Origin: Gammaproteobacteria bacterium
GTDB lineage: Bacteria > Pseudomonadota > Gammaproteobacteria > JBCCGL01
Length of the DNA: 64,000 bases
Reading direction: 5' to 3'
NCBI GenBank assembly: GCA_965277715.1
Contig: OZ255836.1
Coordinates: 1,152,001 to 1,216,000, forward strand
Within the stretch, counting starts at the first letter, position 1; every line of letters starts with the position of its first letter. A program made the translations under genes and the position numbers. Shown one piece after another: positions 1-64,000 of the stretch. The notes under the pieces were generated by a model. It was not told where the DNA came from, ran no database searches, and saw only the letters and a program-made list of their open reading frames with translations.

Positions 1-96
1 ATCGGTGGCCGTGTGGTTTACCGGGTGGAAGATATCCTGGCCTACGAGGAGCAGCACCTGGCCGAGTCAACACAATCGCGGGTCTGCAATAGGTAA
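1..96 (+). CDS. 3' end of a small HTH DNA-binding (excisionase/AlpA-like) protein, partial
   Basis: Frame 1 reads IGGRVVYRVEDILAYEEQHLAESTQSRVCNR*. The GGRVVYRVEDI motif is typical of HTH_17-type excisionase-like proteins of integrative elements. Confidence 0.6.
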   Translation: MGGRVVYRVEDILAYEEQHLAESTQSRVCNR

Positions 97-108
97 ATAT
101 GCTCCTGT

Positions 109-1257
109 CTACTTTTCTGGAGTTCCGGTCCAGATTTGCAGTATGTACATCAGCCACGAGTCAGTTTTGAGGAGAATGGCCCTGAGCTGTTCATCCGTCA
201 GTTCCATCTCCAGCTCATGTACCCGATTGAACAGCTCAATCAGCTTTACGAGTGCCCGAGTGTCATGCGTCAAGAACTCCTTAAGTGGATCGTTGTTCAG
301 CTCACGGCAAACATACAATACCCTGGCCCGTCGAGTTGGCCGACCTTCATGCAATAGATCCTTCTGAGCGGTATTACCGGCAATCCATGCTGAAACAAGT
401 TCATCAGGGGCCAAACGTCTCAGTAGATGGCTCCACAATTCCCTAAGCGAACTCAGAATATGTCGCGCCCGATCAGCATTGTTACCATTCAGGGCATCAC
501 GTGCACCAACGTAAGGCCGAGCGAGCCCTGGATCTACCCGCTGCAATAGAGCAATGCAACCTGCTGTTTCCAGCTCTACATCAGCAATAAGCTGAATTTC
601 CGTTTCAGCATCTTCCTCATCCCACTCATCCCTAGGACGTATAGTTTCAAGTGCAATGCTCGTGGTATAGATTTCGCGGGTAGCTCCTGGCAAAACGAAA
701 TTTGGCAATCTCGTGATGTCTGGGATGCCCCTCAATGATTCGGCCAAGCTCCCATAAGACGCTGCGACATGAGCTATCGAACGCTCAAGACCTGAGATAA
801 CCGGCACATCGATTTGGAAACGGTTCATGATAGCGTCAAAATCTATGCCCGCCATAAGACGTTCAGTTGCAGTCAGCTGTAGCGAAACATCGCACAAAGC
901 CAACGAAGCAGATGCCTGAATCTGCGAAAAGTCATGCTGAGTGGGGTTGATGCGCGCAATCCATGACTGATGGGCAGCACCCAGGTTCTCGACCATTCGG
1001 CTTGTTGCGGTAGCATTTTTGAGGACATCCTGCAGATGTTGATTGGCACCGATGATGTCCTTCATTCGTGCTGCTGCTCCAGAAATTTCCAGGGCACGGC
1101 TGATTTCCAACTGATGGCGACGAATAGGCTCCATCGCACGTTCCATTTGATCAATCACACTCATGTAAGACGGTTTGGTCAAACGGTTGAATTTCTCCAT
1201 GTCCTGGTGGAGTTTGGTAAGTGTGGACTTCGCTGTTTTCAAATCGTCAGACATCAC
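109..1257 (-). CDS. Hypothetical protein; C-terminal helical domain resembling the predicted pPIWI-associating nuclease (pP_pnuc_1, HEPN-like) family
   Basis: 382-aa ORF separated by 3 nt from the jetD stop. C-terminal motifs RHILSSLRELWSHLLRRLAPD and GRPTRRARVLY. Family assignment is from memory. Confidence 0.5.
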   Translation of the reverse strand: MMSDDLKTAKSTLTKLHQDMEKFNRLTKPSYMSVIDQMERAMEPIRRHQLEISRALEISGAAARMKDIIGANQHLQDVLKNATATSRMVENLGAAHQSWIARINPTQHDFSQIQASASLALCDVSLQLTATERLMAGIDFDAIMNRFQIDVPVISGLERSIAHVAASYGSLAESLRGIPDITRLPNFVLPGATREIYTTSIALETIRPRDEWDEEDAETEIQLIADVELETAGCIALLQRVDPGLARPYVGARDALNGNNADRARHILSSLRELWSHLLRRLAPDELVSAWIAGNTAQKDLLHEGRPTRRARVLYVCRELNNDPLKEFLTHDTRALVKLIELFNRVHELEMELTDEQLRAILLKTDSWLMYILQIWTGTPEK

Positions 1258-1260
1258 TTT

Positions 1261-2436
1261 CTACCCTTGCTGACGCAATTTCTTCCAGGCGACATCCCAG
1301 GCGATCCGTTCCTGCTCTAGACGGACATTCTGCCCCCAGGCATTGCGTTTGATGGCCTGATACACCGCCTGCTCGGGATCCGTCAGCAAGGGCAATGTTT
1401 CGGCAGCATGCTGATCCTTCTCTTCAACCCATAAACCCTGATGACTCCGGAGGGTTGCTTCGTCCATCAATACAGATTTCAGCTCAGGGAGATAGCTTCT
1501 GGCACGATTGAGAATCGCAAAACCATGCGTGTCCAAATCCCCCCAGTAGACGCAGTTGACCTTGGCGACCCAGGGCAGACGACCCAGTACGTCGACCCCA
1601 TAACCTAGCTGCATGATGACAACCGAACCCGGAAGATCATCAAACGCGAGACCGGTTTGCAGGTTCTCGACAATGAAAGCGTTGCTGACAGGGAGATCGA
1701 GTTCAGCCAGCTGTTCCCAGGGTGCAGAGATATCGTTCAGACTGCCAACCCGTTGCCTCAGGCTCTCGTCCAGAATGCGCAGACGTATGAGTTGTGGTGG
1801 TGCCTTAAGTCCGCAGCGCCCGTAAAAATCACCCTCGCTTGATGATTTACCTCGCACGTTATCGACGAGATCTGCCAGAAGCCCTTTACGTTTTTCAAGC
1901 CACTTGCTGTCCAGGCCACTGACGGGCAGCTGTCTCGGATAAAGGTTGGAAGCAGGATTCTTCTCGATCCAGGCGACCATATCGATAAGGCGTCGATAAT
2001 CCGCCTCGCAGTAATCAGCAAGAATGGCAAAGTAACGAGGCAGCTTGTCAGATAGCTGAGGCCAACGCCCGATAAGATCCCTGTATCGCTGTTGGGCGCG
2101 ATCCCATCGATCTGCCTCCCCAATCCATTGTGCAACTTCGCCGGGACCAGACAGCAGCAGTTTCTCGGGAACAGGCTGTGTTCCCAGCTTGCGCCAACGC
2201 CGTTCACTCCAGGAAAGTGATCCTACACCATTCCAGGATTGCCAGGCTGCTACCCAGGTACGGACGTCTTCAACTTGCTTCAGCGCCTGGTTCTCGGTGG
2301 GAATACCCAGATTGACTTCCAGTAGCCAAGCACTGTCTTCCGACTGCTCCGATTCACCGCTTGTCTCAAGCCACTCACGATGCCTGTTCTTGAAGCGGCG
2401 CTTCAACTCCTTTTGTACATCATCAGGAAACTTCAA
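1261..2436 (-). CDS. jetD: Wadjet Toprim nuclease JetD (DUF3322+DUF2220)
   Basis: IVEN and YWGDLDTHG Toprim motifs, C-terminal RLEQE; last gene of the jet cluster. Confidence 0.92.
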   Translation of the reverse strand: MKFPDDVQKELKRRFKNRHREWLETSGESEQSEDSAWLLEVNLGIPTENQALKQVEDVRTWVAAWQSWNGVGSLSWSERRWRKLGTQPVPEKLLLSGPGEVAQWIGEADRWDRAQQRYRDLIGRWPQLSDKLPRYFAILADYCEADYRRLIDMVAWIEKNPASNLYPRQLPVSGLDSKWLEKRKGLLADLVDNVRGKSSSEGDFYGRCGLKAPPQLIRLRILDESLRQRVGSLNDISAPWEQLAELDLPVSNAFIVENLQTGLAFDDLPGSVVIMQLGYGVDVLGRLPWVAKVNCVYWGDLDTHGFAILNRARSYLPELKSVLMDEATLRSHQGLWVEEKDQHAAETLPLLTDPEQAVYQAIKRNAWGQNVRLEQERIAWDVAWKKLRQQG

Positions 2437-5400
2437 GACTCATCTCCTGATGTGCATGAGCAGGCAGTTTCAGACGCTGCTGCGCCGAATCATATTCGAT
2501 CATCAAGACACCGGAGACACGCCGGTCGCTGATATCGATAAAGCAGGCACCACCAATAAACGGTTCCAGTGTCATGACCGATTTCAGCGGCGTGGCGACA
2601 ATCATCTGAAAACCGAAGTTTTTGAAGATATTCATCGCCAGCGCGGTGAACTCGTTGTCGGCCTTATCAAAGGCTTCATCAAGCACCACCGGCGCATACA
2701 TGGGCACACCATGCTCATTGCCACCCAACTGGTAGCGCAGCGCCGCGGCCAGACAGGTCGTGGCCAGCTTCTGTCGTTGGCCACCCGACTTACCCGAACC
2801 ACTGCGATAGACCTCCACCTCGACACCGCTCTCATCGGTCTCCCTACCGATAAATTCCATGTGCTGCCGCACATCCAACACCGCCTGTCGCCATCGTTTG
2901 TTCTCCGGCTCCTGGCTGGAAAGGCGTTCCACCAGGCGACGCAATGCCAGGAAACGCGACTCGGCCAACTCCCGGTCCTCGCTCCAGGCATGGCTCAACG
3001 CTTGCTGGATCTCCTGCTTGAACTCGCGCACATCCGGTAACTGGCGGTCACTGGGGTCGATTTGTAGATAGTTTGTTTGGTTGGTGCTCTGGTTGAATGG
3101 CACCTGAGCGAGGCTGTCGTTGACGAGATCCATTCGCTCCAGGATCTCCTTGCGCGCATCGCTCAGATAGGTCGAAAGCGCCGCAAGGTTCTGGTGGCTC
3201 TGACTCTCCAGCAATTGGAAAAAGCGCTGCTCGTGGGCTGGAAGGCCATCGGTCTCCAACCGGGTCAACTTGGCAAAAAAATCTGACGCGGCAGCCAGGG
3301 TCGCATCAAGGCCTTCCGCTTCGGCAGGCCATTCAAAAATGAACTCGTCGAACTGCTTTTCGATGAACCGGTCGCACTTGCCCACCTCCTTGGTCAGGGC
3401 TTCCATCTCGTCGCGTATCGCTCTCTCCACAGAACGGATGAGTTTATCCAGATTTTCCAACCTCACAGGCTCCACGAGCGTATCAAATCGCTCGTCCAAC
3501 CCCTGCTGTTGACGAGGTGTCAACGGAACAATGGTTGGATCATCCTGAAGGTTCTTTAAGGTCTCCTCGTGTTCATCGACTTTACCGACAACTTTCTCAT
3601 AGTCGATGGTTGTCTTGCGCAGTGCTTCATCGGCATCCTTGACGACCTTCTTCTGCCGCTCGATCTGATCGGCTACATTCTTCAGTTCGGTGTTGCCTTC
3701 CAGGGCATCACGAATCCGGCGGTCCAGCTTGTCGATGCCCGTTAGAAGCGGAGCAACATCCACCTCCTGCCACTGCAGATTGACCAGCGTCTGACAGTGG
3801 ATTGCACGCTTGGCCCGGGCACCCTCCTGGTCAGTGAGCACCTTGATTCGTCCAACCAGATCAGAGATTTTCCCCGCAAGCTCCTGGGCCTCTTTGTGGT
3901 AGAGCGCCAGTTTCTCACGGTTATCAAATCCCAGCACCCAGTTGCGGCGATCACCAATGCTCCGCCGATCATCTTTCTCGTGACGGGTCTTGCTGTGTTT
4001 GATCTGCCCCTCGCGGGTCAAAGCCCGATCTGCACGTCGGAAGGATTGAATGGAGTCGACGCAGGCGTAGTTGAACCGACGGCGCAGCTCCGTACTCAGC
4101 CATTCAGACTGATTACACTCTTTGATATTGAGCTTGAGCACCATTGAATCGGTGCCAACCGGTCGGGCTTGCTGGCGATCTACCTGTCCCGTCCGGTAAT
4201 AGACCAGTCGCTGCCCTAAATGGCGACTGTTAATGTGATTGGAAAGCGCGTAATAGTGACGTTCATCGACCAGCAGAGAGAGCGCAAAGCCATGTAGAAC
4301 CCGCTCGATGGCACCTTGCCACTCCGCCTCATCCGGTTTCACCTCGATCAGCTCACCGATAAAGGGCAACGCACTCTCCGAAACGCCGATGGAAGTGGCA
4401 ATCTCCTGGCGCAGATCCAACATATGCGCGGGGATATTGGAGGGCTGCCGTTCCAGGGCCTTCACCTCTCCGGCTGTCTGGGTAAACGCCGTCTCGGTCT
4501 CCCTTTTCTGGATCACCAGCAGATCCCGCTTTTCTCGGATCTCGCTACTGCCACTCTCCCAGCGTTCAAGCTCCTGACGTGCATCACCGACCAACTCGGC
4601 AAACCGCTGGGGTGAATCCGGAAAAACCCAGTCGAGTTGACGGCAGGCTTCTTTGGCTTGTCCCTGTTTTCTCAAGCACTGCTCGCGCTGCTGCTCCAGC
4701 GCAGACTTCTCCGTTTGCCAGGTTTCCACCTGGTCGCCGCCAACCTCCCTGTGACGACGCTCCAGTTCACGCAAGGAATCATTATGCTGGTTGAGCGCGG
4801 CCTGTTTCCTGCTGATCTCACCTTGCAAACCGTCAGCCTGAATATTCAAGCGCTCAATCTGCTCTTTCAGTAGATCGATACGACGACGCCCACCGTAACT
4901 ATCGATTCCGGCCAGTAGTTCGTTCAGGCTACTGTGTTCATTCAGCAGCGACTCTCGCTTCTGATGCTTCTCTCGCGCCGGAACCAGGGTCTCCACTTGC
5001 CGACGTGCGGTTACCACCGCCTGGTGCGCCGCATTGAGTTCATCGAACTCTCTGACCAGTCGATCGGCCACCTCGAAGGTCGCTGGTTTGTCCAGCATGA
5101 AGTCCCGCAGGAAGGTGTTGAGGTCACCAAGGTTCTTGGCCGACTGGGTCTTGTGCAACAGGCGTAACGCCATCTCGCTCTCGATGCCGAGCAAGCGACG
5201 AAACCGCTCGGCGTAGGCGCTGAACTCGCTGCGATGAAAGGCATCATCAAGTGTCTGTTTGAGCTTGCGCACATCCAGATTGGACTGCCCGAACACCTCC
5301 AACTCATTGAGTTCAAAAGGTCTGTCGAAGATCATGAAATGGCGCTTCACATCGCCTGCGCCGTTAGCACTCCCGCGCAACCATAAGAGCTGCACCAGCA

Positions 5401-5797
5401 CCACATGCTGATCCAGGGCATTTCGGTAGGTGAGCGCCAGAGCCGACCAGGTCGTTCCTGGGCGCAGGTAGCGCGTAGCTATCTCGCCCGAGGCATCGTC
5501 CTTTTGCTCCGCCCAGGCGCCACGGATATAGCTCACCAGGTTACGATCACGTCCTGTCTTTTCCGCCTCACGCGCCGCGGCATTAAAATCGGCCCAACGT
5601 GGCGGCACCAGCAACGCGGAAAAGGCGTCGAGCAGCGTCGATTTCCCTGCTCCAGAGCGGCCCACAAAAAGAAAGCCCTGTTCCGTAATCGGGATATCAT
5701 GAACATCAGAGAAGGTGCCCCAGTTATAGACCTGAAGTCGGGACATACGGAATTGTTCCGTGGCGAAGAGGTTTTGCGCCCCTGCGGCAGCACTCAT
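2423..5797 (-). CDS. jetC: Wadjet SMC-like ATPase JetC
   Basis: YNWGTF, Walker A GRSGAGKST, long coiled coil, KSGGQRQ signature, Walker B VVLDEAF. Confidence 0.93.
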   Translation of the reverse strand: MSAAAGAQNLFATEQFRMSRLQVYNWGTFSDVHDIPITEQGFLFVGRSGAGKSTLLDAFSALLVPPRWADFNAAAREAEKTGRDRNLVSYIRGAWAEQKDDASGEIATRYLRPGTTWSALALTYRNALDQHVVLVQLLWLRGSANGAGDVKRHFMIFDRPFELNELEVFGQSNLDVRKLKQTLDDAFHRSEFSAYAERFRRLLGIESEMALRLLHKTQSAKNLGDLNTFLRDFMLDKPATFEVADRLVREFDELNAAHQAVVTARRQVETLVPAREKHQKRESLLNEHSSLNELLAGIDSYGGRRRIDLLKEQIERLNIQADGLQGEISRKQAALNQHNDSLRELERRHREVGGDQVETWQTEKSALEQQREQCLRKQGQAKEACRQLDWVFPDSPQRFAELVGDARQELERWESGSSEIREKRDLLVIQKRETETAFTQTAGEVKALERQPSNIPAHMLDLRQEIATSIGVSESALPFIGELIEVKPDEAEWQGAIERVLHGFALSLLVDERHYYALSNHINSRHLGQRLVYYRTGQVDRQQARPVGTDSMVLKLNIKECNQSEWLSTELRRRFNYACVDSIQSFRRADRALTREGQIKHSKTRHEKDDRRSIGDRRNWVLGFDNREKLALYHKEAQELAGKISDLVGRIKVLTDQEGARAKRAIHCQTLVNLQWQEVDVAPLLTGIDKLDRRIRDALEGNTELKNVADQIERQKKVVKDADEALRKTTIDYEKVVGKVDEHEETLKNLQDDPTIVPLTPRQQQGLDERFDTLVEPVRLENLDKLIRSVERAIRDEMEALTKEVGKCDRFIEKQFDEFIFEWPAEAEGLDATLAAASDFFAKLTRLETDGLPAHEQRFFQLLESQSHQNLAALSTYLSDARKEILERMDLVNDSLAQVPFNQSTNQTNYLQIDPSDRQLPDVREFKQEIQQALSHAWSEDRELAESRFLALRRLVERLSSQEPENKRWRQAVLDVRQHMEFIGRETDESGVEVEVYRSGSGKSGGQRQKLATTCLAAALRYQLGGNEHGVPMYAPVVLDEAFDKADNEFTALAMNIFKNFGFQMIVATPLKSVMTLEPFIGGACFIDISDRRVSGVLMIEYDSAQQRLKLPAHAHQEMSLEVS

Positions 5798-6525
5798 TCG
5801 TGATCCTCCCCTGATGGCATATCATCATCTTGTTCGGACGATGCATCTGCTGCTTGCATGTCGTGGTAAATCCGGGTCAGCGCCTGAATTTCTTCGGCCG
5901 AAAACAGCAGCTTCAGCGTAGGTGAGATCTCGAAGCGATTTTCGCTTGCGCGAATCTTGCGCAAGATGCTGTGTTTCTTGATCTTCTCGATCGACGCATG
6001 GATGCGCTTTTCGAACAGCGCCCGATCGGTATTGCCGGCCTGTTCGTAAACCCCGAGAAACTCGACGACCTCGTCGGTCGATACCACCGCACGATCGCCA
6101 TGGGTCTCGGCCTGGGTGAGTCGCTGGCGCAGGTGGAGCAGCAGAATGGAATCCAGAAAGGTCAGATTGGCACGACGCAGAAGCCGGGGTACTTCCAGGT
6201 CGCCCGTTTCGGCCTGACGGGTAAAGGCCACTTGCAAATCACGGTCGATTACGAGCTGTAGAAACAGCTCCGACAAACGGCTACGGATGGCCATTTCATC
6301 ACGAATCAGGATTGGCCAGAGCTTGGAGTGGCGCTGACCATCCAGGGACGGGCCGGCAAGCAGCTGTACCAGAACACGGCGGGCATCCAGTGACAGCTCG
6401 CCGCTATCGCCCTGATAGAGTGCCTGGTCCGACTCCTGTTCGGTGTCCTTTACCTGCAGCATCTCTTCCACTGACGCCTCATTTTCAGGCGTACTTTCTT
6501 CAGACATAGGGTCAGACCAGTTCAT
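5794..6525 (-). CDS. jetB: Wadjet JetB (DUF4194)
   Basis: Size and position between jetA and jetC; LSELFLQLVID and FEISPTLKLLF motifs. Confidence 0.85.
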   Translation of the reverse strand: MNWSDPMSEESTPENEASVEEMLQVKDTEQESDQALYQGDSGELSLDARRVLVQLLAGPSLDGQRHSKLWPILIRDEMAIRSRLSELFLQLVIDRDLQVAFTRQAETGDLEVPRLLRRANLTFLDSILLLHLRQRLTQAETHGDRAVVSTDEVVEFLGVYEQAGNTDRALFEKRIHASIEKIKKHSILRKIRASENRFEISPTLKLLFSAEEIQALTRIYHDMQAADASSEQDDDMPSGEDHE

Positions 6526-8005
6526 CTAAGCGATCCCTCAAAAAATAGATTTTTGGAATACGGGCGCGGCGCCCTTGATCATCTTCACCCACCCAGGCCA
6601 CCGTCTCGACAGCCTCAATACCTGATTCGGCGCCTCTGATCCCATGACGGCTGGCCAGGGCCAGCAGACCAACCACACTGCCCAGGCCCTGCTTGGCCGG
6701 GAAGTGTTGCAGTACATCGCCGATCGATGCCTGGTCTCGTTGTTCGAGCAAGGAGCAAACTTGCTCTTTCAAAGTGCGAAAATCAATCTCCGACTGCGCC
6801 ACCAACTCACTGACTGATTCCAGATCTATGGGTGGTGGTTCGCCCTCACGCATCGCTTCTGGCTCAGCCTGCAACGATGGGTCGTAGAGCACCCATTGGG
6901 ATAGGGAACGCAAGCGACTACTGGTCAGCTCCAGGGAATACTCCAGCGACTCAGTTGCCTTTACCTCATCCTTGATCGACAACGCTGCACGTTGCGCCTC
7001 CTTCAGTAGCTGGTTCACGCGACGCTGCTCGAGATACTCACGGCTTTGCACGAAGTGCTTGAGGCTGCGGGCAAAGGTCTGCAACACCTCGTGGACGGTG
7101 CCCCCTTGCTCCAGAAGGTTCCTGGTCAGACGCAGGAGGAAGCGACGCTCACGCATGTCCAACTCGCCAACAAACTCGCGTGACATCACGCTGTCGAGAG
7201 ACTCTTCCAACATCGCTGCCTGCTCGGGATCGGTAAGCAAGCGCCAGAACGCAGAGAAGGTCCGGCCCGCCTCGCTCTCCGCGATCAGATCGATACCGGC
7301 AAACAGCGAGTCGAGGACCTCGCCGCGATTGCCATCGCTATCCATGATGCGCTCTCGAAGATCCCGGTTAAGCTGCTCGAACTGATCGCGCACCCGGCGG
7401 AAATCACCCGTCAGATCGTCGGCCAGGGAGATGATCTCGCGGGTCCGCTCCAGGGCAGTATCACGTGGCAGGACGCGCATCTGGCCCTTTTGAATGGCAT
7501 CGATCTCCTTGTCGATGCGGGCCTGTTCCGCCATCAGGCGGTCGATCCGGCGGTACTTATCGGTGTCGGTATCCTCGGCCAGCCCGACCAGCGCCTGGAT
7601 CACCAGCGACAGGCGACTCTCGGTAGCCGCGGAATGAGGTTCAGCGATGGCGGATAGAAAACGAATCGCCTCCACCGTGGCGGTAGAGAGCTCGTATTCC
7701 TCCTCGGTGGCACCTGGCGGGAATCGTCGTTCGAGATAGCCGTCGCTCAGCCAGTTGGCCACATAGGCCTGCGCCGTTTGGGGGAAATCGTCGCCCTGGG
7801 CCCGCAACTCTTCCAGATCCCGCGTCAGCCGTTCGAACAGAATCGAGGCCGGCAGGCTGCGCTCCTTTTCATAGAGGTGTGACTGCAGCAGACCAATCAC
7901 CGTTGGCCCATTGCCAGAAGCAAGCAACCGCCACAGCGACTGATTACGCATGCGGCGGTAGGCGGCGATATTTTTGTCTGCCTTCACTCTGGTCCAGTCT
8001 CCCAC
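6512..8005 (-). CDS. jetA: Wadjet JetA (DUF3375)
   Basis: WRLLAS, WLSDGYL, ATESRL, SEAGRTFSAFW motifs; first gene of the overlapping operon. Confidence 0.88.
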   Translation of the reverse strand: MGDWTRVKADKNIAAYRRMRNQSLWRLLASGNGPTVIGLLQSHLYEKERSLPASILFERLTRDLEELRAQGDDFPQTAQAYVANWLSDGYLERRFPPGATEEEYELSTATVEAIRFLSAIAEPHSAATESRLSLVIQALVGLAEDTDTDKYRRIDRLMAEQARIDKEIDAIQKGQMRVLPRDTALERTREIISLADDLTGDFRRVRDQFEQLNRDLRERIMDSDGNRGEVLDSLFAGIDLIAESEAGRTFSAFWRLLTDPEQAAMLEESLDSVMSREFVGELDMRERRFLLRLTRNLLEQGGTVHEVLQTFARSLKHFVQSREYLEQRRVNQLLKEAQRAALSIKDEVKATESLEYSLELTSSRLRSLSQWVLYDPSLQAEPEAMREGEPPPIDLESVSELVAQSEIDFRTLKEQVCSLLEQRDQASIGDVLQHFPAKQGLGSVVGLLALASRHGIRGAESGIEAVETVAWVGEDDQGRRARIPKIYFLRDRLDELV

Positions 8006-8024
8006 ACGACTTTTATTCTCTTAT

Positions 8025-8083
8025 GAGCATCAATGCTCGCATTCAATCATCATCAATTTGATGATGTCAATAGCTACTATTGA
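8025..8083. promoter_or_regulatory. Three adjacent palindromes in the divergent jetA/WYL intergenic region; candidate operator(s)
   Basis: GAGCAT-CA-ATGCTC (8025-8038), CATCATCAA-T-TTGATGATG (8048-8066), TCAATAG-CTA-CTATTGA (8067-8083). Confidence 0.55.
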
Positions 8084-8159
8084 TTCCCATGTGGTGCGCA
8101 ATATATGCTAGCAACCGAATTTGAGTATCATGGCACAAAAAAGGTTTGCAGAGCTTCTC

Positions 8160-9071
8160 ATGACACAAACGCAGCTAGCCGATATCAGCCAGGCACAACA
8201 GGAACGACTGTTTCACATCGACTTTAAGTTGAGGTTCCTCGGCACAGTCAACCGCAATGACCTGGTATCGCGGTTTGGCATCAAGGCTGCAGCTGCCACG
8301 CGAGATCTGACGCAGTACAAAGAAATCGCCCCCAAAAATCTGGAGTACGACACCAAGGCCAAAACCTATATCCAGCGGGAAGGCTTCAAGCCGCTATTTT
8401 CCTATCCTGGCAATCAGGCACGTGCGGCACTGTGCTATGGCTTGGGCGATGACTTTGTTGGTCGCCAACATCCTCTGGTTACCGCAGAGTCCCCCACACA
8501 GCTCAATTTTCCCGATCTAGACACTCTGGCCATCGTTACCCAGGCCATACACCAAAAGAAAGCGCTCCAGGTTCAATACCGATCACTCTCCAGTGGCCTG
8601 ACTACCCGAGAGATAGTGCCCTTCGCTCTAATCGATAACGGATTGCGCTGGCACGTGCGTGCTCATGACCGTAAACGCAAGTCCTTCAATGACTTTGTCG
8701 TCAATCGTATTGCCCGCCCCAGAATACTTAACGGAGAAATTCCTGCCGCGCAGACCCGCGATGCAGACATACAGTGGAACCGCATCGTCAGAATGCACAT
8801 TGTTCCCCACCCAAGGTTGGAGCACCCAGAAACTATCGAACACGAATATTCCATGAATGATGGGGTGCTTAAAGTCGATGTCCGCGCAGCTGTTGCGGGT
8901 TATGTCCTCAGGCACTGGAACGTGGATTGTTCCGAAACGCACAGCCTGGATAGTCCAGAGATTCACCTGTGGCTTAACAACCCGCAGACTCTTTACGGCG
9001 TAGACAGCGCCACGCTTGCGCCGGGATACCAAGCGACACCAGATATAAAACCAAATGCAGGGATGGGCTGA
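8160..9071 (+). CDS. WYL-domain transcriptional regulator (CapW/BrxR-like)
   Basis: N-terminal wHTH (ERLFHIDF, RNDLVSRFGI, ATRDL), WYL domain GLRWHVRAHD, C-terminal GYVLRHWNVDCS. ATG 8160 preferred over TTG 8121. Confidence 0.88.
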   Translation: MTQTQLADISQAQQERLFHIDFKLRFLGTVNRNDLVSRFGIKAAAATRDLTQYKEIAPKNLEYDTKAKTYIQREGFKPLFSYPGNQARAALCYGLGDDFVGRQHPLVTAESPTQLNFPDLDTLAIVTQAIHQKKALQVQYRSLSSGLTTREIVPFALIDNGLRWHVRAHDRKRKSFNDFVVNRIARPRILNGEIPAAQTRDADIQWNRIVRMHIVPHPRLEHPETIEHEYSMNDGVLKVDVRAAVAGYVLRHWNVDCSETHSLDSPEIHLWLNNPQTLYGVDSATLAPGYQATPDIKPNAGMG

Positions 9072-9076
9072 AAACT

Positions 9077-12000
9077 GTGCTGATCGACAACAGGAAAACA
9101 GGCAAAATCGGCGATACCCTCAAAGCCTCCCTCAATGGTGGCTCAAGGCTATCTATCTTAAGCGGCCTGTTCTCCATCTATGCCTTTGACGCGCTGAAAA
9201 AAGAGCTATCAAGAGCGCGTAATACCCGACTGCTGTTTACACAATTGGGCTTTCACGACAGTACTGTAGATACCAACATCGAGCCCCAGCTAAATGGTGA
9301 TAGGTTCGAATTACGGCTCCGCAATCAGTTAAACCAAGCCAAGATCGCAGCCGAATGTGCCAAGTGGATAGAGAAGCAGGCACAGGTGAAGACCGCTGTT
9401 CGCTCCGGGCTCATTCCCCAAACACTGTTTCACGTCTCCAATGAAGACGACGAGAGCATCGCCATCCAGGGCAGCTCTCAATTCACCAGCACTGGATTGG
9501 GCTATACCGAATCCGACAGCTTTGACATGAACATGTGCGTCAAGGATTTGGAGAACACCAAGGGCTTGCTGCAGTGGTTCGACAGTCTCTGGACCAATGA
9601 AACGATGGTCGCTGATGCCAAGGAACTACTGCTCAAACAGCTAAACTACCTGGCAGAAGAAAAGCCGGCTCAATTCATTTACTTCGTCACCCTCTATAAC
9701 CTGTTCAAGGATTATCTGGAGGAGTTTGACGAGGAAAAAATCATCAAGAGCAAGACAGGCTTTAAAAACACCCTGGTCTGGAACAAGCTCTACAAATTCC
9801 AGCGTGATGGCGTCATTGGCGCCATTGACAAGCTCGAAACACACAATGGTTGCATCATCGCAGACAGCGTTGGTCTGGGTAAGACCTTCGAGGCCCTCGC
9901 TATCATCAAGTATTACGAACTCCGTAATGACCGCATACTTGTCCTGTGTCCTAAAAAGCTCAGGGACAATTGGACGCTCTACACGATCAATGACAAACGC
10001 AATCTTCTTGCAGCGGACCGGTTCAATTACGACGTCCTTAACCATACCGATCTCAGTCGCACATCAGGCCATTCTGGCGAGATCAACCTGGCGACGCTGA
10101 ATTGGGGCAACTACGACCTGATTGTCATCGACGAGTCCCACAACTTTCGCAACAACAACCCGACCAAGGAAACCAAGACCCGCTACCGCCGCTTGATGGA
10201 AGACATCGTCCAGTCCGGCGTAAAGACCAAGGTGCTGATGCTATCCGCAACGCCTGTCAACAATCGCATGAACGACCTGAAGAACCAGGTAGCCTTTATG
10301 ACGGAAGGAAGTGACGGCGCCTTCTCTGAATTTAGCATCTCCAGCATCGACAAGACCTTGCGCCTGGCGCAAAAGCAATTCAACCAGTGGAACAAGCAAC
10401 CAGTTGAAACCCGCACGGTTGAATCACTGCTGGATAGCATGAGCTTCGATTACTTCAAACTGCTTGATCTGGTCACGATTGCCAGATCACGCAAGCACAT
10501 CGAAAAATATTATGGCACAGAGGATATCGGTGAATTCCCGACACGCCTCCCGCCGATTAACGTCAAAGCGGATATCGACATACAAGACGACTATCCACCA
10601 CTTAAGGAGGTGAACCGGGATATTCGCCGCCTACACCTGGCTGCATACTCACCGTTGAAATACGTCCGAGCCGACAAACAGGAAGAGTACAGCCGCAAAT
10701 ACGACATGGAAGTAGGCGGCGGGAAAGGAAAATTCAAACAGTTGGATCGTGAAGCGAGCTTGATTCACCTGATGCGGGTCAATCTGCTCAAACGCATGGA
10801 AAGCTCCATCTACTCCTTCGGCCTTACGGTAGAAAAGCTGTTAGCCCAAGTCGACGGTCTGCTGGACAAAATCCATAACCACACCACCCAGGAAATCGAG
10901 GAGGTCAACGTCGAGGAGGCTGAGCTCGACTCACCGGAACTGGCTGATCTGGTGGCCGGCAACAAAACCAAGGTGTTAATCCAGGACACTGATCAGGTGT
11001 TATGGAAACAAGACCTCGAAGAAGATAAAGCACTACTGGAAAAACTGCTGGCCGACGCCAAGCGCATTGATGCTGGCAGAGACGCCAAACTCAAGAGCCT
11101 GAAGGAAACGATCTCAGCAAAGGTCCATCAGCCAATCAATCGAGACAACAACAAGGTCATCGTCTTCACCGCTTTCGCGGATACAGCGATGTACTTGTAT
11201 CAACATATCACCACATGGGCCAAGGACGAACTTGGATTATTCAGTGCCATCGTAACGGGTGGTGGTGGCAACAAGACCAACCTAACCGGTATTGGCAGTG
11301 ACTTTAACAACCTCCTCACGGCCTTCTCGCCCCGTTCCAAAGAGCGCGACAAGATCGACCCCGAGGCTACGAATGAGATCGATATCCTGATTGCGACGGA
11401 CTGTATCTCGGAAGGCCAGAACCTCCAGGACTGCGACGCCCTCATCAACTACGACATTCACTGGAATCCGGTTCGCATTATCCAGCGGTTTGGCAGGGTT
11501 GATCGGCTTGGCTCAACAAATACCCAGATCCAACTCATCAACTTCTGGCCCAACATGGAGCTGGACGAATATATCAACCTCGAAGCACGCGTCTCCGGCC
11601 GCATGGTGCTGCTGGACATCTCCGCCACAGGTGAAGAAAACGTCATCGATGAAAACAGTCAGGAGATGAACGATCTCGAGTATCGCCGTAAGCAACTCCA
11701 ACAACTACAAGAAGCCTTGGTCGATCTTGAAGAGATGGCGGGTGGCATATCCATTACCGACCTGACGCTCAACGACTTCCGCATGGATCTCCTGGATTAT
11801 CTCAAGTCCAACCCCGGCGCTCTGGAACAGGCGCCTTCAGGGTTATTCTCCGTCGTCACACTGGATGACGAAGCGATCCATGATGGCATTAGTCCCGGCG
11901 TCATATTCTGTCTACGAAACATCCAGACAGGAAGTAAAGCTGTTTCGGTAGACGAAAACTATCCCTTAGCCCCTCACTTTCTGGTTTACGTTGCGGGCGA

Positions 12001-12322
12001 TGGCCTGGTGCAGCTCAACTTTACCCAGAGCAAAAAGATACTCGACCTTTTGAAGCAGCAAGCCTTCCAGCGGGAAGCGATAAATTCCAGCGCCTTCCAG
12101 CTGTTCTATCAGAACACAAGCAAAGGCGCTGAAATGGGCCACTATCAGGAACTGTTGGCAATCGCGATAGACAGCATCGTTGGCAAGAGCGAAGAGAAAG
12201 GCACCCAGAGCCTGTTCACCCGCGGAGGCACGGTACTCACTCCAACCAGCAGCCAGGGCATCGAAGACTTTGAAGTGGTCAGTTACCTCATCCTACTGGA
12301 TGAAGGAATTAGCACGCCATGA
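9077..12322 (+). CDS. SNF2-family helicase with degenerate PLD-like N-terminus, type III RM-associated
   Basis: ADSVGLGKT, DESH, SATP, SEGQNLQ, QRFGRVDR motifs. Confidence 0.88.
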   Translation: MLIDNRKTGKIGDTLKASLNGGSRLSILSGLFSIYAFDALKKELSRARNTRLLFTQLGFHDSTVDTNIEPQLNGDRFELRLRNQLNQAKIAAECAKWIEKQAQVKTAVRSGLIPQTLFHVSNEDDESIAIQGSSQFTSTGLGYTESDSFDMNMCVKDLENTKGLLQWFDSLWTNETMVADAKELLLKQLNYLAEEKPAQFIYFVTLYNLFKDYLEEFDEEKIIKSKTGFKNTLVWNKLYKFQRDGVIGAIDKLETHNGCIIADSVGLGKTFEALAIIKYYELRNDRILVLCPKKLRDNWTLYTINDKRNLLAADRFNYDVLNHTDLSRTSGHSGEINLATLNWGNYDLIVIDESHNFRNNNPTKETKTRYRRLMEDIVQSGVKTKVLMLSATPVNNRMNDLKNQVAFMTEGSDGAFSEFSISSIDKTLRLAQKQFNQWNKQPVETRTVESLLDSMSFDYFKLLDLVTIARSRKHIEKYYGTEDIGEFPTRLPPINVKADIDIQDDYPPLKEVNRDIRRLHLAAYSPLKYVRADKQEEYSRKYDMEVGGGKGKFKQLDREASLIHLMRVNLLKRMESSIYSFGLTVEKLLAQVDGLLDKIHNHTTQEIEEVNVEEAELDSPELADLVAGNKTKVLIQDTDQVLWKQDLEEDKALLEKLLADAKRIDAGRDAKLKSLKETISAKVHQPINRDNNKVIVFTAFADTAMYLYQHITTWAKDELGLFSAIVTGGGGNKTNLTGIGSDFNNLLTAFSPRSKERDKIDPEATNEIDILIATDCISEGQNLQDCDALINYDIHWNPVRIIQRFGRVDRLGSTNTQIQLINFWPNMELDEYINLEARVSGRMVLLDISATGEENVIDENSQEMNDLEYRRKQLQQLQEALVDLEEMAGGISITDLTLNDFRMDLLDYLKSNPGALEQAPSGLFSVVTLDDEAIHDGISPGVIFCLRNIQTGSKAVSVDENYPLAPHFLVYVAGDGLVQLNFTQSKKILDLLKQQAFQREAINSSAFQLFYQNTSKGAEMGHYQELLAIAIDSIVGKSEEKGTQSLFTRGGTVLTPTSSQGIEDFEVVSYLILLDEGISTP

Positions 12323-13122
12323 CGGGCCAGGAACAACAGCACATTACCGAACAACTTTGGCAGTCAATGAATCTGCCCGAGTCCTGTTTACTGAACAGCC
12401 GTATCTACAAAAAGATGCTGCTCGAGTCTACCGACCTTAGCAATAACGATAAAAAAGTCATCACTGAGGATATCGATACGCTGGGATGGCGTTACACCCT
12501 GAAGCCGGAAACGATCAGTATCCCCAAAATACAGACAGATGAATTTGATTATCCGGAAATTGCTGTCATCCATGTAACGCTAAAAAGCCCCAAGCGCGTA
12601 AAACGACTGGTTGAGATTATCCAGCGCGCCATCCCCTATCCGTTGGCGCTCGTCATCAGCCATGACAACAGGCTCTGGTTGAGCCTAGCCAACAAGCGTC
12701 AAAGCCTGGCTGACAGTCAAAAACTGATGGTGGAGGCCTTTTTTGATAGCAATTGGATCGACGGCAATTCCTCCGATCCCATCGAACAAGCATTTATCGC
12801 CTCACTGGATTGCAAACAGCTCGACTGGACCAACTTCTACACCTTATATCAAGGGTATGTAGAGCGCATGCTCGCCTTACAGGCCGCCAGGCATACGGGG
12901 CAATTCCGGCTCCAAAACCCACATGAAGTTGATGCGAACGCAAATGCCAGTCCAACGCGAGACCGGCAGACACTATTGCAGGACATCCGACAACTTGAAG
13001 AAGAGGAAAGCAGTCTCAAGACTTCCCTCAAAAGTGAGACACAGTTCAATCGCAGGCTGGCGCTGAACATGAGTATCAAGCGCTGCCAGCAACAGATTCA
13101 GAAATTAACGAACGACTTATAA
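12319..13122 (+). CDS. DUF4391 family protein
   Basis: IQRAIPYP motif and C-terminal coiled coil with ETQFNRR; usual position between the helicase and mod. Confidence 0.75.
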   Translation: MTGQEQQHITEQLWQSMNLPESCLLNSRIYKKMLLESTDLSNNDKKVITEDIDTLGWRYTLKPETISIPKIQTDEFDYPEIAVIHVTLKSPKRVKRLVEIIQRAIPYPLALVISHDNRLWLSLANKRQSLADSQKLMVEAFFDSNWIDGNSSDPIEQAFIASLDCKQLDWTNFYTLYQGYVERMLALQAARHTGQFRLQNPHEVDANANASPTRDRQTLLQDIRQLEEEESSLKTSLKSETQFNRRLALNMSIKRCQQQIQKLTNDL

Positions 13123-13135
13123 GTAAAGGCCACCC

Positions 13136-15025
13136 ATGGAAAAGATCACCAAAAAAGACCCGCAGAGCCAAAGTGCTGACATCGTCACGGAGAATATCGA
13201 AAAACTCCAGGCGCTGTTTCCTGAGATCATCACGGAAGGTGATGGTGAGAAAAAAATCGATTTTGAAACGCTCAAAGAGGTGCTGGGTGAGCACATCGAA
13301 GGCAAGGAAGAGCGATACAGCTTCAACTGGCATGGAAAATCCAGGGCCAGGCGCCTGGCCCAGACCCCTTCAACCGGCACTTTACTCCCTTGCAAGGAAG
13401 AGTCTGTCGATTGGGATACCACCCAGAACTTATTTATTGAAGGCGATAACCTGGAGGTGCTCAAGCTCCTGCAAAAGAGTTATCACAAGAAAGTGAAGAT
13501 GATCTACATCGATCCGCCGTATAACACAGGTAAGGAGTTCATCTATCCAGATAATTTTGCAGATAACCTTGACACATATCTAAAGTACACCGGACAAAAG
13601 GATAGCGAAGGACGTAAGTTCTCGACAAACACTGAACAATCTGGCCGCTTTCATACAAATTGGTTAAATATGATGCTTCCACGCCTAAAAGTAGCACGGA
13701 ACCTTTTGCGTGATGATGGAGTTATATTTTGTTCTATAGACGACAATGAGGTCACTAATTTAAGGCAACTATGTGATGAAGTTTTTGGTGAAGAAAACTT
13801 TATCGCTACAGTCATATGGCAAAGGGTATATAGTCCTAAGAATTCTGCAAAATATTTTTCTGAGGATCATGACTATATCGTTGTATACGCCAAGAATGCA
13901 TCACTGTGGCAACCCACTCTATTACCAAGAAGTGATGAGGCTAATGCGCGTTATCAAAATACAGACAATGATCCAAGAGGGCCTTGGAAGTCAAGTGACC
14001 TGACTGCAAGAAATTACTACTCGGAAGGTCAATACAAGGTGGTAGGACCTACAGGAAAAGAATTTTTACCAGGCAAAGGGCGTTATTGGCGACAATCAGA
14101 AAAGAAATTTCATGAAATGGATGCTGATAATCAGATATGGTGGGGACCTAACAATGATGCCTACCCTGCGCAGAAGCGCTTTCTATCTGATGTGAAACAA
14201 GGAATGGTCCCTCAGACACTTTGGCAATACTCCCTTGTCGGTCATACACAAGAAGCAAAGAAGGAATTATTAGAGTTTGTTGAATTTGAAAACACCGAGA
14301 ACTCTTTAAATTCTGTAAAGCCAACACGCCTTCTTCGCCAAGCATTGAAAATAGGCACTACAACAAGCGATGAAGATATTGTTCTGGATTTCTTCGCTGG
14401 AAGCGCGCCTTTAGCCCATGCGGTTATCGCACAAAACGCAGAAGATGGCGGAAGTCGTAAATTCATTCTTGTTCAAATCCCTGAGCCATTGAAGATCGAG
14501 GAAGATAGAGTTAAAACAATTGCCGACTTGGGCAAATCTCGTATTAGAAATGCAGGCAACAAAGTTCTTAAAGACGCCCAAAGCAAGACAAACTCTACTA
14601 ATCTCGATATCGGGTTCAAACTCTTTAAGCTTGATGCAACAAATATTCTTCCATGGGAAACCGACTTTGAAAACCTTGAAGATCAGTTGGCTCTGAGCGT
14701 TGACAGTGTCAAAACCGATAGAACAACGGAAGATGTACTCTACGAGATACTGCTCAAATACGGCCTTGATCTGACACTGCCGATCAAAGAGCACAAAATC
14801 AGCGGCAAAACCGTCTATGACGTCGGTATGGGGGCGCTGATAGTTTGCCTGGATGATGTGGTCAGCATTGAAATCGTGGAAGGCATCGGCAAGCTGAAGG
14901 ATGAGTTGAAGCCAGAAGTGATGCGCGTTGTCTTCAAGGATGCTGGTTTCGCCGATGATGTGGTCAAAACCAATGCCGTGCAGGTGCTCAAGCAGTTCGG
15001 CATCGACGACGTCAGAAGCATATAA
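13136..15025 (+). CDS. mod: Type III RM methyltransferase Mod
   Basis: IEGDNLEVLK, IYIDPPYNTG (motif IV), LDFFAGS (motif I), beta-class order. Confidence 0.93.
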   Translation: MEKITKKDPQSQSADIVTENIEKLQALFPEIITEGDGEKKIDFETLKEVLGEHIEGKEERYSFNWHGKSRARRLAQTPSTGTLLPCKEESVDWDTTQNLFIEGDNLEVLKLLQKSYHKKVKMIYIDPPYNTGKEFIYPDNFADNLDTYLKYTGQKDSEGRKFSTNTEQSGRFHTNWLNMMLPRLKVARNLLRDDGVIFCSIDDNEVTNLRQLCDEVFGEENFIATVIWQRVYSPKNSAKYFSEDHDYIVVYAKNASLWQPTLLPRSDEANARYQNTDNDPRGPWKSSDLTARNYYSEGQYKVVGPTGKEFLPGKGRYWRQSEKKFHEMDADNQIWWGPNNDAYPAQKRFLSDVKQGMVPQTLWQYSLVGHTQEAKKELLEFVEFENTENSLNSVKPTRLLRQALKIGTTTSDEDIVLDFFAGSAPLAHAVIAQNAEDGGSRKFILVQIPEPLKIEEDRVKTIADLGKSRIRNAGNKVLKDAQSKTNSTNLDIGFKLFKLDATNILPWETDFENLEDQLALSVDSVKTDRTTEDVLYEILLKYGLDLTLPIKEHKISGKTVYDVGMGALIVCLDDVVSIEIVEGIGKLKDELKPEVMRVVFKDAGFADDVVKTNAVQVLKQFGIDDVRSI

Positions 15026-15037
15026 GAGGAGCTGGAA

Positions 15038-18000
15038 ATGAAGATTCAATTCAACCCGGACCTCACCTACCAGAAGGACGCTGTTGAAGCTGTTGTCGGT
15101 ATCTTTGAAGGCCAGGAGACATGCCGAACCACCTTCACGGTGACGTCTGCCCCTGTGGTCGACAAGCACGGACAGATGGATGCTCTGGCGGCCTCTGAAC
15201 AAAACGATCTCGGCATAGGAAACCGCCTGCGCCTAATCGAAGAAGAGCTTCTCGAAAACACACAAGAAGTACAGTTAGTCAACGGGCTCAAACAGTCAAA
15301 TGCTTTGAATGGCAAAGACTTCACCATTGAGATGGAGACCGGCACTGGAAAAACCTATGTCTATCTACGCTCGATTTTTGAGCTAAACCGGAAGTACGGC
15401 TTCACCAAATTCATCGTCGTTGTCCCCTCTGTGGCAATCAAGGAAGGTGTCTACAAGTCCTTGCAGATCACCGAGGAACACTTCCATACGCTCTACGACA
15501 ACGCGCAGTTTGACTACTTTGTTTACGATTCCTCCAAACGAGAACAGGTGCGCAGCTTTGCCACCAATGACTACATTCAGGTCATGGTGATCAACATCGA
15601 TGCCTTCCGTAAGAGCTTCACCGATCCCAGCAAAGAGACCAAGGCTAACCTGATCCATCGCGCAGATGACCGCCTGAGCGGCATGAAGCCAATTGAGTTT
15701 ATCCGCTCCACCAATCCAATTGTAATTATCGACGAACCTCAGAGCGTGGACACGACAGCCAAGTCAAAAGAGGCCATTGCTTCGCTCAATCCACTCTGCA
15801 CCTTCCGCTACTCAGCCACCCATGTGGACAAACACAATCCGCTCTACAAACTGGATTCCATCGATGCCTACGAGCATAAGTTGGTCAAGCAGATCGAGGT
15901 GGCATCGCTGAATGTTCAGGATGGACACAACAAGGCCTATATTAAACTCTTGAGCGTCGACAACCGAAAATCGCCTATCACCGCTCAGATTGAACTGGAT
16001 GTGAACCAGGCCGGCGGCGTGAAGCGTATGAAAAAGAAGGTTAAAGCCGGGGATGACCTGCTGGAGCTTTCAAAGGGCCGAGATCTCTATGATGGTTATG
16101 TAATTAATGACATTTTCTGTGGTGAAGGCAATGAATACATCGACTTCACCAGTAAACCCGACGTGATTCGCCTCGGCGAAGCCATCGGCGGTGTCGATGA
16201 CGATGCCCAGAAACGCCTGCAGATCCGCAAGACTATCGAGGAACATCTGGAGAAAGAGCTCAAACTGGTTCCCCAGGGAATCAAGGTCTTGAGCCTGTTC
16301 TTTATCGACCGGGTCGCTAACTATCGCAGCTACAACGATGAAGGCCAGATGCTCAAAGGCAAGTATGCCCAGTGGTTTGAGGAGGAGTACCGCCAGATCG
16401 TTTCCAAACCAAAGTTCCAATCTCTCTTTGCAGAGATCGACCTTGGCCTGGACCCCGAAGAGGTACACAACGGCTACTTCGCCGCGGACAAGCGCAAGAA
16501 AACCGACCCGGACAACCTGATTCGCTACAAAGACTCTTCCGGCAGTACCGCCGATGATGAAAGCGCCTACAACCTCATCATGAAGGAGAAGGAAACTTTG
16601 CTGTCTTTTCCTTTACCCGGTGATAGCGAACATACGCTCAGGAAAAAGAGAGTACGCTTCATTTTCTCCCATTCTGCCCTGCGCGAAGGCTGGGATAACC
16701 CCAACGTGTTCCAGATCTGCACCCTGAATGAGACGGCCTCGACCATTAAAAAGCGCCAGGAAATCGGCCGAGGGCTCCGGCTAGCGGTTAATCAGGACGG
16801 AAAGCGGGTCCATGGATTCGACATCAACACCCTGACTGTAATGGCTAACGAGTCCTACGAGGACTTCGTGAAACAGCTTCAAAAAGAGATCGAGGACGAA
16901 GAAGGCATTCGCTTTGGTCTGGTGGAGCAGCACCAGTTTGCCAACATTGTCGTAGCCCACGAAGGTGAAAAGCCAAAGTTCCTGGGTGCAGAGCAATCAG
17001 AGAAGGTTTGGCAGCACCTGGTAGATCAGGGGTACATCGATACCAAGGGCAAGGTTCAGGACAAACTTAAACTAGACCTCAAAGACAACAAGGTGACATT
17101 GCCATACGAAGTACAGGAACTGGCAGGTCCGATCTCCGCCTTATTGAAGAAGGTTGCCGGTGGCCTGAATGTTAAAAACAAAGATGACCGTACAGCTGTC
17201 AAGCTCAACAAGCAGGTCTACCTCAGTGACGACTTCAAAGAGCTCTGGGACCGCATTAAGCACAAGACCGTCTACCGGGTGGATTTCTCTCCAGAAGCGC
17301 TGATCGACAAGTGCGCAAAGGAAATCGAGAAAAACCTGATAGTCGGCAGGACGCGGTTCAACTATGACAAAGCGAAGGTTGCCACCGAACGCAGCGGCCT
17401 GGAAGTAAGGGATGAAACCTCGCAAACCCACGTCTACGACATAAGGGATTATCAGCTGCCGGATATCGTCAGCTTTTTACAGAACGAAACAAATCTGACT
17501 CGTCGATCTATTGTGGCCATCTTGTAGAAATGCAATCGCCTGAAGGACTTTAAGAACAACCCACAAAAATTTATCGATGAAGTAACTGCCATAATCATCA
17601 ACCAGATGCGGCTGTTCATTGTGGACGGGATCAGGTACCGAAAGATCGGGGACGAACATTTTTATGCTCAAGAGCTATTTGAGGACCAGGAACTCACGGG
17701 CTATCTGAACAAGAATATGCTGGAGACACAGAAGTCAGTCTACGACCATGTCGTGTACGACTCCGACATTGAGGAGACCTTCGCTCGCGCCTTCGAAAAG
17801 AGTCCAGATATCAAGCTCTACGCCAAACTACCCGGCTGGTTCAAGATCGACACCCCCCTGGGCGGCTATAACCCTGACTGGGCGGTATTGGTGGAACAGG
17901 ATGGTAACGAGAAGCTGTATTTTGTCGTCGAAACGAAAAGCAGTTTGTTCAGTGATGCATTACGCCCGAAGGAACAAGCGAAAATTGATTATGGAACCGC

Positions 18001-18076
18001 CCACTTCGAAGCTTTGGGGCAAGAAGCCAAGTTCATTAAGGCCAACGACTATGATTCGTTTACGGCTCAGTATTGA
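15038..18076 (+). pseudogene. res: Type III RM restriction subunit Res interrupted by an in-frame TAG
   Basis: METGTGKT, DEPQ, EGWDNPN motifs. TAG at 17525-17527 is followed in the same frame by KCNRLKDFKNNPQKFIDEV, leading into the 17606-18076 ORF that carries the YNPDW...ETK nuclease motif. Confidence 0.88.
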
Positions 18077-18113
18077 TAACGAGACAAACCTAAGAACTAA
18101 CGAGTGAAACCCT

Positions 18114-18968
18114 ATGGTAACTTATGATCAATTGATGCTACCGCTACTGAAAGCCCTGGTAAACCTAGGCGGCTCTGGCAGCATTGACGAAATCTACGAA
18201 GAAGTTGTCGAGCTCGAGAATTTCGACGAAGAAACTCTTGCCCTCCTTCATAACCCAGAAAAAAGCAATCAAACCGAAGTAGGTTATCGCCTGGCCTGGG
18301 CGCGGACATATCTGAAAAAGGCTGGCTATCTTGAAAATTCATCCCGATGGGTTTGGGCACTCACCGAAAAAGCCAAGAAGGCCGACACAATAGATAGCCG
18401 TGAGATCGTTAGCTATGTGCGTTCTCTATCTCCCTCTACAAAATCCGAGGACACGAGCCCGGAAGACCCAACTACAGCGGTTGATGATTTACCGGAGGAA
18501 ACTCAGGCATGGCGAGAAAGGCTTCACCATATTCTGATCGAAGAGATGACGCCGGACGCATTTGAACGCCTGACCCAGCGTCTGTTGCGTGAGTCTGGCT
18601 TTGTTCATGTTGAAGTCACTGGACGCACCGGAGATGGAGGCATTGACGGCAAAGGCATCGCTCGCATCAATGGGCTCATGAGTTTTCATATCGCATTTCA
18701 GTGTAAAAAGTACAAAGGCTCTGTCAGTGCCTCTGACATCCGTGATTTCCGTGGCGCCACTGTCGGTCGTGCCGACCGCGGAATGTTTATCACTACGGGC
18801 AGCTTTACCAAATCAGCAATTGAAGAAGCCAATAGAGACGACGCAGCTCCCATTGACCTAGTCGATGGCGATCAACTAGCAGACAAACTGAAAGAGTTGA
18901 CGCTGGGTGTAAAGACAGAACTTGTTGAAAAGGTCACCGTTGAGCCGGAATGGTTTTTTAGCCTGTAG
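18114..18968 (+). CDS. mrr: Mrr-family type IV restriction endonuclease
   Basis: Mrr_N (YRLAWARTYLKKAG) plus catalytic TGDGGIDG...QCKKY. Confidence 0.9.
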   Translation: MVTYDQLMLPLLKALVNLGGSGSIDEIYEEVVELENFDEETLALLHNPEKSNQTEVGYRLAWARTYLKKAGYLENSSRWVWALTEKAKKADTIDSREIVSYVRSLSPSTKSEDTSPEDPTTAVDDLPEETQAWRERLHHILIEEMTPDAFERLTQRLLRESGFVHVEVTGRTGDGGIDGKGIARINGLMSFHIAFQCKKYKGSVSASDIRDFRGATVGRADRGMFITTGSFTKSAIEEANRDDAAPIDLVDGDQLADKLKELTLGVKTELVEKVTVEPEWFFSL

Positions 18969-19018
18969 TGAGCTGCTATGGAATTAGGCGATCAACCAAA
19001 GAGGACCTTGTGCGCTCA

Positions 19019-22000
19019 ATGAAGGTAAAAAATACTGCTATCACCTATACCGCATATGACTATCAAACTCTGCAGGGAGTAAAGCTTATTGCAGACTGGC
19101 TTCGCAGCCCCACCAAATATTCAAGGGTGGCATTTGAGGCAGACGAAGACACCAATGAAACACCTGCGGGTATTGACGATATCGTCGGTGAGCGACCGGA
19201 TGGCACTAAGGATTTCTGGCAGGTTAAATTTACCCCGTCGCCACACAAAGATGAAAACCGACTTTCTTGGGATTGGCTGTTAAGCGTCTCAGGTAAGACC
19301 GAAAGGTCTCGTTCAATTTTAAAAAAACTCTACGACGCAATTGTTTCAGTTCCGGCTGAAAATCTAGGTGATGTAGTTTTACTAACAAATAAGCTGCCCG
19401 ATAGAGACATAGAAGGATGCCTTTCTGGAGCAAAAGTCCTATTTGAAAAGATAGATAACGTCACAAAAAGCCTTATCGTAAACCAGCTAGGAAGCGACAA
19501 AGAGGCTGAATATCTTTTTTCAAGATTAACAGTTCAACACAGTGACGCTGATTACCACGTTACTAAGCGTTCAGTACAAGCTGGGTTTTTGAATTTTTCT
19601 GATGATGCAGGGGTCGAGCGGCTAATTTCACGATCCCGTGAATGGGCAATGTTCAAGGACAATCCTCCTGGCGATGGGTGGATTCATCTTCACCATATTA
19701 GAGAAATTTTGTCACCCAGGCGCCTTGAGCCAATTCCAGAAATTTTCTTTGTACCAGATGATTATTGCCTTCCTGATGTGGATTTTCACAACAGGATGAT
19801 CGAAAGGATAGGCGCCTCGAATGGAGAGGTGATCACCTTAACTGGAAAACCCGGAGGCGGGAAAAGCACCTACCTTTCCTTTCTATGCGAGGAATTAGAA
19901 CGCAGTGAAATTCCATTTGTCCGGCACCACTATTTTTTGTCTCTGGGGGATTCCACAACTGATCGCCTGAGCCCTAGGATTGTTGCCGAATCTTTACTTC
20001 ACCAAATTAGCAGCATCCACAAAGATGCTGGGGCAAATACAAGCCAACCAGAGAACCTTTCTGAAGCGATAAGGACATGCGCAAATTACTACAACGAAAA
20101 AGGCAAACCGTTCGTTGTGCTCATAGATGGGCTAGATCATGTTTGGCGCGATAACGCCAAAAATAAAAAACCTTTGGATGAAATATTCAAGCAACTTCTT
20201 CCAGCTAAAGACAGCCTAGTCGTTATCATTGGAACTCAGCCAGTAGATGACAATCTTTTACCTAACATTTTGCTTTCTAACTCACCAAAGCAAAATTGGT
20301 ATTGGCTACCAGAGATGTCGGGCAATTCCATTTATGAGTTTTTGGAGTTTCATGTAGAAGCTGGACGATTATATCTAAACTGCCATGAAAGCCATCGTAA
20401 CGAAGAGATTAAAAATGGCGCTAACGAGTTACTTCAGATAACTAATGGCTATCCTCTTCATGTAATTTACTCAACTGAGTATATTTCGAGTCACGGACTA
20501 GCTCTATCCCAATGGAACATTGAACGACTTCCGCCCTGCACAGACGGAAATATTGCAAACTACTACAACGAATTATGGCAATCCCTTAATTACAGACAAA
20601 AAGATGTTCTTCACCTTGCCTGCGGATTTAAATTCGCTTGGCCTAGACAAGCGATCAGCAAGGTAGTAAAAAACGATGAGCATGATAAAGCGCCAAGTGT
20701 CGATGCTGTTTCTCATTTGCTGTCTGAAACCATCTCTGGTGTTAGTCCCTTCCACGAAAGCCTTGTGGTATTTGTTACAAGTCTCATCGATCATCAAGAA
20801 CGAATAAAAGCGTTGATTCAAGATGTCTGTGATTGGCTTCAATCAGAAGCGCCAACTCACCTCAAAGACCAGTGGCTTTGGTCCTGTCAAGCCTTGGGGG
20901 GCAACACCGCTGAGCTGCGCCAAGGCATAACGCGCGACTGGGTGTTGGATAGATTAGTTGTAGGCATGCCCGTTAATGCATGCATACGATTATTATCAGA
21001 GGCAGAAGTTTATGCCTTCGGCGACCGAAACTATGCAGAGGCCTACCGGCACAGACAGCTAAAAACTAGACTAATCAACGGTCCCGAATTTCAAACTCGG
21101 GATTCTACTTCGCTTGAAGTGCTGTCTGCAGTTGGCGCCGCCCCACATGCTCTCAACGAGATTTTATCCAGGGTAAATGAATACGGCCCCCTAAAACTAT
21201 CAATACTGTCAATGGTGATGTGGTTTCGTGGGGAAATTGAAAAAGCCACCGAATTATCCAGAAAGGCAATTGATCGTTACCGAGCCAAAACGAAATTATT
21301 AGCCTCACGAAGTTCACAAGATGAAGAAAGCGAAGCTCTCAACATAGTAAAAGCTGGCACACTAACCGATAGCCTTAACTACGACGCCATATTTGATGAA
21401 GGCAACTTTGCTAAATGGCCAGATGGTTACATCACCAGCTTCAGATCCGCATGTCTTATCAAAAAGGATATAGATCTTCTGATGCGGGCTTGGAAATGCT
21501 TAGCTAGCAAATCGCCACACATTAGAAATATCGAGCTGGATGCTATTAGATTGAGTATTTTGGAAGACGCTGATATCTGCTGCTGGCCGGAGTACCAAAA
21601 CTTTTCTTCTCAAGAACTCAGTGGATTTTTAGGGGCATATTCTAAGGAAACACCAAGCGATATCCAGGCAGAGATTTTTGATAGTGAAAATCAGACGGCC
21701 TATAGAGTAGCAACTTCACAGAATTATCACACTTGGTTCTTCTCAGCATTGCAACTCAGAATTTGTGCTGAGGGAAATTTTAGCTGGCTACCTGTACGAG
21801 CGGAATCTGAAAGGGTAGACGTTTCAGATCACTATGATCTGCTAAACGAACTGGCAAATATTGTTGGGGTCGAGGTTCTGGCCGGAAACGCATTAACCTT
21901 CGATCTAATCTGCTCGCTGTTTCCAAACAATTCAAATCTTGATGACGCTCATTGGGAAAAGCGCAGAGCAGACATTTCATTTAAGAGAGAATGGATCGAA

Positions 22001-24790
22001 ATTGCTGCAGATTGCCACTTGTTAACATGCCAACGAAAAATATCGTCTGACGAGTTCGATAATGTTTTAAATTATGGCGTTTTTCGATCCGCCTGGCTCA
22101 GACTCTGGTACAAAGAGCTAAAGCTTGAACTGTTATCTGAAGGCGCAGCAAGACTGTTGATTGACCGAGAAATATTGCGCCAAGAAAGCGAGCTAGAGGA
22201 AACAATCGAAAACTCAAATGCGTACCTAGAACTTGCAGAAATAGCCTTTCAACACGATATTCAAGAATATTTCGAGAAATGCTTGAGGACCGCATGGGAC
22301 TTTGTTCTCGGATATGGACACCACAAAGACCCAACTATATTTGATGTTCTTAATGCAATTGAGTATCTATCAAAAAAAGACCCTAAATCTTCACTACAGA
22401 TATTGGAAAGAATTTCACCTATCGTGTTTAACATTTCCAAGTTTACAGATGGGGATGAAACTAGGCATTCCAAACACTCGATATCATCATTGGTGGCAAA
22501 GCTGAATCCTCAAACTGCCGCTTCAATATATGACCAAGAGCTTCGCGATGGCGAATGGTACTATGCAGAAAAGACCATTCAAAGACTATTTGAACGATCC
22601 GATTTATCATTAGCAATTGCTGGACAGCTGTTTCTGACCGGATTGCCATCTTCATGCTACGAGCCTATTAGAAAGCTGCATGAATCAGGGGATGCCAATG
22701 CCATAGATATCGCTTCAAATATTAAAAATTTACTAGACATCGACGTTCTCGATCAATCTAACGAAAACATAACAAAGTCAGATGAATTTGACGAAAAAAT
22801 CACATTAAGTTCGGCAGACTACCCTCCTGAATCCTTTGAGCAATTATCAGATGATTTGAAAGGAAAAATAAGCACTGGAAAATTTTGGAAGCGTTGGTAC
22901 CAATTCTGGCTAGAACAAGATAAAGAACCTGAGCTCATCCAATATTTGATGCCTCACACCCTGTCATTCGCAGAACGTTATGACGACAAACGATGTCTTT
23001 TGGATTTGCTATTTCGAAGCCAGAGAAAGATATCAGGAAAAACTAAGGCTTTTGATTTATTGGCGTTGGCACACAACGCGATGAATGGTTGGTCCAACTG
23101 GTTTGAAAGTTCTGAGAAAAGCATTGAAAGGCTTGATATTGTTGCAACTCAATACGCCAGCAAAATTGACGAATTCATTAGGCTGACAACTGAACAACCA
23201 GACACCTGGAAGGATAAATTTGGCAGCTTAATCATACCCAATGACAAGCTCGTATTTTTGCTTTCACAAGCAGGAAGGATAGATGAGGCGATAAAGCTAA
23301 CCATCGCCATGGTAGAAGGATTAGAGGACAGTGTCCGTAGTCTTAATTTGCCCAAGCCTAATTGGGATTGGGGAACTTCTGACACTCTCGATGACGCCTT
23401 GAGCAAACTGTTAATTTCAAGGCTAAAATGTCCTATCCCGTCAGTTAAACTATGGACTATCGAACAGATTTCTCGTCTTCTGAGCAGCCAGCAACCAAAA
23501 ATTGAGTCTTTGTTAGTGCAAGATTTGGCTGGCCGCAAACAAGAGTCTGAATGCGTAGAGGTGCTTTGCGTTTTTCATGTCGCGCAATCAAAAGGATATG
23601 CATGCCCTCAAGATCTTGGACGATATATCAAGGCAAGATCAACACTGTCTGACTTGCTTATAAAAAGCCTAACACAAAGCCCAAGTGAATTCGGTGAATA
23701 TGCATACCCATTTACACCAGACATTTGTCTCGGGGTTGATAACCATAGATTCAGCTACTTTCAAGGCAGCCACGTCCCGCGTCTATATTATTCATGGTTA
23801 AAGAAAGAAGAGAACCAAACTGGGATACCTTTCACAAGGTATTATGAGTTAGAGTGGTGTAATACTTTCGAATATTTGTCACCGGCTGAAGCACAGATTG
23901 ATTTTTTTCTTGGCAGCGACCGTCAACGCTCTACTGGCCAGTTTTACACACAAGCTAGCCATCGCGGGCGATCTGCTTATCTACGAACTATTGAGGTAGC
24001 AAAGCAATTCTATGGCATGCCAGAAACTTATGCTGAACACCTCTCGATACTTGCGCTGCCAATAGAGCCTGCATACACGGGGATAAAACCCAATAAACCC
24101 GCTTGGTTGCCAAAATGGGACAGCAATTGGAATGCAGATGTGGATGGCATAGCTCAGTTTATTAAGCTTGCTTTAGGCAATTTCGACTCAATCAAGGGCT
24201 CGCAATGCTTATTGGCTTTTTCACTACCAATCAAAATTGACGAAAACACGTGGATTGATGTGACAGTCGTAAAAGCTTCTGTTATCCAAAAATCCGGAGA
24301 GGATTTTGAAATAGAAGAACGCTCTGGATGTATTTCTATAGGAAATCTACTTGATCCAGAACTCACCTACGAGTTTCAAGATGACGATCAAATTCCAAGT
24401 GAGGTAATGGCCACTACACCATACCCATTCAACAGATATGGGCATTGGCATTCTGATATGGAGGCACGCGGTCTATACGTTCCAAAGAGCAATATTAAAG
24501 ACAAAAGAATTGTCGGCAAAGCTGTCGATGGTGCTTTCTGTTATTACCTTGGTGGATCAAATATAGGATTTTCCCTATTTTGGTTCTCTGGATGGCAGCC
24601 AAACCATCCTAAAGGTATTCGATCTCTCTGTGGCTCTTCGACAGTGATTTACAACAAAGGACTTGTTGACTGGTACAGGGCAAACGAATCATCAGTTAGC
24701 TTTGTATATGTATGTAAAGCCAAGGTTCTTTCATCGACAGATAGTTATCGTGACTTCGATGAGCAAGAACTGAGCTTCGTGATCACTTAA
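19019..24790 (+). CDS. Large nuclease-STAND NTPase (Avs/AVAST-like) antiphage protein
   Basis: N-terminal YDYQ...IDDI...FWQVK PD-(D/E)xK-like motif, Walker A GKPGGGKST, Walker B VLIDGLDH, GYPL, long helical C-terminus. ATG 19019 has an upstream GAGG. Confidence 0.75.
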   Translation: MKVKNTAITYTAYDYQTLQGVKLIADWLRSPTKYSRVAFEADEDTNETPAGIDDIVGERPDGTKDFWQVKFTPSPHKDENRLSWDWLLSVSGKTERSRSILKKLYDAIVSVPAENLGDVVLLTNKLPDRDIEGCLSGAKVLFEKIDNVTKSLIVNQLGSDKEAEYLFSRLTVQHSDADYHVTKRSVQAGFLNFSDDAGVERLISRSREWAMFKDNPPGDGWIHLHHIREILSPRRLEPIPEIFFVPDDYCLPDVDFHNRMIERIGASNGEVITLTGKPGGGKSTYLSFLCEELERSEIPFVRHHYFLSLGDSTTDRLSPRIVAESLLHQISSIHKDAGANTSQPENLSEAIRTCANYYNEKGKPFVVLIDGLDHVWRDNAKNKKPLDEIFKQLLPAKDSLVVIIGTQPVDDNLLPNILLSNSPKQNWYWLPEMSGNSIYEFLEFHVEAGRLYLNCHESHRNEEIKNGANELLQITNGYPLHVIYSTEYISSHGLALSQWNIERLPPCTDGNIANYYNELWQSLNYRQKDVLHLACGFKFAWPRQAISKVVKNDEHDKAPSVDAVSHLLSETISGVSPFHESLVVFVTSLIDHQERIKALIQDVCDWLQSEAPTHLKDQWLWSCQALGGNTAELRQGITRDWVLDRLVVGMPVNACIRLLSEAEVYAFGDRNYAEAYRHRQLKTRLINGPEFQTRDSTSLEVLSAVGAAPHALNEILSRVNEYGPLKLSILSMVMWFRGEIEKATELSRKAIDRYRAKTKLLASRSSQDEESEALNIVKAGTLTDSLNYDAIFDEGNFAKWPDGYITSFRSACLIKKDIDLLMRAWKCLASKSPHIRNIELDAIRLSILEDADICCWPEYQNFSSQELSGFLGAYSKETPSDIQAEIFDSENQTAYRVATSQNYHTWFFSALQLRICAEGNFSWLPVRAESERVDVSDHYDLLNELANIVGVEVLAGNALTFDLICSLFPNNSNLDDAHWEKRRADISFKREWIEIAADCHLLTCQRKISSDEFDNVLNYGVFRSAWLRLWYKELKLELLSEGAARLLIDREILRQESELEETIENSNAYLELAEIAFQHDIQEYFEKCLRTAWDFVLGYGHHKDPTIFDVLNAIEYLSKKDPKSSLQILERISPIVFNISKFTDGDETRHSKHSISSLVAKLNPQTAASIYDQELRDGEWYYAEKTIQRLFERSDLSLAIAGQLFLTGLPSSCYEPIRKLHESGDANAIDIASNIKNLLDIDVLDQSNENITKSDEFDEKITLSSADYPPESFEQLSDDLKGKISTGKFWKRWYQFWLEQDKEPELIQYLMPHTLSFAERYDDKRCLLDLLFRSQRKISGKTKAFDLLALAHNAMNGWSNWFESSEKSIERLDIVATQYASKIDEFIRLTTEQPDTWKDKFGSLIIPNDKLVFLLSQAGRIDEAIKLTIAMVEGLEDSVRSLNLPKPNWDWGTSDTLDDALSKLLISRLKCPIPSVKLWTIEQISRLLSSQQPKIESLLVQDLAGRKQESECVEVLCVFHVAQSKGYACPQDLGRYIKARSTLSDLLIKSLTQSPSEFGEYAYPFTPDICLGVDNHRFSYFQGSHVPRLYYSWLKKEENQTGIPFTRYYELEWCNTFEYLSPAEAQIDFFLGSDRQRSTGQFYTQASHRGRSAYLRTIEVAKQFYGMPETYAEHLSILALPIEPAYTGIKPNKPAWLPKWDSNWNADVDGIAQFIKLALGNFDSIKGSQCLLAFSLPIKIDENTWIDVTVVKASVIQKSGEDFEIEERSGCISIGNLLDPELTYEFQDDDQIPSEVMATTPYPFNRYGHWHSDMEARGLYVPKSNIKDKRIVGKAVDGAFCYYLGGSNIGFSLFWFSGWQPNHPKGIRSLCGSSTVIYNKGLVDWYRANESSVSFVYVCKAKVLSSTDSYRDFDEQELSFVIT

Positions 24791-25073
24791 ACTGTCTGCC
24801 CGGCGCGTAGGCGTTCGCTAATGTTAAGATATACATTAAAGACTCGCAACTTCGCCTCTTGAGCAGTCCATTTAGCCTCCTCCCTCCAGCCCAAACCCAG
24901 CGCATGAACTGTTCGTAAGCGCCAAAGAATAGACGTCTACCAATTACTCTGATCGCCCTTCACACTGCACCACAGCAACCGAATACCCGCATAGGCCCCC
25001 TGTGTCAGGCTAGTTGTCCCCCTCCCTAAATTGGGATTCAATAAGTTATTACAGGAGGCAAAGAGAGAGTGGT

Positions 25074-25568
25074 ATGCGTTATCCAATAGAAAGAAAGGCC
25101 GCTGTTTTAAAGAAGATGCTGCCGCCGAACAATCAGACAATTTCCCGGTTAGCCAAAGAAGAAGGCATTGCACAAGGTACGCTTTATAGTTGGCGAGCCC
25201 CAGCAAGAGCGAAAGGCGAACTCATGCCAGATGGCGATTTGACACCAGCAGGTTGGGGTTCTTCGGATAAGTTTTCAGCGGTTCTGGAAAGTGCGTCATT
25301 AAGCGAAACAGACCTTTCAGCTTATTGCCGTCATCGTGGTTTGTACCCTGATCAGATTAAGGCGTGGCGAATGGCTTGTGAACAAGCCAATGACTGGGAT
25401 CGCGCCCAAACGAAACGTTTACAAACCAGTCGTAGAGAAGCGGATAAGCGTATTAAACGTCTCGAACAAGACCTACACCGAAAGGAGAAAGCGTTAGCCG
25501 AAACAGCCGCTTTGCTGGTGCTTAGAAAAAAGGCCCAAGCGATCTGGGGGGAGGGAGAGGACGAATGA
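25074..25568 (+). CDS. IS3-family transposase OrfA
   Basis: HTH (GIAQGTLYSW) and EKALAETAALLVLRKK motif. Confidence 0.85.
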   Translation: MRYPIERKAAVLKKMLPPNNQTISRLAKEEGIAQGTLYSWRAPARAKGELMPDGDLTPAGWGSSDKFSAVLESASLSETDLSAYCRHRGLYPDQIKAWRMACEQANDWDRAQTKRLQTSRREADKRIKRLEQDLHRKEKALAETAALLVLRKKAQAIWGEGEDE

Positions 25569-26644
25569 CCTGCCATTCAGATCGCCAAAATAGTATCCGT
25601 TTAATCAAAGAGGCCGTTGTCGCTGGCGCTACATTAAGCAAAGCGTGCAAAGTGCTTGAGTGACACCCTAAGACGTACCGACGCTGGGCAAACGCGGGTA
25701 CTGTCCGTGCTGATGGCAGACCCAGCGCTCATCGACAGGCGCCTGGTAATAAGTTCACAGCAGAAGAGCGGGCATTGATTGTCACCACCTGTAATGAAGC
25801 GAACTACCAAGCGCTACCCCCCTCGCAAATTGTGCCCAAATTGGCGGATGAAGGTGTGTATATTGGGTCAGAGTCAAGCTTCTATCGGGTGTTAAAGTCG
25901 GAAAACCAACTGCAGCGGCAAGGTAAGGCGGCGGCGCCTAAAAAACGGCACAAACCTAACAGCTACCTGGCATCAAGGCCAAACGAGGTGTGGTCTTGGG
26001 ATATTACCTTTTTGAAATCGAACATAACAGGGTGGTTTTACCGGCTTTATATGATGATGGATATTTACAGTCGTAAAATTGTTGCCTGGGAAGTACATGA
26101 CAGTGAATCGGCTGATCTGGCAGCGGCGCTGATCCAGCGTGCCTGTTTAGCGCAGGGGTGCAGCCAAAGTCAATTGGTATTACACGCGGATAATGGTGGC
26201 CCGATGAAAGGTGCTACCATGTTAGCAAAACTGCAATGGTTGGGTGTGATACCTTCGTTTAGCAGGCCATCGGTAAGCGATGATAATCCTTATTCAGAAA
26301 GTCTGTTTAGAACCTTAAAATACACGCCTGCCTATCCGTCAAAGCCATTTGATAGTTTAGCCTCTGCGCGAAACTGGGTGCATGGATTTGTGCAATGGTA
26401 CAACGACTCTCATTGCCATAGCGGCATTGGGTTTGTGACACCAGCCTCGCGTCATAAAGGCGAAGACCACGCGATACTGGCAGCCAGAAAAGCAGTTTAT
26501 GAACAAGCAAAGGCCAAACACCCTGAACGCTGGAGTCAGGATATTAAACACCTCGAACCTGTATCGGGGGTGTGGTTAAACCCGGAAAAGGAAGGCTTGG
26601 CCATGAGACAAAAGCATAATGGAATTGAAAAGCAAGTAGCATAG
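25565..26644 (+). pseudogene. IS3-family DDE transposase OrfB, frameshifted near 25660
   Basis: WSWDIT, HADNG, DNPYSES motifs. The ATG 25565 frame stops at 25661-25663, while the homologous VTPKTYRRW continues in another frame. Confidence 0.8.
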
Positions 26645-26684
26645 TAAAACGGACAACTATCTTGACAAACACCGTAGGTGTAGT

Positions 26685-27002
26685 ATGAGCAATAAAGAAC
26701 GTGCGTTGTACTGGCGCAATCAAATTGAACAATGGCAAGCATCCGGTTTGAGTGGTGCGCAGTTTTGCCAGGATAACGGCATCAACTTGAAGCCGTTTTA
26801 CTATTGGAGCCGTAAATGTTCCCGTAAAACTATTCAAGCAGTGCAGAGTAACATGCCTGTAGCAGGCTTTACCCAAGTGATGGTGGCTGATAGGCAAAGG
26901 GCTGATCCGGGTTTGTGTTTTACGTTGGCCAATGGCTGTGCCATTTCTGGCATTACCGCCGCTAACGTGACGTTAGTTGGCGCGTTACTGGCGCAGTTAT
27001 GA
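26685..27002 (+). CDS. tnpA: IS66 accessory protein TnpA
   Basis: W...SGLSGAQFC...FYYW motif. Confidence 0.85.
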   Translation: MSNKERALYWRNQIEQWQASGLSGAQFCQDNGINLKPFYYWSRKCSRKTIQAVQSNMPVAGFTQVMVADRQRADPGLCFTLANGCAISGITAANVTLVGALLAQL

Positions 27003-27367
27003 CGGCCCGTTATTTGCGACTATCGCTCGATATTCCAAAGGTGTTTTTATACCGAGAGGCGGTGGACTTTCGTAAGCAAAGCAATGGCCTTGCGGCCATT
27101 GTTGAGCGAGAGCTGGGTCACAACCTGTTTGATGGTGGCTTATACGTGTTTACCAATCGCCGCCGCAACAAAATCAAGTGTCTGATGTGGGAGGACAACG
27201 GTTTTGTACTGTATTACAAAGCCTTGGCCGAAGAGCAATTTAAGTGGCCTGACCTCGATGAGGAAATCATTTCACTGACCGGCACACAAATAAATTGGTT
27301 GCTTGATGGCTATGATTTAGCCGCAATGAAAGGCCACAAAGTATTGCATTATGAATCTGTTTTTTAG
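26999..27367 (+). CDS. tnpB: IS66 accessory protein TnpB
   Basis: VDFRK, VFTNRRRNKIK, WEDNGF, WLLDG motifs. Confidence 0.92.
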   Translation: MTARYLRLSLDIPKVFLYREAVDFRKQSNGLAAIVERELGHNLFDGGLYVFTNRRRNKIKCLMWEDNGFVLYYKALAEEQFKWPDLDEEIISLTGTQINWLLDGYDLAAMKGHKVLHYESVF

Positions 27368-27374
27368 CCCATTG

Positions 27375-27564
27375 TTGAATTCAGGCTAAAGTGAACCGTC
27401 CCCGCACGATACGGTGTTTGAAATTCAGTGATGGAGGGGCGGGAAGCTATCCGGTGTTCAATGTTGGCACAGCGCGATTGAATCGCCGTCGGTAAACCAC
27501 CTCAAGTTGTTGACTATCGCTGATCCATTGATCCACAGGAATACCCAGACGCTTGAGTATTGGC
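27375..27564. repeat. 190-bp direct repeat, copy 1 (3' end of the Y1 transposase)
   Basis: Near-identical to 29570-29759. Confidence 0.9.
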
Positions 27565-27674
27565 TATATAGTGCCTGTCCTATTTTGTTCTATACATAGG
27601 GACCTCGACATGGGGGTAGTTTATGTTCGGTACAATATAATGCTACATTTGCCCCTTAATCTTTTAGCAACTTG

Positions 27675-28250
27675 TTATAAGGAAGTTAGTAGGCGTTTGA
27701 CACCTGCTATAAAAATATTGAAGCTGTGAGAACGGTTTTTGTTAATGTCCATATAGGGACCAATAGCTCTCGCTCCTCCTATTTTTTGATATTTTTTGTT
27801 CGTTATTTTTTCCAATTCTTCTTTGGCATTCCCCAACGCGTCAGGGTTGCGAAACTTTTTGTTGTTTTGTTGCTTGGACAGATTCTTAACATCAAGGCCT
27901 GACGCAACTGCTTGCAGGTCGCCTAGATACCAACTCTCCAATTCATGGCATGCTATACGAACTAGAAAGTAGGGTTTTCCCGCTTTTTTGCATTTGTCCA
28001 GCAGTTCACGTTTTATCAACTTGCAGTCCCCGCTATCCTGATCCCGCAAAATCACAAAGGCGGCATTAGGGTTCTGCCAGGCCCTTAATTTACCCAATAC
28101 CCTCTTTTCCAAGTCCTGTTTACCTTCAAAAGGTATACACAAAACTCGGATATCATCAGGAATGACTTGGGGCAACAAACCTGTCTCCAGCAGTACCTTG
28201 GCGCTCATTTCTTCCAAAAATACCACTAATTCGTCGATACCCTGGTTCAT
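27675..28250 (-). CDS. DUF4276/RloB-like (Toprim-like) protein
   Basis: FLEE, DQD, ELESWYLGD, SHSF motifs; overlaps the ATPase stop. Confidence 0.75.
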   Translation of the reverse strand: MNQGIDELVVFLEEMSAKVLLETGLLPQVIPDDIRVLCIPFEGKQDLEKRVLGKLRAWQNPNAAFVILRDQDSGDCKLIKRELLDKCKKAGKPYFLVRIACHELESWYLGDLQAVASGLDVKNLSKQQNNKKFRNPDALGNAKEELEKITNKKYQKIGGARAIGPYMDINKNRSHSFNIFIAGVKRLLTSL

Positions 28251-29437
28251 TTAGGGTCGGCCCCGTCAAACAACCCCTGCTTCCATAAATATCCCATCTG
28301 ATCGCCCTCTTCCATAAAAACCACCAATTGCTTGGATTCATTGGCGCGTTTAATCTGCGTTACACCTGCTTCTTTCACCAACCAGAATACTTCATCAATA
28401 GTGGCTGCGTTCAAGAAGTCGGGGGAATGGGTGGAAACAAAAACCTGCCCGCCTCGATTGGCATAATCACGAAACTCTTCAGCCAGTTCAGGTAACAAAT
28501 TTACGTAAAGTTGATTTTCCGGCTCTTCGATACAAAGAACCGGGTGGGGCTTGGGGTCGTAAAGCAAAACCAGATAGGCAAACATTTTTATGGTGCCATC
28601 TGAAACATAGCGATCAACAAAAGGGTCTTTAAAGGCGCCGTCCTGAAAACCAAGCAATAATCGCCCATCTTCAGTGCTTATGGTTTGTATATCCGTAACC
28701 CCTGGTACTCGATGTTTCATGGCCGTTTTAATTTTGGCAAAGATATCGCTATGGTTTTCATAAATGTTACGTGCAACCAGTTGTAGGTTATCGCCGGTAT
28801 CGGATAAATGATCTTCGTATCCGGTGGCATCCTTGGCACCGCGAGCGGCGTTAATATGAAAATCGGAAACGTGCCAATTTTCTATAAGCTGGCGAAAGGC
28901 ACTAGCGGCCTTAAAACGCGAAAACTGGCCCAAACCTTTAATAGCCAACACGTCCTCGGAGTCCAGTACCTGTTCCTCTCGGGCAAGTTCTTCGTCTGTT
29001 TTAGTGGAATCCTCTTCGTTGGTAATGGCATAACCTTTGCCGTTACTAAAATCAAGAAAGTGATACGGATGGCCATGCCTGCCGCGCTTATAGCGTAGCC
29101 TTTCTCTCTTAACATAAGCTTTTCCCAACTTTTGAGCCAACGTTAAGGAATAGGTTACCAGACGTTTTTTACCCGCGATTTGTATGCGGAACTGAATTTC
29201 AAAAAAAATTTCGTCATCTTCCGCTTCCCGGCTAAGCACCTCCTTAAAACCTCCACGGCGTTGAATCGCCGAGCGAACATTGTAGATAAGACAATCCTTG
29301 AGAAACCCAAAAACATCAAACAGTGTGGTCTTACCGGTTCCATTGGCGCCGACAATGACACACAGATTGGGAATGTCTGTCATTTTTATGTTACGCAGCA
29401 CCTTGTAGTTCTTAACGTGCAGAGTTTCTATACGCAT
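28247..29437 (-). CDS. ABC-type ATPase (AAA_21/AAA_15-like)
   Basis: GANGTGKT, SDGT signature, IEEPEN Walker B, STHS H-loop. Confidence 0.88.
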   Translation of the reverse strand: MRIETLHVKNYKVLRNIKMTDIPNLCVIVGANGTGKTTLFDVFGFLKDCLIYNVRSAIQRRGGFKEVLSREAEDDEIFFEIQFRIQIAGKKRLVTYSLTLAQKLGKAYVKRERLRYKRGRHGHPYHFLDFSNGKGYAITNEEDSTKTDEELAREEQVLDSEDVLAIKGLGQFSRFKAASAFRQLIENWHVSDFHINAARGAKDATGYEDHLSDTGDNLQLVARNIYENHSDIFAKIKTAMKHRVPGVTDIQTISTEDGRLLLGFQDGAFKDPFVDRYVSDGTIKMFAYLVLLYDPKPHPVLCIEEPENQLYVNLLPELAEEFRDYANRGGQVFVSTHSPDFLNAATIDEVFWLVKEAGVTQIKRANESKQLVVFMEEGDQMGYLWKQGLFDGADPK

Positions 29438-29569
29438 GTTGGAAATTTCCGGGTTCAACTTCTCTTAATTCTACACTAGTGTTCATTCGACACATCAACC
29501 AACAAATACCTTGGCCCCGCCCCTGATGTGGCAAAGTTCGATGGAATCAGACGTTACCCCAGCATTTTA

Positions 29570-29759
29570 TTGAATTCAGGCTAAGGTTAACCGTCCCCGA
29601 ACGATACGGCGCTTGAAATTCAGTGAAGGAAGGGGTGGGAAGCTATCCGGTGTTCAATGTTGGCACAGCGCGATTGAATCGCCGTCGGTAAACCACCTCA
29701 AATGTTGACTATTGCTGATCCATTGATCCACAGGAATATCCAGACGCTTGAGTATCGGC
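29570..29759. repeat. 190-bp direct repeat, copy 2
   Basis: Near-identical to 27375-27564; overlaps the 3' end of the Y1 transposase pseudogene. Confidence 0.9.
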
Positions 29760-31435
29760 GGTAGCGCAGCATGGATATGACTACGTTTATCGTCACGCAT
29801 GGAGCGCCCTGTCCAATCGAGGAGCTCCAAATAGTCGTCAAAGCGAAATAAGATCCCGCTTTGCGGTGCATTGGTTTCTGTACCCTCGAAGTGCAGCAGT
29901 GGTTTGATAGGTGTTTTAAATATGAATAGCTCGCCCGCTTTTTGCTGATCTTCAACCGCACGATTCGCGTTAAATTGGGGCGTGATGCGTTCACGGATAC
30001 TGGTGTATTCCGAGGTTTCGGGTGTTTCGGCGATATCCGCGCGTACTGGGTTAAGATCGACATAGGCCATGCAGGATAGTAGGGCTTCTTCGGTCTTTAA
30101 CGCCTGTGAGCAAAAGCGCGATTCCCAAAATCGCCCACGGCAACCGTCCTCTTGCGTTATCACCTCATCATCGCTTAGCGCATCAATCTGCTCAGGGCAG
30201 GCTTTCAGTACCAAATGGTAGTGATTACTCATCACTGCATAAGAGCAGATATCGATACCAAACAGAGAAGACAACAAGCGTATACGGTCTTCGACCCACT
30301 GGCGGCGTGATGTGGCTACACTAATTCGGACCCCTCACTTGAAGTAAACTGAGTTTACGCGAGGAACCGAAAATGAAAGAGAAGCAATCCTATACGGCTG
30401 ATTTTAGAGAGTCAGCGGTTAAATTAGTCCTGAAAAACGACCAGCCTATAGCCGCGACCGCACGCGAACTGGGAGTGAACGAGAATACTTTGCATACCTG
30501 GATCAGCAAGTATAGCCAACCGAAAGCGGATGGCAGTGGCCACAGCGATGAGCACTTATATGATGAACTCAAACGGCTGAAAAAAGAAAACGCGCGTTTG
30601 AAACCGGCGTTTAAAGCATTTGTTTGCCAATGAAGGGGTTCGTATCAGTCGCCGCCGAATAGGCCGTCTCATGGTACAAGCAGGGCTTTGTTGCCGTACC
30701 AAACGTAAGTTCAAAGTGACAACAGACTCCAAACACCATAACCCCATTGCGCCCAATCATCTGAATCGAGCCTTCACCATTGAACAACCTGACCGCTGTT
30801 ATGTTGGTGACATTACCTCCATCTGGACGCAACAGGACTGGCTTTACCTGGCCGTCGTGATTGACCTGTTCTCTCGTCAAATAGTGGGTTGGTCTATCCA
30901 ATCACACATGAGAACCAGTCTGGTGGATGACGCATTGCTGATGGCTATTTGGCGGCGTAAGCTCAAAGCTGGCCTGCTATGGCACACAGATCGTGGCTGC
31001 CAGTATGCCTCTAATCACCATCGCCGCTTACTAAAACAACACCATACTATTCAAAGTATGAGCCGCAAAGGCAATTGCTGGGATAACAGCGTGGCTGAAA
31101 GCTTTTTCCACACCTTGAAAACCGAATTAATTTACCTAAAAACCGGGTCAACCCGAGAGGAGGTCAGACAAGCTATTTTTGAATATATTGAAGTCTTTTA
31201 CAATCGCCAGCGATTACATTCCGCTAATGGCTATTTATCACCCGTGGATTATGAACTGTCTAAAAAGATCGCTTAAACATGTGTCCGATAATGTGTTGAC
31301 ACATCAGCGATGTGCGTAGCCCTTTTTCGTGTGGTCATCAACACCACACAAAAAAGCACGGCGTACACAGCGTGCGGTGATGTGGTAGTAGGGTGTGTCT
31401 TCGAACGAGATGAGTGCTTGTCCAGGGCGAGTTAT
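29654..31435 (-). pseudogene. REP-associated (RAYT-like) Y1/HUH transposase, interrupted by IS3 and decayed
   Basis: The N-terminus (ATA)TRP...PYYHITARCVRRAFLCG...HR at 31435-31307 joins RQWVEDRIRLLSSLFGIDIC across the IS. MSNHYHL HUH motif, GRFWESRF, YVDLNPVRA. Apparent internal deletion after DDEVI. Confidence 0.82.
30308..31306 (+). mobile_element. IS3-family element, internally deleted, 3-bp target duplication GCG
   Basis: IRL TGATGTGGCTACACTAATTCGGAC; IRR reverse complement TGATGTGTCAACACATTATCGGAC; GCG at 30305-30307 and 31307-31309. orfA (30373-30633) runs directly into a partial orfB (to 31276; GDIT, HTDRG, WDNSVAESFF). Confidence 0.9.
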
Positions 31436-31615
31436 GGGGAAATTCCTTTAATATTAAAGAGGTAACACCCGAATACAAAAAGGCAAAAAAAGAGAACGCT
31501 AACAAGTCAAGCAAGAAGGATGCGCCAGAGCGCACCTCTTCTTGAGGCATTAAGAAAAACTAAAAGAACACCCCCTTTTTTCAAAATATACCCAACTGAC
31601 GAGCGATGGCGGTTA

Positions 31616-31981
31616 CTAACCAATAGCAGTCACTTCAGCGATAGGAATACGCGCCATTGCATAAAACCACAACATCACCGCAGCACCGTGGGTAAGCCCT
31701 CTAATCACATAGTGCTTAAAATTTCCTTTGTCAGGCGCCCGAAAATCCGGGTTCAACACAAGGCGGATTGCCAATGGTAATATCAGCAAGGTACCGAATG
31801 CATAGCGGATAAAAGCGGCCTCCACGGCGGGAAGATCAGAACCAAGATGCCTGACAACACCTGTGACAGCAACAAATAACACACCTGTCAATAACATCCA
31901 GGCGATACCGGCCAGTGTTCTATCTATGCCCGGTTTGGGTTGTGTATCAGGTAACTCGATGGGTAGTCTCGACAAAAGCAT
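31616..31981 (-). pseudogene. Truncated DMT/EamA transporter (N-terminal part only)
   Basis: Hydrophobic helices with an EamA-like pattern (FIRY, WFYAMARIPIAEVTAIG), then a premature stop. Confidence 0.7.
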
Positions 31982-32308
31982 TGAATAAACGGAGAAATAT
32001 CATGTGCCTGTACAGTATGGTGTACTTTACCGCTGATAAGCAATCAGGAAACCATGTACCCCCACAAATTACCCTGTCAAAACAGCCTTTAATATCGAAT
32101 GTTTCTCGCCTGGAAAAAATTCCGATATGCTGCTTCAAAACTGCTCTGCCAATGCCTGGAACAGCTCGGCGAAAGACGAACAGGTTGAGCCTAAAACTCA
32201 GCCTAAAGATGCCATTATTTCCTTAACAATAGTGAGATAAAACGAGAGCCAACAAAAAGAGATCCTTCTCTAAAATTCGCTGATGATATTTCATCAATAT
32301 CAAAATAT

Positions 32309-32399
32309 TGGCGGAGAGCAAGGGATTCGAACCCTTGATACGCTATTAACGTATACATACTTTCCAGGCATGCTCCTTCAACCACTCGGACAGCTCTCC
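32309..32399 (-). tRNA. tRNA-Ser(GGA)
   Basis: GGAGAGCTGTCCGAGTGG...CATGC-CTGGAAA-GTATG, long variable arm, GGTTCGAATCC, ends in GCCA. Confidence 0.96.
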
Positions 32400-32424
32400 A
32401 AAAATTTTTACTACTAAAACTTAA

Positions 32425-32760
32425 TTAGTTATCCCCTCCTCTGGGAGTGTAAACAGGTGACGGAAACTGAGTAACATTACCGCTGATTTCAGTCACTTTA
32501 CCAACGCCTTCTTTTTCCACTTCATCGATACGGATAACAGCATGCATCGGCACCAGAGTTTGCGTAACGCCTTCAAACTCATCTTTTAGCTTTTCTTCTG
32601 CAGGGTCGACAACCACCGTAGTGTGTTCACCGAAGATTAATCCCTCAACGACCACGAAACCGTACAGTTCGCCCTGATAAACATCTTCCGCGTAAAGCTC
32701 ATAGAGCTTGTTTTGCCCCATAAACTTCACTTTGTACAATGTCCGTTTACCGTCTTTCAT
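32425..32760 (-). CDS. DUF1820 family protein
   Basis: YELYA, VVVDPAEEKLKDEF, PMHAVIRIDEV motifs. Confidence 0.8.
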   Translation of the reverse strand: MKDGKRTLYKVKFMGQNKLYELYAEDVYQGELYGFVVVEGLIFGEHTTVVVDPAEEKLKDEFEGVTQTLVPMHAVIRIDEVEKEGVGKVTEISGNVTQFPSPVYTPRGGDN

Positions 32761-32896
32761 ACAGTGTTCTCTGGTCTCATCCTATTAGGTGCTGTTAGCA
32801 CTAGCTTTATTGCATTACTCAAAAGGCCCGCGATTCTATCACGACTTTGTTTTGAAAGAAGGTTTTTTACCAGACTAATACCGGTGCTAACAAACC

Positions 32897-33685
32897 CTAA
32901 CGTTTTTTCTGCCCCCGGCCAGGCTTAGAGGCTTTCAGTATCAATTGATTATTTGACTTCAATCCCAGGTCGGCTTTGATTTTGCGCAGGTGATCGGGAT
33001 TTAAATCGCTCCATTTGCCCGGTTTTAGCCAGCGCGGCAGGACAATTGCCCCATAGCGTACACGCGACAGACGGCTAACCGTCAGTTCTTGCGACGCCCA
33101 CAACCGCCTCACTTCACGGTTGCGCCCCTCCCGCACAATGACATGATACCAATGGTTGCGCCCCTGACCACCAATATCCACTATGTTGTCGAAATGCGCC
33201 ATGCCATCACCCAGCTCGACACCCGTGCGCAAGGTCTGTAACTGTTCATCACTGGCCTGGCCAAAAATGCGCACAGCGTATTCGCGCTCCACCTCACTGG
33301 ATGGGTGCATCAGCGCGTTGGCCAATTCACCGTCTGTCGTCAGTATTAACAGACCACTGGTATTGATATCAAGCCTGCCTACCGCCACCCAACGGCTGTT
33401 CTTCAAGCGTGGCAGGTGGTCAAATACGCTCGGCCGCCCTTCCGGGTCTTTGCGACTGGTAACTTCACCTTCTGGTTTGTGGTAAATCAACACCCTTTGT
33501 CGGTTGTCACCGGCCATAACGCGGTAGCGATAACCACGCACGGTAACGGCATCACCTGCTTTAACCTGCGCACCGAGTGTCGCCTTATCATTATTGACGC
33601 GAATTGCACCGTCGCTAATCCAGCCCTCGACTTCGCGACGCGAGCCAAGGCCCGTTCGCGCCAGCAATTTTTGAATTCTTTCCAC
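32897..33685 (-). CDS. rluB: 23S rRNA pseudouridine synthase RluB-like
   Basis: S4 domain ERIQKLLARTGLGSRRE, catalytic GRLD, EGRNREVRR. Start trimmed to GTG 33685. Confidence 0.88.
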   Translation of the reverse strand: MERIQKLLARTGLGSRREVEGWISDGAIRVNNDKATLGAQVKAGDAVTVRGYRYRVMAGDNRQRVLIYHKPEGEVTSRKDPEGRPSVFDHLPRLKNSRWVAVGRLDINTSGLLILTTDGELANALMHPSSEVEREYAVRIFGQASDEQLQTLRTGVELGDGMAHFDNIVDIGGQGRNHWYHVIVREGRNREVRRLWASQELTVSRLSRVRYGAIVLPRWLKPGKWSDLNPDHLRKIKADLGLKSNNQLILKASKPGRGQKKR

Positions 33686-33776
33686 GTATTTTCCAGGCAC
33701 CTGCAAGTAACAGACTATTCTATCAAATCGTATGGATTTGATATGATCTATATCCCCTCTTGAAGCGATATACACC

Positions 33777-34298
33777 ATGAAACAAACCAGCGCATTTATT
33801 CCCCTCAATATCGCCGTACTGACCGTCTCAGATTCACGCACTCTGGCCGAGGATACCTCCGGGCAACTGTTAGTGGATAAACTGGAAGCCACTGGACACC
33901 ACTGCGCAGACCGCCAGTTAGTGCGCGATGACAAATACGCTATCCGCGCCACAATCAGCCAGTGGGTCCTGGATGAAAACATCAACGTGGTATTGACCAC
34001 AGGTGGCACCGGCATAACCGGCAGGGACGGCACACCCGAAGCCATCAAACCACTGCTTGACAAAGAGATAGAAGGATTTGGAGAAATGTTTCGCGTATTG
34101 TCTTACCAGGACATAAAAACATCGACATTGCAATCACGCGCTTTATCGGGCGTTGCCAACGCCACCTACATCTTTGTATTACCGGGGTCTTCCGGCGCCT
34201 GCGCTACCGCCTGGGACAGCCTCATCACAGCGCAACTGGACAACCGCACAATGCCGTGCAACCTGGTAATGCTAATGCCCCGACTCAATGAAAAATAG
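33777..34298 (+). CDS. moaB: Molybdenum cofactor biosynthesis protein B
   Basis: VLTVSDSR, TTGGTG, RDGTPEA, LPGS, PCN motifs. Confidence 0.93.
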   Translation: MKQTSAFIPLNIAVLTVSDSRTLAEDTSGQLLVDKLEATGHHCADRQLVRDDKYAIRATISQWVLDENINVVLTTGGTGITGRDGTPEAIKPLLDKEIEGFGEMFRVLSYQDIKTSTLQSRALSGVANATYIFVLPGSSGACATAWDSLITAQLDNRTMPCNLVMLMPRLNEK

Positions 34299-34446
34299 GT
34301 GTTTGCGACTAACACTACAAACTCATCCCAGCAGCAATTAGCGCCAGCCTATTTTCCACAGGAACAGTTGGCGCACTATCGTATTGACTAGCAAGGTATT
34401 CACACGCCCTGATGCAATATCAGCTAAACATTACACCGACACCACA

Positions 34447-35001
34447 TCACCCAGGTTCATTGATATCAATCAAATCACCCAACGCAACCCGCATTTCAAG
34501 CAACGTAGGATAATCAGAACGAAAACCATTATCACCACGTTTCTCACAACTGAGAGACAACACATCCGGTTGCTCGGCAGAAACCAAGTGCATATCAACC
34601 CGATACAACACAAAACTCGGCAACTCCAAAAAGATTGAATTCGACGCCACATAAGTCTTTGATGCAGTCGTGTAATCGTTACTCTCACGCACTTTGAGGA
34701 TATCAAAATGCCCAGGCTGCACCGTTTGTTGCGGCTGATCGCTGTATTGAACATCCCGCACCAACACACTGCAGTAGGCATCCCAACGATTAATAGCCTT
34801 TTCAGCGAGGACAGTGCCGTTTTGCATAAAAACACGCGCCCGTTGATCGGGAATATCTAAATTTGCCTTAATTTGCACAGTAGACGCAGGGTTTACAGCG
34901 GGGCGAGTAGTATAGGTTGTTGGTTTTCCAGCACAGGCGCCCAATAGCGAGGCAGTAACAATTAACCAACTGATGGTTGTAATCGATTTTACCTTGTACA
35001 T
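34447..35001 (-). CDS. Hypothetical lipoprotein
   Basis: Signal peptide with LGAC lipobox. Confidence 0.65.
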   Translation of the reverse strand: MYKVKSITTISWLIVTASLLGACAGKPTTYTTRPAVNPASTVQIKANLDIPDQRARVFMQNGTVLAEKAINRWDAYCSVLVRDVQYSDQPQQTVQPGHFDILKVRESNDYTTASKTYVASNSIFLELPSFVLYRVDMHLVSAEQPDVLSLSCEKRGDNGFRSDYPTLLEMRVALGDLIDINEPG

Positions 35002-35095
35002 TGAAATTACCCTTTCGTGAGTCTCGAGTGTCTAGGACAGGCAATCGACAATCAAGTTTCTCTCTATTTGGTAAATATCAATACCCTAATTCGAA

Positions 35096-35923
35096 TCAAA
35101 CAGCCTTACGCGATTTAATCAAATCGTAGGCCTCACGAATCTTTTGTGTTTTCTCCGTGGCTAACTTAATCATTTCCTGTGGCAAGCCTTTTGCCACCAA
35201 CTTATCCGGGTGATGTTGGCTCATCAATCGGCGGTAGGCCTTTTTAATATCGGCATCGGGCGCCTGCTCAGATACTCCCAACAGCTTATAGGCATCACCA
35301 AGGCTGATCCCCGAATCCATTGGCCGACGGTACTCACCGCTACCCTGGTTATCATCCTGGCGATCACCTGTGCCGCCTGTCACACTGGCGCGTACCAGCG
35401 CTTCAATCTGTCGGTAAGCCTGCTCATGAAAACCCAGCAACTGGCACACATGCAGCAGTAGCGCATCTTCAGCCGCGTGTAACTGACCATCGGAGTAGGC
35501 CGCCTGTACCTGTATTTCGATAAACACACGCATCAGGTTTTGCCTGCGTGCGCACTCACGGCGAAACTGTTCAATAACCTCTTCCAGGGGGAAATCTGCC
35601 TGTTTTCCCTGATCGAAGAGGTTGATCGCGGCACGGCGCATATCAGCCGACAGATTCATTTGTGCCATTACCGATTGGGCCAATTGAATTTCACCCCGGG
35701 TAACCTCACCGTCTGCCTTGGCGATATGCCCCATAGTGGCGAAAGTCGCGGTAAAAAAAGCCATCTGCACCCGCTGTTGATCACCGGGGGCCACGACATC
35801 CTCGTCCAGGCTGCCTAAGCCCTTATCAAAGCTGTGCCCAAGCGCCGCGCCAATCAAGATACCCAAAGGCCCGCCAAGTAAAAAACCGCACGCACCGCCT
35901 AATACTTTTCCCCACCAACTCAT
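35096..35923 (-). CDS. djlA: Co-chaperone DjlA
   Basis: N-terminal TM, TerB-like AKADG, J-domain HPD. Confidence 0.95.
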   Translation of the reverse strand: MSWWGKVLGGACGFLLGGPLGILIGAALGHSFDKGLGSLDEDVVAPGDQQRVQMAFFTATFATMGHIAKADGEVTRGEIQLAQSVMAQMNLSADMRRAAINLFDQGKQADFPLEEVIEQFRRECARRQNLMRVFIEIQVQAAYSDGQLHAAEDALLLHVCQLLGFHEQAYRQIEALVRASVTGGTGDRQDDNQGSGEYRRPMDSGISLGDAYKLLGVSEQAPDADIKKAYRRLMSQHHPDKLVAKGLPQEMIKLATEKTQKIREAYDLIKSRKAV

Positions 35924-35975
35924 CGTCTACTGCCTCTCATGTATTACCCTCTCAATTGGACGTATTTATACTGAC

Positions 35976-37037
35976 TCATGCTGATCTCAATTGGGTAGCT
36001 TCACGCAAAAAGCTGGTTGCGTAGCTCCCGTTATCCAGGTGGAAGTGGATTTTCAGGATATCCTCACCCAGCCACTGCCACTGCAGATTTTTTGCAAAAG
36101 TGCGCAGTGCCCGCCGTTCGTGTTTCATTTTGTATGCCACTAGGCCATCAGCCAGGCCATCGGCCAAATCGTGGCACGGGCCATCGTCAAGCGCCGCACT
36201 GCGGGCAAAACAAGCCTGCTCCCATGCGTGTTGTTGCATCGATGTCATTGTCTTGCCAGCGCCCCACATCGGCCCGGTAAGGTGTACATCTCCCTTATCC
36301 AGCCGGGGCTGTAGCGTAGCGTCCTGTTGGTCGACGCTGAAAACACTGTGAGACCCCGCCAACATTAACACATCGCCCACGCCAACAAGCCCATAGCGAC
36401 CCTCGACAATACGCTGCGACAGCACCCGGTTAAACAGGTAACTGCGTGCCGCCGAGAGGTAGATGCCGCGTTTATTATCACGTTTGTGGCGCCTGCCTAC
36501 AGCGGAGAAAAGCTGGCGCGCCCGCTCAATATTCTGACCTTGGTGACCAAAGCGCTGCCCGCCAAAATAATTGGGAAATCCCTTCATCTGAATCGCCTGT
36601 AAACGACTATCCAGTTGCTGTCTGTCACCGTCAATATCGCGCAGGATAATCATAAAATCATTCCCCGCGTGCGCACCGCGTCGCAATTTACGCCGATGTC
36701 GTCGGTAACTGATAACACGTAAACCCTGCATTTCCAGCGCAGCGGGGTCTGGATCAGGCTTTCCCGGCAAATGCACACTAAACCATTGCGTTGTGACAGC
36801 GCGCCGGTCTTTTAAGCCGCAATAGTTTACATCCCGCTCGCGCACACCACACACAGAGGCGAGGTGTGCGGCGGCAAATGCTGTGTTCATATTGGTTTTT
36901 TCGAGCCGGACAAAAAAGTGCTCTCCATCGCCATCCAGTTCAAAATTTAACACTTCATCCACACGAAAATCATCCGGCATATAGCGGAATGTAGCGGTAG
37001 TCTGTGGCTTACCCAGTAGATAAGCGACATCCGCCAT
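35976..37037 (-). CDS. truD: tRNA pseudouridine(13) synthase
   Basis: DFRVDE, GLKDRRAVTTQ, PNYFGGQRFG, GSYAT. Start approximate. Confidence 0.93.
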   Translation of the reverse strand: MADVAYLLGKPQTTATFRYMPDDFRVDEVLNFELDGDGEHFFVRLEKTNMNTAFAAAHLASVCGVRERDVNYCGLKDRRAVTTQWFSVHLPGKPDPDPAALEMQGLRVISYRRHRRKLRRGAHAGNDFMIILRDIDGDRQQLDSRLQAIQMKGFPNYFGGQRFGHQGQNIERARQLFSAVGRRHKRDNKRGIYLSAARSYLFNRVLSQRIVEGRYGLVGVGDVLMLAGSHSVFSVDQQDATLQPRLDKGDVHLTGPMWGAGKTMTSMQQHAWEQACFARSAALDDGPCHDLADGLADGLVAYKMKHERRALRTFAKNLQWQWLGEDILKIHFHLDNGSYATSFLREATQLRSA

Positions 37038-37244
37038 CGGGTTTGCCCCTATATGATGCATCAACAGTTCCCGGTGAAGTGTGTATCGCAAAGCATTACA
37101 GTCGCGGTGCCGGTTCAAATAGTGTATTTTAGCGACATCGCCCCATTGATGTCCTATGCAAAGCAAAACATGGATAGAAAATTTACCTGTCGGCAGCTAC
37201 AATTTATCCATGCGCGCATCACAGGCTATCAGGTTTAAATCATT

Positions 37245-37457
37245 ATGTTAATCGATGGTATCGATGAAACCAGCCTGCGCACCCGGCTTAACGAGATGAG
37301 GCTGGAACACCGCGATCTGGATATTGTGATTGATACATTTGCAGCCGAGCCCATGTTTAATCAAATTCAACTGCGCCGGTTGAAAAAACGCAAATTATTG
37401 CTCAAGGATCAAATTGCGCGCATTGAGAGCCGTTTGATTCCAGACCTTAACGCCTGA
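37245..37457 (+). CDS. YdcH/DUF465 family protein
   Basis: EHRDLD...RLKKRKLLLKDQI. Confidence 0.85.
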   Translation: MLIDGIDETSLRTRLNEMRLEHRDLDIVIDTFAAEPMFNQIQLRRLKKRKLLLKDQIARIESRLIPDLNA

Positions 37458-37488
37458 TTGTTGAATTTAACCAGCAGTTAAGCCACGC

Positions 37489-37866
37489 TCACCGTTCAAA
37501 AATTACAAACGCCGTTACCGTATCCCCTTCATCTGAAAAGGAGACGTGGTAGTGGTTAATACCTTGCCGTTCACAGCGTTTTGCAGCGATGCCAAGCACC
37601 TGTAATTCAGGTTTCCCCATCGCATCATTGTGCGTAACAAAGTCATGCAGGCTGACCCCCTCGCGAATGCCAGTGCCCAGCGCTTTTGACGCGGCCTCTT
37701 TAATCGCAAACCGTTTAGCTAAAAAGCGTCCCGGCTGGCTACTGTGAATAAATTCACCGCGCTCCTGTTCGTGTAATACCCGGTGGGCAAATCGCTCGCC
37801 AAAACGCTGTAGAGACAATTCAATACGGGTAATAGAAGCTATGTCGACACCTATACCAAAAATCAT
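37489..37866 (-). CDS. acpS: Holo-ACP synthase
   Basis: GIGVD, RFAIKEAASKALGTG, GKP. Confidence 0.93.
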   Translation of the reverse strand: MIFGIGVDIASITRIELSLQRFGERFAHRVLHEQERGEFIHSSQPGRFLAKRFAIKEAASKALGTGIREGVSLHDFVTHNDAMGKPELQVLGIAAKRCERQGINHYHVSFSDEGDTVTAFVIFER

Positions 37867-38030
37867 TACCGGGTTTGCCCTCGTTCAGCTAAATCTATTT
37901 ACAACGCTTTGCAATGCATTGAGCGGGCGTTCAGATAAGTGAGAACGCCCCTAGCACTTTATAATAATATCGCTATCAATACCGGCTTAAAGCTCAGTAA
38001 AACCCCTACTACCCCGTCAAATAGCACCAC

Positions 38031-38489
38031 TCACTTTATCGACATTAGCGCGTGACGGGTATTCTCTTTACGCGCATCGATTAACAAGCGCACCCGCAAG
38101 CGACGAAAGACATGGGCGGGCAATGCATCGCGTGCGAGCACCAGGGCAATAAACCGGTTTCGCTCACTGCGTAAGTGCAACCAGATAAAATAGCGGTTTA
38201 CGATGCTACTCCCCAGCAGACGGGCCACTTCACCGGGTTTGTTATCCACCGAAACCCGCCAGTCACCCGGCGTCTCCCAGACCAGTGAGACACTTCGTCG
38301 ATACCGCTTTAGCGAGCAGGCGAAACTCAACAACAATGCCACAGTGATCGAGAGGTTGAACACCCACGGTAATGGCGACCAGGCGACGCTGCACAGCGAT
38401 AGGCAATACACACAAGCAATAATCACCATAAGATATTTCGAGGTGACCGGCGCAATGCGCAATGGGTAAGTGTGCTGTTTAAAGGCCAT
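38031..38489 (-). CDS. ygfX: YgfX (CptA-like) membrane protein
   Basis: Two N-terminal TMs and D...FRRLRVRL; lies downstream of sdhE. Confidence 0.75.
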   Translation of the reverse strand: MAFKQHTYPLRIAPVTSKYLMVIIACVYCLSLCSVAWSPLPWVFNLSITVALLLSFACSLKRYRRSVSLVWETPGDWRVSVDNKPGEVARLLGSSIVNRYFIWLHLRSERNRFIALVLARDALPAHVFRRLRVRLLIDARKENTRHALMSIK

Positions 38490-38512
38490 CCCTATCCTCT
38501 TGGAAGGTGTGA

Positions 38513-38746
38513 TTAATGCGCAGTAATTATACTGATCACTGCATTGATTACCGGGTCATCACTGCTGTCCCGGCCTAATAGCAGAGCATACAAATCGGGA
38601 TCCTGCTTTTCAAGCAAGGCTCGAAATGCACGCTGCTGAGGTTCACTGGCGGCTGCATAGTGGTTTTCCAGATAGCGGGCCAACACGACATCGAGCTCTT
38701 TCATACCCCGCCGACACAACCAGCGCAGCCGCGATAATTCGCTCAT
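38513..38746 (-). CDS. sdhE: FAD assembly factor SdhE
   Basis: RLRWLCRRGMKELD motif. Confidence 0.93.
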   Translation of the reverse strand: MSELSRLRWLCRRGMKELDVVLARYLENHYAAASEPQQRAFRALLEKQDPDLYALLLGRDSSDDPVINAVISIITAH

Positions 38747-38753
38747 CGCGGGG

Positions 38754-39536
38754 TTATATACGCCGCTGTAACAGCAGTTTTTTTGTTTCTGCGATGGCTT
38801 TGGCCGGGTTCAGTCCTTTTGGGCACACTTTGGCACAGTTCATAATAGTGTGGCAGCGGTACAACTTAAAGGGGTCTTCAAGTTCATCCAGGCGTTCACC
38901 TGCCGCCTCATCGCGGGAGTCGACAATCCAGCGGTAGGCATTCAATAGGGCCGCCGGGCCAAGGTAGCGATCACTGTTCCACCAGTAGCTTGGGCAGCTT
39001 GTGGAACAACAGGCACATAAGATGCACTCGTACAGGCCATCGAGTTTTTCCCGGTCCTCCTTGGACTGCAAACGCTCCCTGTCTGGCGGTGTGGCAGAGG
39101 CGGTTTTCATCCACGGCTCAACCGATGCGTACTGTGCGTAGAAATTCGATAGATCAGACACCAGGTCTTTGACAATGGGCTGGTGTGGCAGTGGGTAGAC
39201 CTTAATATCCCCCTTAATATCCGCTATCGCCATCGTACAGGCCAGCGTATTGGCACCATCGATATTCATGGCGCAGGAGCCACAGATACCCTCGCGGCAG
39301 GAGCGACGCAGCGACAGCGTGGTGTCCATTTCATTTTTTATTTTTAACAGACCATCAAGCACCATCGGCCCACAATTATCCATATCGACTTCGTAGGTGT
39401 CGGTGCGCGGGTTTTCACCCGAATCCGGGTCGTAGCGATAGACGATAAATCGCCGGATATTGTCTGAACCACTCGCATCACGAAAGGTTTTACCGGGCTT
39501 TACAATCGAATTGGCGGGCAGTGAAAATTCAGCCAT
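38754..39536 (-). CDS. sdhB: Succinate dehydrogenase iron-sulfur subunit
   Basis: [29 protein letters not shown]...CP. Start at MAEFSLP. Confidence 0.96.
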
Positions 39537-39606
39537 TGTTTTTCTCCAGCATACCTTGCTTACACTAATAATAAATGGGATTAATAAACGGGATTGATAA
39601 GCAATA

Positions 39607-41409
39607 TCAATAAACGCGGGTCTTTGGCGGTATAACGTCACATTCATCCGTCAGGGTATACATATGCACGGGCCGGTAATCGAAGGTCACATCCGCATTT
39701 TGGTCAACCCAGGTCAATGTATGCTTCATCCAGTTGTTATCGTCGCGTTCGCTGAAATCTTCACGGGCATGGCCACCACGGCTCTCCTTGCGATTATCGG
39801 CACCGCGAATAATCGTCTGTGCCTGTATCAATAGATTTTCCAGTTCAAGCGTTTCGACCAGATCGGTATTCCAAACCAGGCCACGGTCAGAGACGCTGAC
39901 ATCGGCAAACGAGGAGACCACCTCGTCCATCTTGCCAATGCCCTCCTGCATCGATTCACCCGTGCGAAAAACAGCGGCGTGCTGCTGCATAGTGCGCTGC
40001 ATTTTGTCGCGAATACTGGCTGTCGATGTAGCGCCACTGGCGTTGCGCAGCTTGTCAAAATTGGCCAGTGACCGCTCGACACCCTCGGTGGTAATTGTTT
40101 TGTGCGGCGCGCCTTTTTCGACCACCTGTGCGGCGCGCATCGCGGCGGCACGGCCAAACACGACAATATCGAGCAGTGAATTTGAACCCAGGCGGTTGGC
40201 ACCGTGAACCGACACACACGCCGCCTCGCCAATCGCCATCAGGCCCGGCACAACCGTATCGGGGTCGCCATCCTGTAGTGTCACCACTTCCCCCTGGTAG
40301 TTGGTGGGAATGCCCCCCATGTTGTAATGCACGGTGGGAATCACCGGAATCGGTTGTTTGCTGACATCGACACCGGCAAAAATTTTCGCCGACTCGGAAA
40401 TACCGGGCAAACGCTCGTTAATCACTTCGCTGCCCAGGTGTTCAAGGTGTAAATGAATATGGTCTTTTTGTGGCCCCACACCGCGACCGGCGTTGATTTC
40501 CATGGTCATTGAACGGCTGACAACATCGCGTGAAGCCAGGTCTTTGGCGTTGGGTGCGTAGCGCTCCATAAAGCGCTCGCCCTCAGCGTTGGTCAGGTAT
40601 CCCCCCTCACCCCGCACCCCTTCGGTGATCAATACACCGGCACCGTAAATGCCGGTTGGGTGGAACTGTACAAACTCCATATCCTGCAATGGCAGGCCCG
40701 CACGCAATACCATGGCATTGCCATCGCCCGTACAGGTGTGCGCTGATGTGGCAGAAAAATAGGCGCGACCACACCCCCCCGTTGCCAGTACCACTGTATG
40801 GGCGCGGAACCGATGCAACGCCCCTGTGGCGAGATCCCATGCCAACACCCCCCGGCACACCCCTTCATCCATGATCAGATCGATAGCAAAGTATTCAATA
40901 AAGAACTCGGCATTATGTTTAAGCGACTGCTGGTATAGAGTGTGCAAAATCGCGTGGCCGGTACGATCCGCCGCCGCGCAGGTTCGCTGCGCAGTGCCCT
41001 CACCAAAATTGGTGGTCATACCGCCAAAGGGTCGCTGGTAGATTTTGCCGTCTTCGGTGCGCGAGAATGGCACCCCATAGTGCTCCAGCTCAATCACCGC
41101 AGGCCCCGCTTCGCGGCACATGTATTCGATAGCATCCTGGTCACCCAGCCAGTCTGAACCTTTAATCGTGTCATACATATGCCACTGCCAACTGTCCGGC
41201 CCCATATTGCCAAGCGAGGCACTCATCCCTCCCTGCGCCGCCACTGTGTGGCTGCGGGTTGGGAATACCTTGGTAATGCACGCCGTCGAAAGACCTTCCG
41301 CCGCCATCCCCAGTGCGGCGCGCAAACCCGCGCCCCCTGCCCCAACGATAACCACATCATAACTGTGGTCGACCAGCTTATATTTATCGAGCATGTTTTC
41401 CACCGACAT
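39607..41409 (-). CDS. sdhA: Succinate dehydrogenase flavoprotein subunit
   Basis: [27 protein letters not shown]. Confidence 0.97.
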
Positions 41410-41412
41410 AAA

Positions 41413-41802
41413 TCAGACTCCAATGGCAATTTTTAGTACTGAAATCACACCGACCACAGCAAAAAACAAACATAAAAAACTCACCACGACAATGCCCGTA
41501 GTGCGCAACCAATGGGTCGAAACATAATCTTCGATAACCACCTGTAAACCGAGCTGTGCGTGATAAAACATGGCGCCGATCAACAAAATCAAACAGACCG
41601 ATACCAATGGCGACCCCACCCAGGTGATAAAAGCCGCGTGATTGGCTTGCGGTAACGCGGCGGCACACAGGGCCAGCGATACAACCAATGGCAACATCAG
41701 CAGGGCTGTCAGGCGCTGGCGCCACCAGTGGCTAACCCCCTCTTTGGCAGACCCAAGCCCTTTGGCCTTCGACAGCGGTGTTCTTAAATCGGATTCAGAC
41801 AT
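41413..41802 (-). CDS. sdhD: Succinate dehydrogenase membrane anchor
   Basis: GLGSAKEG, HWWRQR, H...GLQVVIEDY. Confidence 0.93.
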   Translation of the reverse strand: MSESDLRTPLSKAKGLGSAKEGVSHWWRQRLTALLMLPLVVSLALCAAALPQANHAAFITWVGSPLVSVCLILLIGAMFYHAQLGLQVVIEDYVSTHWLRTTGIVVVSFLCLFFAVVGVISVLKIAIGV

Positions 41803-41806
41803 GGTA

Positions 41807-42196
41807 TTACCCCGCGTTCAACGCAATCAACCAGGTGATCGCTGTTAACAATATCGCACCGACAATCACCAGTTTGGCCGTGAGATCGGCGGTATCCAGC
41901 TCAAACCCCCAGCCAATATCCCAAAAGAAATGGCGCACACCGTTGCACAAATGGAAATACAGGGCAAAGGAAAAGCCCATCAAAAATAATTTGCCATACC
42001 AGGTGAGCAGATGGGCGTGCACCGCCTGGTAACACTCGGCACTATTTGCCGCAGCGGCCAACAACAGCACCAGCAGAACCGCACCGATACTCAATACGGT
42101 GCCACTGGCGCGGTGGCTTATCGAAATCAGCGCAGTGAGCGGTAGACGGTAGACTTGCAGATGGGGGGAGAGCGGGTGTTTGGGGTTATTTGTCAT
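41807..42196 (-). CDS. sdhC: Succinate dehydrogenase cytochrome b556 subunit
   Basis: PLSPHLQVY, SISHRASG, HLCNGVRH..WD. Confidence 0.93.
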   Translation of the reverse strand: MTNNPKHPLSPHLQVYRLPLTALISISHRASGTVLSIGAVLLVLLLAAAANSAECYQAVHAHLLTWYGKLFLMGFSFALYFHLCNGVRHFFWDIGWGFELDTADLTAKLVIVGAILLTAITWLIALNAG

Positions 42197-42240
42197 CGGG
42201 TGTTTCACCAGTTATTGATCAAATTCAGTCAACGTTTTTA

Positions 42241-42423
42241 TTAAAAATCAATGCAGCGGCCATTTTTTTCCCAATCGCCATAGCGGGTGGGTTCTCTGCC
42301 TTTCGGGCCGCCGTATTCAGTGGCGGTTAACTTATCAGTGAGGTTGTAATCAGATGGGGTGTCGGCATCGGTCATTGACGACGGTTCGGGGCTGGCGGTG
42401 GGGTTTTTATTTTGTTCAGTCAT
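42241..42423 (-). CDS. DUF1674 / SDHAF4-like assembly factor
   Basis: GGPKGREPTRYGDWEKNGRCIDF motif. Confidence 0.9.
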   Translation of the reverse strand: MTEQNKNPTASPEPSSMTDADTPSDYNLTDKLTATEYGGPKGREPTRYGDWEKNGRCIDF

Positions 42424-42658
42424 ACGCTTTCTTCTGAAGAATGCCCACAAGTACTCGTTAGCTATCTATTATCGCCTAAAAAAGGCGTTGTTTGATAATT
42501 TTTTCAGAACGCCCAAGTATTGCGTGGAAAATTACCGGCCAATGTACTGACACCGATTCACGCTTCAACTAAAATCCCCGTCTGGTTTTATTGGTTTCAC
42601 CGCCAATACCTGCCCTGCCTACTCAGCCATACGGCTGTCGCGTACTTAGAGATTATCG

Positions 42659-43612
42659 ATGACACAAAACGTTTCGCCAAAAGCCCAGATCACCCGCCTC
42701 GATCACTACGGCATCATCCGTGGATCAGGTGAACAGGTGAGTACTTTTTTGCAGGGACAGTTCGGCAACGACCTCACACAAGTCGATGCGCAGCACCACC
42801 AGCTCAACTGCTACTCCAATCCAAAAGGGCGTCTGCTCGCTGTGTTTCGGGTATTCGCCGACCGGGATCAATACTACCTGCGGATGCCAAAGGGTATTGT
42901 CGGGGCAACGCTGAACCGTCTGCGGCTATTCGTGTTAATGGCAAAGGTAACACTTGACGATGTCAGCAATAACTATACCGGGCTTGGCGTTTGTGGTGAT
43001 GAGGCGGAAAACGTGATTACCCGTGTGCTGGGCAGTGCCCCCACCGCTATCAACACCTTGCGCACGGTTGATGGTGTCAGTATTTTGCGCGTCCCCGGTA
43101 TTCAAGATCGTTTTGAAATATATGCCGGGCGCCAACAGATCCAATCACTCCAGGACGAGCTGGCGAATCACTGTGAAAGCATTGGCGAAGACGCGTGGAT
43201 GTTAGGGGAAATCACGGCGGGAATCCCCGCTATCTTCACCGAAACACGTGAAGAGTTCGTCGCCCAGATGCTTAACCTCCAGCTTATCGACGCGCTGAGT
43301 TTTAAAAAGGGCTGTTACCCTGGTCAGGAAATTGTTGCGCGTATGCACTACCTGGGTAAGCTCAAGCGCAGGATGTACCTCGCCACACTGGATACCGATA
43401 CCGCACCACCGCCCGGTGCAGAGGTAATCAGCGGTGATAACAGCGCCACAGCGGGCAAAGTGGTGGATGCACGTGCAGTGGCAGGTCAGGCGACACAGGC
43501 ACTCGTGGTACTGACGATTGCCAGCGCCGAGGCAGACAATTTACACCTGGGCACAGTCGATGGCCCAAAAGTGACACTGCAACCCCTACCGTACGCCTTT
43601 ACTTGCGATTAA
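42659..43612 (+). CDS. ygfZ: Folate-binding Fe-S repair protein YgfZ
   Basis: FLQGQ and KGCYPGQE signature. Confidence 0.93.
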   Translation: MTQNVSPKAQITRLDHYGIIRGSGEQVSTFLQGQFGNDLTQVDAQHHQLNCYSNPKGRLLAVFRVFADRDQYYLRMPKGIVGATLNRLRLFVLMAKVTLDDVSNNYTGLGVCGDEAENVITRVLGSAPTAINTLRTVDGVSILRVPGIQDRFEIYAGRQQIQSLQDELANHCESIGEDAWMLGEITAGIPAIFTETREEFVAQMLNLQLIDALSFKKGCYPGQEIVARMHYLGKLKRRMYLATLDTDTAPPPGAEVISGDNSATAGKVVDARAVAGQATQALVVLTIASAEADNLHLGTVDGPKVTLQPLPYAFTCD

Positions 43613-43635
43613 GAGAACGCTTCGAGTAACCCAAC

Positions 43636-44124
43636 ATGACATTAAAAACAGCCGATCTATGCGACCAATACGACAGTGAAATACAGGTTGTCGAGCCTCT
43701 ACTCTCCGATTTTGGTGGCGAAATCGAATTTTCAGGCGAAATCCACACGGTTAAGGTTTTCGAGGACAATTCACTAATACGCACAGCCCTCGAATCACCG
43801 GGCCACGGAAAAGTGTTGGTCGTCGATGGCGCCGGTTCACTTCGCTGCGCGCTGGTGGGAGGCAATATGGGGGCTATTGGCGAGCAAAATGGCTGGTCTG
43901 GTATCGTTGTGTATGGCTGTATCCGAGATTGCGGGGAAATTGCCGATCAAGGTATCGGCGTTAAGGCACTCGCCACCCACCCACGTCGAAGCGTGAAAAA
44001 AGGCATCGGCGAGGACAGCGTGACCGTGCAGTTTGGCGGCGTTACCTTTCGCCCCGGCGATTACCTGTACGCAGACGAGGACGGCATCATTGTCAGCCCG
44101 CGAAAGTTGACCGGCAACGCGTGA
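43636..44124 (+). CDS. rraA: RraA family protein (HMG aldolase-like)
   Basis: TADLCD, FEDNS, VLVVDG, IRD, ADEDG. Confidence 0.9.
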   Translation: MTLKTADLCDQYDSEIQVVEPLLSDFGGEIEFSGEIHTVKVFEDNSLIRTALESPGHGKVLVVDGAGSLRCALVGGNMGAIGEQNGWSGIVVYGCIRDCGEIADQGIGVKALATHPRRSVKKGIGEDSVTVQFGGVTFRPGDYLYADEDGIIVSPRKLTGNA

Positions 44125-44441
44125 TAAAGGTCTACGAAGTCGAAAATATCGTCGATGCACAACTGATTTGCGATTACCTGCGCAGCGATGACATCGACGC
44201 GCAGGTGCACGGTAGCTACCTCAGCGGCGCCGCTGGCGAACTGCCAGTGGGGACAACGCTGAGCATCTGGATACGCGAACCGCTGTATAAACTGCGCGCC
44301 CTTGAACTCATTGGTGGGTTTGAGGCCGAGCGCAAAAAAGCCCCCCGCGATACACAGTGCCAACACTGCGGCGAACAGGTAGAGGGCAACTACGCGCTGT
44401 GCTGGCAATGCGGCAAACCGTTGCCAGAACCGCCGTCATAG
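44121..44441 (+). CDS. DUF2007-like protein with C-terminal zinc ribbon
   Basis: LSGAAGELP; CxxC...CWQC. Confidence 0.75.
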   Translation: MIKVYEVENIVDAQLICDYLRSDDIDAQVHGSYLSGAAGELPVGTTLSIWIREPLYKLRALELIGGFEAERKKAPRDTQCQHCGEQVEGNYALCWQCGKPLPEPPS

Positions 44442-44546
44442 CGCTTACCTCGTCCTACTCCGACAACAAATATGCTTCAAGGAACTGGCGATGACGCCGC
44501 TAGTTCAAATGAACCTCACGAACAGATGACTGACTCAAAGCCATTG

Positions 44547-44571
44547 AACCTAAGTTCCGCAGTTGAATCGT
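44547..44571. repeat. 25-bp dispersed repeat, copy 1
   Basis: AACCTAAGTTCCGCAGTTGAATCGT, identical at 57703-57727. Confidence 0.85.
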
Positions 44572-44635
44572 AGCGAGGGCGTCTAAGGTGCTGAATCTGA
44601 TGAGGTATTGTAGGCACGCTACGTGCTTATAAAAT

Positions 44636-44683
44636 CTAGACTCCATCTATTTACTTTTATGCAAGTTAATACATGGGGTCTAG
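44636..44683. repeat. 48-bp REP-like palindrome, copy 1
   Basis: CTAGACTCCAT...ATGGGGTCTAG; its reverse complement aligns without gaps to 63371-63418. Confidence 0.75.
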
Positions 44684-44717
44684 CGTTATTTCCTGAATAA
44701 GCCAGGAGGGAAGCGAG

Positions 44718-46259
44718 ATGATATATGCAAACAGACGATATGCTGGATCATTAATCGGCACAGCACTGCTAACCGGCGGCTTGCTGACCGTGCTCTTTTT
44801 CCACTTCACCCAACCCCGCAGTGTCGATACCGAGGCAATGCGCGATGTATCCGTCTCAATTCGCACCATTTCGCATGTCAGTACCGACTCGTATGGCGAT
44901 ACCGTGTGGGCGCCCAGTACGGGCTCGGGGTTTTTAGTGTCAAATGAAACCTGTGAGGTGTGGACCAATCACCACGTTATCGACGGTGCCGCTGTGGTCG
45001 AGGTTTTTCCCCGTGGTTGGCAACAGTCTCATGGCATACCCGCCAGGGTGATTAATTCGACCCCGCAGATGGATGTCGCCATCCTGGAAATGGATCATTG
45101 CGAAGGCATGCCTGCGGCAAAACTGGGTGATTCCAGGCAGGTCGTCACGGGCGACGAGACATTTGTTGTAGGCAATCCATTTGGCCGTAACCCGGATTCA
45201 GTAAGCCGGGGCATTATCTCGCACACCGAGCGCTACCTGGCGGCGCCCGCCGCCTACTTCCAGACCGATGCGGCAATCAACCCCGGCAACTCCGGGGGTG
45301 CTCTGTTTGATCGCAACGGCGTTGCCATTGGCCTGACAACCGCCATCGCCAACAATAAATCGGGTAGTAACGTCGGTATCGGCTATGCCTTGCCGGTGAA
45401 CGACGTGATCCAGGTTGTGGCTAAATTGCGCGCCGGGCCACCGAGCTGGGGTGACGCCGGGCTGGACGGCGCACTCGCGGCCCTCACCGCAGAGGAAGCG
45501 GCTATTTTCAACGTACCCGGCGGGGGTGCGGCGGTTAGCGTTATGCGCTCACCAGCGGAAGGCCCCAGCGCCAACCTGCTCGTTGCCCGGGATGTGATTT
45601 ACCGGATAGACCAGCAAACGTTCACCAATCCGGCCCATGCGCACAGAATCATTGGCCGCAAAAGCCCTGGGGATAAAATCGATTTCTCACTGATTCGCAA
45701 CGGTGACTTAAAAACGGTAACAGTCACCCTGGCCGATGGCTGGGACAAGCGCAAGCAGACCACGCAAACAGCGGAAACCTACCAAGGGGTATTGGGTATG
45801 GAGCTGGAAATGTGGGAGGATGACAACAGCTTTCGCGGTCAGTACAGCTCGCCGGTGATAACCAGGATTCATAGTCTAGGCCCCGCTCATCGTGGTTACA
45901 TCACCAGCTCGCAGTCATCCATAGCCCGGCGTGGCCCGGTTATCACACCGATTCAGCTCAACGTTAGAACAGTAACCGGCACGGTGTTGAAGGGCCGGTA
46001 TCAGGCTGTATCGGATATTTCCAGTTTGAATGCGATAGCGGAAGAGGCCCATCAACTGGAAAGCCCGCTTTTATTGGAAATTGAAAGCTGGGGGCGCAAC
46101 CCCGCCGATATCAACGAACCGCTGCACCACAGCACCACAGCGTTTTACCGGATCATGCCCACCCTCAGCCCTGACCAGATCGATATAGACGAGCAGGCTG
46201 ATGATCTACCCGACACCTGGCACGCCGGCCATGAACAGAATGCATCGCACCGTTTGTGA
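44718..46259 (+). CDS. HtrA/S1C serine protease with PDZ domain
   Basis: N-terminal TM, GSGF, TNHHV, TDAAINPGNSGG, PDZ-like region. Confidence 0.88.
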   Translation: MIYANRRYAGSLIGTALLTGGLLTVLFFHFTQPRSVDTEAMRDVSVSIRTISHVSTDSYGDTVWAPSTGSGFLVSNETCEVWTNHHVIDGAAVVEVFPRGWQQSHGIPARVINSTPQMDVAILEMDHCEGMPAAKLGDSRQVVTGDETFVVGNPFGRNPDSVSRGIISHTERYLAAPAAYFQTDAAINPGNSGGALFDRNGVAIGLTTAIANNKSGSNVGIGYALPVNDVIQVVAKLRAGPPSWGDAGLDGALAALTAEEAAIFNVPGGGAAVSVMRSPAEGPSANLLVARDVIYRIDQQTFTNPAHAHRIIGRKSPGDKIDFSLIRNGDLKTVTVTLADGWDKRKQTTQTAETYQGVLGMELEMWEDDNSFRGQYSSPVITRIHSLGPAHRGYITSSQSSIARRGPVITPIQLNVRTVTGTVLKGRYQAVSDISSLNAIAEEAHQLESPLLLEIESWGRNPADINEPLHHSTTAFYRIMPTLSPDQIDIDEQADDLPDTWHAGHEQNASHRL

Positions 46260-46273
46260 TGTATGCAAATGGC

Positions 46274-47770
46274 TTAGGCAGAGTGGTGCTCAGGCCGCAT
46301 ATGGGGAAACAAAATCACATCGCGAATCGACGCTGAATCGGTAAAAAACATCACTAAGCGATCGATACCAATACCGCCACCCGAATTGGGTGGCAAACCA
46401 TATTCCAAGGCGCGGATATAGTCTGCGTCAAAATACATCGCCTCATCATCACCGGCATCCTTTTGCTCCACCTGCTCGCGAAAGCGCATTACCTGATCTT
46501 CTGCATCGTTTAACTCAGAAAACCCATTGGCAATCTCCCGGCCCCCAATAAACAGTTCAAACCGCTCGGTAACATCGGGGTTATCATCACTGCGGCGCGA
46601 CAGCGGTGATACCTCAGTGGGGTATTCGGTAATAAATGTCGGGTGGCGCAGCTTATCCTCAACCAGAACATCGAACAGCTCCATCTGGATTTTACCCAGG
46701 CCGTGCTCGGCTTTAACTTCAATATTGTGTTGCTCCGCCAGGGCTTTCGCCGCTTCGCGGGTAGCGAGATCATCGGCTGATATATTCGGGGCATAATGCA
46801 GAATAGATTCAATCAGCGGCAGACGGTCAAATGGCCTGCCAAAATCCAGCGCCTCGCCCTGGTAACTGATTTCAGTCGTGCCCAATACCGACTGCGCCAT
46901 ACTGCGGATCATGTCTTCGGTCATATCCATATAACCGTGGTAATCGACGTATGCCTCGTTGTATTCGAGCATCGTAAACTCGGGGTTATGCCGGGTAGAT
47001 AACCCCTCGTTGCGAAAGATGCGGTTTAACTCGTAGACCTTATCGAGACCACCGACCAGGCAACGCTTAATCGGCAGCTCCTGGGCAATGCGCAAATACA
47101 AATCCATATCCAGCGCGTTGTGGTGGGTGATAAAGGGCTTTGCCGCCGCACCACCGGGAATCACCTGCATCATCGGTGATTCAATTTCCAGGTAACCCCG
47201 CTGATCCAAAAAGCGGCGAAGGTAGGCAATCATCGCGGCACGAATGCGAAAGGTACGGCGCGTATCGTCATTGATAATAAGATCGACATAACGCTGCCGA
47301 TAGCGCTGCTCCTGATCGGTGAGGCCATGCCACTTCTCCGGCAGCGGGCGCAGCGACTTCGTCAACAGGCGCAAACGGGACACACGCACCGACAGCTCAC
47401 CGGTTTTAGTGATAAACAGCGTACCCTCGGCACCGAGAATATCGCCGACATCCATCTGCTTAAAATCCTGATAGGCATCGACACCCAGCGCATCGCGTTG
47501 CAAAAACAGTTGAATACGGGCGCTGGAATCCTGGATTTTGCAAAAGCTCGCCTTGCCCATCACACGCTTGACCAACATACGCCCGGCGACACTGACCTCG
47601 ACCGTATTGTCGTCAAAATAGGCCGGGTCTTTTTCCGCATAACCGGACAACAGATCGGCCGCCTCCTGCTTGCGCCGAAAGTCATTCGGGAAAGGGTTAC
47701 CGCGTTCGCGCAGGGCACTGAGCTTTTCCCGGCGCTGGGCAATTAATGTATTTTCGTCTTGGTCTGACAT
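46274..47770 (-). CDS. lysS: Lysine--tRNA ligase (class II)
   Basis: [27 protein letters not shown]. Confidence 0.97.
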
Positions 47771-47777
47771 GATTAAC

Positions 47778-48876
47778 CTATAAACCTGATTTCAAACTGG
47801 CTTCAATAAAGGGATCGAGCGCGCCATCGAGCACCGCCTGGGTATTGCCGGTCTCCACGCCGGTGCGCAAGTCTTTGATCCGTGCGGCATCGAGCACATA
47901 CGAGCGAATCTGGCTGCCCCAGCCAATATCTGACTTGCTCTCCTCCAGCGCCTGCTGATCGCCCATCTGCTTCATCTTCTCCATTTCATAAAGCCTGGAT
48001 TTGAGTTGCTTCATCGCCGTCGCTTTATTTTTGTGCTGGGACCGATCATTCTGACACTGCACCACAATACCGCTCGGGGCGTGGGTGATGCGCACCGCCG
48101 ATTCGGTGCGGTTGACGTGCTGCCCACCGGCACCACTGGCGCGGTAGACATCAATGCGCAAATCGGCGGGGTTAATGTCTATATCGATATTATCGTCGAC
48201 CTCTGGCGAGGCAAACACCGCCGCAAATGACGTGTGCCGCCGACTGCCCGAGTCAAAAGGGGATTTGCGCACCAGCCGGTGCACCCCCGTTTCAGTCCGC
48301 AGCCAACCAAAGGCATAGTCGCCGACATAGCGCACCGTGGCACTCTTAATACCCGCCACATCACCGGGGGATGCTTCGATAATCTCCGTTTTAAACCCAT
48401 GCTGCTCACCCCAGCGCAGGTACATCCGCAGCAGCATCTCCGCCCAATCCTGCGCCTCGGTGCCACCAGAGCCGGACTGAATATCCAGAAACGCATTACT
48501 GGCATCCTGCTCGCCGGAAAACATACGCTGAAACTCCAGCTCGACAACCCGCGCCTCGCACGCCGCGACATCCTCCGCCACCGAGGCCAGCGTCGCCTCA
48601 TCCTCTTCTTCACGGGCGAGTGCAATCAGCTCAAACCCATCATCCAGCCCTGTTGAAATCTCATCCAGCCCCTCGACCACCGTGGCCAACATCGCCCGTT
48701 CCCTGCCCAGCGCCTGGGCCTGCTCGGGGTTATTCCATATCGTTGGGTTTTCCAGCTCCCTCAATACCTCTTCGAGGCGCTCTTTGCGGCCAGCGTAGTC
48801 AAAGATACCCCCTAAGGGAGCCAACACGCGCCCGCAAGTCATCGATTTGATAGGTTAATGGGTTGGTTTCCAACAT
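47778..48876 (-). CDS. prfB: Peptide chain release factor 2 (programmed +1 frameshift)
   Basis: ATG 48876 MLETNP...; AGGGGG-TAT-CTT-TGA-C at 48813-48798; SPF and GGQ motifs. Confidence 0.96.
48798..48813 (-). promoter_or_regulatory. prfB autoregulatory frameshift cassette
   Basis: Internal SD AGGGGG, then TAT CTT TGA C. Confidence 0.95.
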
Positions 48877-48962
48877 GCTGTGCTCTGCGCAAAAAGAGCG
48901 GTATGGTACACCATTGTGGGGTGGGTATTACACAACGCTGTTTGATAATATATTGGCATATA

Positions 48963-48997
48963 GTAACTTTTGGTTGCATTGTTAAACCAAAAGTTAC
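48963..48997. repeat. Perfect 13-9-13 inverted repeat
   Basis: GTAACTTTTGGTT-gcattgtta-AACCAAAAGTTAC between the prfB start and the WD40 gene stop. Confidence 0.8.
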
Positions 48998-49085
48998 ATT
49001 TCAATATTGCCACTGTATTTCCCTTTGGTGACGCGTCTGTATAGTGAAGCTTCAGCGCCTTTGAAACGCTAACGAGCGCCCGTAA

Positions 49086-51350
49086 TTAAGCCAACCTCCT
49101 AAGCCGCAAGTACCGACCAGTCGCTTCCCACTCAACATTTTCGGGATTCGCCCAAAAGCGTCGTGCTACAAACGCTGGTTGTGCACCGCCTTCATGGTGC
49201 ATATGCAATACTTCGGCGATGGCTGGGTCGGCGGGTAAACGCACCCCATCGACCCACTCACTGCGCAGCGCTTGCCCGTCACTGCGCCCCACCGTCATCG
49301 TTTCGCTACACCACCTCTCACCCTCTCCGGCGCGCACCTGCTCTATCACCACATCCGCCTGCGCACGGTGGTAAAACACCTGGCGGCGATTCGGTTCATC
49401 GGGAAAAAATTTTCCGCCGCCCGCCCACCCGCCCCACAACACCGAGCACCCTTGATCGGCGACCACTACATGGAATACCGGGTCATTAGTCGTCTCCCAG
49501 CTTAGCTCGCACTCCCCGGCCAGCGACCACACTTTCACCATCTTATCCAAACTCCCCGATACCACTCGACCATCGCCCAAGACCGCAACACTATTCACAC
49601 TAGACTCATGCCCGCTGAGCGTTAGCTCGCACGCCCCGCTAACCAGCGACCACACTTTCACCGTCTTATCCAAACTCCCCGATACCACTTGACTATCGCC
49701 CAAGACCGCAACACTATTCACACCAGACTCATGCCCGCTGAGCGTTAGCTCGCACGCCCCGCTAACCAGCGACCACACTTTCACCGTTCCATCATCACGC
49801 CCCGATACCACTCGACCATCGTCCAAGACCGCAACACTATTCACACCAGACTCATGCCCGCTGAGCGTTAGCTCGCACGCCCCGCTGGCCAGCGACCACA
49901 CCTTCACCGTTCCATCATCACTCCCCGATACCACTCGACCATCGACCAAGACCGCAACACTATTCACACCAGACTCATGCCCGCTGAGCGTTAGCTCGCA
50001 CGCCCCGCTGGCTAGCGACCACACTTTCACCGTCTTATCAACACTCCCCGATACCACTCGACCATCGCCCAAGACCGCAACACTATTCACACTAGACTCA
50101 TGCCCGCTGAGCGTTAGCTCACACGCCCTGCTGGCCAGCGACCACACTTTCACCGTCTTATCCAAACTCCCCGATACCACTCGACCATCGCCCAAGACCG
50201 CAACACTATTCACACCAGACTCATGCCCGCTGAGCGTTAGCTCGCACGCCCCGCTGGCCAGCGACCACACTTTCACCGTCTTATCATCACTCCCCGATAC
50301 CACTCGACCATCGCCCAAGACCGCAACACTTCTCACATAATCACTGTGCTCGCTGAGCGTTAGCTCGCACGCCCCGCTGGCCAGCGACCACACTTTCACC
50401 GTCTTATCATCACTCCCCGATACCACTCGACCATCGCCCAAGACCGCAACACTCATCACACCTCCACTATGCCCGCTGAGCGTTAGCTCGCACGCCCCAC
50501 TGGCCAGCGACCACACCTTCACCGTTCCATCAAAACTCCCTGATACCACTCGACCATCGCCCAAGACCCCAACACTCATCACACCTCCACTATGCCCGCT
50601 GAGCGTTAGCTCACACACCCCGCTGGCCAGCGACCACACTTTCACCGTCTTATCAACACTCCCCGATACCACTCGACCATCGCCCAAGACCCCAACACTT
50701 CTCACCCAATCAGTATGCCCGCTGAGCGTTAGCTCGCACGCCCCGCTGGCCAGCGACCACACTTTCACCGTCTTATCCAAACTCCCCGATACCACTCGAC
50801 CATCGCCCAAGACCGCGACACTCATCACACCTCCACTATGCCCGCTGAGCGTTAGCTCGCACGCCCCGCTGGCCAGCGACCACACCTTCACCGTTCCATC
50901 AGCACTCCCCGATACCACTCGACCATCGCCCAAGACCGCAACACTATTCACACTAGACTCATGCCCGCTGAGCGTTAGCTCGCACGCCCCGCTGGCCAGC
51001 GACCACACTTTCACCGTTCCATCATCACTCCCCGATACCACTCGACCATCGCCCAAGACCGCAACACTCTTCACATAATCACTGTGCCCATGTTCGTTAG
51101 GGTGCACTACGCCAGTATCCGCCGGGGTTTGGCCGATATTGCTGTGCAGTGTATCGGCGAATCGGGGGGGTAGCGCCGCATTGAGTGTGTCCGGCAGTTG
51201 CAAGCCACGAAGGTAAACATCGTTTAGCGCACCCTTTGGCAAAGTAATGCCCTCGCCACCAATATCCTGCCACTCGATAGGGCGTGGCAGTCGATAGGGC
51301 GGATTGAGTTTGCGGCATAGCAATGCTAGAGCCTGGCCGGTGTTAGTCAT
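49086..51350 (-). CDS. WD40-repeat protein with 13 near-identical repeats
   Basis: 41-aa GH...VW repeats. ATG 51350 is preceded by GGAGG and overlaps the KAP stop (ATGACTAA). Confidence 0.92.
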   Translation of the reverse strand: MTNTGQALALLCRKLNPPYRLPRPIEWQDIGGEGITLPKGALNDVYLRGLQLPDTLNAALPPRFADTLHSNIGQTPADTGVVHPNEHGHSDYVKSVAVLGDGRVVSGSDDGTVKVWSLASGACELTLSGHESSVNSVAVLGDGRVVSGSADGTVKVWSLASGACELTLSGHSGGVMSVAVLGDGRVVSGSLDKTVKVWSLASGACELTLSGHTDWVRSVGVLGDGRVVSGSVDKTVKVWSLASGVCELTLSGHSGGVMSVGVLGDGRVVSGSFDGTVKVWSLASGACELTLSGHSGGVMSVAVLGDGRVVSGSDDKTVKVWSLASGACELTLSEHSDYVRSVAVLGDGRVVSGSDDKTVKVWSLASGACELTLSGHESGVNSVAVLGDGRVVSGSLDKTVKVWSLASRACELTLSGHESSVNSVAVLGDGRVVSGSVDKTVKVWSLASGACELTLSGHESGVNSVAVLVDGRVVSGSDDGTVKVWSLASGACELTLSGHESGVNSVAVLDDGRVVSGRDDGTVKVWSLVSGACELTLSGHESGVNSVAVLGDSQVVSGSLDKTVKVWSLVSGACELTLSGHESSVNSVAVLGDGRVVSGSLDKMVKVWSLAGECELSWETTNDPVFHVVVADQGCSVLWGGWAGGGKFFPDEPNRRQVFYHRAQADVVIEQVRAGEGERWCSETMTVGRSDGQALRSEWVDGVRLPADPAIAEVLHMHHEGGAQPAFVARRFWANPENVEWEATGRYLRLRRLA
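49495..51089 (-). repeat. Coding tandem array, 13 x 123 bp
   Basis: CGCTGAGCGTTAGCTC recurs at 123-bp spacing. Confidence 0.95.
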
Positions 51351-53127
51351 GCGGGACCTCCTGTTTGGCAAGCTCGGCGATAACGTTCAGTTGCTTATAG
51401 AGGGTTTTAAACTGGTCAGCAGAGGTAACCTCTGCCATATGCGCCAGCCAGCTCAGGTCGGTGGCGCGGTCTTTGGCCTTATTAGCTGCCAACAGGGCTT
51501 TAAAACAGTTATCAGGTAGGCGGTTGTTGGCCAGCTTGTGCTCTTTGATAAAAGCACTGCGTGCAGCGGTGGTGGGATTGAGCAGCCCCTCCACGACCAC
51601 CAGCATGGGCACGTTTAACTTGGCGAGAGGTAGGTTACCGTCACTGGCCTCGGGGATATCAGTTTCTTGGTAGTTTGGGCTTTCGCTGATCTCGATTTCT
51701 GGTGAACGCTCTTGCAAATAAAGCTGGCGGAAAATTTCGGGGCTAACGCCGTGGTAAATATCGTAATCACTTTGTTCAGGAAGATCGGGAAAGATATCCT
51801 GCGGGTGCACGCCGTAGCGGTTGTTGATGCCCTGCCGGATCGCCGCTTGATAGCGCGGCAAAAACCGCCCACCGCGCCTGCTGGCCCCGCCGCCCTGGTT
51901 TAGCGCTGCCTTGATATCGCTGATATCCAGGGCGTTATTCTCGTCCAGTTCGGTGGATAACAGCCAGCCATACACCTTGGCTTCATTGCGCAGCAGCCGG
52001 TACAGGGCTGGGTAGAGTTGTTGCAAGATGGTGAGCCTGGCGACCAATAGTGTGCTGATATCCTGGCCGCCAAGCTGGCGCAGGCGGTCGACTTTAAGGC
52101 GCGTGCCTTCGACCGCACGGATCAGTTTGCGCGGCACGGGTGGCAGGGCATCGAGAAACAGATTTAGTAATGCCTCATCGGTTTGTTTCTCGGTTGACTG
52201 TTCGGGTTTCAGGGCCAGGTCTGTACGGTGTTTTTCATCCTGATTGGTCTGTTCGGTTAGTTTAACGTCTGTTAGAGAGAAAAAATCCTCAAACGTGTCG
52301 GTAAGGAATTTCTGTGCCGACTTCTTCGACCATAGCGGTAGATACACCGGCACATGGACGATCTTTTCCAGGTATTCGCTACCGCTGATCGGGGGCGCGA
52401 ACGCGTCCGGTTCCTCTGGCTTGCCATCATCACCCTGTGGGCGCGAGAACAGATAATCACGGTAGCGGTGGTTGATACCGCGCTCGACCACTTCTTCATC
52501 CACCGCCAGGACAAAACTAAAGTTTTTCAGGTTGAGGAACAGCTTGATGGACTCCAGCATTTCCACCGCCTTTTCCGGCAGGCAGCGATCGAGATCGTCG
52601 ATCAGTACGACAAAGCGCAGGGTCTCATCAAGCCCCAAGGTATCGAGTTGTTTGAAGGCACCGTAGTACAGTGAATCACATTGATTCGCTCGGGTATTCC
52701 GGGCTTTATCCAGCATCGACTTGCCGTTAACTTCTAACGCCGCCCCAGGTAGGCCAAACTTGAATTTGATACCGGCGGCTACGGCGATGGCGAAGTCTGC
52801 AAAGATCTTAGTCGACTTATTCAGTCCTTTCTTAATGGCTCTATAGGGAGGTTGGGTTGTTTTAACCACCTGCTCTATGGTTTTAAGCAGTGGAACTATC
52901 AGGTGTTCTTCTCTCTCATACCGCCAGGGGGAGAAAAACACCGGGATATAAAAGTAATCACCAGGCTTGGCGGATAAATCGCGAAAATAACCCTCAATAT
53001 TGCGCAGCGTGCGGGTTTTACCGACACCCCATTCGCCATACACCGACACCACCAACGCCTCACGGCTGGGCTGGTGCGGAAAGCTGGTTTCAATTAACCG
53101 GCAAATGCTGGTGTGGAAGTCTTCCAT
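51343..53127 (-). CDS. KAP-family P-loop NTPase
   Basis: GEWGVGKT, FSPWRY, IDDLDRC...IKLFL, YLEKIV, PRKLIR. Confidence 0.9.
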   Translation of the reverse strand: MEDFHTSICRLIETSFPHQPSREALVVSVYGEWGVGKTRTLRNIEGYFRDLSAKPGDYFYIPVFFSPWRYEREEHLIVPLLKTIEQVVKTTQPPYRAIKKGLNKSTKIFADFAIAVAAGIKFKFGLPGAALEVNGKSMLDKARNTRANQCDSLYYGAFKQLDTLGLDETLRFVVLIDDLDRCLPEKAVEMLESIKLFLNLKNFSFVLAVDEEVVERGINHRYRDYLFSRPQGDDGKPEEPDAFAPPISGSEYLEKIVHVPVYLPLWSKKSAQKFLTDTFEDFFSLTDVKLTEQTNQDEKHRTDLALKPEQSTEKQTDEALLNLFLDALPPVPRKLIRAVEGTRLKVDRLRQLGGQDISTLLVARLTILQQLYPALYRLLRNEAKVYGWLLSTELDENNALDISDIKAALNQGGGASRRGGRFLPRYQAAIRQGINNRYGVHPQDIFPDLPEQSDYDIYHGVSPEIFRQLYLQERSPEIEISESPNYQETDIPEASDGNLPLAKLNVPMLVVVEGLLNPTTAARSAFIKEHKLANNRLPDNCFKALLAANKAKDRATDLSWLAHMAEVTSADQFKTLYKQLNVIAELAKQEVPHD

Positions 53128-53346
53128 TAGGCTGATAATTTTTTGGGGTTAGGTGGTATCGGTTAATACATTTAACATCACTACCAATAGAGTGTATCTG
53201 AAATCTGGATATTTTCAGTGGTGGCGCTATAGAAAGCGTTTTAGAAAAGCCGTGAAATGCGCGTTTGGTACAGAAAGGGGGCGTCTTTAGCTTTGCAAAA
53301 AATCAGAATTTTGGAAAGCAGGCCTGCCTCAAAAATGCCCCTGTTA

Positions 53347-53646
53347 TTATGTGTTGAGCCACTCATGAGTGATACGTTGACGCATTTCTACAGATATGCG
53401 GTTGTACTCAACAAGCTCAAACAAAAGTTTTTCTGCAACCGTCTTATGAAGCAACTCATTTCGGTAAGCTCTTGCTATGAGCACCCCAATACCAAGAACA
53501 TCAATTCCCAAATCTAATGCTTCTTGTGCACCCTGCATTTCTTCAATAAGAAGGATTACCTTTTTCTTTCTCGCCAGAGAAAGCGCAAATCGCTCGCCTA
53601 TATCAAGGTTTCTTTGAAATTTTCCTATCTCTCGCGCTTTAAAATA
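53347..53646 (-). pseudogene. Remnant of a PIN/DUF3368-like gene
   Basis: Open frame reads LDIGERFALSLA...LLIEE..G...ALDLGIDVLGIGVLI; closed upstream by an in-frame TGA with no proper start. Confidence 0.5.
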
Positions 53647-53801
53647 TCACATTCTCCCTTTTACTTGTCGTTTATACTTCTAAAAACGATAATGAAAAAA
53701 AACATTGGTAAGCGTCAATTCTGTTAAAAGCTTTGAAGCTGGAAAAGGGGACGTGTGAATGCCATTTCAAAAGAAGGAGGATTCAAAGGTGCCAACGACC
53801 A

Positions 53802-54932
53802 TTAAAAAAACAACACCACTTTAAACTCTTCTCCTATCTCCTCAAACTCAACACGCCGATTCAATTTCTCCACCTCCTGACACACCATCGGCAACCCCCG
53901 ACCAAGCTTATCCACATAGCGCATATTTTCCAAAAACTTCAAGATAATGGTATTGGTAGCATAAGACACACCGTATTTAAGTTTCTCTACAGTGACAGTA
54001 TTCGGTAGTCGACCAGGGGAAATAAACTCTATTCGATCATCAAACTGCAAAATCCGAACCCTGGAACCAGAAATACTATAATTCCTATGGGTTACCGCAT
54101 TGACAATAAGTTCTCGCAGCACCTTATCTGGATAAACAGCACCCAGAGCCGTCGTTTTAGCCCCGGAAATACGACTGGGTTGTTTTATATTGTGCTTTAT
54201 CACTGTCAGGGTTTTGTCGATTTGTTCGGGAAGCGCACCGTCAATAACCTGCTTATCTATCAACTCATCACTTACCTGATTACCCTGGTAGTGCGCATAA
54301 GAGATACAGGCATTCGGTAAATACCTTTGCGGATTGATACCAAAAATCAATAGCCCAGCCACCGTCGCTTTACCATCTTGCATTACATCCATATTACTCA
54401 ATAGGTTTTCTTTGTTTTCCTCTTCTGAAAACGTTCTCTGGTAAGGTAAAAAATACTTATCTAATGAATTAAAGTTAAAATCCGAAAGTTTAGTCCTCTC
54501 GACGAGCGTTGCATCGTAATGAAATACACCAGATTGTTGAAATAAGCGCATTAGTTCTTGTATTGAAGCGACGCGATTGGTTGCACCAACCCGGATCAGA
54601 TATTGGTTATTAAGCGTCTGGTAGGGTTTATCCAATCCTTTGGGCACATCGACAATGCCAACCTGTTTGCCCTGATAAGATTCCAGGCTTACTGCGCAAA
54701 TGACGGGGGGGACAATATTATTCCGGCTGATATTGGCTACCCAATCGACAAAATCTTTATCTCTACTTAAACCACTCACCTGACCGTCGTCAGCAACACC
54801 AATTAGAACAACTCCACCGCCAGCATTCGAAAATGCCACTATTTCTTTGGCAAGGCTTTCTGCCCGTACCTCTTCAGCCTTAAACTCGATGGCTTGGTTT
54901 TCGCCTTGCTCCAGCAAATCTTTCAATGACAT
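53802..54932 (-). CDS. Schlafen/AlbA_2 domain protein with HATPase_c_4 (RecG-C-like) domain
   Basis: ENQAIEFK, AFSNAGGGVVLIGVADDG, RELIVNAVTHRNY, SPGRLP, GRGL. Confidence 0.85.
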   Translation of the reverse strand: MSLKDLLEQGENQAIEFKAEEVRAESLAKEIVAFSNAGGGVVLIGVADDGQVSGLSRDKDFVDWVANISRNNIVPPVICAVSLESYQGKQVGIVDVPKGLDKPYQTLNNQYLIRVGATNRVASIQELMRLFQQSGVFHYDATLVERTKLSDFNFNSLDKYFLPYQRTFSEEENKENLLSNMDVMQDGKATVAGLLIFGINPQRYLPNACISYAHYQGNQVSDELIDKQVIDGALPEQIDKTLTVIKHNIKQPSRISGAKTTALGAVYPDKVLRELIVNAVTHRNYSISGSRVRILQFDDRIEFISPGRLPNTVTVEKLKYGVSYATNTIILKFLENMRYVDKLGRGLPMVCQEVEKLNRRVEFEEIGEEFKVVLFF

Positions 54933-55196
54933 AGGTTTGGTGCTATCGAATGGAATACAAATAGAGAATAAACACCTGCCTCAACATTGTCTAGCAAGTG
55001 CCGTTATCGAAAATACTGTGACAGAGCAGGCCTAATGTCTCTCAACCTGCCCATTTTCGGTGATACACAGTATCTTGGCCCGTTACAGAAAATGTAAAAA
55101 GGGCTTAAAAAGGGATCAGTTTTGTGTCATCGGGCAGCCAGGCTACTCTAATAAACTAAATTGTTGCAATTCTATTCTGTTATAAAAAATACCCAT

Positions 55197-56324
55197 CTAT
55201 GTGTTTACTTGAATATGGGTGGAATCTAACCGGGTATCTTGCCACGGTGTAAAAACCTTCGAGACGAAGGGCGAGGTCATTGCACGAAGCAATGCGCTGT
55301 AGTTAAGTTGAAATGTCACTTCTTCGCCAACAAACAGGTCACCTTCGACAGGCTCGATGACAAGGTGGTCACTACTGGCACCCAGAATTTCAATACCCGC
55401 AGGGGCTTGCAGGCCACCGGGATCGATATCCTGTATGCCAATGGCAAGGATGGCCTGTCTCACGAGACCGCGATCCGTCGTCGATACAGCCTCGCCGAAG
55501 GCAGATTGCGCAATATGCCCTGTGGGTTGTGATGGCTTAAGCTTTGATTCAATCACCTCTGCAACCAGCGTGATAGCATTGCTGTGCAAACCATTAATCG
55601 GCTGGCGCTGTAGTGGCTCGCAGCCCAATAAAACCGCCTCGCCTAAACGTAGGTTATTAATTCGCCCTGTATCGGTTTCCGTGTTATTCAGTGCCCATTG
55701 AATATTGGCCGAATTGCCACCTGACACCGTATCCAAGGTTAAATCGAACGTCGTTTCAATACGATTCGCAAGCCCGGATAATATAGCCATATTGGTGGCA
55801 TCAGGAGACACACCACTGCGGCAAGCGAGGTTGGTGCCGATGCCTTTGAGCAAAATATTTGGCAGGCTTAACACCTCACGTACAGTATCTATCAAATCCT
55901 CAGGCAGTATGCCTTCACGCAAGTCGCCTAGCTCAACCATTAATAGCAATTGGTGAGTACGCCCTTGTTTGCGGGCTTCAACAGAAAGTTTTTTTATCAC
56001 CTCGATTTCAGTATTGCAGCTCATATCCGCATACATAACAACCTGCGCTGCCTGGCTGAGCATCGGTGAACGAATCAGTATTGTCACCGCGTCTTTTATC
56101 AGTACTTCATTGCTGGCAAGGCGCATGGCCTTTATATTTTCAATGCGCGAATCACCCAGTACCATTACCCCTGCCCGCAACAGTGCGTTCGCCATTTCCA
56201 TTGAGCCGAGAGTCGCCTTAGTTACCCCCGTGACTGAAATGCCGCGTTCAGCGAGTCGCGTAACTAATTCATGCGCATTGTGGTAAATTTTGTTGAGGTC
56301 AATTTCCAACCTGGGCGCGACCAT
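55197..56324 (-). CDS. Alanine/ornithine racemase-family PLP enzyme
   Basis: GVTK (PLP lysine), DSR, ELGDLREG, SGGNS, ASSDH. Confidence 0.85.
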   Translation of the reverse strand: MVAPRLEIDLNKIYHNAHELVTRLAERGISVTGVTKATLGSMEMANALLRAGVMVLGDSRIENIKAMRLASNEVLIKDAVTILIRSPMLSQAAQVVMYADMSCNTEIEVIKKLSVEARKQGRTHQLLLMVELGDLREGILPEDLIDTVREVLSLPNILLKGIGTNLACRSGVSPDATNMAILSGLANRIETTFDLTLDTVSGGNSANIQWALNNTETDTGRINNLRLGEAVLLGCEPLQRQPINGLHSNAITLVAEVIESKLKPSQPTGHIAQSAFGEAVSTTDRGLVRQAILAIGIQDIDPGGLQAPAGIEILGASSDHLVIEPVEGDLFVGEEVTFQLNYSALLRAMTSPFVSKVFTPWQDTRLDSTHIQVNT

Positions 56325-57508
56325 TAGGCCACCGTCAGGAAATTTACCTGAAGTTTTGGGAAGGCCGCAACGACCATTTCGACCAGATACTTGGGTGAAT
56401 GCGTTAAGGCATCAGTAACCGGAATACCCAGTTTTTGCTGGTACTGGATAATGGCGGTATTGACTTCAGCATCTGTCATGTTTTCATGGTTCAGGGTTAA
56501 CCCTATAACCTTGGTATCAGCAAAGGTTTCAATCAAATCAATCTCTGATTCGGGCGTAGGTATCGGCATCTGCTCAAAATCACAGCGCCACTTGCGGCTC
56601 GGTGCATGCTGCAATACCACGCCGTTAGCACAACTGCCACGGAGAATAAAAGATGAAGAGGAAAAAGCGGGATGACTCAATGCGCTCTGCCCTTCAATAA
56701 TAATCACATCCGGGCTTTCATTTTCAAACGCTTCAACAACGGTTGCTTCTAACTCTCCCACACAGAATTGTGATGGAATCGCATCTAGCGCAACACCATA
56801 ACGCGTGCCTTGAATTAACCCGGTTTGGCCCGTTCCAACCATCACTGCTTTTATACCATGCTCATTGAGTGCTCGGGTCAAGACAGTCGCTGTGGTACGT
56901 TTTCCAATCGCGCAGTCGGTACCAAGAACCGCGATACGGGGACAAGACACTTCGGCAATACGGCCACTGAATAATCGCAAATCTTTTTTGGCGCGTGGTC
57001 TGCGCACGTCGAGAATTTCTACATTACTCGATATACAGGCCGCTATAAAAACAGGGTCGTCGTTAAGAAACTCATGTAAGCCATTGACGATGTGCATACC
57101 ATGGCTCATCGCCTCAAGTATCACGCTGCGTTCGTGTATGGACAACATACCGCTGGCAGGTGCCATACCAAAGATAAAATAATCCGGCACATTACCTGCT
57201 CGCTCCAGCGCATCGGCTAGATCTCGACAAATGGGGATAGCATTGATTTTATTATCGAGCACTAAACCTGTGTCGAGACCCGCTTTTTCGCTATCGATAA
57301 CAGAAAGGATGCTGTACTTTTCCGAATGGCGCACGAGTCCATTGGCTGTTTTACCATCAATTGCAGCAAAGTTTGCTTCACAATAGACAATGGCGGTGGC
57401 CGTTGGCTGCTTGACGTGCGCAGGTTTCGATGGGAAATGCGCTATTACGTCATTCTTGACAACAGTAGGACGTTTGAGAATAGGTGAGTTTATTGGTCTT
57501 GTAGACAT
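56324..57508 (-). CDS. DUF1611 (DgcN-like) protein
   Basis: GKTANG, NGLH, GTDCAIGKRTT, TGQTG, IEGQ. Confidence 0.85.
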   Translation of the reverse strand: MSTRPINSPILKRPTVVKNDVIAHFPSKPAHVKQPTATAIVYCEANFAAIDGKTANGLVRHSEKYSILSVIDSEKAGLDTGLVLDNKINAIPICRDLADALERAGNVPDYFIFGMAPASGMLSIHERSVILEAMSHGMHIVNGLHEFLNDDPVFIAACISSNVEILDVRRPRAKKDLRLFSGRIAEVSCPRIAVLGTDCAIGKRTTATVLTRALNEHGIKAVMVGTGQTGLIQGTRYGVALDAIPSQFCVGELEATVVEAFENESPDVIIIEGQSALSHPAFSSSSFILRGSCANGVVLQHAPSRKWRCDFEQMPIPTPESEIDLIETFADTKVIGLTLNHENMTDAEVNTAIIQYQQKLGIPVTDALTHSPKYLVEMVVAAFPKLQVNFLTVA

Positions 57509-57702
57509 AGTTTCCTCTTGAGTGGAAGGCTCAGAGGAGGCAACAGTATCGCGCCGACCCGAATTGGCCGAATGTCAACAAGAAGTACCGCTAAGTCATA
57601 GTGCACCGGGAAGAATATCCCGATGGGTAGACGTGATTAGGCATAGTAACACAAGCCAACGCTAACTATTGACATTCTTTGAGTGATCATCACGCTTCTT
57701 TT

Positions 57703-57727
57703 AACCTAAGTTCCGCAGTTGAATCGT
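57703..57727. repeat. 25-bp dispersed repeat, copy 2
   Basis: Identical to 44547-44571. Confidence 0.85.
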
Positions 57728-57747
57728 CCTGACACACCACCGTAAAG

Positions 57748-59202
57748 CTATTGCCAGGGCAGCGAAAAGGTTTTGACCGTGGTGTAACTTTTCATCGCTT
57801 CAATAACCCCTTCTTTATACCCCAAACCGGAATCCTTGACGCCACCAAACGGTGACATTTCAATGCGATACCCCGGCACTTCCCAAATATTCACCGTCCC
57901 TGTGCGCAGTTCATTAATAAATCGGATGATATGATCCATACGGTTGGTGCAAACACCAGAAGACAAACCAAATGCGGTGGAGTTGGCAACGCGAATCGCA
58001 TCGTCAATATCCTTGACGCGAATGATCGGGATCGGCGGGCCAAAGGTTTCTTCAACAACCAATTCACAATCAGCCGGTACATGGTCGAGTACTGTCGGTG
58101 AGTAGACGGCACCCTGGCGGTCGTTGCCATACAGTAGCGTCGCACCCTTTGCTATCGCATCATTAACCCGCGATTCAAATAGTATGGCCGCCTGCTCATT
58201 GATCACTGTGCCCACATCGGTGTCCGGGTCCATCGGGTTGCCGTATTTTAATTTAGCCGCTTTTTTGGCGACCAGCGCGGCAAATTCATCGCCCACCGAA
58301 TCGGCACACAATATGCGCTTCACCGCTGTGCAGCGCTGGCCGGAGTTCTTTGTCGCCCCGGCAACGGCCAGTTCTGCCGCTTTGTCGAGGTCGGCATCAT
58401 CCATGACGATCAGCGGGGCGTTCCCCCCCAGCTCCAGCACGGTGCGACGATAACCCGCCGTATTGGCGATATATTTACCCACCGGAACACCCCCGGTGAA
58501 GGTAATCAGTTCAATGTTCGGGTTGGTGATCATTTCGTCGCCAATGTCTTCCGGCAGGCCGGTGACAATCGATAACATTTCCGGCGGCAGGCCCGCCGCG
58601 TAAATAATATCCGCCAGCAATAGCGCCGTGAGCGGGGTCAGCTCGGTTGGCTTGCCTACCATGCAGTTGTTGGTGGCGATCGATGGCGCTATTTTGTGTG
58701 AAATCATATTCAACGGGTGGTTGAACGGGGTAATCGCCGATAGGGCTTTCAGGGGTTCGCGCTGGGTGAAAATTTTGCGCTGTTTACCGTGGGGGGTTAG
58801 GTCACAGGAAAATACCTCACCATCATCGAGAATGCACAATTGCCCCGCCAGGCTGAATACATCGAAGGCGCGCCCCACTTCGTAGATTGAATCTTTTTTT
58901 GATAAGCCACACTCGGCGGTAATCAAATCCGAGATTTCATCCCGGCGGGCAACCAAGGCCTCAGCGGTGCGCTGTAAGATTTGCTGCCGTTCATAGCGGC
59001 TTAAGGTGGGTGTGTAGTTGGCGGCAATGTCAAATGCCCCGGCAACTTGCGCACGGCTGGCGCGGGGCACGGTGCCTACCAGGCTGTTGTCGTAGGGGTT
59101 AAAAACCTCGACGCACTTGCCGGTTTCGCCATCGACCAATTTACCGGCGATGCGCATTTTTTCGTGGCGTACGGGGGTTACAGACTCACTCGCTGCACTC
59201 AT
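57748..59202 (-). CDS. phnY: Phosphonoacetaldehyde dehydrogenase
   Basis: ALDH motifs [23 protein letters not shown]; operon with phnW and phnA. Confidence 0.92.
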
Positions 59203-59264
59203 TGTGTTGTCACTCCGATTGTCTCGTTATAGGTGGTGGGTCATTAGCGATCACCACCGTAAAT

Positions 59265-59309
59265 TAATTATTTTTCAGGTAATTATTTTCCAGGTAATTA
59301 TTTTTTAGG
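59265..59309. repeat. 15-bp tandem repeat x3
   Basis: TAATTATTTTTCAGG / TAATTATTTTCCAGG / TAATTATTTTTTAGG just after the phnA stop. Confidence 0.8.
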
Positions 59310-59316
59310 CAATTTC

Positions 59317-60564
59317 TTAGGCGACATGATTCAGTGCCAAATCGTATATATCAAAATTGCGCAGGCGGCGTGCGCTATCGACATTAACCAGGGGTTGGCT
59401 ACACACCAGCGGCACCACTTGCTCTGACGCGCCACCGTGCGAGCGCAACGGCACTTCAAGGCCCGATAGGTCGTGCCGGTCTTGCGTGGTGCCCAATACT
59501 TTCTGTTGTGCGCTAACGACAATCAAATCGCCCATGCGATCCTGTGCCAACTCATATTCCGCGCACCCCTCAGCGTTATCAAAAACAGATTCGATGCCAT
59601 CGATTGCCTTCAGGCTGGCTTTCACACTGTCGGCATCGACACTGTCCGGCAGGTATACCGTGGCAAACGAGCCCAGTGCGCCGTGGTGCACCACATAGGG
59701 GTCGGTGATAGGCAGAATCACCCGCGCCACACCCTTGCCGAGCAGCGTATCGAGTTGATCTTGTAGGTACAATACATCCGGCGCACCGTTGGTATCGTGT
59801 TTGGCGTTCATGCCGTGGTCAGCGGTCAGAGCCACCACCGCACCGAGGGCGTCGAGTTGCGCCCAATAGCTGTCCATCATGGCGTAAAAGGCATTGGCAC
59901 CTTCGCTGCCAGGGGCAAATTTATGTTGGATGTAGTCGGTGGTTGAGAGGTACATAATGTCCGGGCGCTGGGTTTCCATCAGTTTGACGCCCGCAGCGAA
60001 AATAAACTCTGACAGCGCCGCGCTGTAAACATCGGGCACTGCCATCCCAACCATCTCAACGACGTTTTCAATACCGTTATCTTGCAGGTTTGCCTGGTCA
60101 GATTTCTCCGAGGAGAAGCAAACCGCACCATCACTGCCATAGCGTAGCTGCTTACCCAGCAGGCGGCGCAGTTTGTCTTTGGCGGTAATAATCGCCACCT
60201 TGGCGCCCGCATCCTGAAAGGCTTTAAACAGTGTCGGCACGCGCAGTAATTCAGGCTCATTCATCATCACTTCCCGATCGTTTTCGCGGTCGTAGTAGAA
60301 GTTGCCACAAATACCGTGCACCACTGGCGGTACACCAGTGACGATGGAAAGGTTGTTAGGGTTGGTGAAGCTGGGCACCACACACTCCACCCGCAGATCG
60401 CTGCCCTGCCCGGCAATCACTTTTTCTGCCCAGGGCATTACCCCCGCTTTAACCGCTTCTTCGATATAACTTGGCTCTGAGCCATCGACACAAATAGCGA
60501 CCACGGGCCTTGACGGCCATTTGTAATCGCGGCCATTGACTGTTACGGATTTGCTTTCGCCCAT
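59317..60564 (-). CDS. phnA: Phosphonoacetate hydrolase
   Basis: CVDG, PSFTNPNN, TTDYIQHK, TADHGM, LRSHGG. Confidence 0.95.
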   Translation of the reverse strand: MGESKSVTVNGRDYKWPSRPVVAICVDGSEPSYIEEAVKAGVMPWAEKVIAGQGSDLRVECVVPSFTNPNNLSIVTGVPPVVHGICGNFYYDRENDREVMMNEPELLRVPTLFKAFQDAGAKVAIITAKDKLRRLLGKQLRYGSDGAVCFSSEKSDQANLQDNGIENVVEMVGMAVPDVYSAALSEFIFAAGVKLMETQRPDIMYLSTTDYIQHKFAPGSEGANAFYAMMDSYWAQLDALGAVVALTADHGMNAKHDTNGAPDVLYLQDQLDTLLGKGVARVILPITDPYVVHHGALGSFATVYLPDSVDADSVKASLKAIDGIESVFDNAEGCAEYELAQDRMGDLIVVSAQQKVLGTTQDRHDLSGLEVPLRSHGGASEQVVPLVCSQPLVNVDSARRLRNFDIYDLALNHVA

Positions 60565-60588
60565 TTTTACTCTCCAGAATTTAGACAA

Positions 60589-61722
60589 TTATGCTCGATC
60601 ATTTTTTATTGAGCGCCAGTACATAGATTGCTCAACCACCGCCAACAGACGCTGTACATCTTCGCCATAGACTTCGCCAATATTGCCGATACGGAAGGTA
60701 TCGGCACCCGATATCTTACCGGGATAAATAACAAAGCCCTGTTGTTTTAGGCGTTGGTAAAACGCCGTGAAGTTGTAAGCAGAGTGCTGCGGGCTATAAA
60801 AACTGGTAATGATGGGCGATTGGTTGGCACCGTCGAGCAATGTATCAAAACCCAACGCCCGCATACCGTCAACCAGTGCGCGCTGGTTATTATGATAACG
60901 CTGCGCCCGCGCCGCAATACCTCCTTCGGCCTCAAGTTCTTCCAACGCCTGTGCAAACGCACGCACCACATGCGTGGGCGAGGTGAAGCGCCATTTACCG
61001 CTGCCTTCCTGCATCACCTGCCATTGTTCGTATAGATCCAGGCTCAGGGAGCGCGCCCGGCCCTGTGTGCTGTGCATGGCCGCCTGGCGGGCGATGATAA
61101 ACCCAAAGCCCGGCACGCCTTGAATGCATTTGTTGGCGCTGCTGATAAGAAAGTCGGCCTGTAATTGCGCGGCATCCATCACCATACCGCCAAAACTGCT
61201 CATCGCATCAATGATATAGGTTTTACCGTGGGACTTAACGATCTCCCCGATGTCGCCAACCGGGTTGAGCATACCGGTAGTGGTTTCACAGTGCACGGCG
61301 GCAACGTGGGTTATATCATCATCAAAGTCGAGGGCAGAGCGCAGTTGATGTAAATCGGTGGGTGCCAGCTCACCGCTGTCATTAACCACCACAGGGATGC
61401 GCAAACAACGCGCCATTTGTGCAATGCGCTGACCGTAAGCGCCATTGGCCAATACCAATAATTTGCCGTTTTCAGGTATCGCCGAGCCGATAACTGACTC
61501 GACGCAAAAAGTGCCACTGCCCTGCATTAACACACACGTGTAGTCTTCACTGTCGGTCGCCAGGGTGACCAGTGTGCCGCGAATCGATTCGACAATGCTG
61601 TTGTAGTCGTTATCCCAGGTGCACCAGTCGCGCAGCATTTCTGCCTTGACTGTTTTACTGGTCGACAAGGGGCCGGGGGTGAGTAATAAATAGGGATTGT
61701 CGGGCAGTGTTTCAGGCTTCAC
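60589..61722 (-). CDS. phnW: 2-aminoethylphosphonate--pyruvate transaminase
   Basis: [33 protein letters not shown]. Confidence 0.96.
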
Positions 61723-61843
61723 TGGCTGGCTCCAGGTGTATTCCAGTTATGTTAAAGGGCGTTGAAAAATTACGGCGCTACTATAAAACCTTTATGACTT
61801 CCCTAAAAATCGATATTATCTATTTTTTTCATTGGTAAAATCG

Positions 61844-62698
61844 ATGAATAATTCACAGCTTCGCGCCTTTCATACGGTCGCCCACACGGGCAGTGTGACC
61901 AAGGCAGCGGATTATTTACACGTCACCCAGCCCACGGTATCCGACCATATCAAGGCATTGGAGACGCGCTATACGGTCAAATTGTTTGAACGGCGTGGCC
62001 GGGGCATTGCGCTGACCAGTCTGGGACATGCACTTTTTGCAATTACCCGCCGCAAGTTCAGCCTCGAAGCGGAGGCCGAGCAGTTGCTATCCTCGGCGCA
62101 GGGACTGACCAGCGGCACCCTGCGCGTCATCGCCGATGGGCCTTACTTGGTTTTGCCATTACTGGGAAAATTTCAACGCCACCACCCCAATATTGATTTG
62201 TCACTGCGGTTTGGCAATTCACACAAGGTACTGGAATCGCTGTTTGCACTGGAGGCAGATATCGCGATCCTGCCCGATGTAATCGACGACAAACGCCTGC
62301 ACATTGTGCCGTATAAGCAGGATCGATTGATGTGCATCGTCGAGCGCGGGCACGCTTTTACTAAGCGGCGCAGTATTCGCATCAATGAGTTTGCTGAACA
62401 GCGGCTGATCCTGCGCGAGCCAGGCTCACACACACGCCGATTGATCGACCACACCCTTAAACAGGCAGGGGTTCAATTACACAATACATTGGTTATCGGC
62501 AGCCGCGAGGGGGTGCGCGAGGCGGTTGCTAGTGGCTTGGGCATCGGGGTCGTATCGGAGAGTGAGATAGGCCAGGATCGCCGTATCCATGCACTCAGTA
62601 TTCGCGATGCCAATTTAAAGATCACCGAGTATTTCGTTTGCCTGAAAGAATCGCGCCCAACCCCCGTGGTGAAAGCGCTGTTTGATTTAATCGAATAA
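61844..62698 (+). CDS. LysR-family regulator, divergent from phnWAY
   Basis: LysR HTH SVTKAA...TQPTVS, REPGS. Confidence 0.9.
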   Translation: MNNSQLRAFHTVAHTGSVTKAADYLHVTQPTVSDHIKALETRYTVKLFERRGRGIALTSLGHALFAITRRKFSLEAEAEQLLSSAQGLTSGTLRVIADGPYLVLPLLGKFQRHHPNIDLSLRFGNSHKVLESLFALEADIAILPDVIDDKRLHIVPYKQDRLMCIVERGHAFTKRRSIRINEFAEQRLILREPGSHTRRLIDHTLKQAGVQLHNTLVIGSREGVREAVASGLGIGVVSESEIGQDRRIHALSIRDANLKITEYFVCLKESRPTPVVKALFDLIE

Positions 62699-62854
62699 AA
62701 ACAGCAGGCACACACCCGCAATAAACACAACCGCCCGCCAGGCGCGCATGGCCCGGTTAATCACGGCGTTTTACGCAAACGATATAGGCGAAGGGCGTCA
62801 GTTTATGAGAAGCTACCCTATCGAAACGTTACTATGATTGGGTAGAGCAAACAC

Positions 62855-63388
62855 ATGACACACGCTGTTAGCCAGGAACTGCTCGATGTAGTTGACATCG
62901 ACGATCACGTTATCGGGGTCAAAACACGCGGCGAGATCCACAGTGAAGGTCTGATGCACCGCGCAGTGCATATTTTGGTTTTCAATCAGCAGGGTGAGTT
63001 GTTTATCCAAAAGCGCTCCATGCTAAAAGATAACAACCCGGGGTTGTGGGACAGCTCCGCCGCCGGGCATGTCGATAGCGGCGAGGACTACGCTGGCTGC
63101 GCGCTACGCGAGCTCAATGAAGAACTGGGCATCACTGTCAACACCCCACTGTCAACGCTATTTCGGCTACCGCCAACAGCCATCACCGGCATGGAACACT
63201 GCATTGTCTACCACTGCTCACACAACGGCCCATTTGCCCTGCAAGCCGGGGAGATCGATGAGGGGCGGTGGGTCAGTGTCGATGAAATGGACCGGCGGGT
63301 CGCCGACAAAGACCCCAGCTTGACCGATGTTATACAGCTAATCTGGCGACAGTTTCGCCAGGAACATGGCCTAGACCCCATGTGTTAA
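62855..63388 (+). CDS. NUDIX hydrolase (Idi/YfcD-like)
   Basis: HRAVH, QKRS, Nudix box GHVDSGED...RELNEELG. Confidence 0.88.
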
Positions 63389-63418
63389 CTTGCACACCAG
63401 TAAATACATGGGGTTCAG
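63371..63418. repeat. 48-bp REP-like palindrome, copy 2
   Basis: CTAGACCCCATGT...ACATGGGGTTCAG; overlaps the NUDIX stop codon. Confidence 0.75.
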
Positions 63419-63557
63419 CGGCACTCAACTCAGAAACAAATTAGCACAATCAGTATTTTACTGTAGTATTGCTGGAAGAAGATCCCAATTGGTTAAGATA
63501 GAATTTATAGCGCAAAACCATATAGTGAGACTTACACAACCCCGGAGGAAATACCCG

Positions 63558-64000
63558 ATGATAAAAAAACTATTGAAAAAACAGGCCGCTATTGCCTGCA
63601 TCACCGCTGTTTCGGCACTGACCTTTGGTCAGCCCACCCTGGCGGCGACCGAGCTAACTGTTTACACCGCTGTTGAGGCCGAGGATCTGGCCCGTTACGC
63701 CGAATCGTTCAATGAGGATCACCCGGATATCAAAATCAAATGGGTGCGCGACTCAACCGGCATCGTCACCGCAAAGCTCCTGGCAGAAAAAAACAACCCA
63801 CAGGCAGATGTTGTTTGGGGCCTGGCCGCCACGTCACTGTTGTTGTTAAAAAGTGAAGGTATGCTGGAGCCTTATGCACCCAAAGGCGTCGAGGCGCTGG
63901 ACAAAAAATTTGTCGATAAAGGTGATGTACCCTCTTGGGTGGGAATGGACGCCTGGGTGGCCGCCATTTGCTACAACACCGTGGAGGCGGCCAAGCACAA
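63558..64000 (+). CDS. 2-aminoethylphosphonate ABC transporter substrate-binding protein (AepX/PhnS2-like), partial
   Basis: GGAGG RBS and signal peptide; LTVYTAVE...[32 protein letters not shown]; runs off the window end. Confidence 0.85.

Follow-up and report, generated by a model that had tools for sequence, protein, structure and literature searches.

In the 64-kb stretch of bacterial DNA analysed here (the window), a gene for a WD40 protein carries 13 tandem units that are nearly identical over most of their length and strongly diverse at six codons, and recombination has taken place between the two groups, or cassettes, in which these codons lie. Units of this array and of related arrays cluster by locus, and the gene belongs to a KAP-WD40 pair that is conserved among relatives, where fused forms also occur. 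Taking these observations together, we consider it fairly likely that the array senses ligands for a two-gene NLR-like module composed of a KAP NTPase gene and an overlapping WD40 gene.

Layout of the WD40 gene and its array

The coordinates of all features are collected in Table 1. From its N- to its C-terminus the WD40 protein comprises a region of ~87 aa, 13 WD40 units, a degenerate 14th blade and a C-terminal region of ~100 aa. TRF reports a single array (49502..51075, period 123, 12.8 copies, 91% matches); unit 13 runs out of register past codon 32, and the degenerate blade comes next. The sequence-only reading had drawn the array boundary at 49495, which we correct to 49491, the gene lying on the minus strand. 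A search of the 64-kb window with a 33-nt scaffold motif, allowing up to 3 mismatches, returned 13 matches and none outside the array, and 100 shuffles returned 0.

The gene begins with the ATG at 51350, with AGGAGG at 51362..51357 and a spacer of 6 nt, and its start codon sits within the final codons and stop of the KAP gene. Judging from this layout, an 8-nt overlap typical of translational coupling, the two proteins are probably co-translated. Neither terminal region of the WD40 protein gave a match in the Pfam scan. The N-terminal region has the motifs AL.LL.RK.NP and YLRGL in common with relatives, and L8, L11, N16, P17, R48 and G49 are invariant in their alignment. Residues 614-754, searched alone against proteins of 414-1320 aa in the 5.8-billion-protein set, returned no match at E<=1e-3; the C-terminal region is modelled with pLDDT <50 (AlphaFold), and its Atlas feature scores of at most 0.86, mostly to WD40 clusters, are treated as leads.

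Table 1. Features of the KAP-WD40 locus, in window coordinates.
Feature	Position	Strand	Remarks
WD40 partner gene	49086..51350	minus	ORF, 754 aa + stop; Pfam WD40 E 6e-119, 13 stretches
N-terminal region of WD40 protein	51090..51350	minus	Predicted docking site for KAP C-terminus
Repeat array, 13 x 123 nt (41 aa each)	49491..51089	minus	In-frame reading, TRF
Unit k of array	start S = 51089 - 123(k-1)	minus	
Cassette A (codons 3-7)	S-20..S-6	minus	
Cassette B (codons 22-24)	S-71..S-63	minus	
Degenerate 14th blade + C-terminal region	49089..49490	minus	Motif LPADP...W..EW common to relatives (alignment)
KAP-family P-loop NTPase gene	51343..53127	minus	594 aa; Pfam PF07693
KAP/WD40 gene overlap, 8 nt, ATGACTAA	51343..51350	minus	Read directly from sequence
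Gene with Schlafen AlbA_2 + HATPase_c_4 domains	53802..54932	minus	Pfam; low-GC stretch

Six variable codons in a near-invariant scaffold

The cassettes as listed in the sequence-only reading are exact: positions 3-7 (cassette A) read SDYVK, ESSVN, SGGVM, TDWVR, SGGVM, SGGVM, SDYVR, ESGVN, ESSVN, ESGVN, ESGVN, ESGVN and ESSVN, and positions 22-24 (cassette B) DDG, ADG, LDK, VDK, FDG, DDK, DDK, LDK, VDK, DDG, DDG, LDK and LDK. Our per-codon table shows multi-nucleotide variation at the hypervariable codons 3, 4, 5, 7, 22 and 24, and 17 variable nucleotide sites out of 105 in the remaining 35 codons (units 1-12). Mean nucleotide identity is accordingly 96.3% in the scaffold versus 51.7% at the six hypervariable codons. 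The scaffold had been described as almost invariant even at synonymous sites, and a per-codon comparison of the 13 units had been proposed; that comparison bears the description out, with a scaffold pS of 0.067-0.071 and a scaffold pN of 0.025-0.029, against a pN of 0.51 at the six codons. The identity of the array therefore holds for DNA as well as protein. At the amino-acid level units 1-12 are on average 85.6% identical (range 73-98%, 492 aa), which places them among highly internally conserved repeats as defined by units of at least ~85% amino-acid identity over at least 100 aa (Dyrka 2014, PMC4986451).

Nonsynonymous changes are in excess at the six codons. A hand count of minimum-spanning steps from the per-codon table gave nonsynonymous to synonymous counts of at least 24:0 there and ~10:9 in the scaffold (Fisher p=1.6e-4), these being counting methods applied to recombining paralogous units rather than a site model. 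With only ~3.4 synonymous sites at the six codons, old divergence and selection are inseparable on this measure. Each residue state at all six codons is written with one codon, and the alleles of codon 22 make a chain of single steps (GCT-GAT-GTT-TTT-TTG).

Recombination between the cassettes

Cassettes A and B had been proposed to assort independently, and we found no association between them (mutual-information permutation p=0.52; coarse A class versus codon 24, p=1.0); the 13 units hold 11 distinct A-B combinations against a random expectation of 11.4 +/- 0.9, a test whose power is low because n=13. The recombinational shuffling suggested along with this is supported as well. The four-gamete test fails between every informative site of codons 3-5 and the GGA/AAG switch of three nucleotides at codon 24, and of all 210 pairs of informative sites 103 are incompatible. 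A PHI-type test gave 0.263, permuted sites 0.533 (p=0.0002). Among the B alleles, DDG, LDK and VDK are each found with both ES.VN and S/T-type A cassettes. Linked silent markers move together with the cassettes: H2 CAC is confined to the 2 SDYV units, and K27 AAG occurs only alongside G24 (3 of 5 units, versus 0 of 8 with K24). From the missing A-B association, the four-gamete failure and the single codon per state we conclude that units have been copied and have recombined internally.

Two near-invariant stretches separate the cassettes, 42 nt from A to B and 57 nt on to the next unit. Neighbouring units share scaffold variants (A10G in units 4-5, A32V in units 11-12), and likeness between units falls with distance (rho 0.30, p=0.018), adjacent pairs differing at 9.6 sites versus 11.7 for all pairs (p=0.029).

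Related arrays and concerted evolution

A tree was built from 77 units of 7 arrays, namely that of the window and those of related loci, to which we refer by number. Locus labels change 6 times on this tree, the minimum possible, versus a mean of 48.6 after shuffling. Each of 6 arrays lies on one side of a branch, two units of L011 nest inside those of L009, and the window's 13 units form one group (support 96/88). Since the units of these seven related arrays group by locus, we agree with the sequence-only reading that the arrays evolve in concert.

Complete related arrays have 13-14 blades each, with a scaffold of their own and a unit length of 41, 44 or 45 aa. The divergent units are the terminal ones (L004_u14, L009_u14 and the window's 14th blade), and the 14 units of L009, a MAG locus, are 99% identical. 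Entropy peaks at all six positions in the arrays of the window, L001, L003 and L005, and at five of them in L004, where position 3 is low; among the best 120 WD40 matches, 120 have higher entropy at these six positions than in the scaffold. In the 5.8-billion-protein set the closest full-length WD40 relatives are 49-56% identical, and a search with residues 1-130 matched single blades (~70% identity) and a 139-aa protein (41%). The closest WD40 sequences belong mostly to NACHT, NB-ARC or AAA_16 proteins.

Position of the variable residues

An AlphaFold model, in which the WD region has block pLDDT values of 84-94, was used to locate the variable residues. DSSP assigns four strands to each unit (a 6-11, b 17-21, c 25/26-30, d 35/36-41), which places codons 3, 4, 5 and 7 within the d-a loop and at the beginning of strand a, with codons 22 and 24 around the Asp of the b-c turn; the a-b and c-d loops on the opposite face are nearly invariant. 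Variable positions 5 and 7 flank V6 and variable positions 22 and 24 flank D23, and codons 3 and 4 vary too. In HET-E the selected pairs 7/9 and 25/27 likewise flank conserved residues in the d-a loop and b-c turn (Paoletti 2007, PMC1805685). The earlier proposal that the variable sites correspond to those selected in HET-E-type repeats thus agrees with the model as far as these elements go, and the modelled secondary structure combined with known WD40 topology would bring them onto a single top face. Two propellers of seven blades each are the probable arrangement of the 13+1 blades; the best PDB match both by sequence (E 1.6e-118) and by fold is 2ymu_A, a 'highly repetitive propeller structure'.

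The KAP partner gene and its predicted docking

By sequence, the gene upstream of the WD40 gene encodes a KAP family P-loop NTPase (PF07693, E 6.2e-35, 121.3 bits versus a cut-off of 20), with a Walker A motif GEWGVGKT at residue 31 and a Walker B motif VVLIDDLD at residue 173. This partner had been absent from the sequence-only reading. Going by the title of Aravind 2004, KAP NTPases reportedly have transmembrane helices inserted in the NTPase domain; the hydrophobic stretch between Walker A and B here reaches a Kyte-Doolittle 19-residue maximum of 1.56 at residue 108 and has lysines within it. PADLOC profiles matched by the protein are QatA, PifA and PDC-S20 (E 1e-13 to 2e-22). We rejected identity with QatA, as NCBIfam NF041923 scored 95.1 bits versus a cut-off of 600 and matched residues 169-275 only; QueC or TatD-type domains were absent among the neighbours scanned.

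In the genome collection, with one genome per species, the best KAP match is 36% identical. A KAP gene followed by a WD40 gene on the same strand is found at 7 of the 12 closest loci (L001-L005, L009, L011), with gene overlaps of 8, 1, 4 and 8 nt at the junctions of L001-L004, and among 19 long KAP relatives scanned there are 8 KAP+WD40 fusions and 6 KAP+FGE-sulfatase fusions. L002 pairs its KAP gene with a WD40 protein that lacks internal conservation, which shows that the module can do without high repeat identity. In the plasmid collection the KAP query matched 173 records, all at <60% identity and 0 covering 80% of the query, and hence no plasmid-borne copy was seen. A literature search, whose coverage did not extend to Aravind 2004, found no paper combining the KAP family with WD40.

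A model of the KAP-WD40 complex scored 0.65 versus 0.00 for the best of 3 controls; 116 of 157 solved complexes attain the mark used for this score, as do 2 of 215 mismatched pairs, a rough guide here, where our own alignments were used. The runs have at least 34% of contacts in common, with a partner pLDDT of at least 53, and the modelled interface joins KAP residues 556-591 to residues 2-41 of the WD40 protein. This prediction supports binding between the two proteins.

Genomic surroundings

The pair, a small system of two genes in 4 kb, is flanked by prfB and lysS on one side and by metabolic genes on the other, ~25 kb away from a large defence island. PADLOC holds no model that covers the pair as a system, and the Pfam and PADLOC scans recognised no effector domain in this copy. 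PADLOC did label the WD40 protein 'HEAT-ARM_XIII', an alignment to positions 141-278 of a 1972-position profile which we take as a repeat match. Candidate effector additions occur in relatives: L001 has a muramidase domain, and L003 a third gene that is JetD_C-like. Whether the nearby AlbA_2/HATPase_c_4 gene is part of the module is uncertain: its GC content is 0.40-0.43 versus 0.55-0.59 for the pair, it has PADLOC matches to Argonaute-associated models, and AlbA_2 had no match among the scanned neighbours in L001-L004 and L009. Because the flanking genes differ from locus to locus, at every locus, the pair appears to act as a self-contained insert.

A cousin locus, L033, contains a diversity-generating retroelement (DGR) with a reverse transcriptase and a template/variable pair differing only at template adenines; its variable region belongs to an FGE-sulfatase gene that directly follows a KAP relative (37% identity). 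A DGR was considered as the origin of the window's variation too, and discarded: none of the 32 window ORFs scanned has an RVT domain, and the variable sites involve all four bases.

Proposed mechanism and alternative explanations

In the mechanism that we propose, the N-terminal helix of the WD40 protein would dock on the C-terminal helices of KAP, as predicted by the complex model. Intragenic recombination, by gene conversion and/or unequal crossover, would keep the blades near-identical down to their synonymous sites, while codons 3, 4, 5, 7, 22 and 24 would stay diverse and be re-assorted. The near-invariant 42-nt and 57-nt stretches would supply the homology for exchanges that break inside the unit, allowing cassettes A and B to travel separately. 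The variable face may bind a non-self ligand, for example a phage protein, and such binding could switch the KAP NTPase, with a defence or cell-death response as the putative output.

Two alternatives concern the array itself. It could be young, one unit having been amplified recently and its variable codons then point-mutated under selection in the absence of ongoing shuffling. The low scaffold pS (0.07), the greater likeness of neighbours than of distant units and the single-step chain at codon 22 would all suit such a history, and high internal identity has been read as recent duplication in highly repetitive prokaryotic WD40s (Hu et al. 2017, PMC5587647). We nevertheless regard it as quite improbable. 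Differing from one another by up to 6 nt, the alleles DDG, LDK and VDK are found on each of the two A backgrounds, which themselves differ by at least 6 nt, and as each residue state uses one codon, parallel mutation is implausible; related arrays of 13-14 blades with a scaffold and unit length of their own would call for repeated independent amplification to the same blade number; and divergent terminal units are what a homogenised interior would leave. It is similarly improbable that unit number, unit order or A-B pairing is a chimera of short-read assembly. Such assembly of highly conserved NLR WD40 arrays is described as unreliable (PMC12222747); in repeats of 123 nt at ~96% identity, short k-mers cannot link cassettes across the near-invariant 42 nt and 57 nt and could falsely join them across the former, and the 14 units of L009 at 99% identity may reflect collapse or over-expansion. 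In the window, however, the reading frame is intact through 2.26 kb, the count of 13+1 blades agrees with that of relatives, adjacent units share scaffold variants, silent markers are linked to cassettes, and the variable-site pattern recurs across loci independently of the window assembly; these points speak for the assembled unit order short of proving it.

The array could also be shuffled and yet serve a non-immune module, with the pair acting in some cellular process as a regulatory or scaffold complex whose face is varied by, for example, several endogenous partners. We think this unlikely, if a little less so than a young or misassembled array. WD40 propellers are general interaction platforms, the pair sits between housekeeping genes here and has ordinary neighbours in relatives as well, and an effector domain is not seen in this copy; on the other hand, the flanks differ at every locus, as if the pair were a self-contained insert, relatives carry the muramidase or JetD_C-like additions, the sensor of the cousin L033 is hypermutated by a DGR, the nearest WD40 sequences lie mostly in NACHT, NB-ARC or AAA_16 proteins, and the low-GC Schlafen/AlbA_2 gene adjoins the pair. 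The KAP family includes tested antiphage proteins that protect in a Walker B-dependent manner (PMC13552941), and in NLR-like conflict systems KAP can take the place of STAND (PMC8195603).

An extension of the two-gene sensor module, which we hold to be rather unlikely, is that the pair is an anticipatory receptor whose cassettes are re-dealt by unit recombination so often that a clonal population carries many variants. If true, it would be a recombination-based counterpart of the DGR hypermutation seen within the same KAP NTPase family at L033, a prokaryotic analogue of the way in which HET-E and VLR-type repertoires are built, and a case in which the N-terminal helix of a sensor plugs interchangeable sensors into a single NTPase switch.

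Comparison with known systems

The closest parallel is offered by the HET-E, HET-D and NWD receptors of Podospora anserina, NACHT-WD40 proteins with units ~85% identical in at least 10 repeats (PMC1805685, PMC4986451). The window array resembles these in its hypervariable pairs around a conserved residue in the d-a loop and b-c turn, in concerted evolution with repeat exchange, and in having more repeats than one propeller needs. It differs in being bacterial, in its unit length (41 aa versus 42), in having a KAP rather than a NACHT NTPase, encoded by a separate overlapping gene, in the lack of a HET or other N-terminal effector, and in having no unit-sharing gene family within the 64-kb window; RIP does not apply here. 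Because the adjacent NTPase is KAP (PF07693), and the WD40 protein has neither a NACHT nor an NB-ARC NTPase fused to its repeats nor any NTPase domain, the array works like the HET-E type without being a NACHT-WD member.

With the highly repetitive prokaryotic WD40s of Hu 2017 the array has in common high identity, low dS, diversity at predicted interaction hotspots and many blades. That account invokes recent duplication alone, whereas here there are signs of within-unit recombination and of by-locus clustering among orthologous arrays, and the available text of PMC5587647 names no link to a KAP NTPase. In bacterial STAND/NLR-like WD40 proteins (Apaf-1-like, PMC13581612) the propellers are sensors of an NTPase switch, as we propose here, whereas the NTPase of the window is KAP and the chain is split in two; that Nature 2026 paper makes no mention of KAP.

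Other parallels concern the NTPase. EF_KAP and other antiphage KAP proteins (PMC13552941), PifA and QatA also combine a Walker A/B NTPase with a variable C-terminal module; each of those is one chain, its C-terminal region of unknown fold, whereas the module here is a separate WD40 protein. The C-type-lectin and FGE-sulfatase sensors on STAND/KAP that are diversified by DGRs (Dore 2024, PMC10907252; Kaur 2020, PMC7159879) similarly pair an NTPase switch with a sensor that is kept diverse, by adenine-directed reverse-transcriptase mutagenesis of one variable region rather than by recombination among 13 units. Together, the array and the DGR-diversified KAP cousin suggest that KAP-coupled sensors are pressed to vary, by two molecular routes.

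Highly repetitive WD40 arrays with variable hotspots were thus already known in bacteria and fungi, and those of bacteria had been put down to young duplications. That reshuffling diversifies such repeats is established for fungi and has been suggested ('might similarly be...') for highly conserved repeats in bacterial NLRs (Dyrka 2020, bioRxiv 10.1101/2020.01.06.895854). To this our analysis adds breakpoints within the unit, orthologous arrays evolving in concert, an NTPase of the KAP rather than the STAND type, and a sensor on a separate chain with a predicted docking helix.

Gene architecture and the KAP partner

The repeats lie in a WD40 gene whose longest open reading frame begins with TTG at 51371. 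Translation more likely starts from the ATG at 51350, because it follows an AGGAGG at 51362..51357 with a spacer of 6 nt, and this start codon overlaps the end of a gene for a KAP-family P-loop NTPase by 8 nt (ATGACTAA). TRF reports one array with a period of 123, 12.8 copies and 91% matches, Pfam finds 13 WD40 repeats in the protein (E 6e-119), and a 33-nt motif of the repeat occurs 13 times in the window, always within the array, and never in 100 shuffles. GC skew falls to -0.47 over the array (49000..51000) because its coding strand is G-rich; neighbouring same-strand genes have a far weaker skew.

The KAP protein scores 121 bits against PF07693 (cut-off 20), with Walker A and B motifs reading GEWGVGKT and VVLIDDLD. 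PADLOC matched it to QatA, PifA and PDC-S20, of which QatA was ruled out by NCBIfam (95 bits, cut-off 600). Among 1.84 billion representative proteins it has 248 relatives at E<=1e-30; 150 of these were listed, including 21 of at least 1,100 aa, and the 19 long relatives scanned comprise 8 KAP+WD40 fusions, 6 KAP+FGE-sulfatase fusions, 2 with weak propeller matches and 3 with KAP alone. Adjoining the KAP gene on its upstream side is a gene with Schlafen AlbA_2 and HATPase_c_4 domains (53802..54932); it matched Argonaute-associated PADLOC models, and its stretch has a GC content of 0.40-0.43 versus 0.55-0.59 for the KAP-WD40 pair. No AlbA_2 match was found among the scanned neighbours of five related loci.

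A complex of the whole KAP protein with residues 1-130 of its WD40 partner was modelled alongside three controls, and scored 0.65 versus 0.00 for the best control; 116 of 157 solved complexes attained the mark for this score, as did 2 of 215 mismatched pairs, counts that are approximate since our own alignments were used. Contact agreement between runs was at least 34% and partner pLDDT at least 53. The predicted interface joins KAP residues 556-591 to partner residues 2-41, segments that contain invariant alignment columns in both proteins (KAP W560 and Q572; partner L8 and L11). The model supports a putative binding of the two proteins.

Features of the window and of the related locus L033 (L033 positions are those of that locus)
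Feature	Position	Strand	Remarks
WD40 gene	49086..51350	minus	754-aa product, four parts
WD40 protein, N-terminal region			~87 aa
WD40 array	51089..49491	minus	13 head-to-tail units, 41 aa (123 nt) each
Degenerate 14th blade			after unit 13 of the WD40 protein
WD40 protein, C-terminal region			~100 aa
KAP-family P-loop NTPase gene	51343..53127		594 aa; Pfam PF07693, Walker A + B
pPIWI-associated nuclease domain protein; WYL regulator			defence island
Wadjet JetD/JetC/JetB/JetA	1261..8005	minus	
SNF2 helicase, DUF4391, DNA methylase, ResIII helicase	9077..17527	plus	after the Wadjet/WYL genes
Two integrase-core (rve) transposase genes around an AAA_21 (AbiEii-like) ATPase gene	25775..26644, 28247..29458, 30620..31276		
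Release-factor-2 gene (prfB)	47778..48842		
L033 genes	466-1713, 1435-3087, 3182-4225		
L033 121-nt repeat pair	80-200 and 2979-3099		

Variation is concentrated in six codons

The sequence-only reading had listed the residues at positions 3-7 (cassette A) and 22-24 (cassette B) of every unit, and both lists agree exactly with the in-frame translation. The per-codon table of the 13 units places multi-nucleotide variation at codons 3, 4, 5, 7, 22 and 24; in the other 35 codons, here called the scaffold, 17 of 105 nucleotide sites vary among units 1-12, mostly as singletons, and these units average 85.6% amino-acid identity. Mean nucleotide identity is 96.3% in the scaffold versus 51.7% in the six codons. 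Nei-Gojobori counting gave a scaffold pS of 0.067-0.071 and pN of 0.025-0.029, with a pN of 0.51 for the six codons, and the near-invariance that had been read from the scaffold does extend to its synonymous sites. Minimum-spanning steps counted by hand from the per-codon table came to at least 24 non-synonymous and 0 synonymous in the six codons, versus about 10 and 9 in the scaffold (Fisher's test on this hand-counted table, 24:0 versus 10:9, p=1.6e-4), figures that are counting estimates on recombining paralogous units and not a site model.

An AlphaFold2 model of the WD40 protein, built on an alignment of 27 sequences, has a mean pLDDT of 70.4, with 84-94 in blocks of the WD region and values below 50 in the N-terminal 86 residues and beyond about residue 650. 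Averaged over 13 units, DSSP places strand a at 6-11, b at 17-21, c at 25/26-30 and d at 35/36-41, and positions 3-5 therefore fall within the d-a loop, position 7 comes second in strand a, and positions 22 and 24 stand either side of the Asp of the b-c turn. In standard WD40 topology the d-a loop and b-c turn form the top face of the propeller. Because the a-b (12-16) and c-d (31-34) loops on the opposite face are near-invariant, the variation in the model appears restricted to the loops of one face, and not to loops in general.

In HET-E, Paoletti et al. 2007 (PMC1805685) described positive selection at codon pairs 7/9 and 25/27 of the d-a loop and b-c turn, with a conserved residue between the two codons of each pair, and likewise assigned these elements to the top face. 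Similarly, our positions 5/7 flank V6 and 22/24 flank D23, and the suggested correspondence with the HET-E sites holds on the predicted structure. The best PDB match is 2ymu, a 'highly repetitive propeller structure' (sequence E 1.6e-118, Foldseek rank 1), followed in Foldseek by seven-bladed designer propellers (target-normalised TM 0.82-0.84). These matches and the degenerate 14th blade suggest that the protein may form two seven-bladed propellers.

Cassette assortment and recombination

Both cassettes occur as 6 types, and the 13 units hold 11 distinct combinations, where random dealing gives 11.4 +/- 0.9. Mutual-information permutation found no A-B association (p=0.52), nor did three coarse A classes compared with G/K at codon 24 (p=1.0). 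Linkage is thus not detectable with 13 units, which falls short of proof of the independent assortment proposed earlier. Positive evidence is stronger for recombination between the cassettes, which was also proposed: incompatibility affects 103 of the 210 informative site pairs, all informative sites of codons 3-5 are four-gamete-incompatible with the three-nucleotide GGA/AAG switch at codon 24, and a PHI-type statistic is 0.263 versus 0.533 with site order permuted (p=0.0002).

The B alleles DDG, LDK and VDK, up to 6 nt apart, are each paired with both ES.VN and S/T-type A cassettes, themselves at least 6 nt apart. At the six codons a given residue is always encoded the same way (Leu22 is TTG in 4/4, Gly24 GGA in 5/5 and Lys24 AAG in 8/8), which argues for copying over convergence. 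Silent markers move together with their cassette, H2 CAC being found only in the 2 SDYV units and K27 AAG with G24 in 3/5 units and with K24 in 0/8. Assembly error could be a source of apparent shuffling, as short-read assemblies of such WD40 arrays are described as unreliable (PMC12222747), and at short k-mer sizes false A-B joins could arise across the invariant 42-nt spacer between the cassettes. As to the mode of copying, neighbouring units are somewhat more alike (rho 0.30, p=0.018) and scaffold differences have no relation to distance along the array (rho 0.09, p=0.23), which fits local duplication or unequal exchange atop array-wide homogenisation, gene conversion and unequal crossover not being separable.

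Related loci and concerted evolution

A scan with the KAP protein, covering one genome per species and not the window's own, returned 80 loci, the best KAP match having 36% identity. A WD40 gene lies immediately downstream on the same strand in 7 of the 12 best loci by E-value (L001-L005, L009 and L011), with junction overlaps of 8, 1, 4 and 8 nt in L001-L004 respectively. Of the other five, L033 carries an FGE-sulfatase gene at this place, L006, L007 and L020 leave fewer than 700 nt downstream of the KAP gene, and L008 gave no unit-HMM match downstream although there was room. Because flanking genes differ at each related locus, the pair behaves as a self-contained module. Alignment of the partners shows common N-terminal (AL.LL.RK.NP and YLRGL) and C-terminal (LPADP...W..EW) motifs.

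Scaffold and unit length are locus-specific (L001 41, L003 45, L004 44, L005 41 and L009 45 aa), and internal nucleotide identity is 0.79-0.83 in L001, L003, L004 and L005 and 0.99 in L009. The six positions are entropy peaks in the window's array and in L001, L003 and L005; L004 has five of these peaks, its position 3 showing low entropy. A maximum-likelihood tree was built from 77 units of 7 arrays, on only 45 columns, which leave its inner structure weak. A single branch sets off each of 6 arrays, and the two units of L011 lie inside those of L009. The tree requires 6 label changes, the minimum possible, versus 48.6 with shuffled labels, and the window's 13 units form one group (support 96/88). 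Units thus cluster by locus, bearing out the concerted evolution that had been inferred; the divergent units are terminal ones (L004_u14, L009_u14 and the window's 14th blade).

The L009 array (L009:8031-10499) has 14 units of 45 aa at 99% DNA identity, 9 of them protein-identical, and is either a very recent expansion or a MAG assembly artefact. In L002, the second-closest KAP relative, the WD40 protein (L002:7947-10214) has unlike blades and no internal conservation, with 1 weak unit-HMM match only, yet a Pfam WD40 E of 2e-60. As this partner shows, the KAP-WD40 family does not require high repeat identity, common as it is there. All 120 best WD40 matches, most of which carry NACHT, NB-ARC or AAA_16 domains, have the six positions above the scaffold in entropy (median ratio 2.74), and 38 reach an internal identity of at least 0.70, in a set biased to repetitive proteins by its similarity to a repetitive query.

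Other features of the window

A dense defence island occupies 109..17527. At 18114..24790 an Mrr-type endonuclease gene, with a further match to 'NACHT-associated inactive restriction endonuclease', directly precedes the gene of a 1,940-aa protein with weak NACHT, AAA_16 and NPHP3_N matches at residues 275-460 and no Pfam match in its long C-terminal part. The rve and AAA_21 genes lie between the defence island and housekeeping genes. The release-factor-2 gene has CTTTGAC at 48798..48804 (minus), close to its 5' end, which is presumably the site of the prfB programmed +1 frameshift; the listed open reading frame has no usual N-terminus.

A probable sensor-switch module

In L033, a Thiotrichaceae MAG, the place of the WD40 gene after the KAP relative is taken by an FGE-sulfatase (C-type-lectin-like) gene, and a reverse transcriptase also follows. 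The repeat copies of L033 differ only where the upstream copy has adenine, and the locus is a textbook DGR that diversifies a KAP-linked sensor. The L001 partner (Gynuella MAG; L001:9806-10825) bears an N-acetylmuramidase domain at its C-terminus (PF11860, E 3e-26), and L003 has a JetD_C/DUF2399-like third gene (L003:10594-11628) after the WD40 gene; both are possible effector-like additions that the copy in the window lacks.

Walker B-dependent phage protection is described for KAP P-loop proteins with fused, variable C-terminal regions (PMC13552941), and KAP ATPases are described as able to substitute for STAND NTPases in NLR-like conflict systems (PMC8195603). Sensors of bacterial STAND proteins include WD40 propellers and FGE-sulfatase domains (PMC13581612), and the NTPases of DGR sensor targets include KAP NTPases (Dore 2024, PMC10907252). 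By analogy with these KAP, WD40 and DGR precedents, and with the effector-like additions in relatives, the KAP-WD40 pair is probably a split sensor-switch module, in which the variable WD40 face would bind a non-self ligand and the KAP NTPase would transduce the signal. Among the papers searched, we found none linking KAP NTPases to WD40 partners. Highly repetitive prokaryotic WD40 proteins with diverse hotspots are known, and recent duplication has been given as their origin (Hu 2017, PMC5587647). Fungal HIC repeats have been studied thoroughly, and the Dyrka 2020 preprint notes bacterial NLRs whose WD and TPR repeats are highly conserved and remarks that these 'might similarly' diversify.
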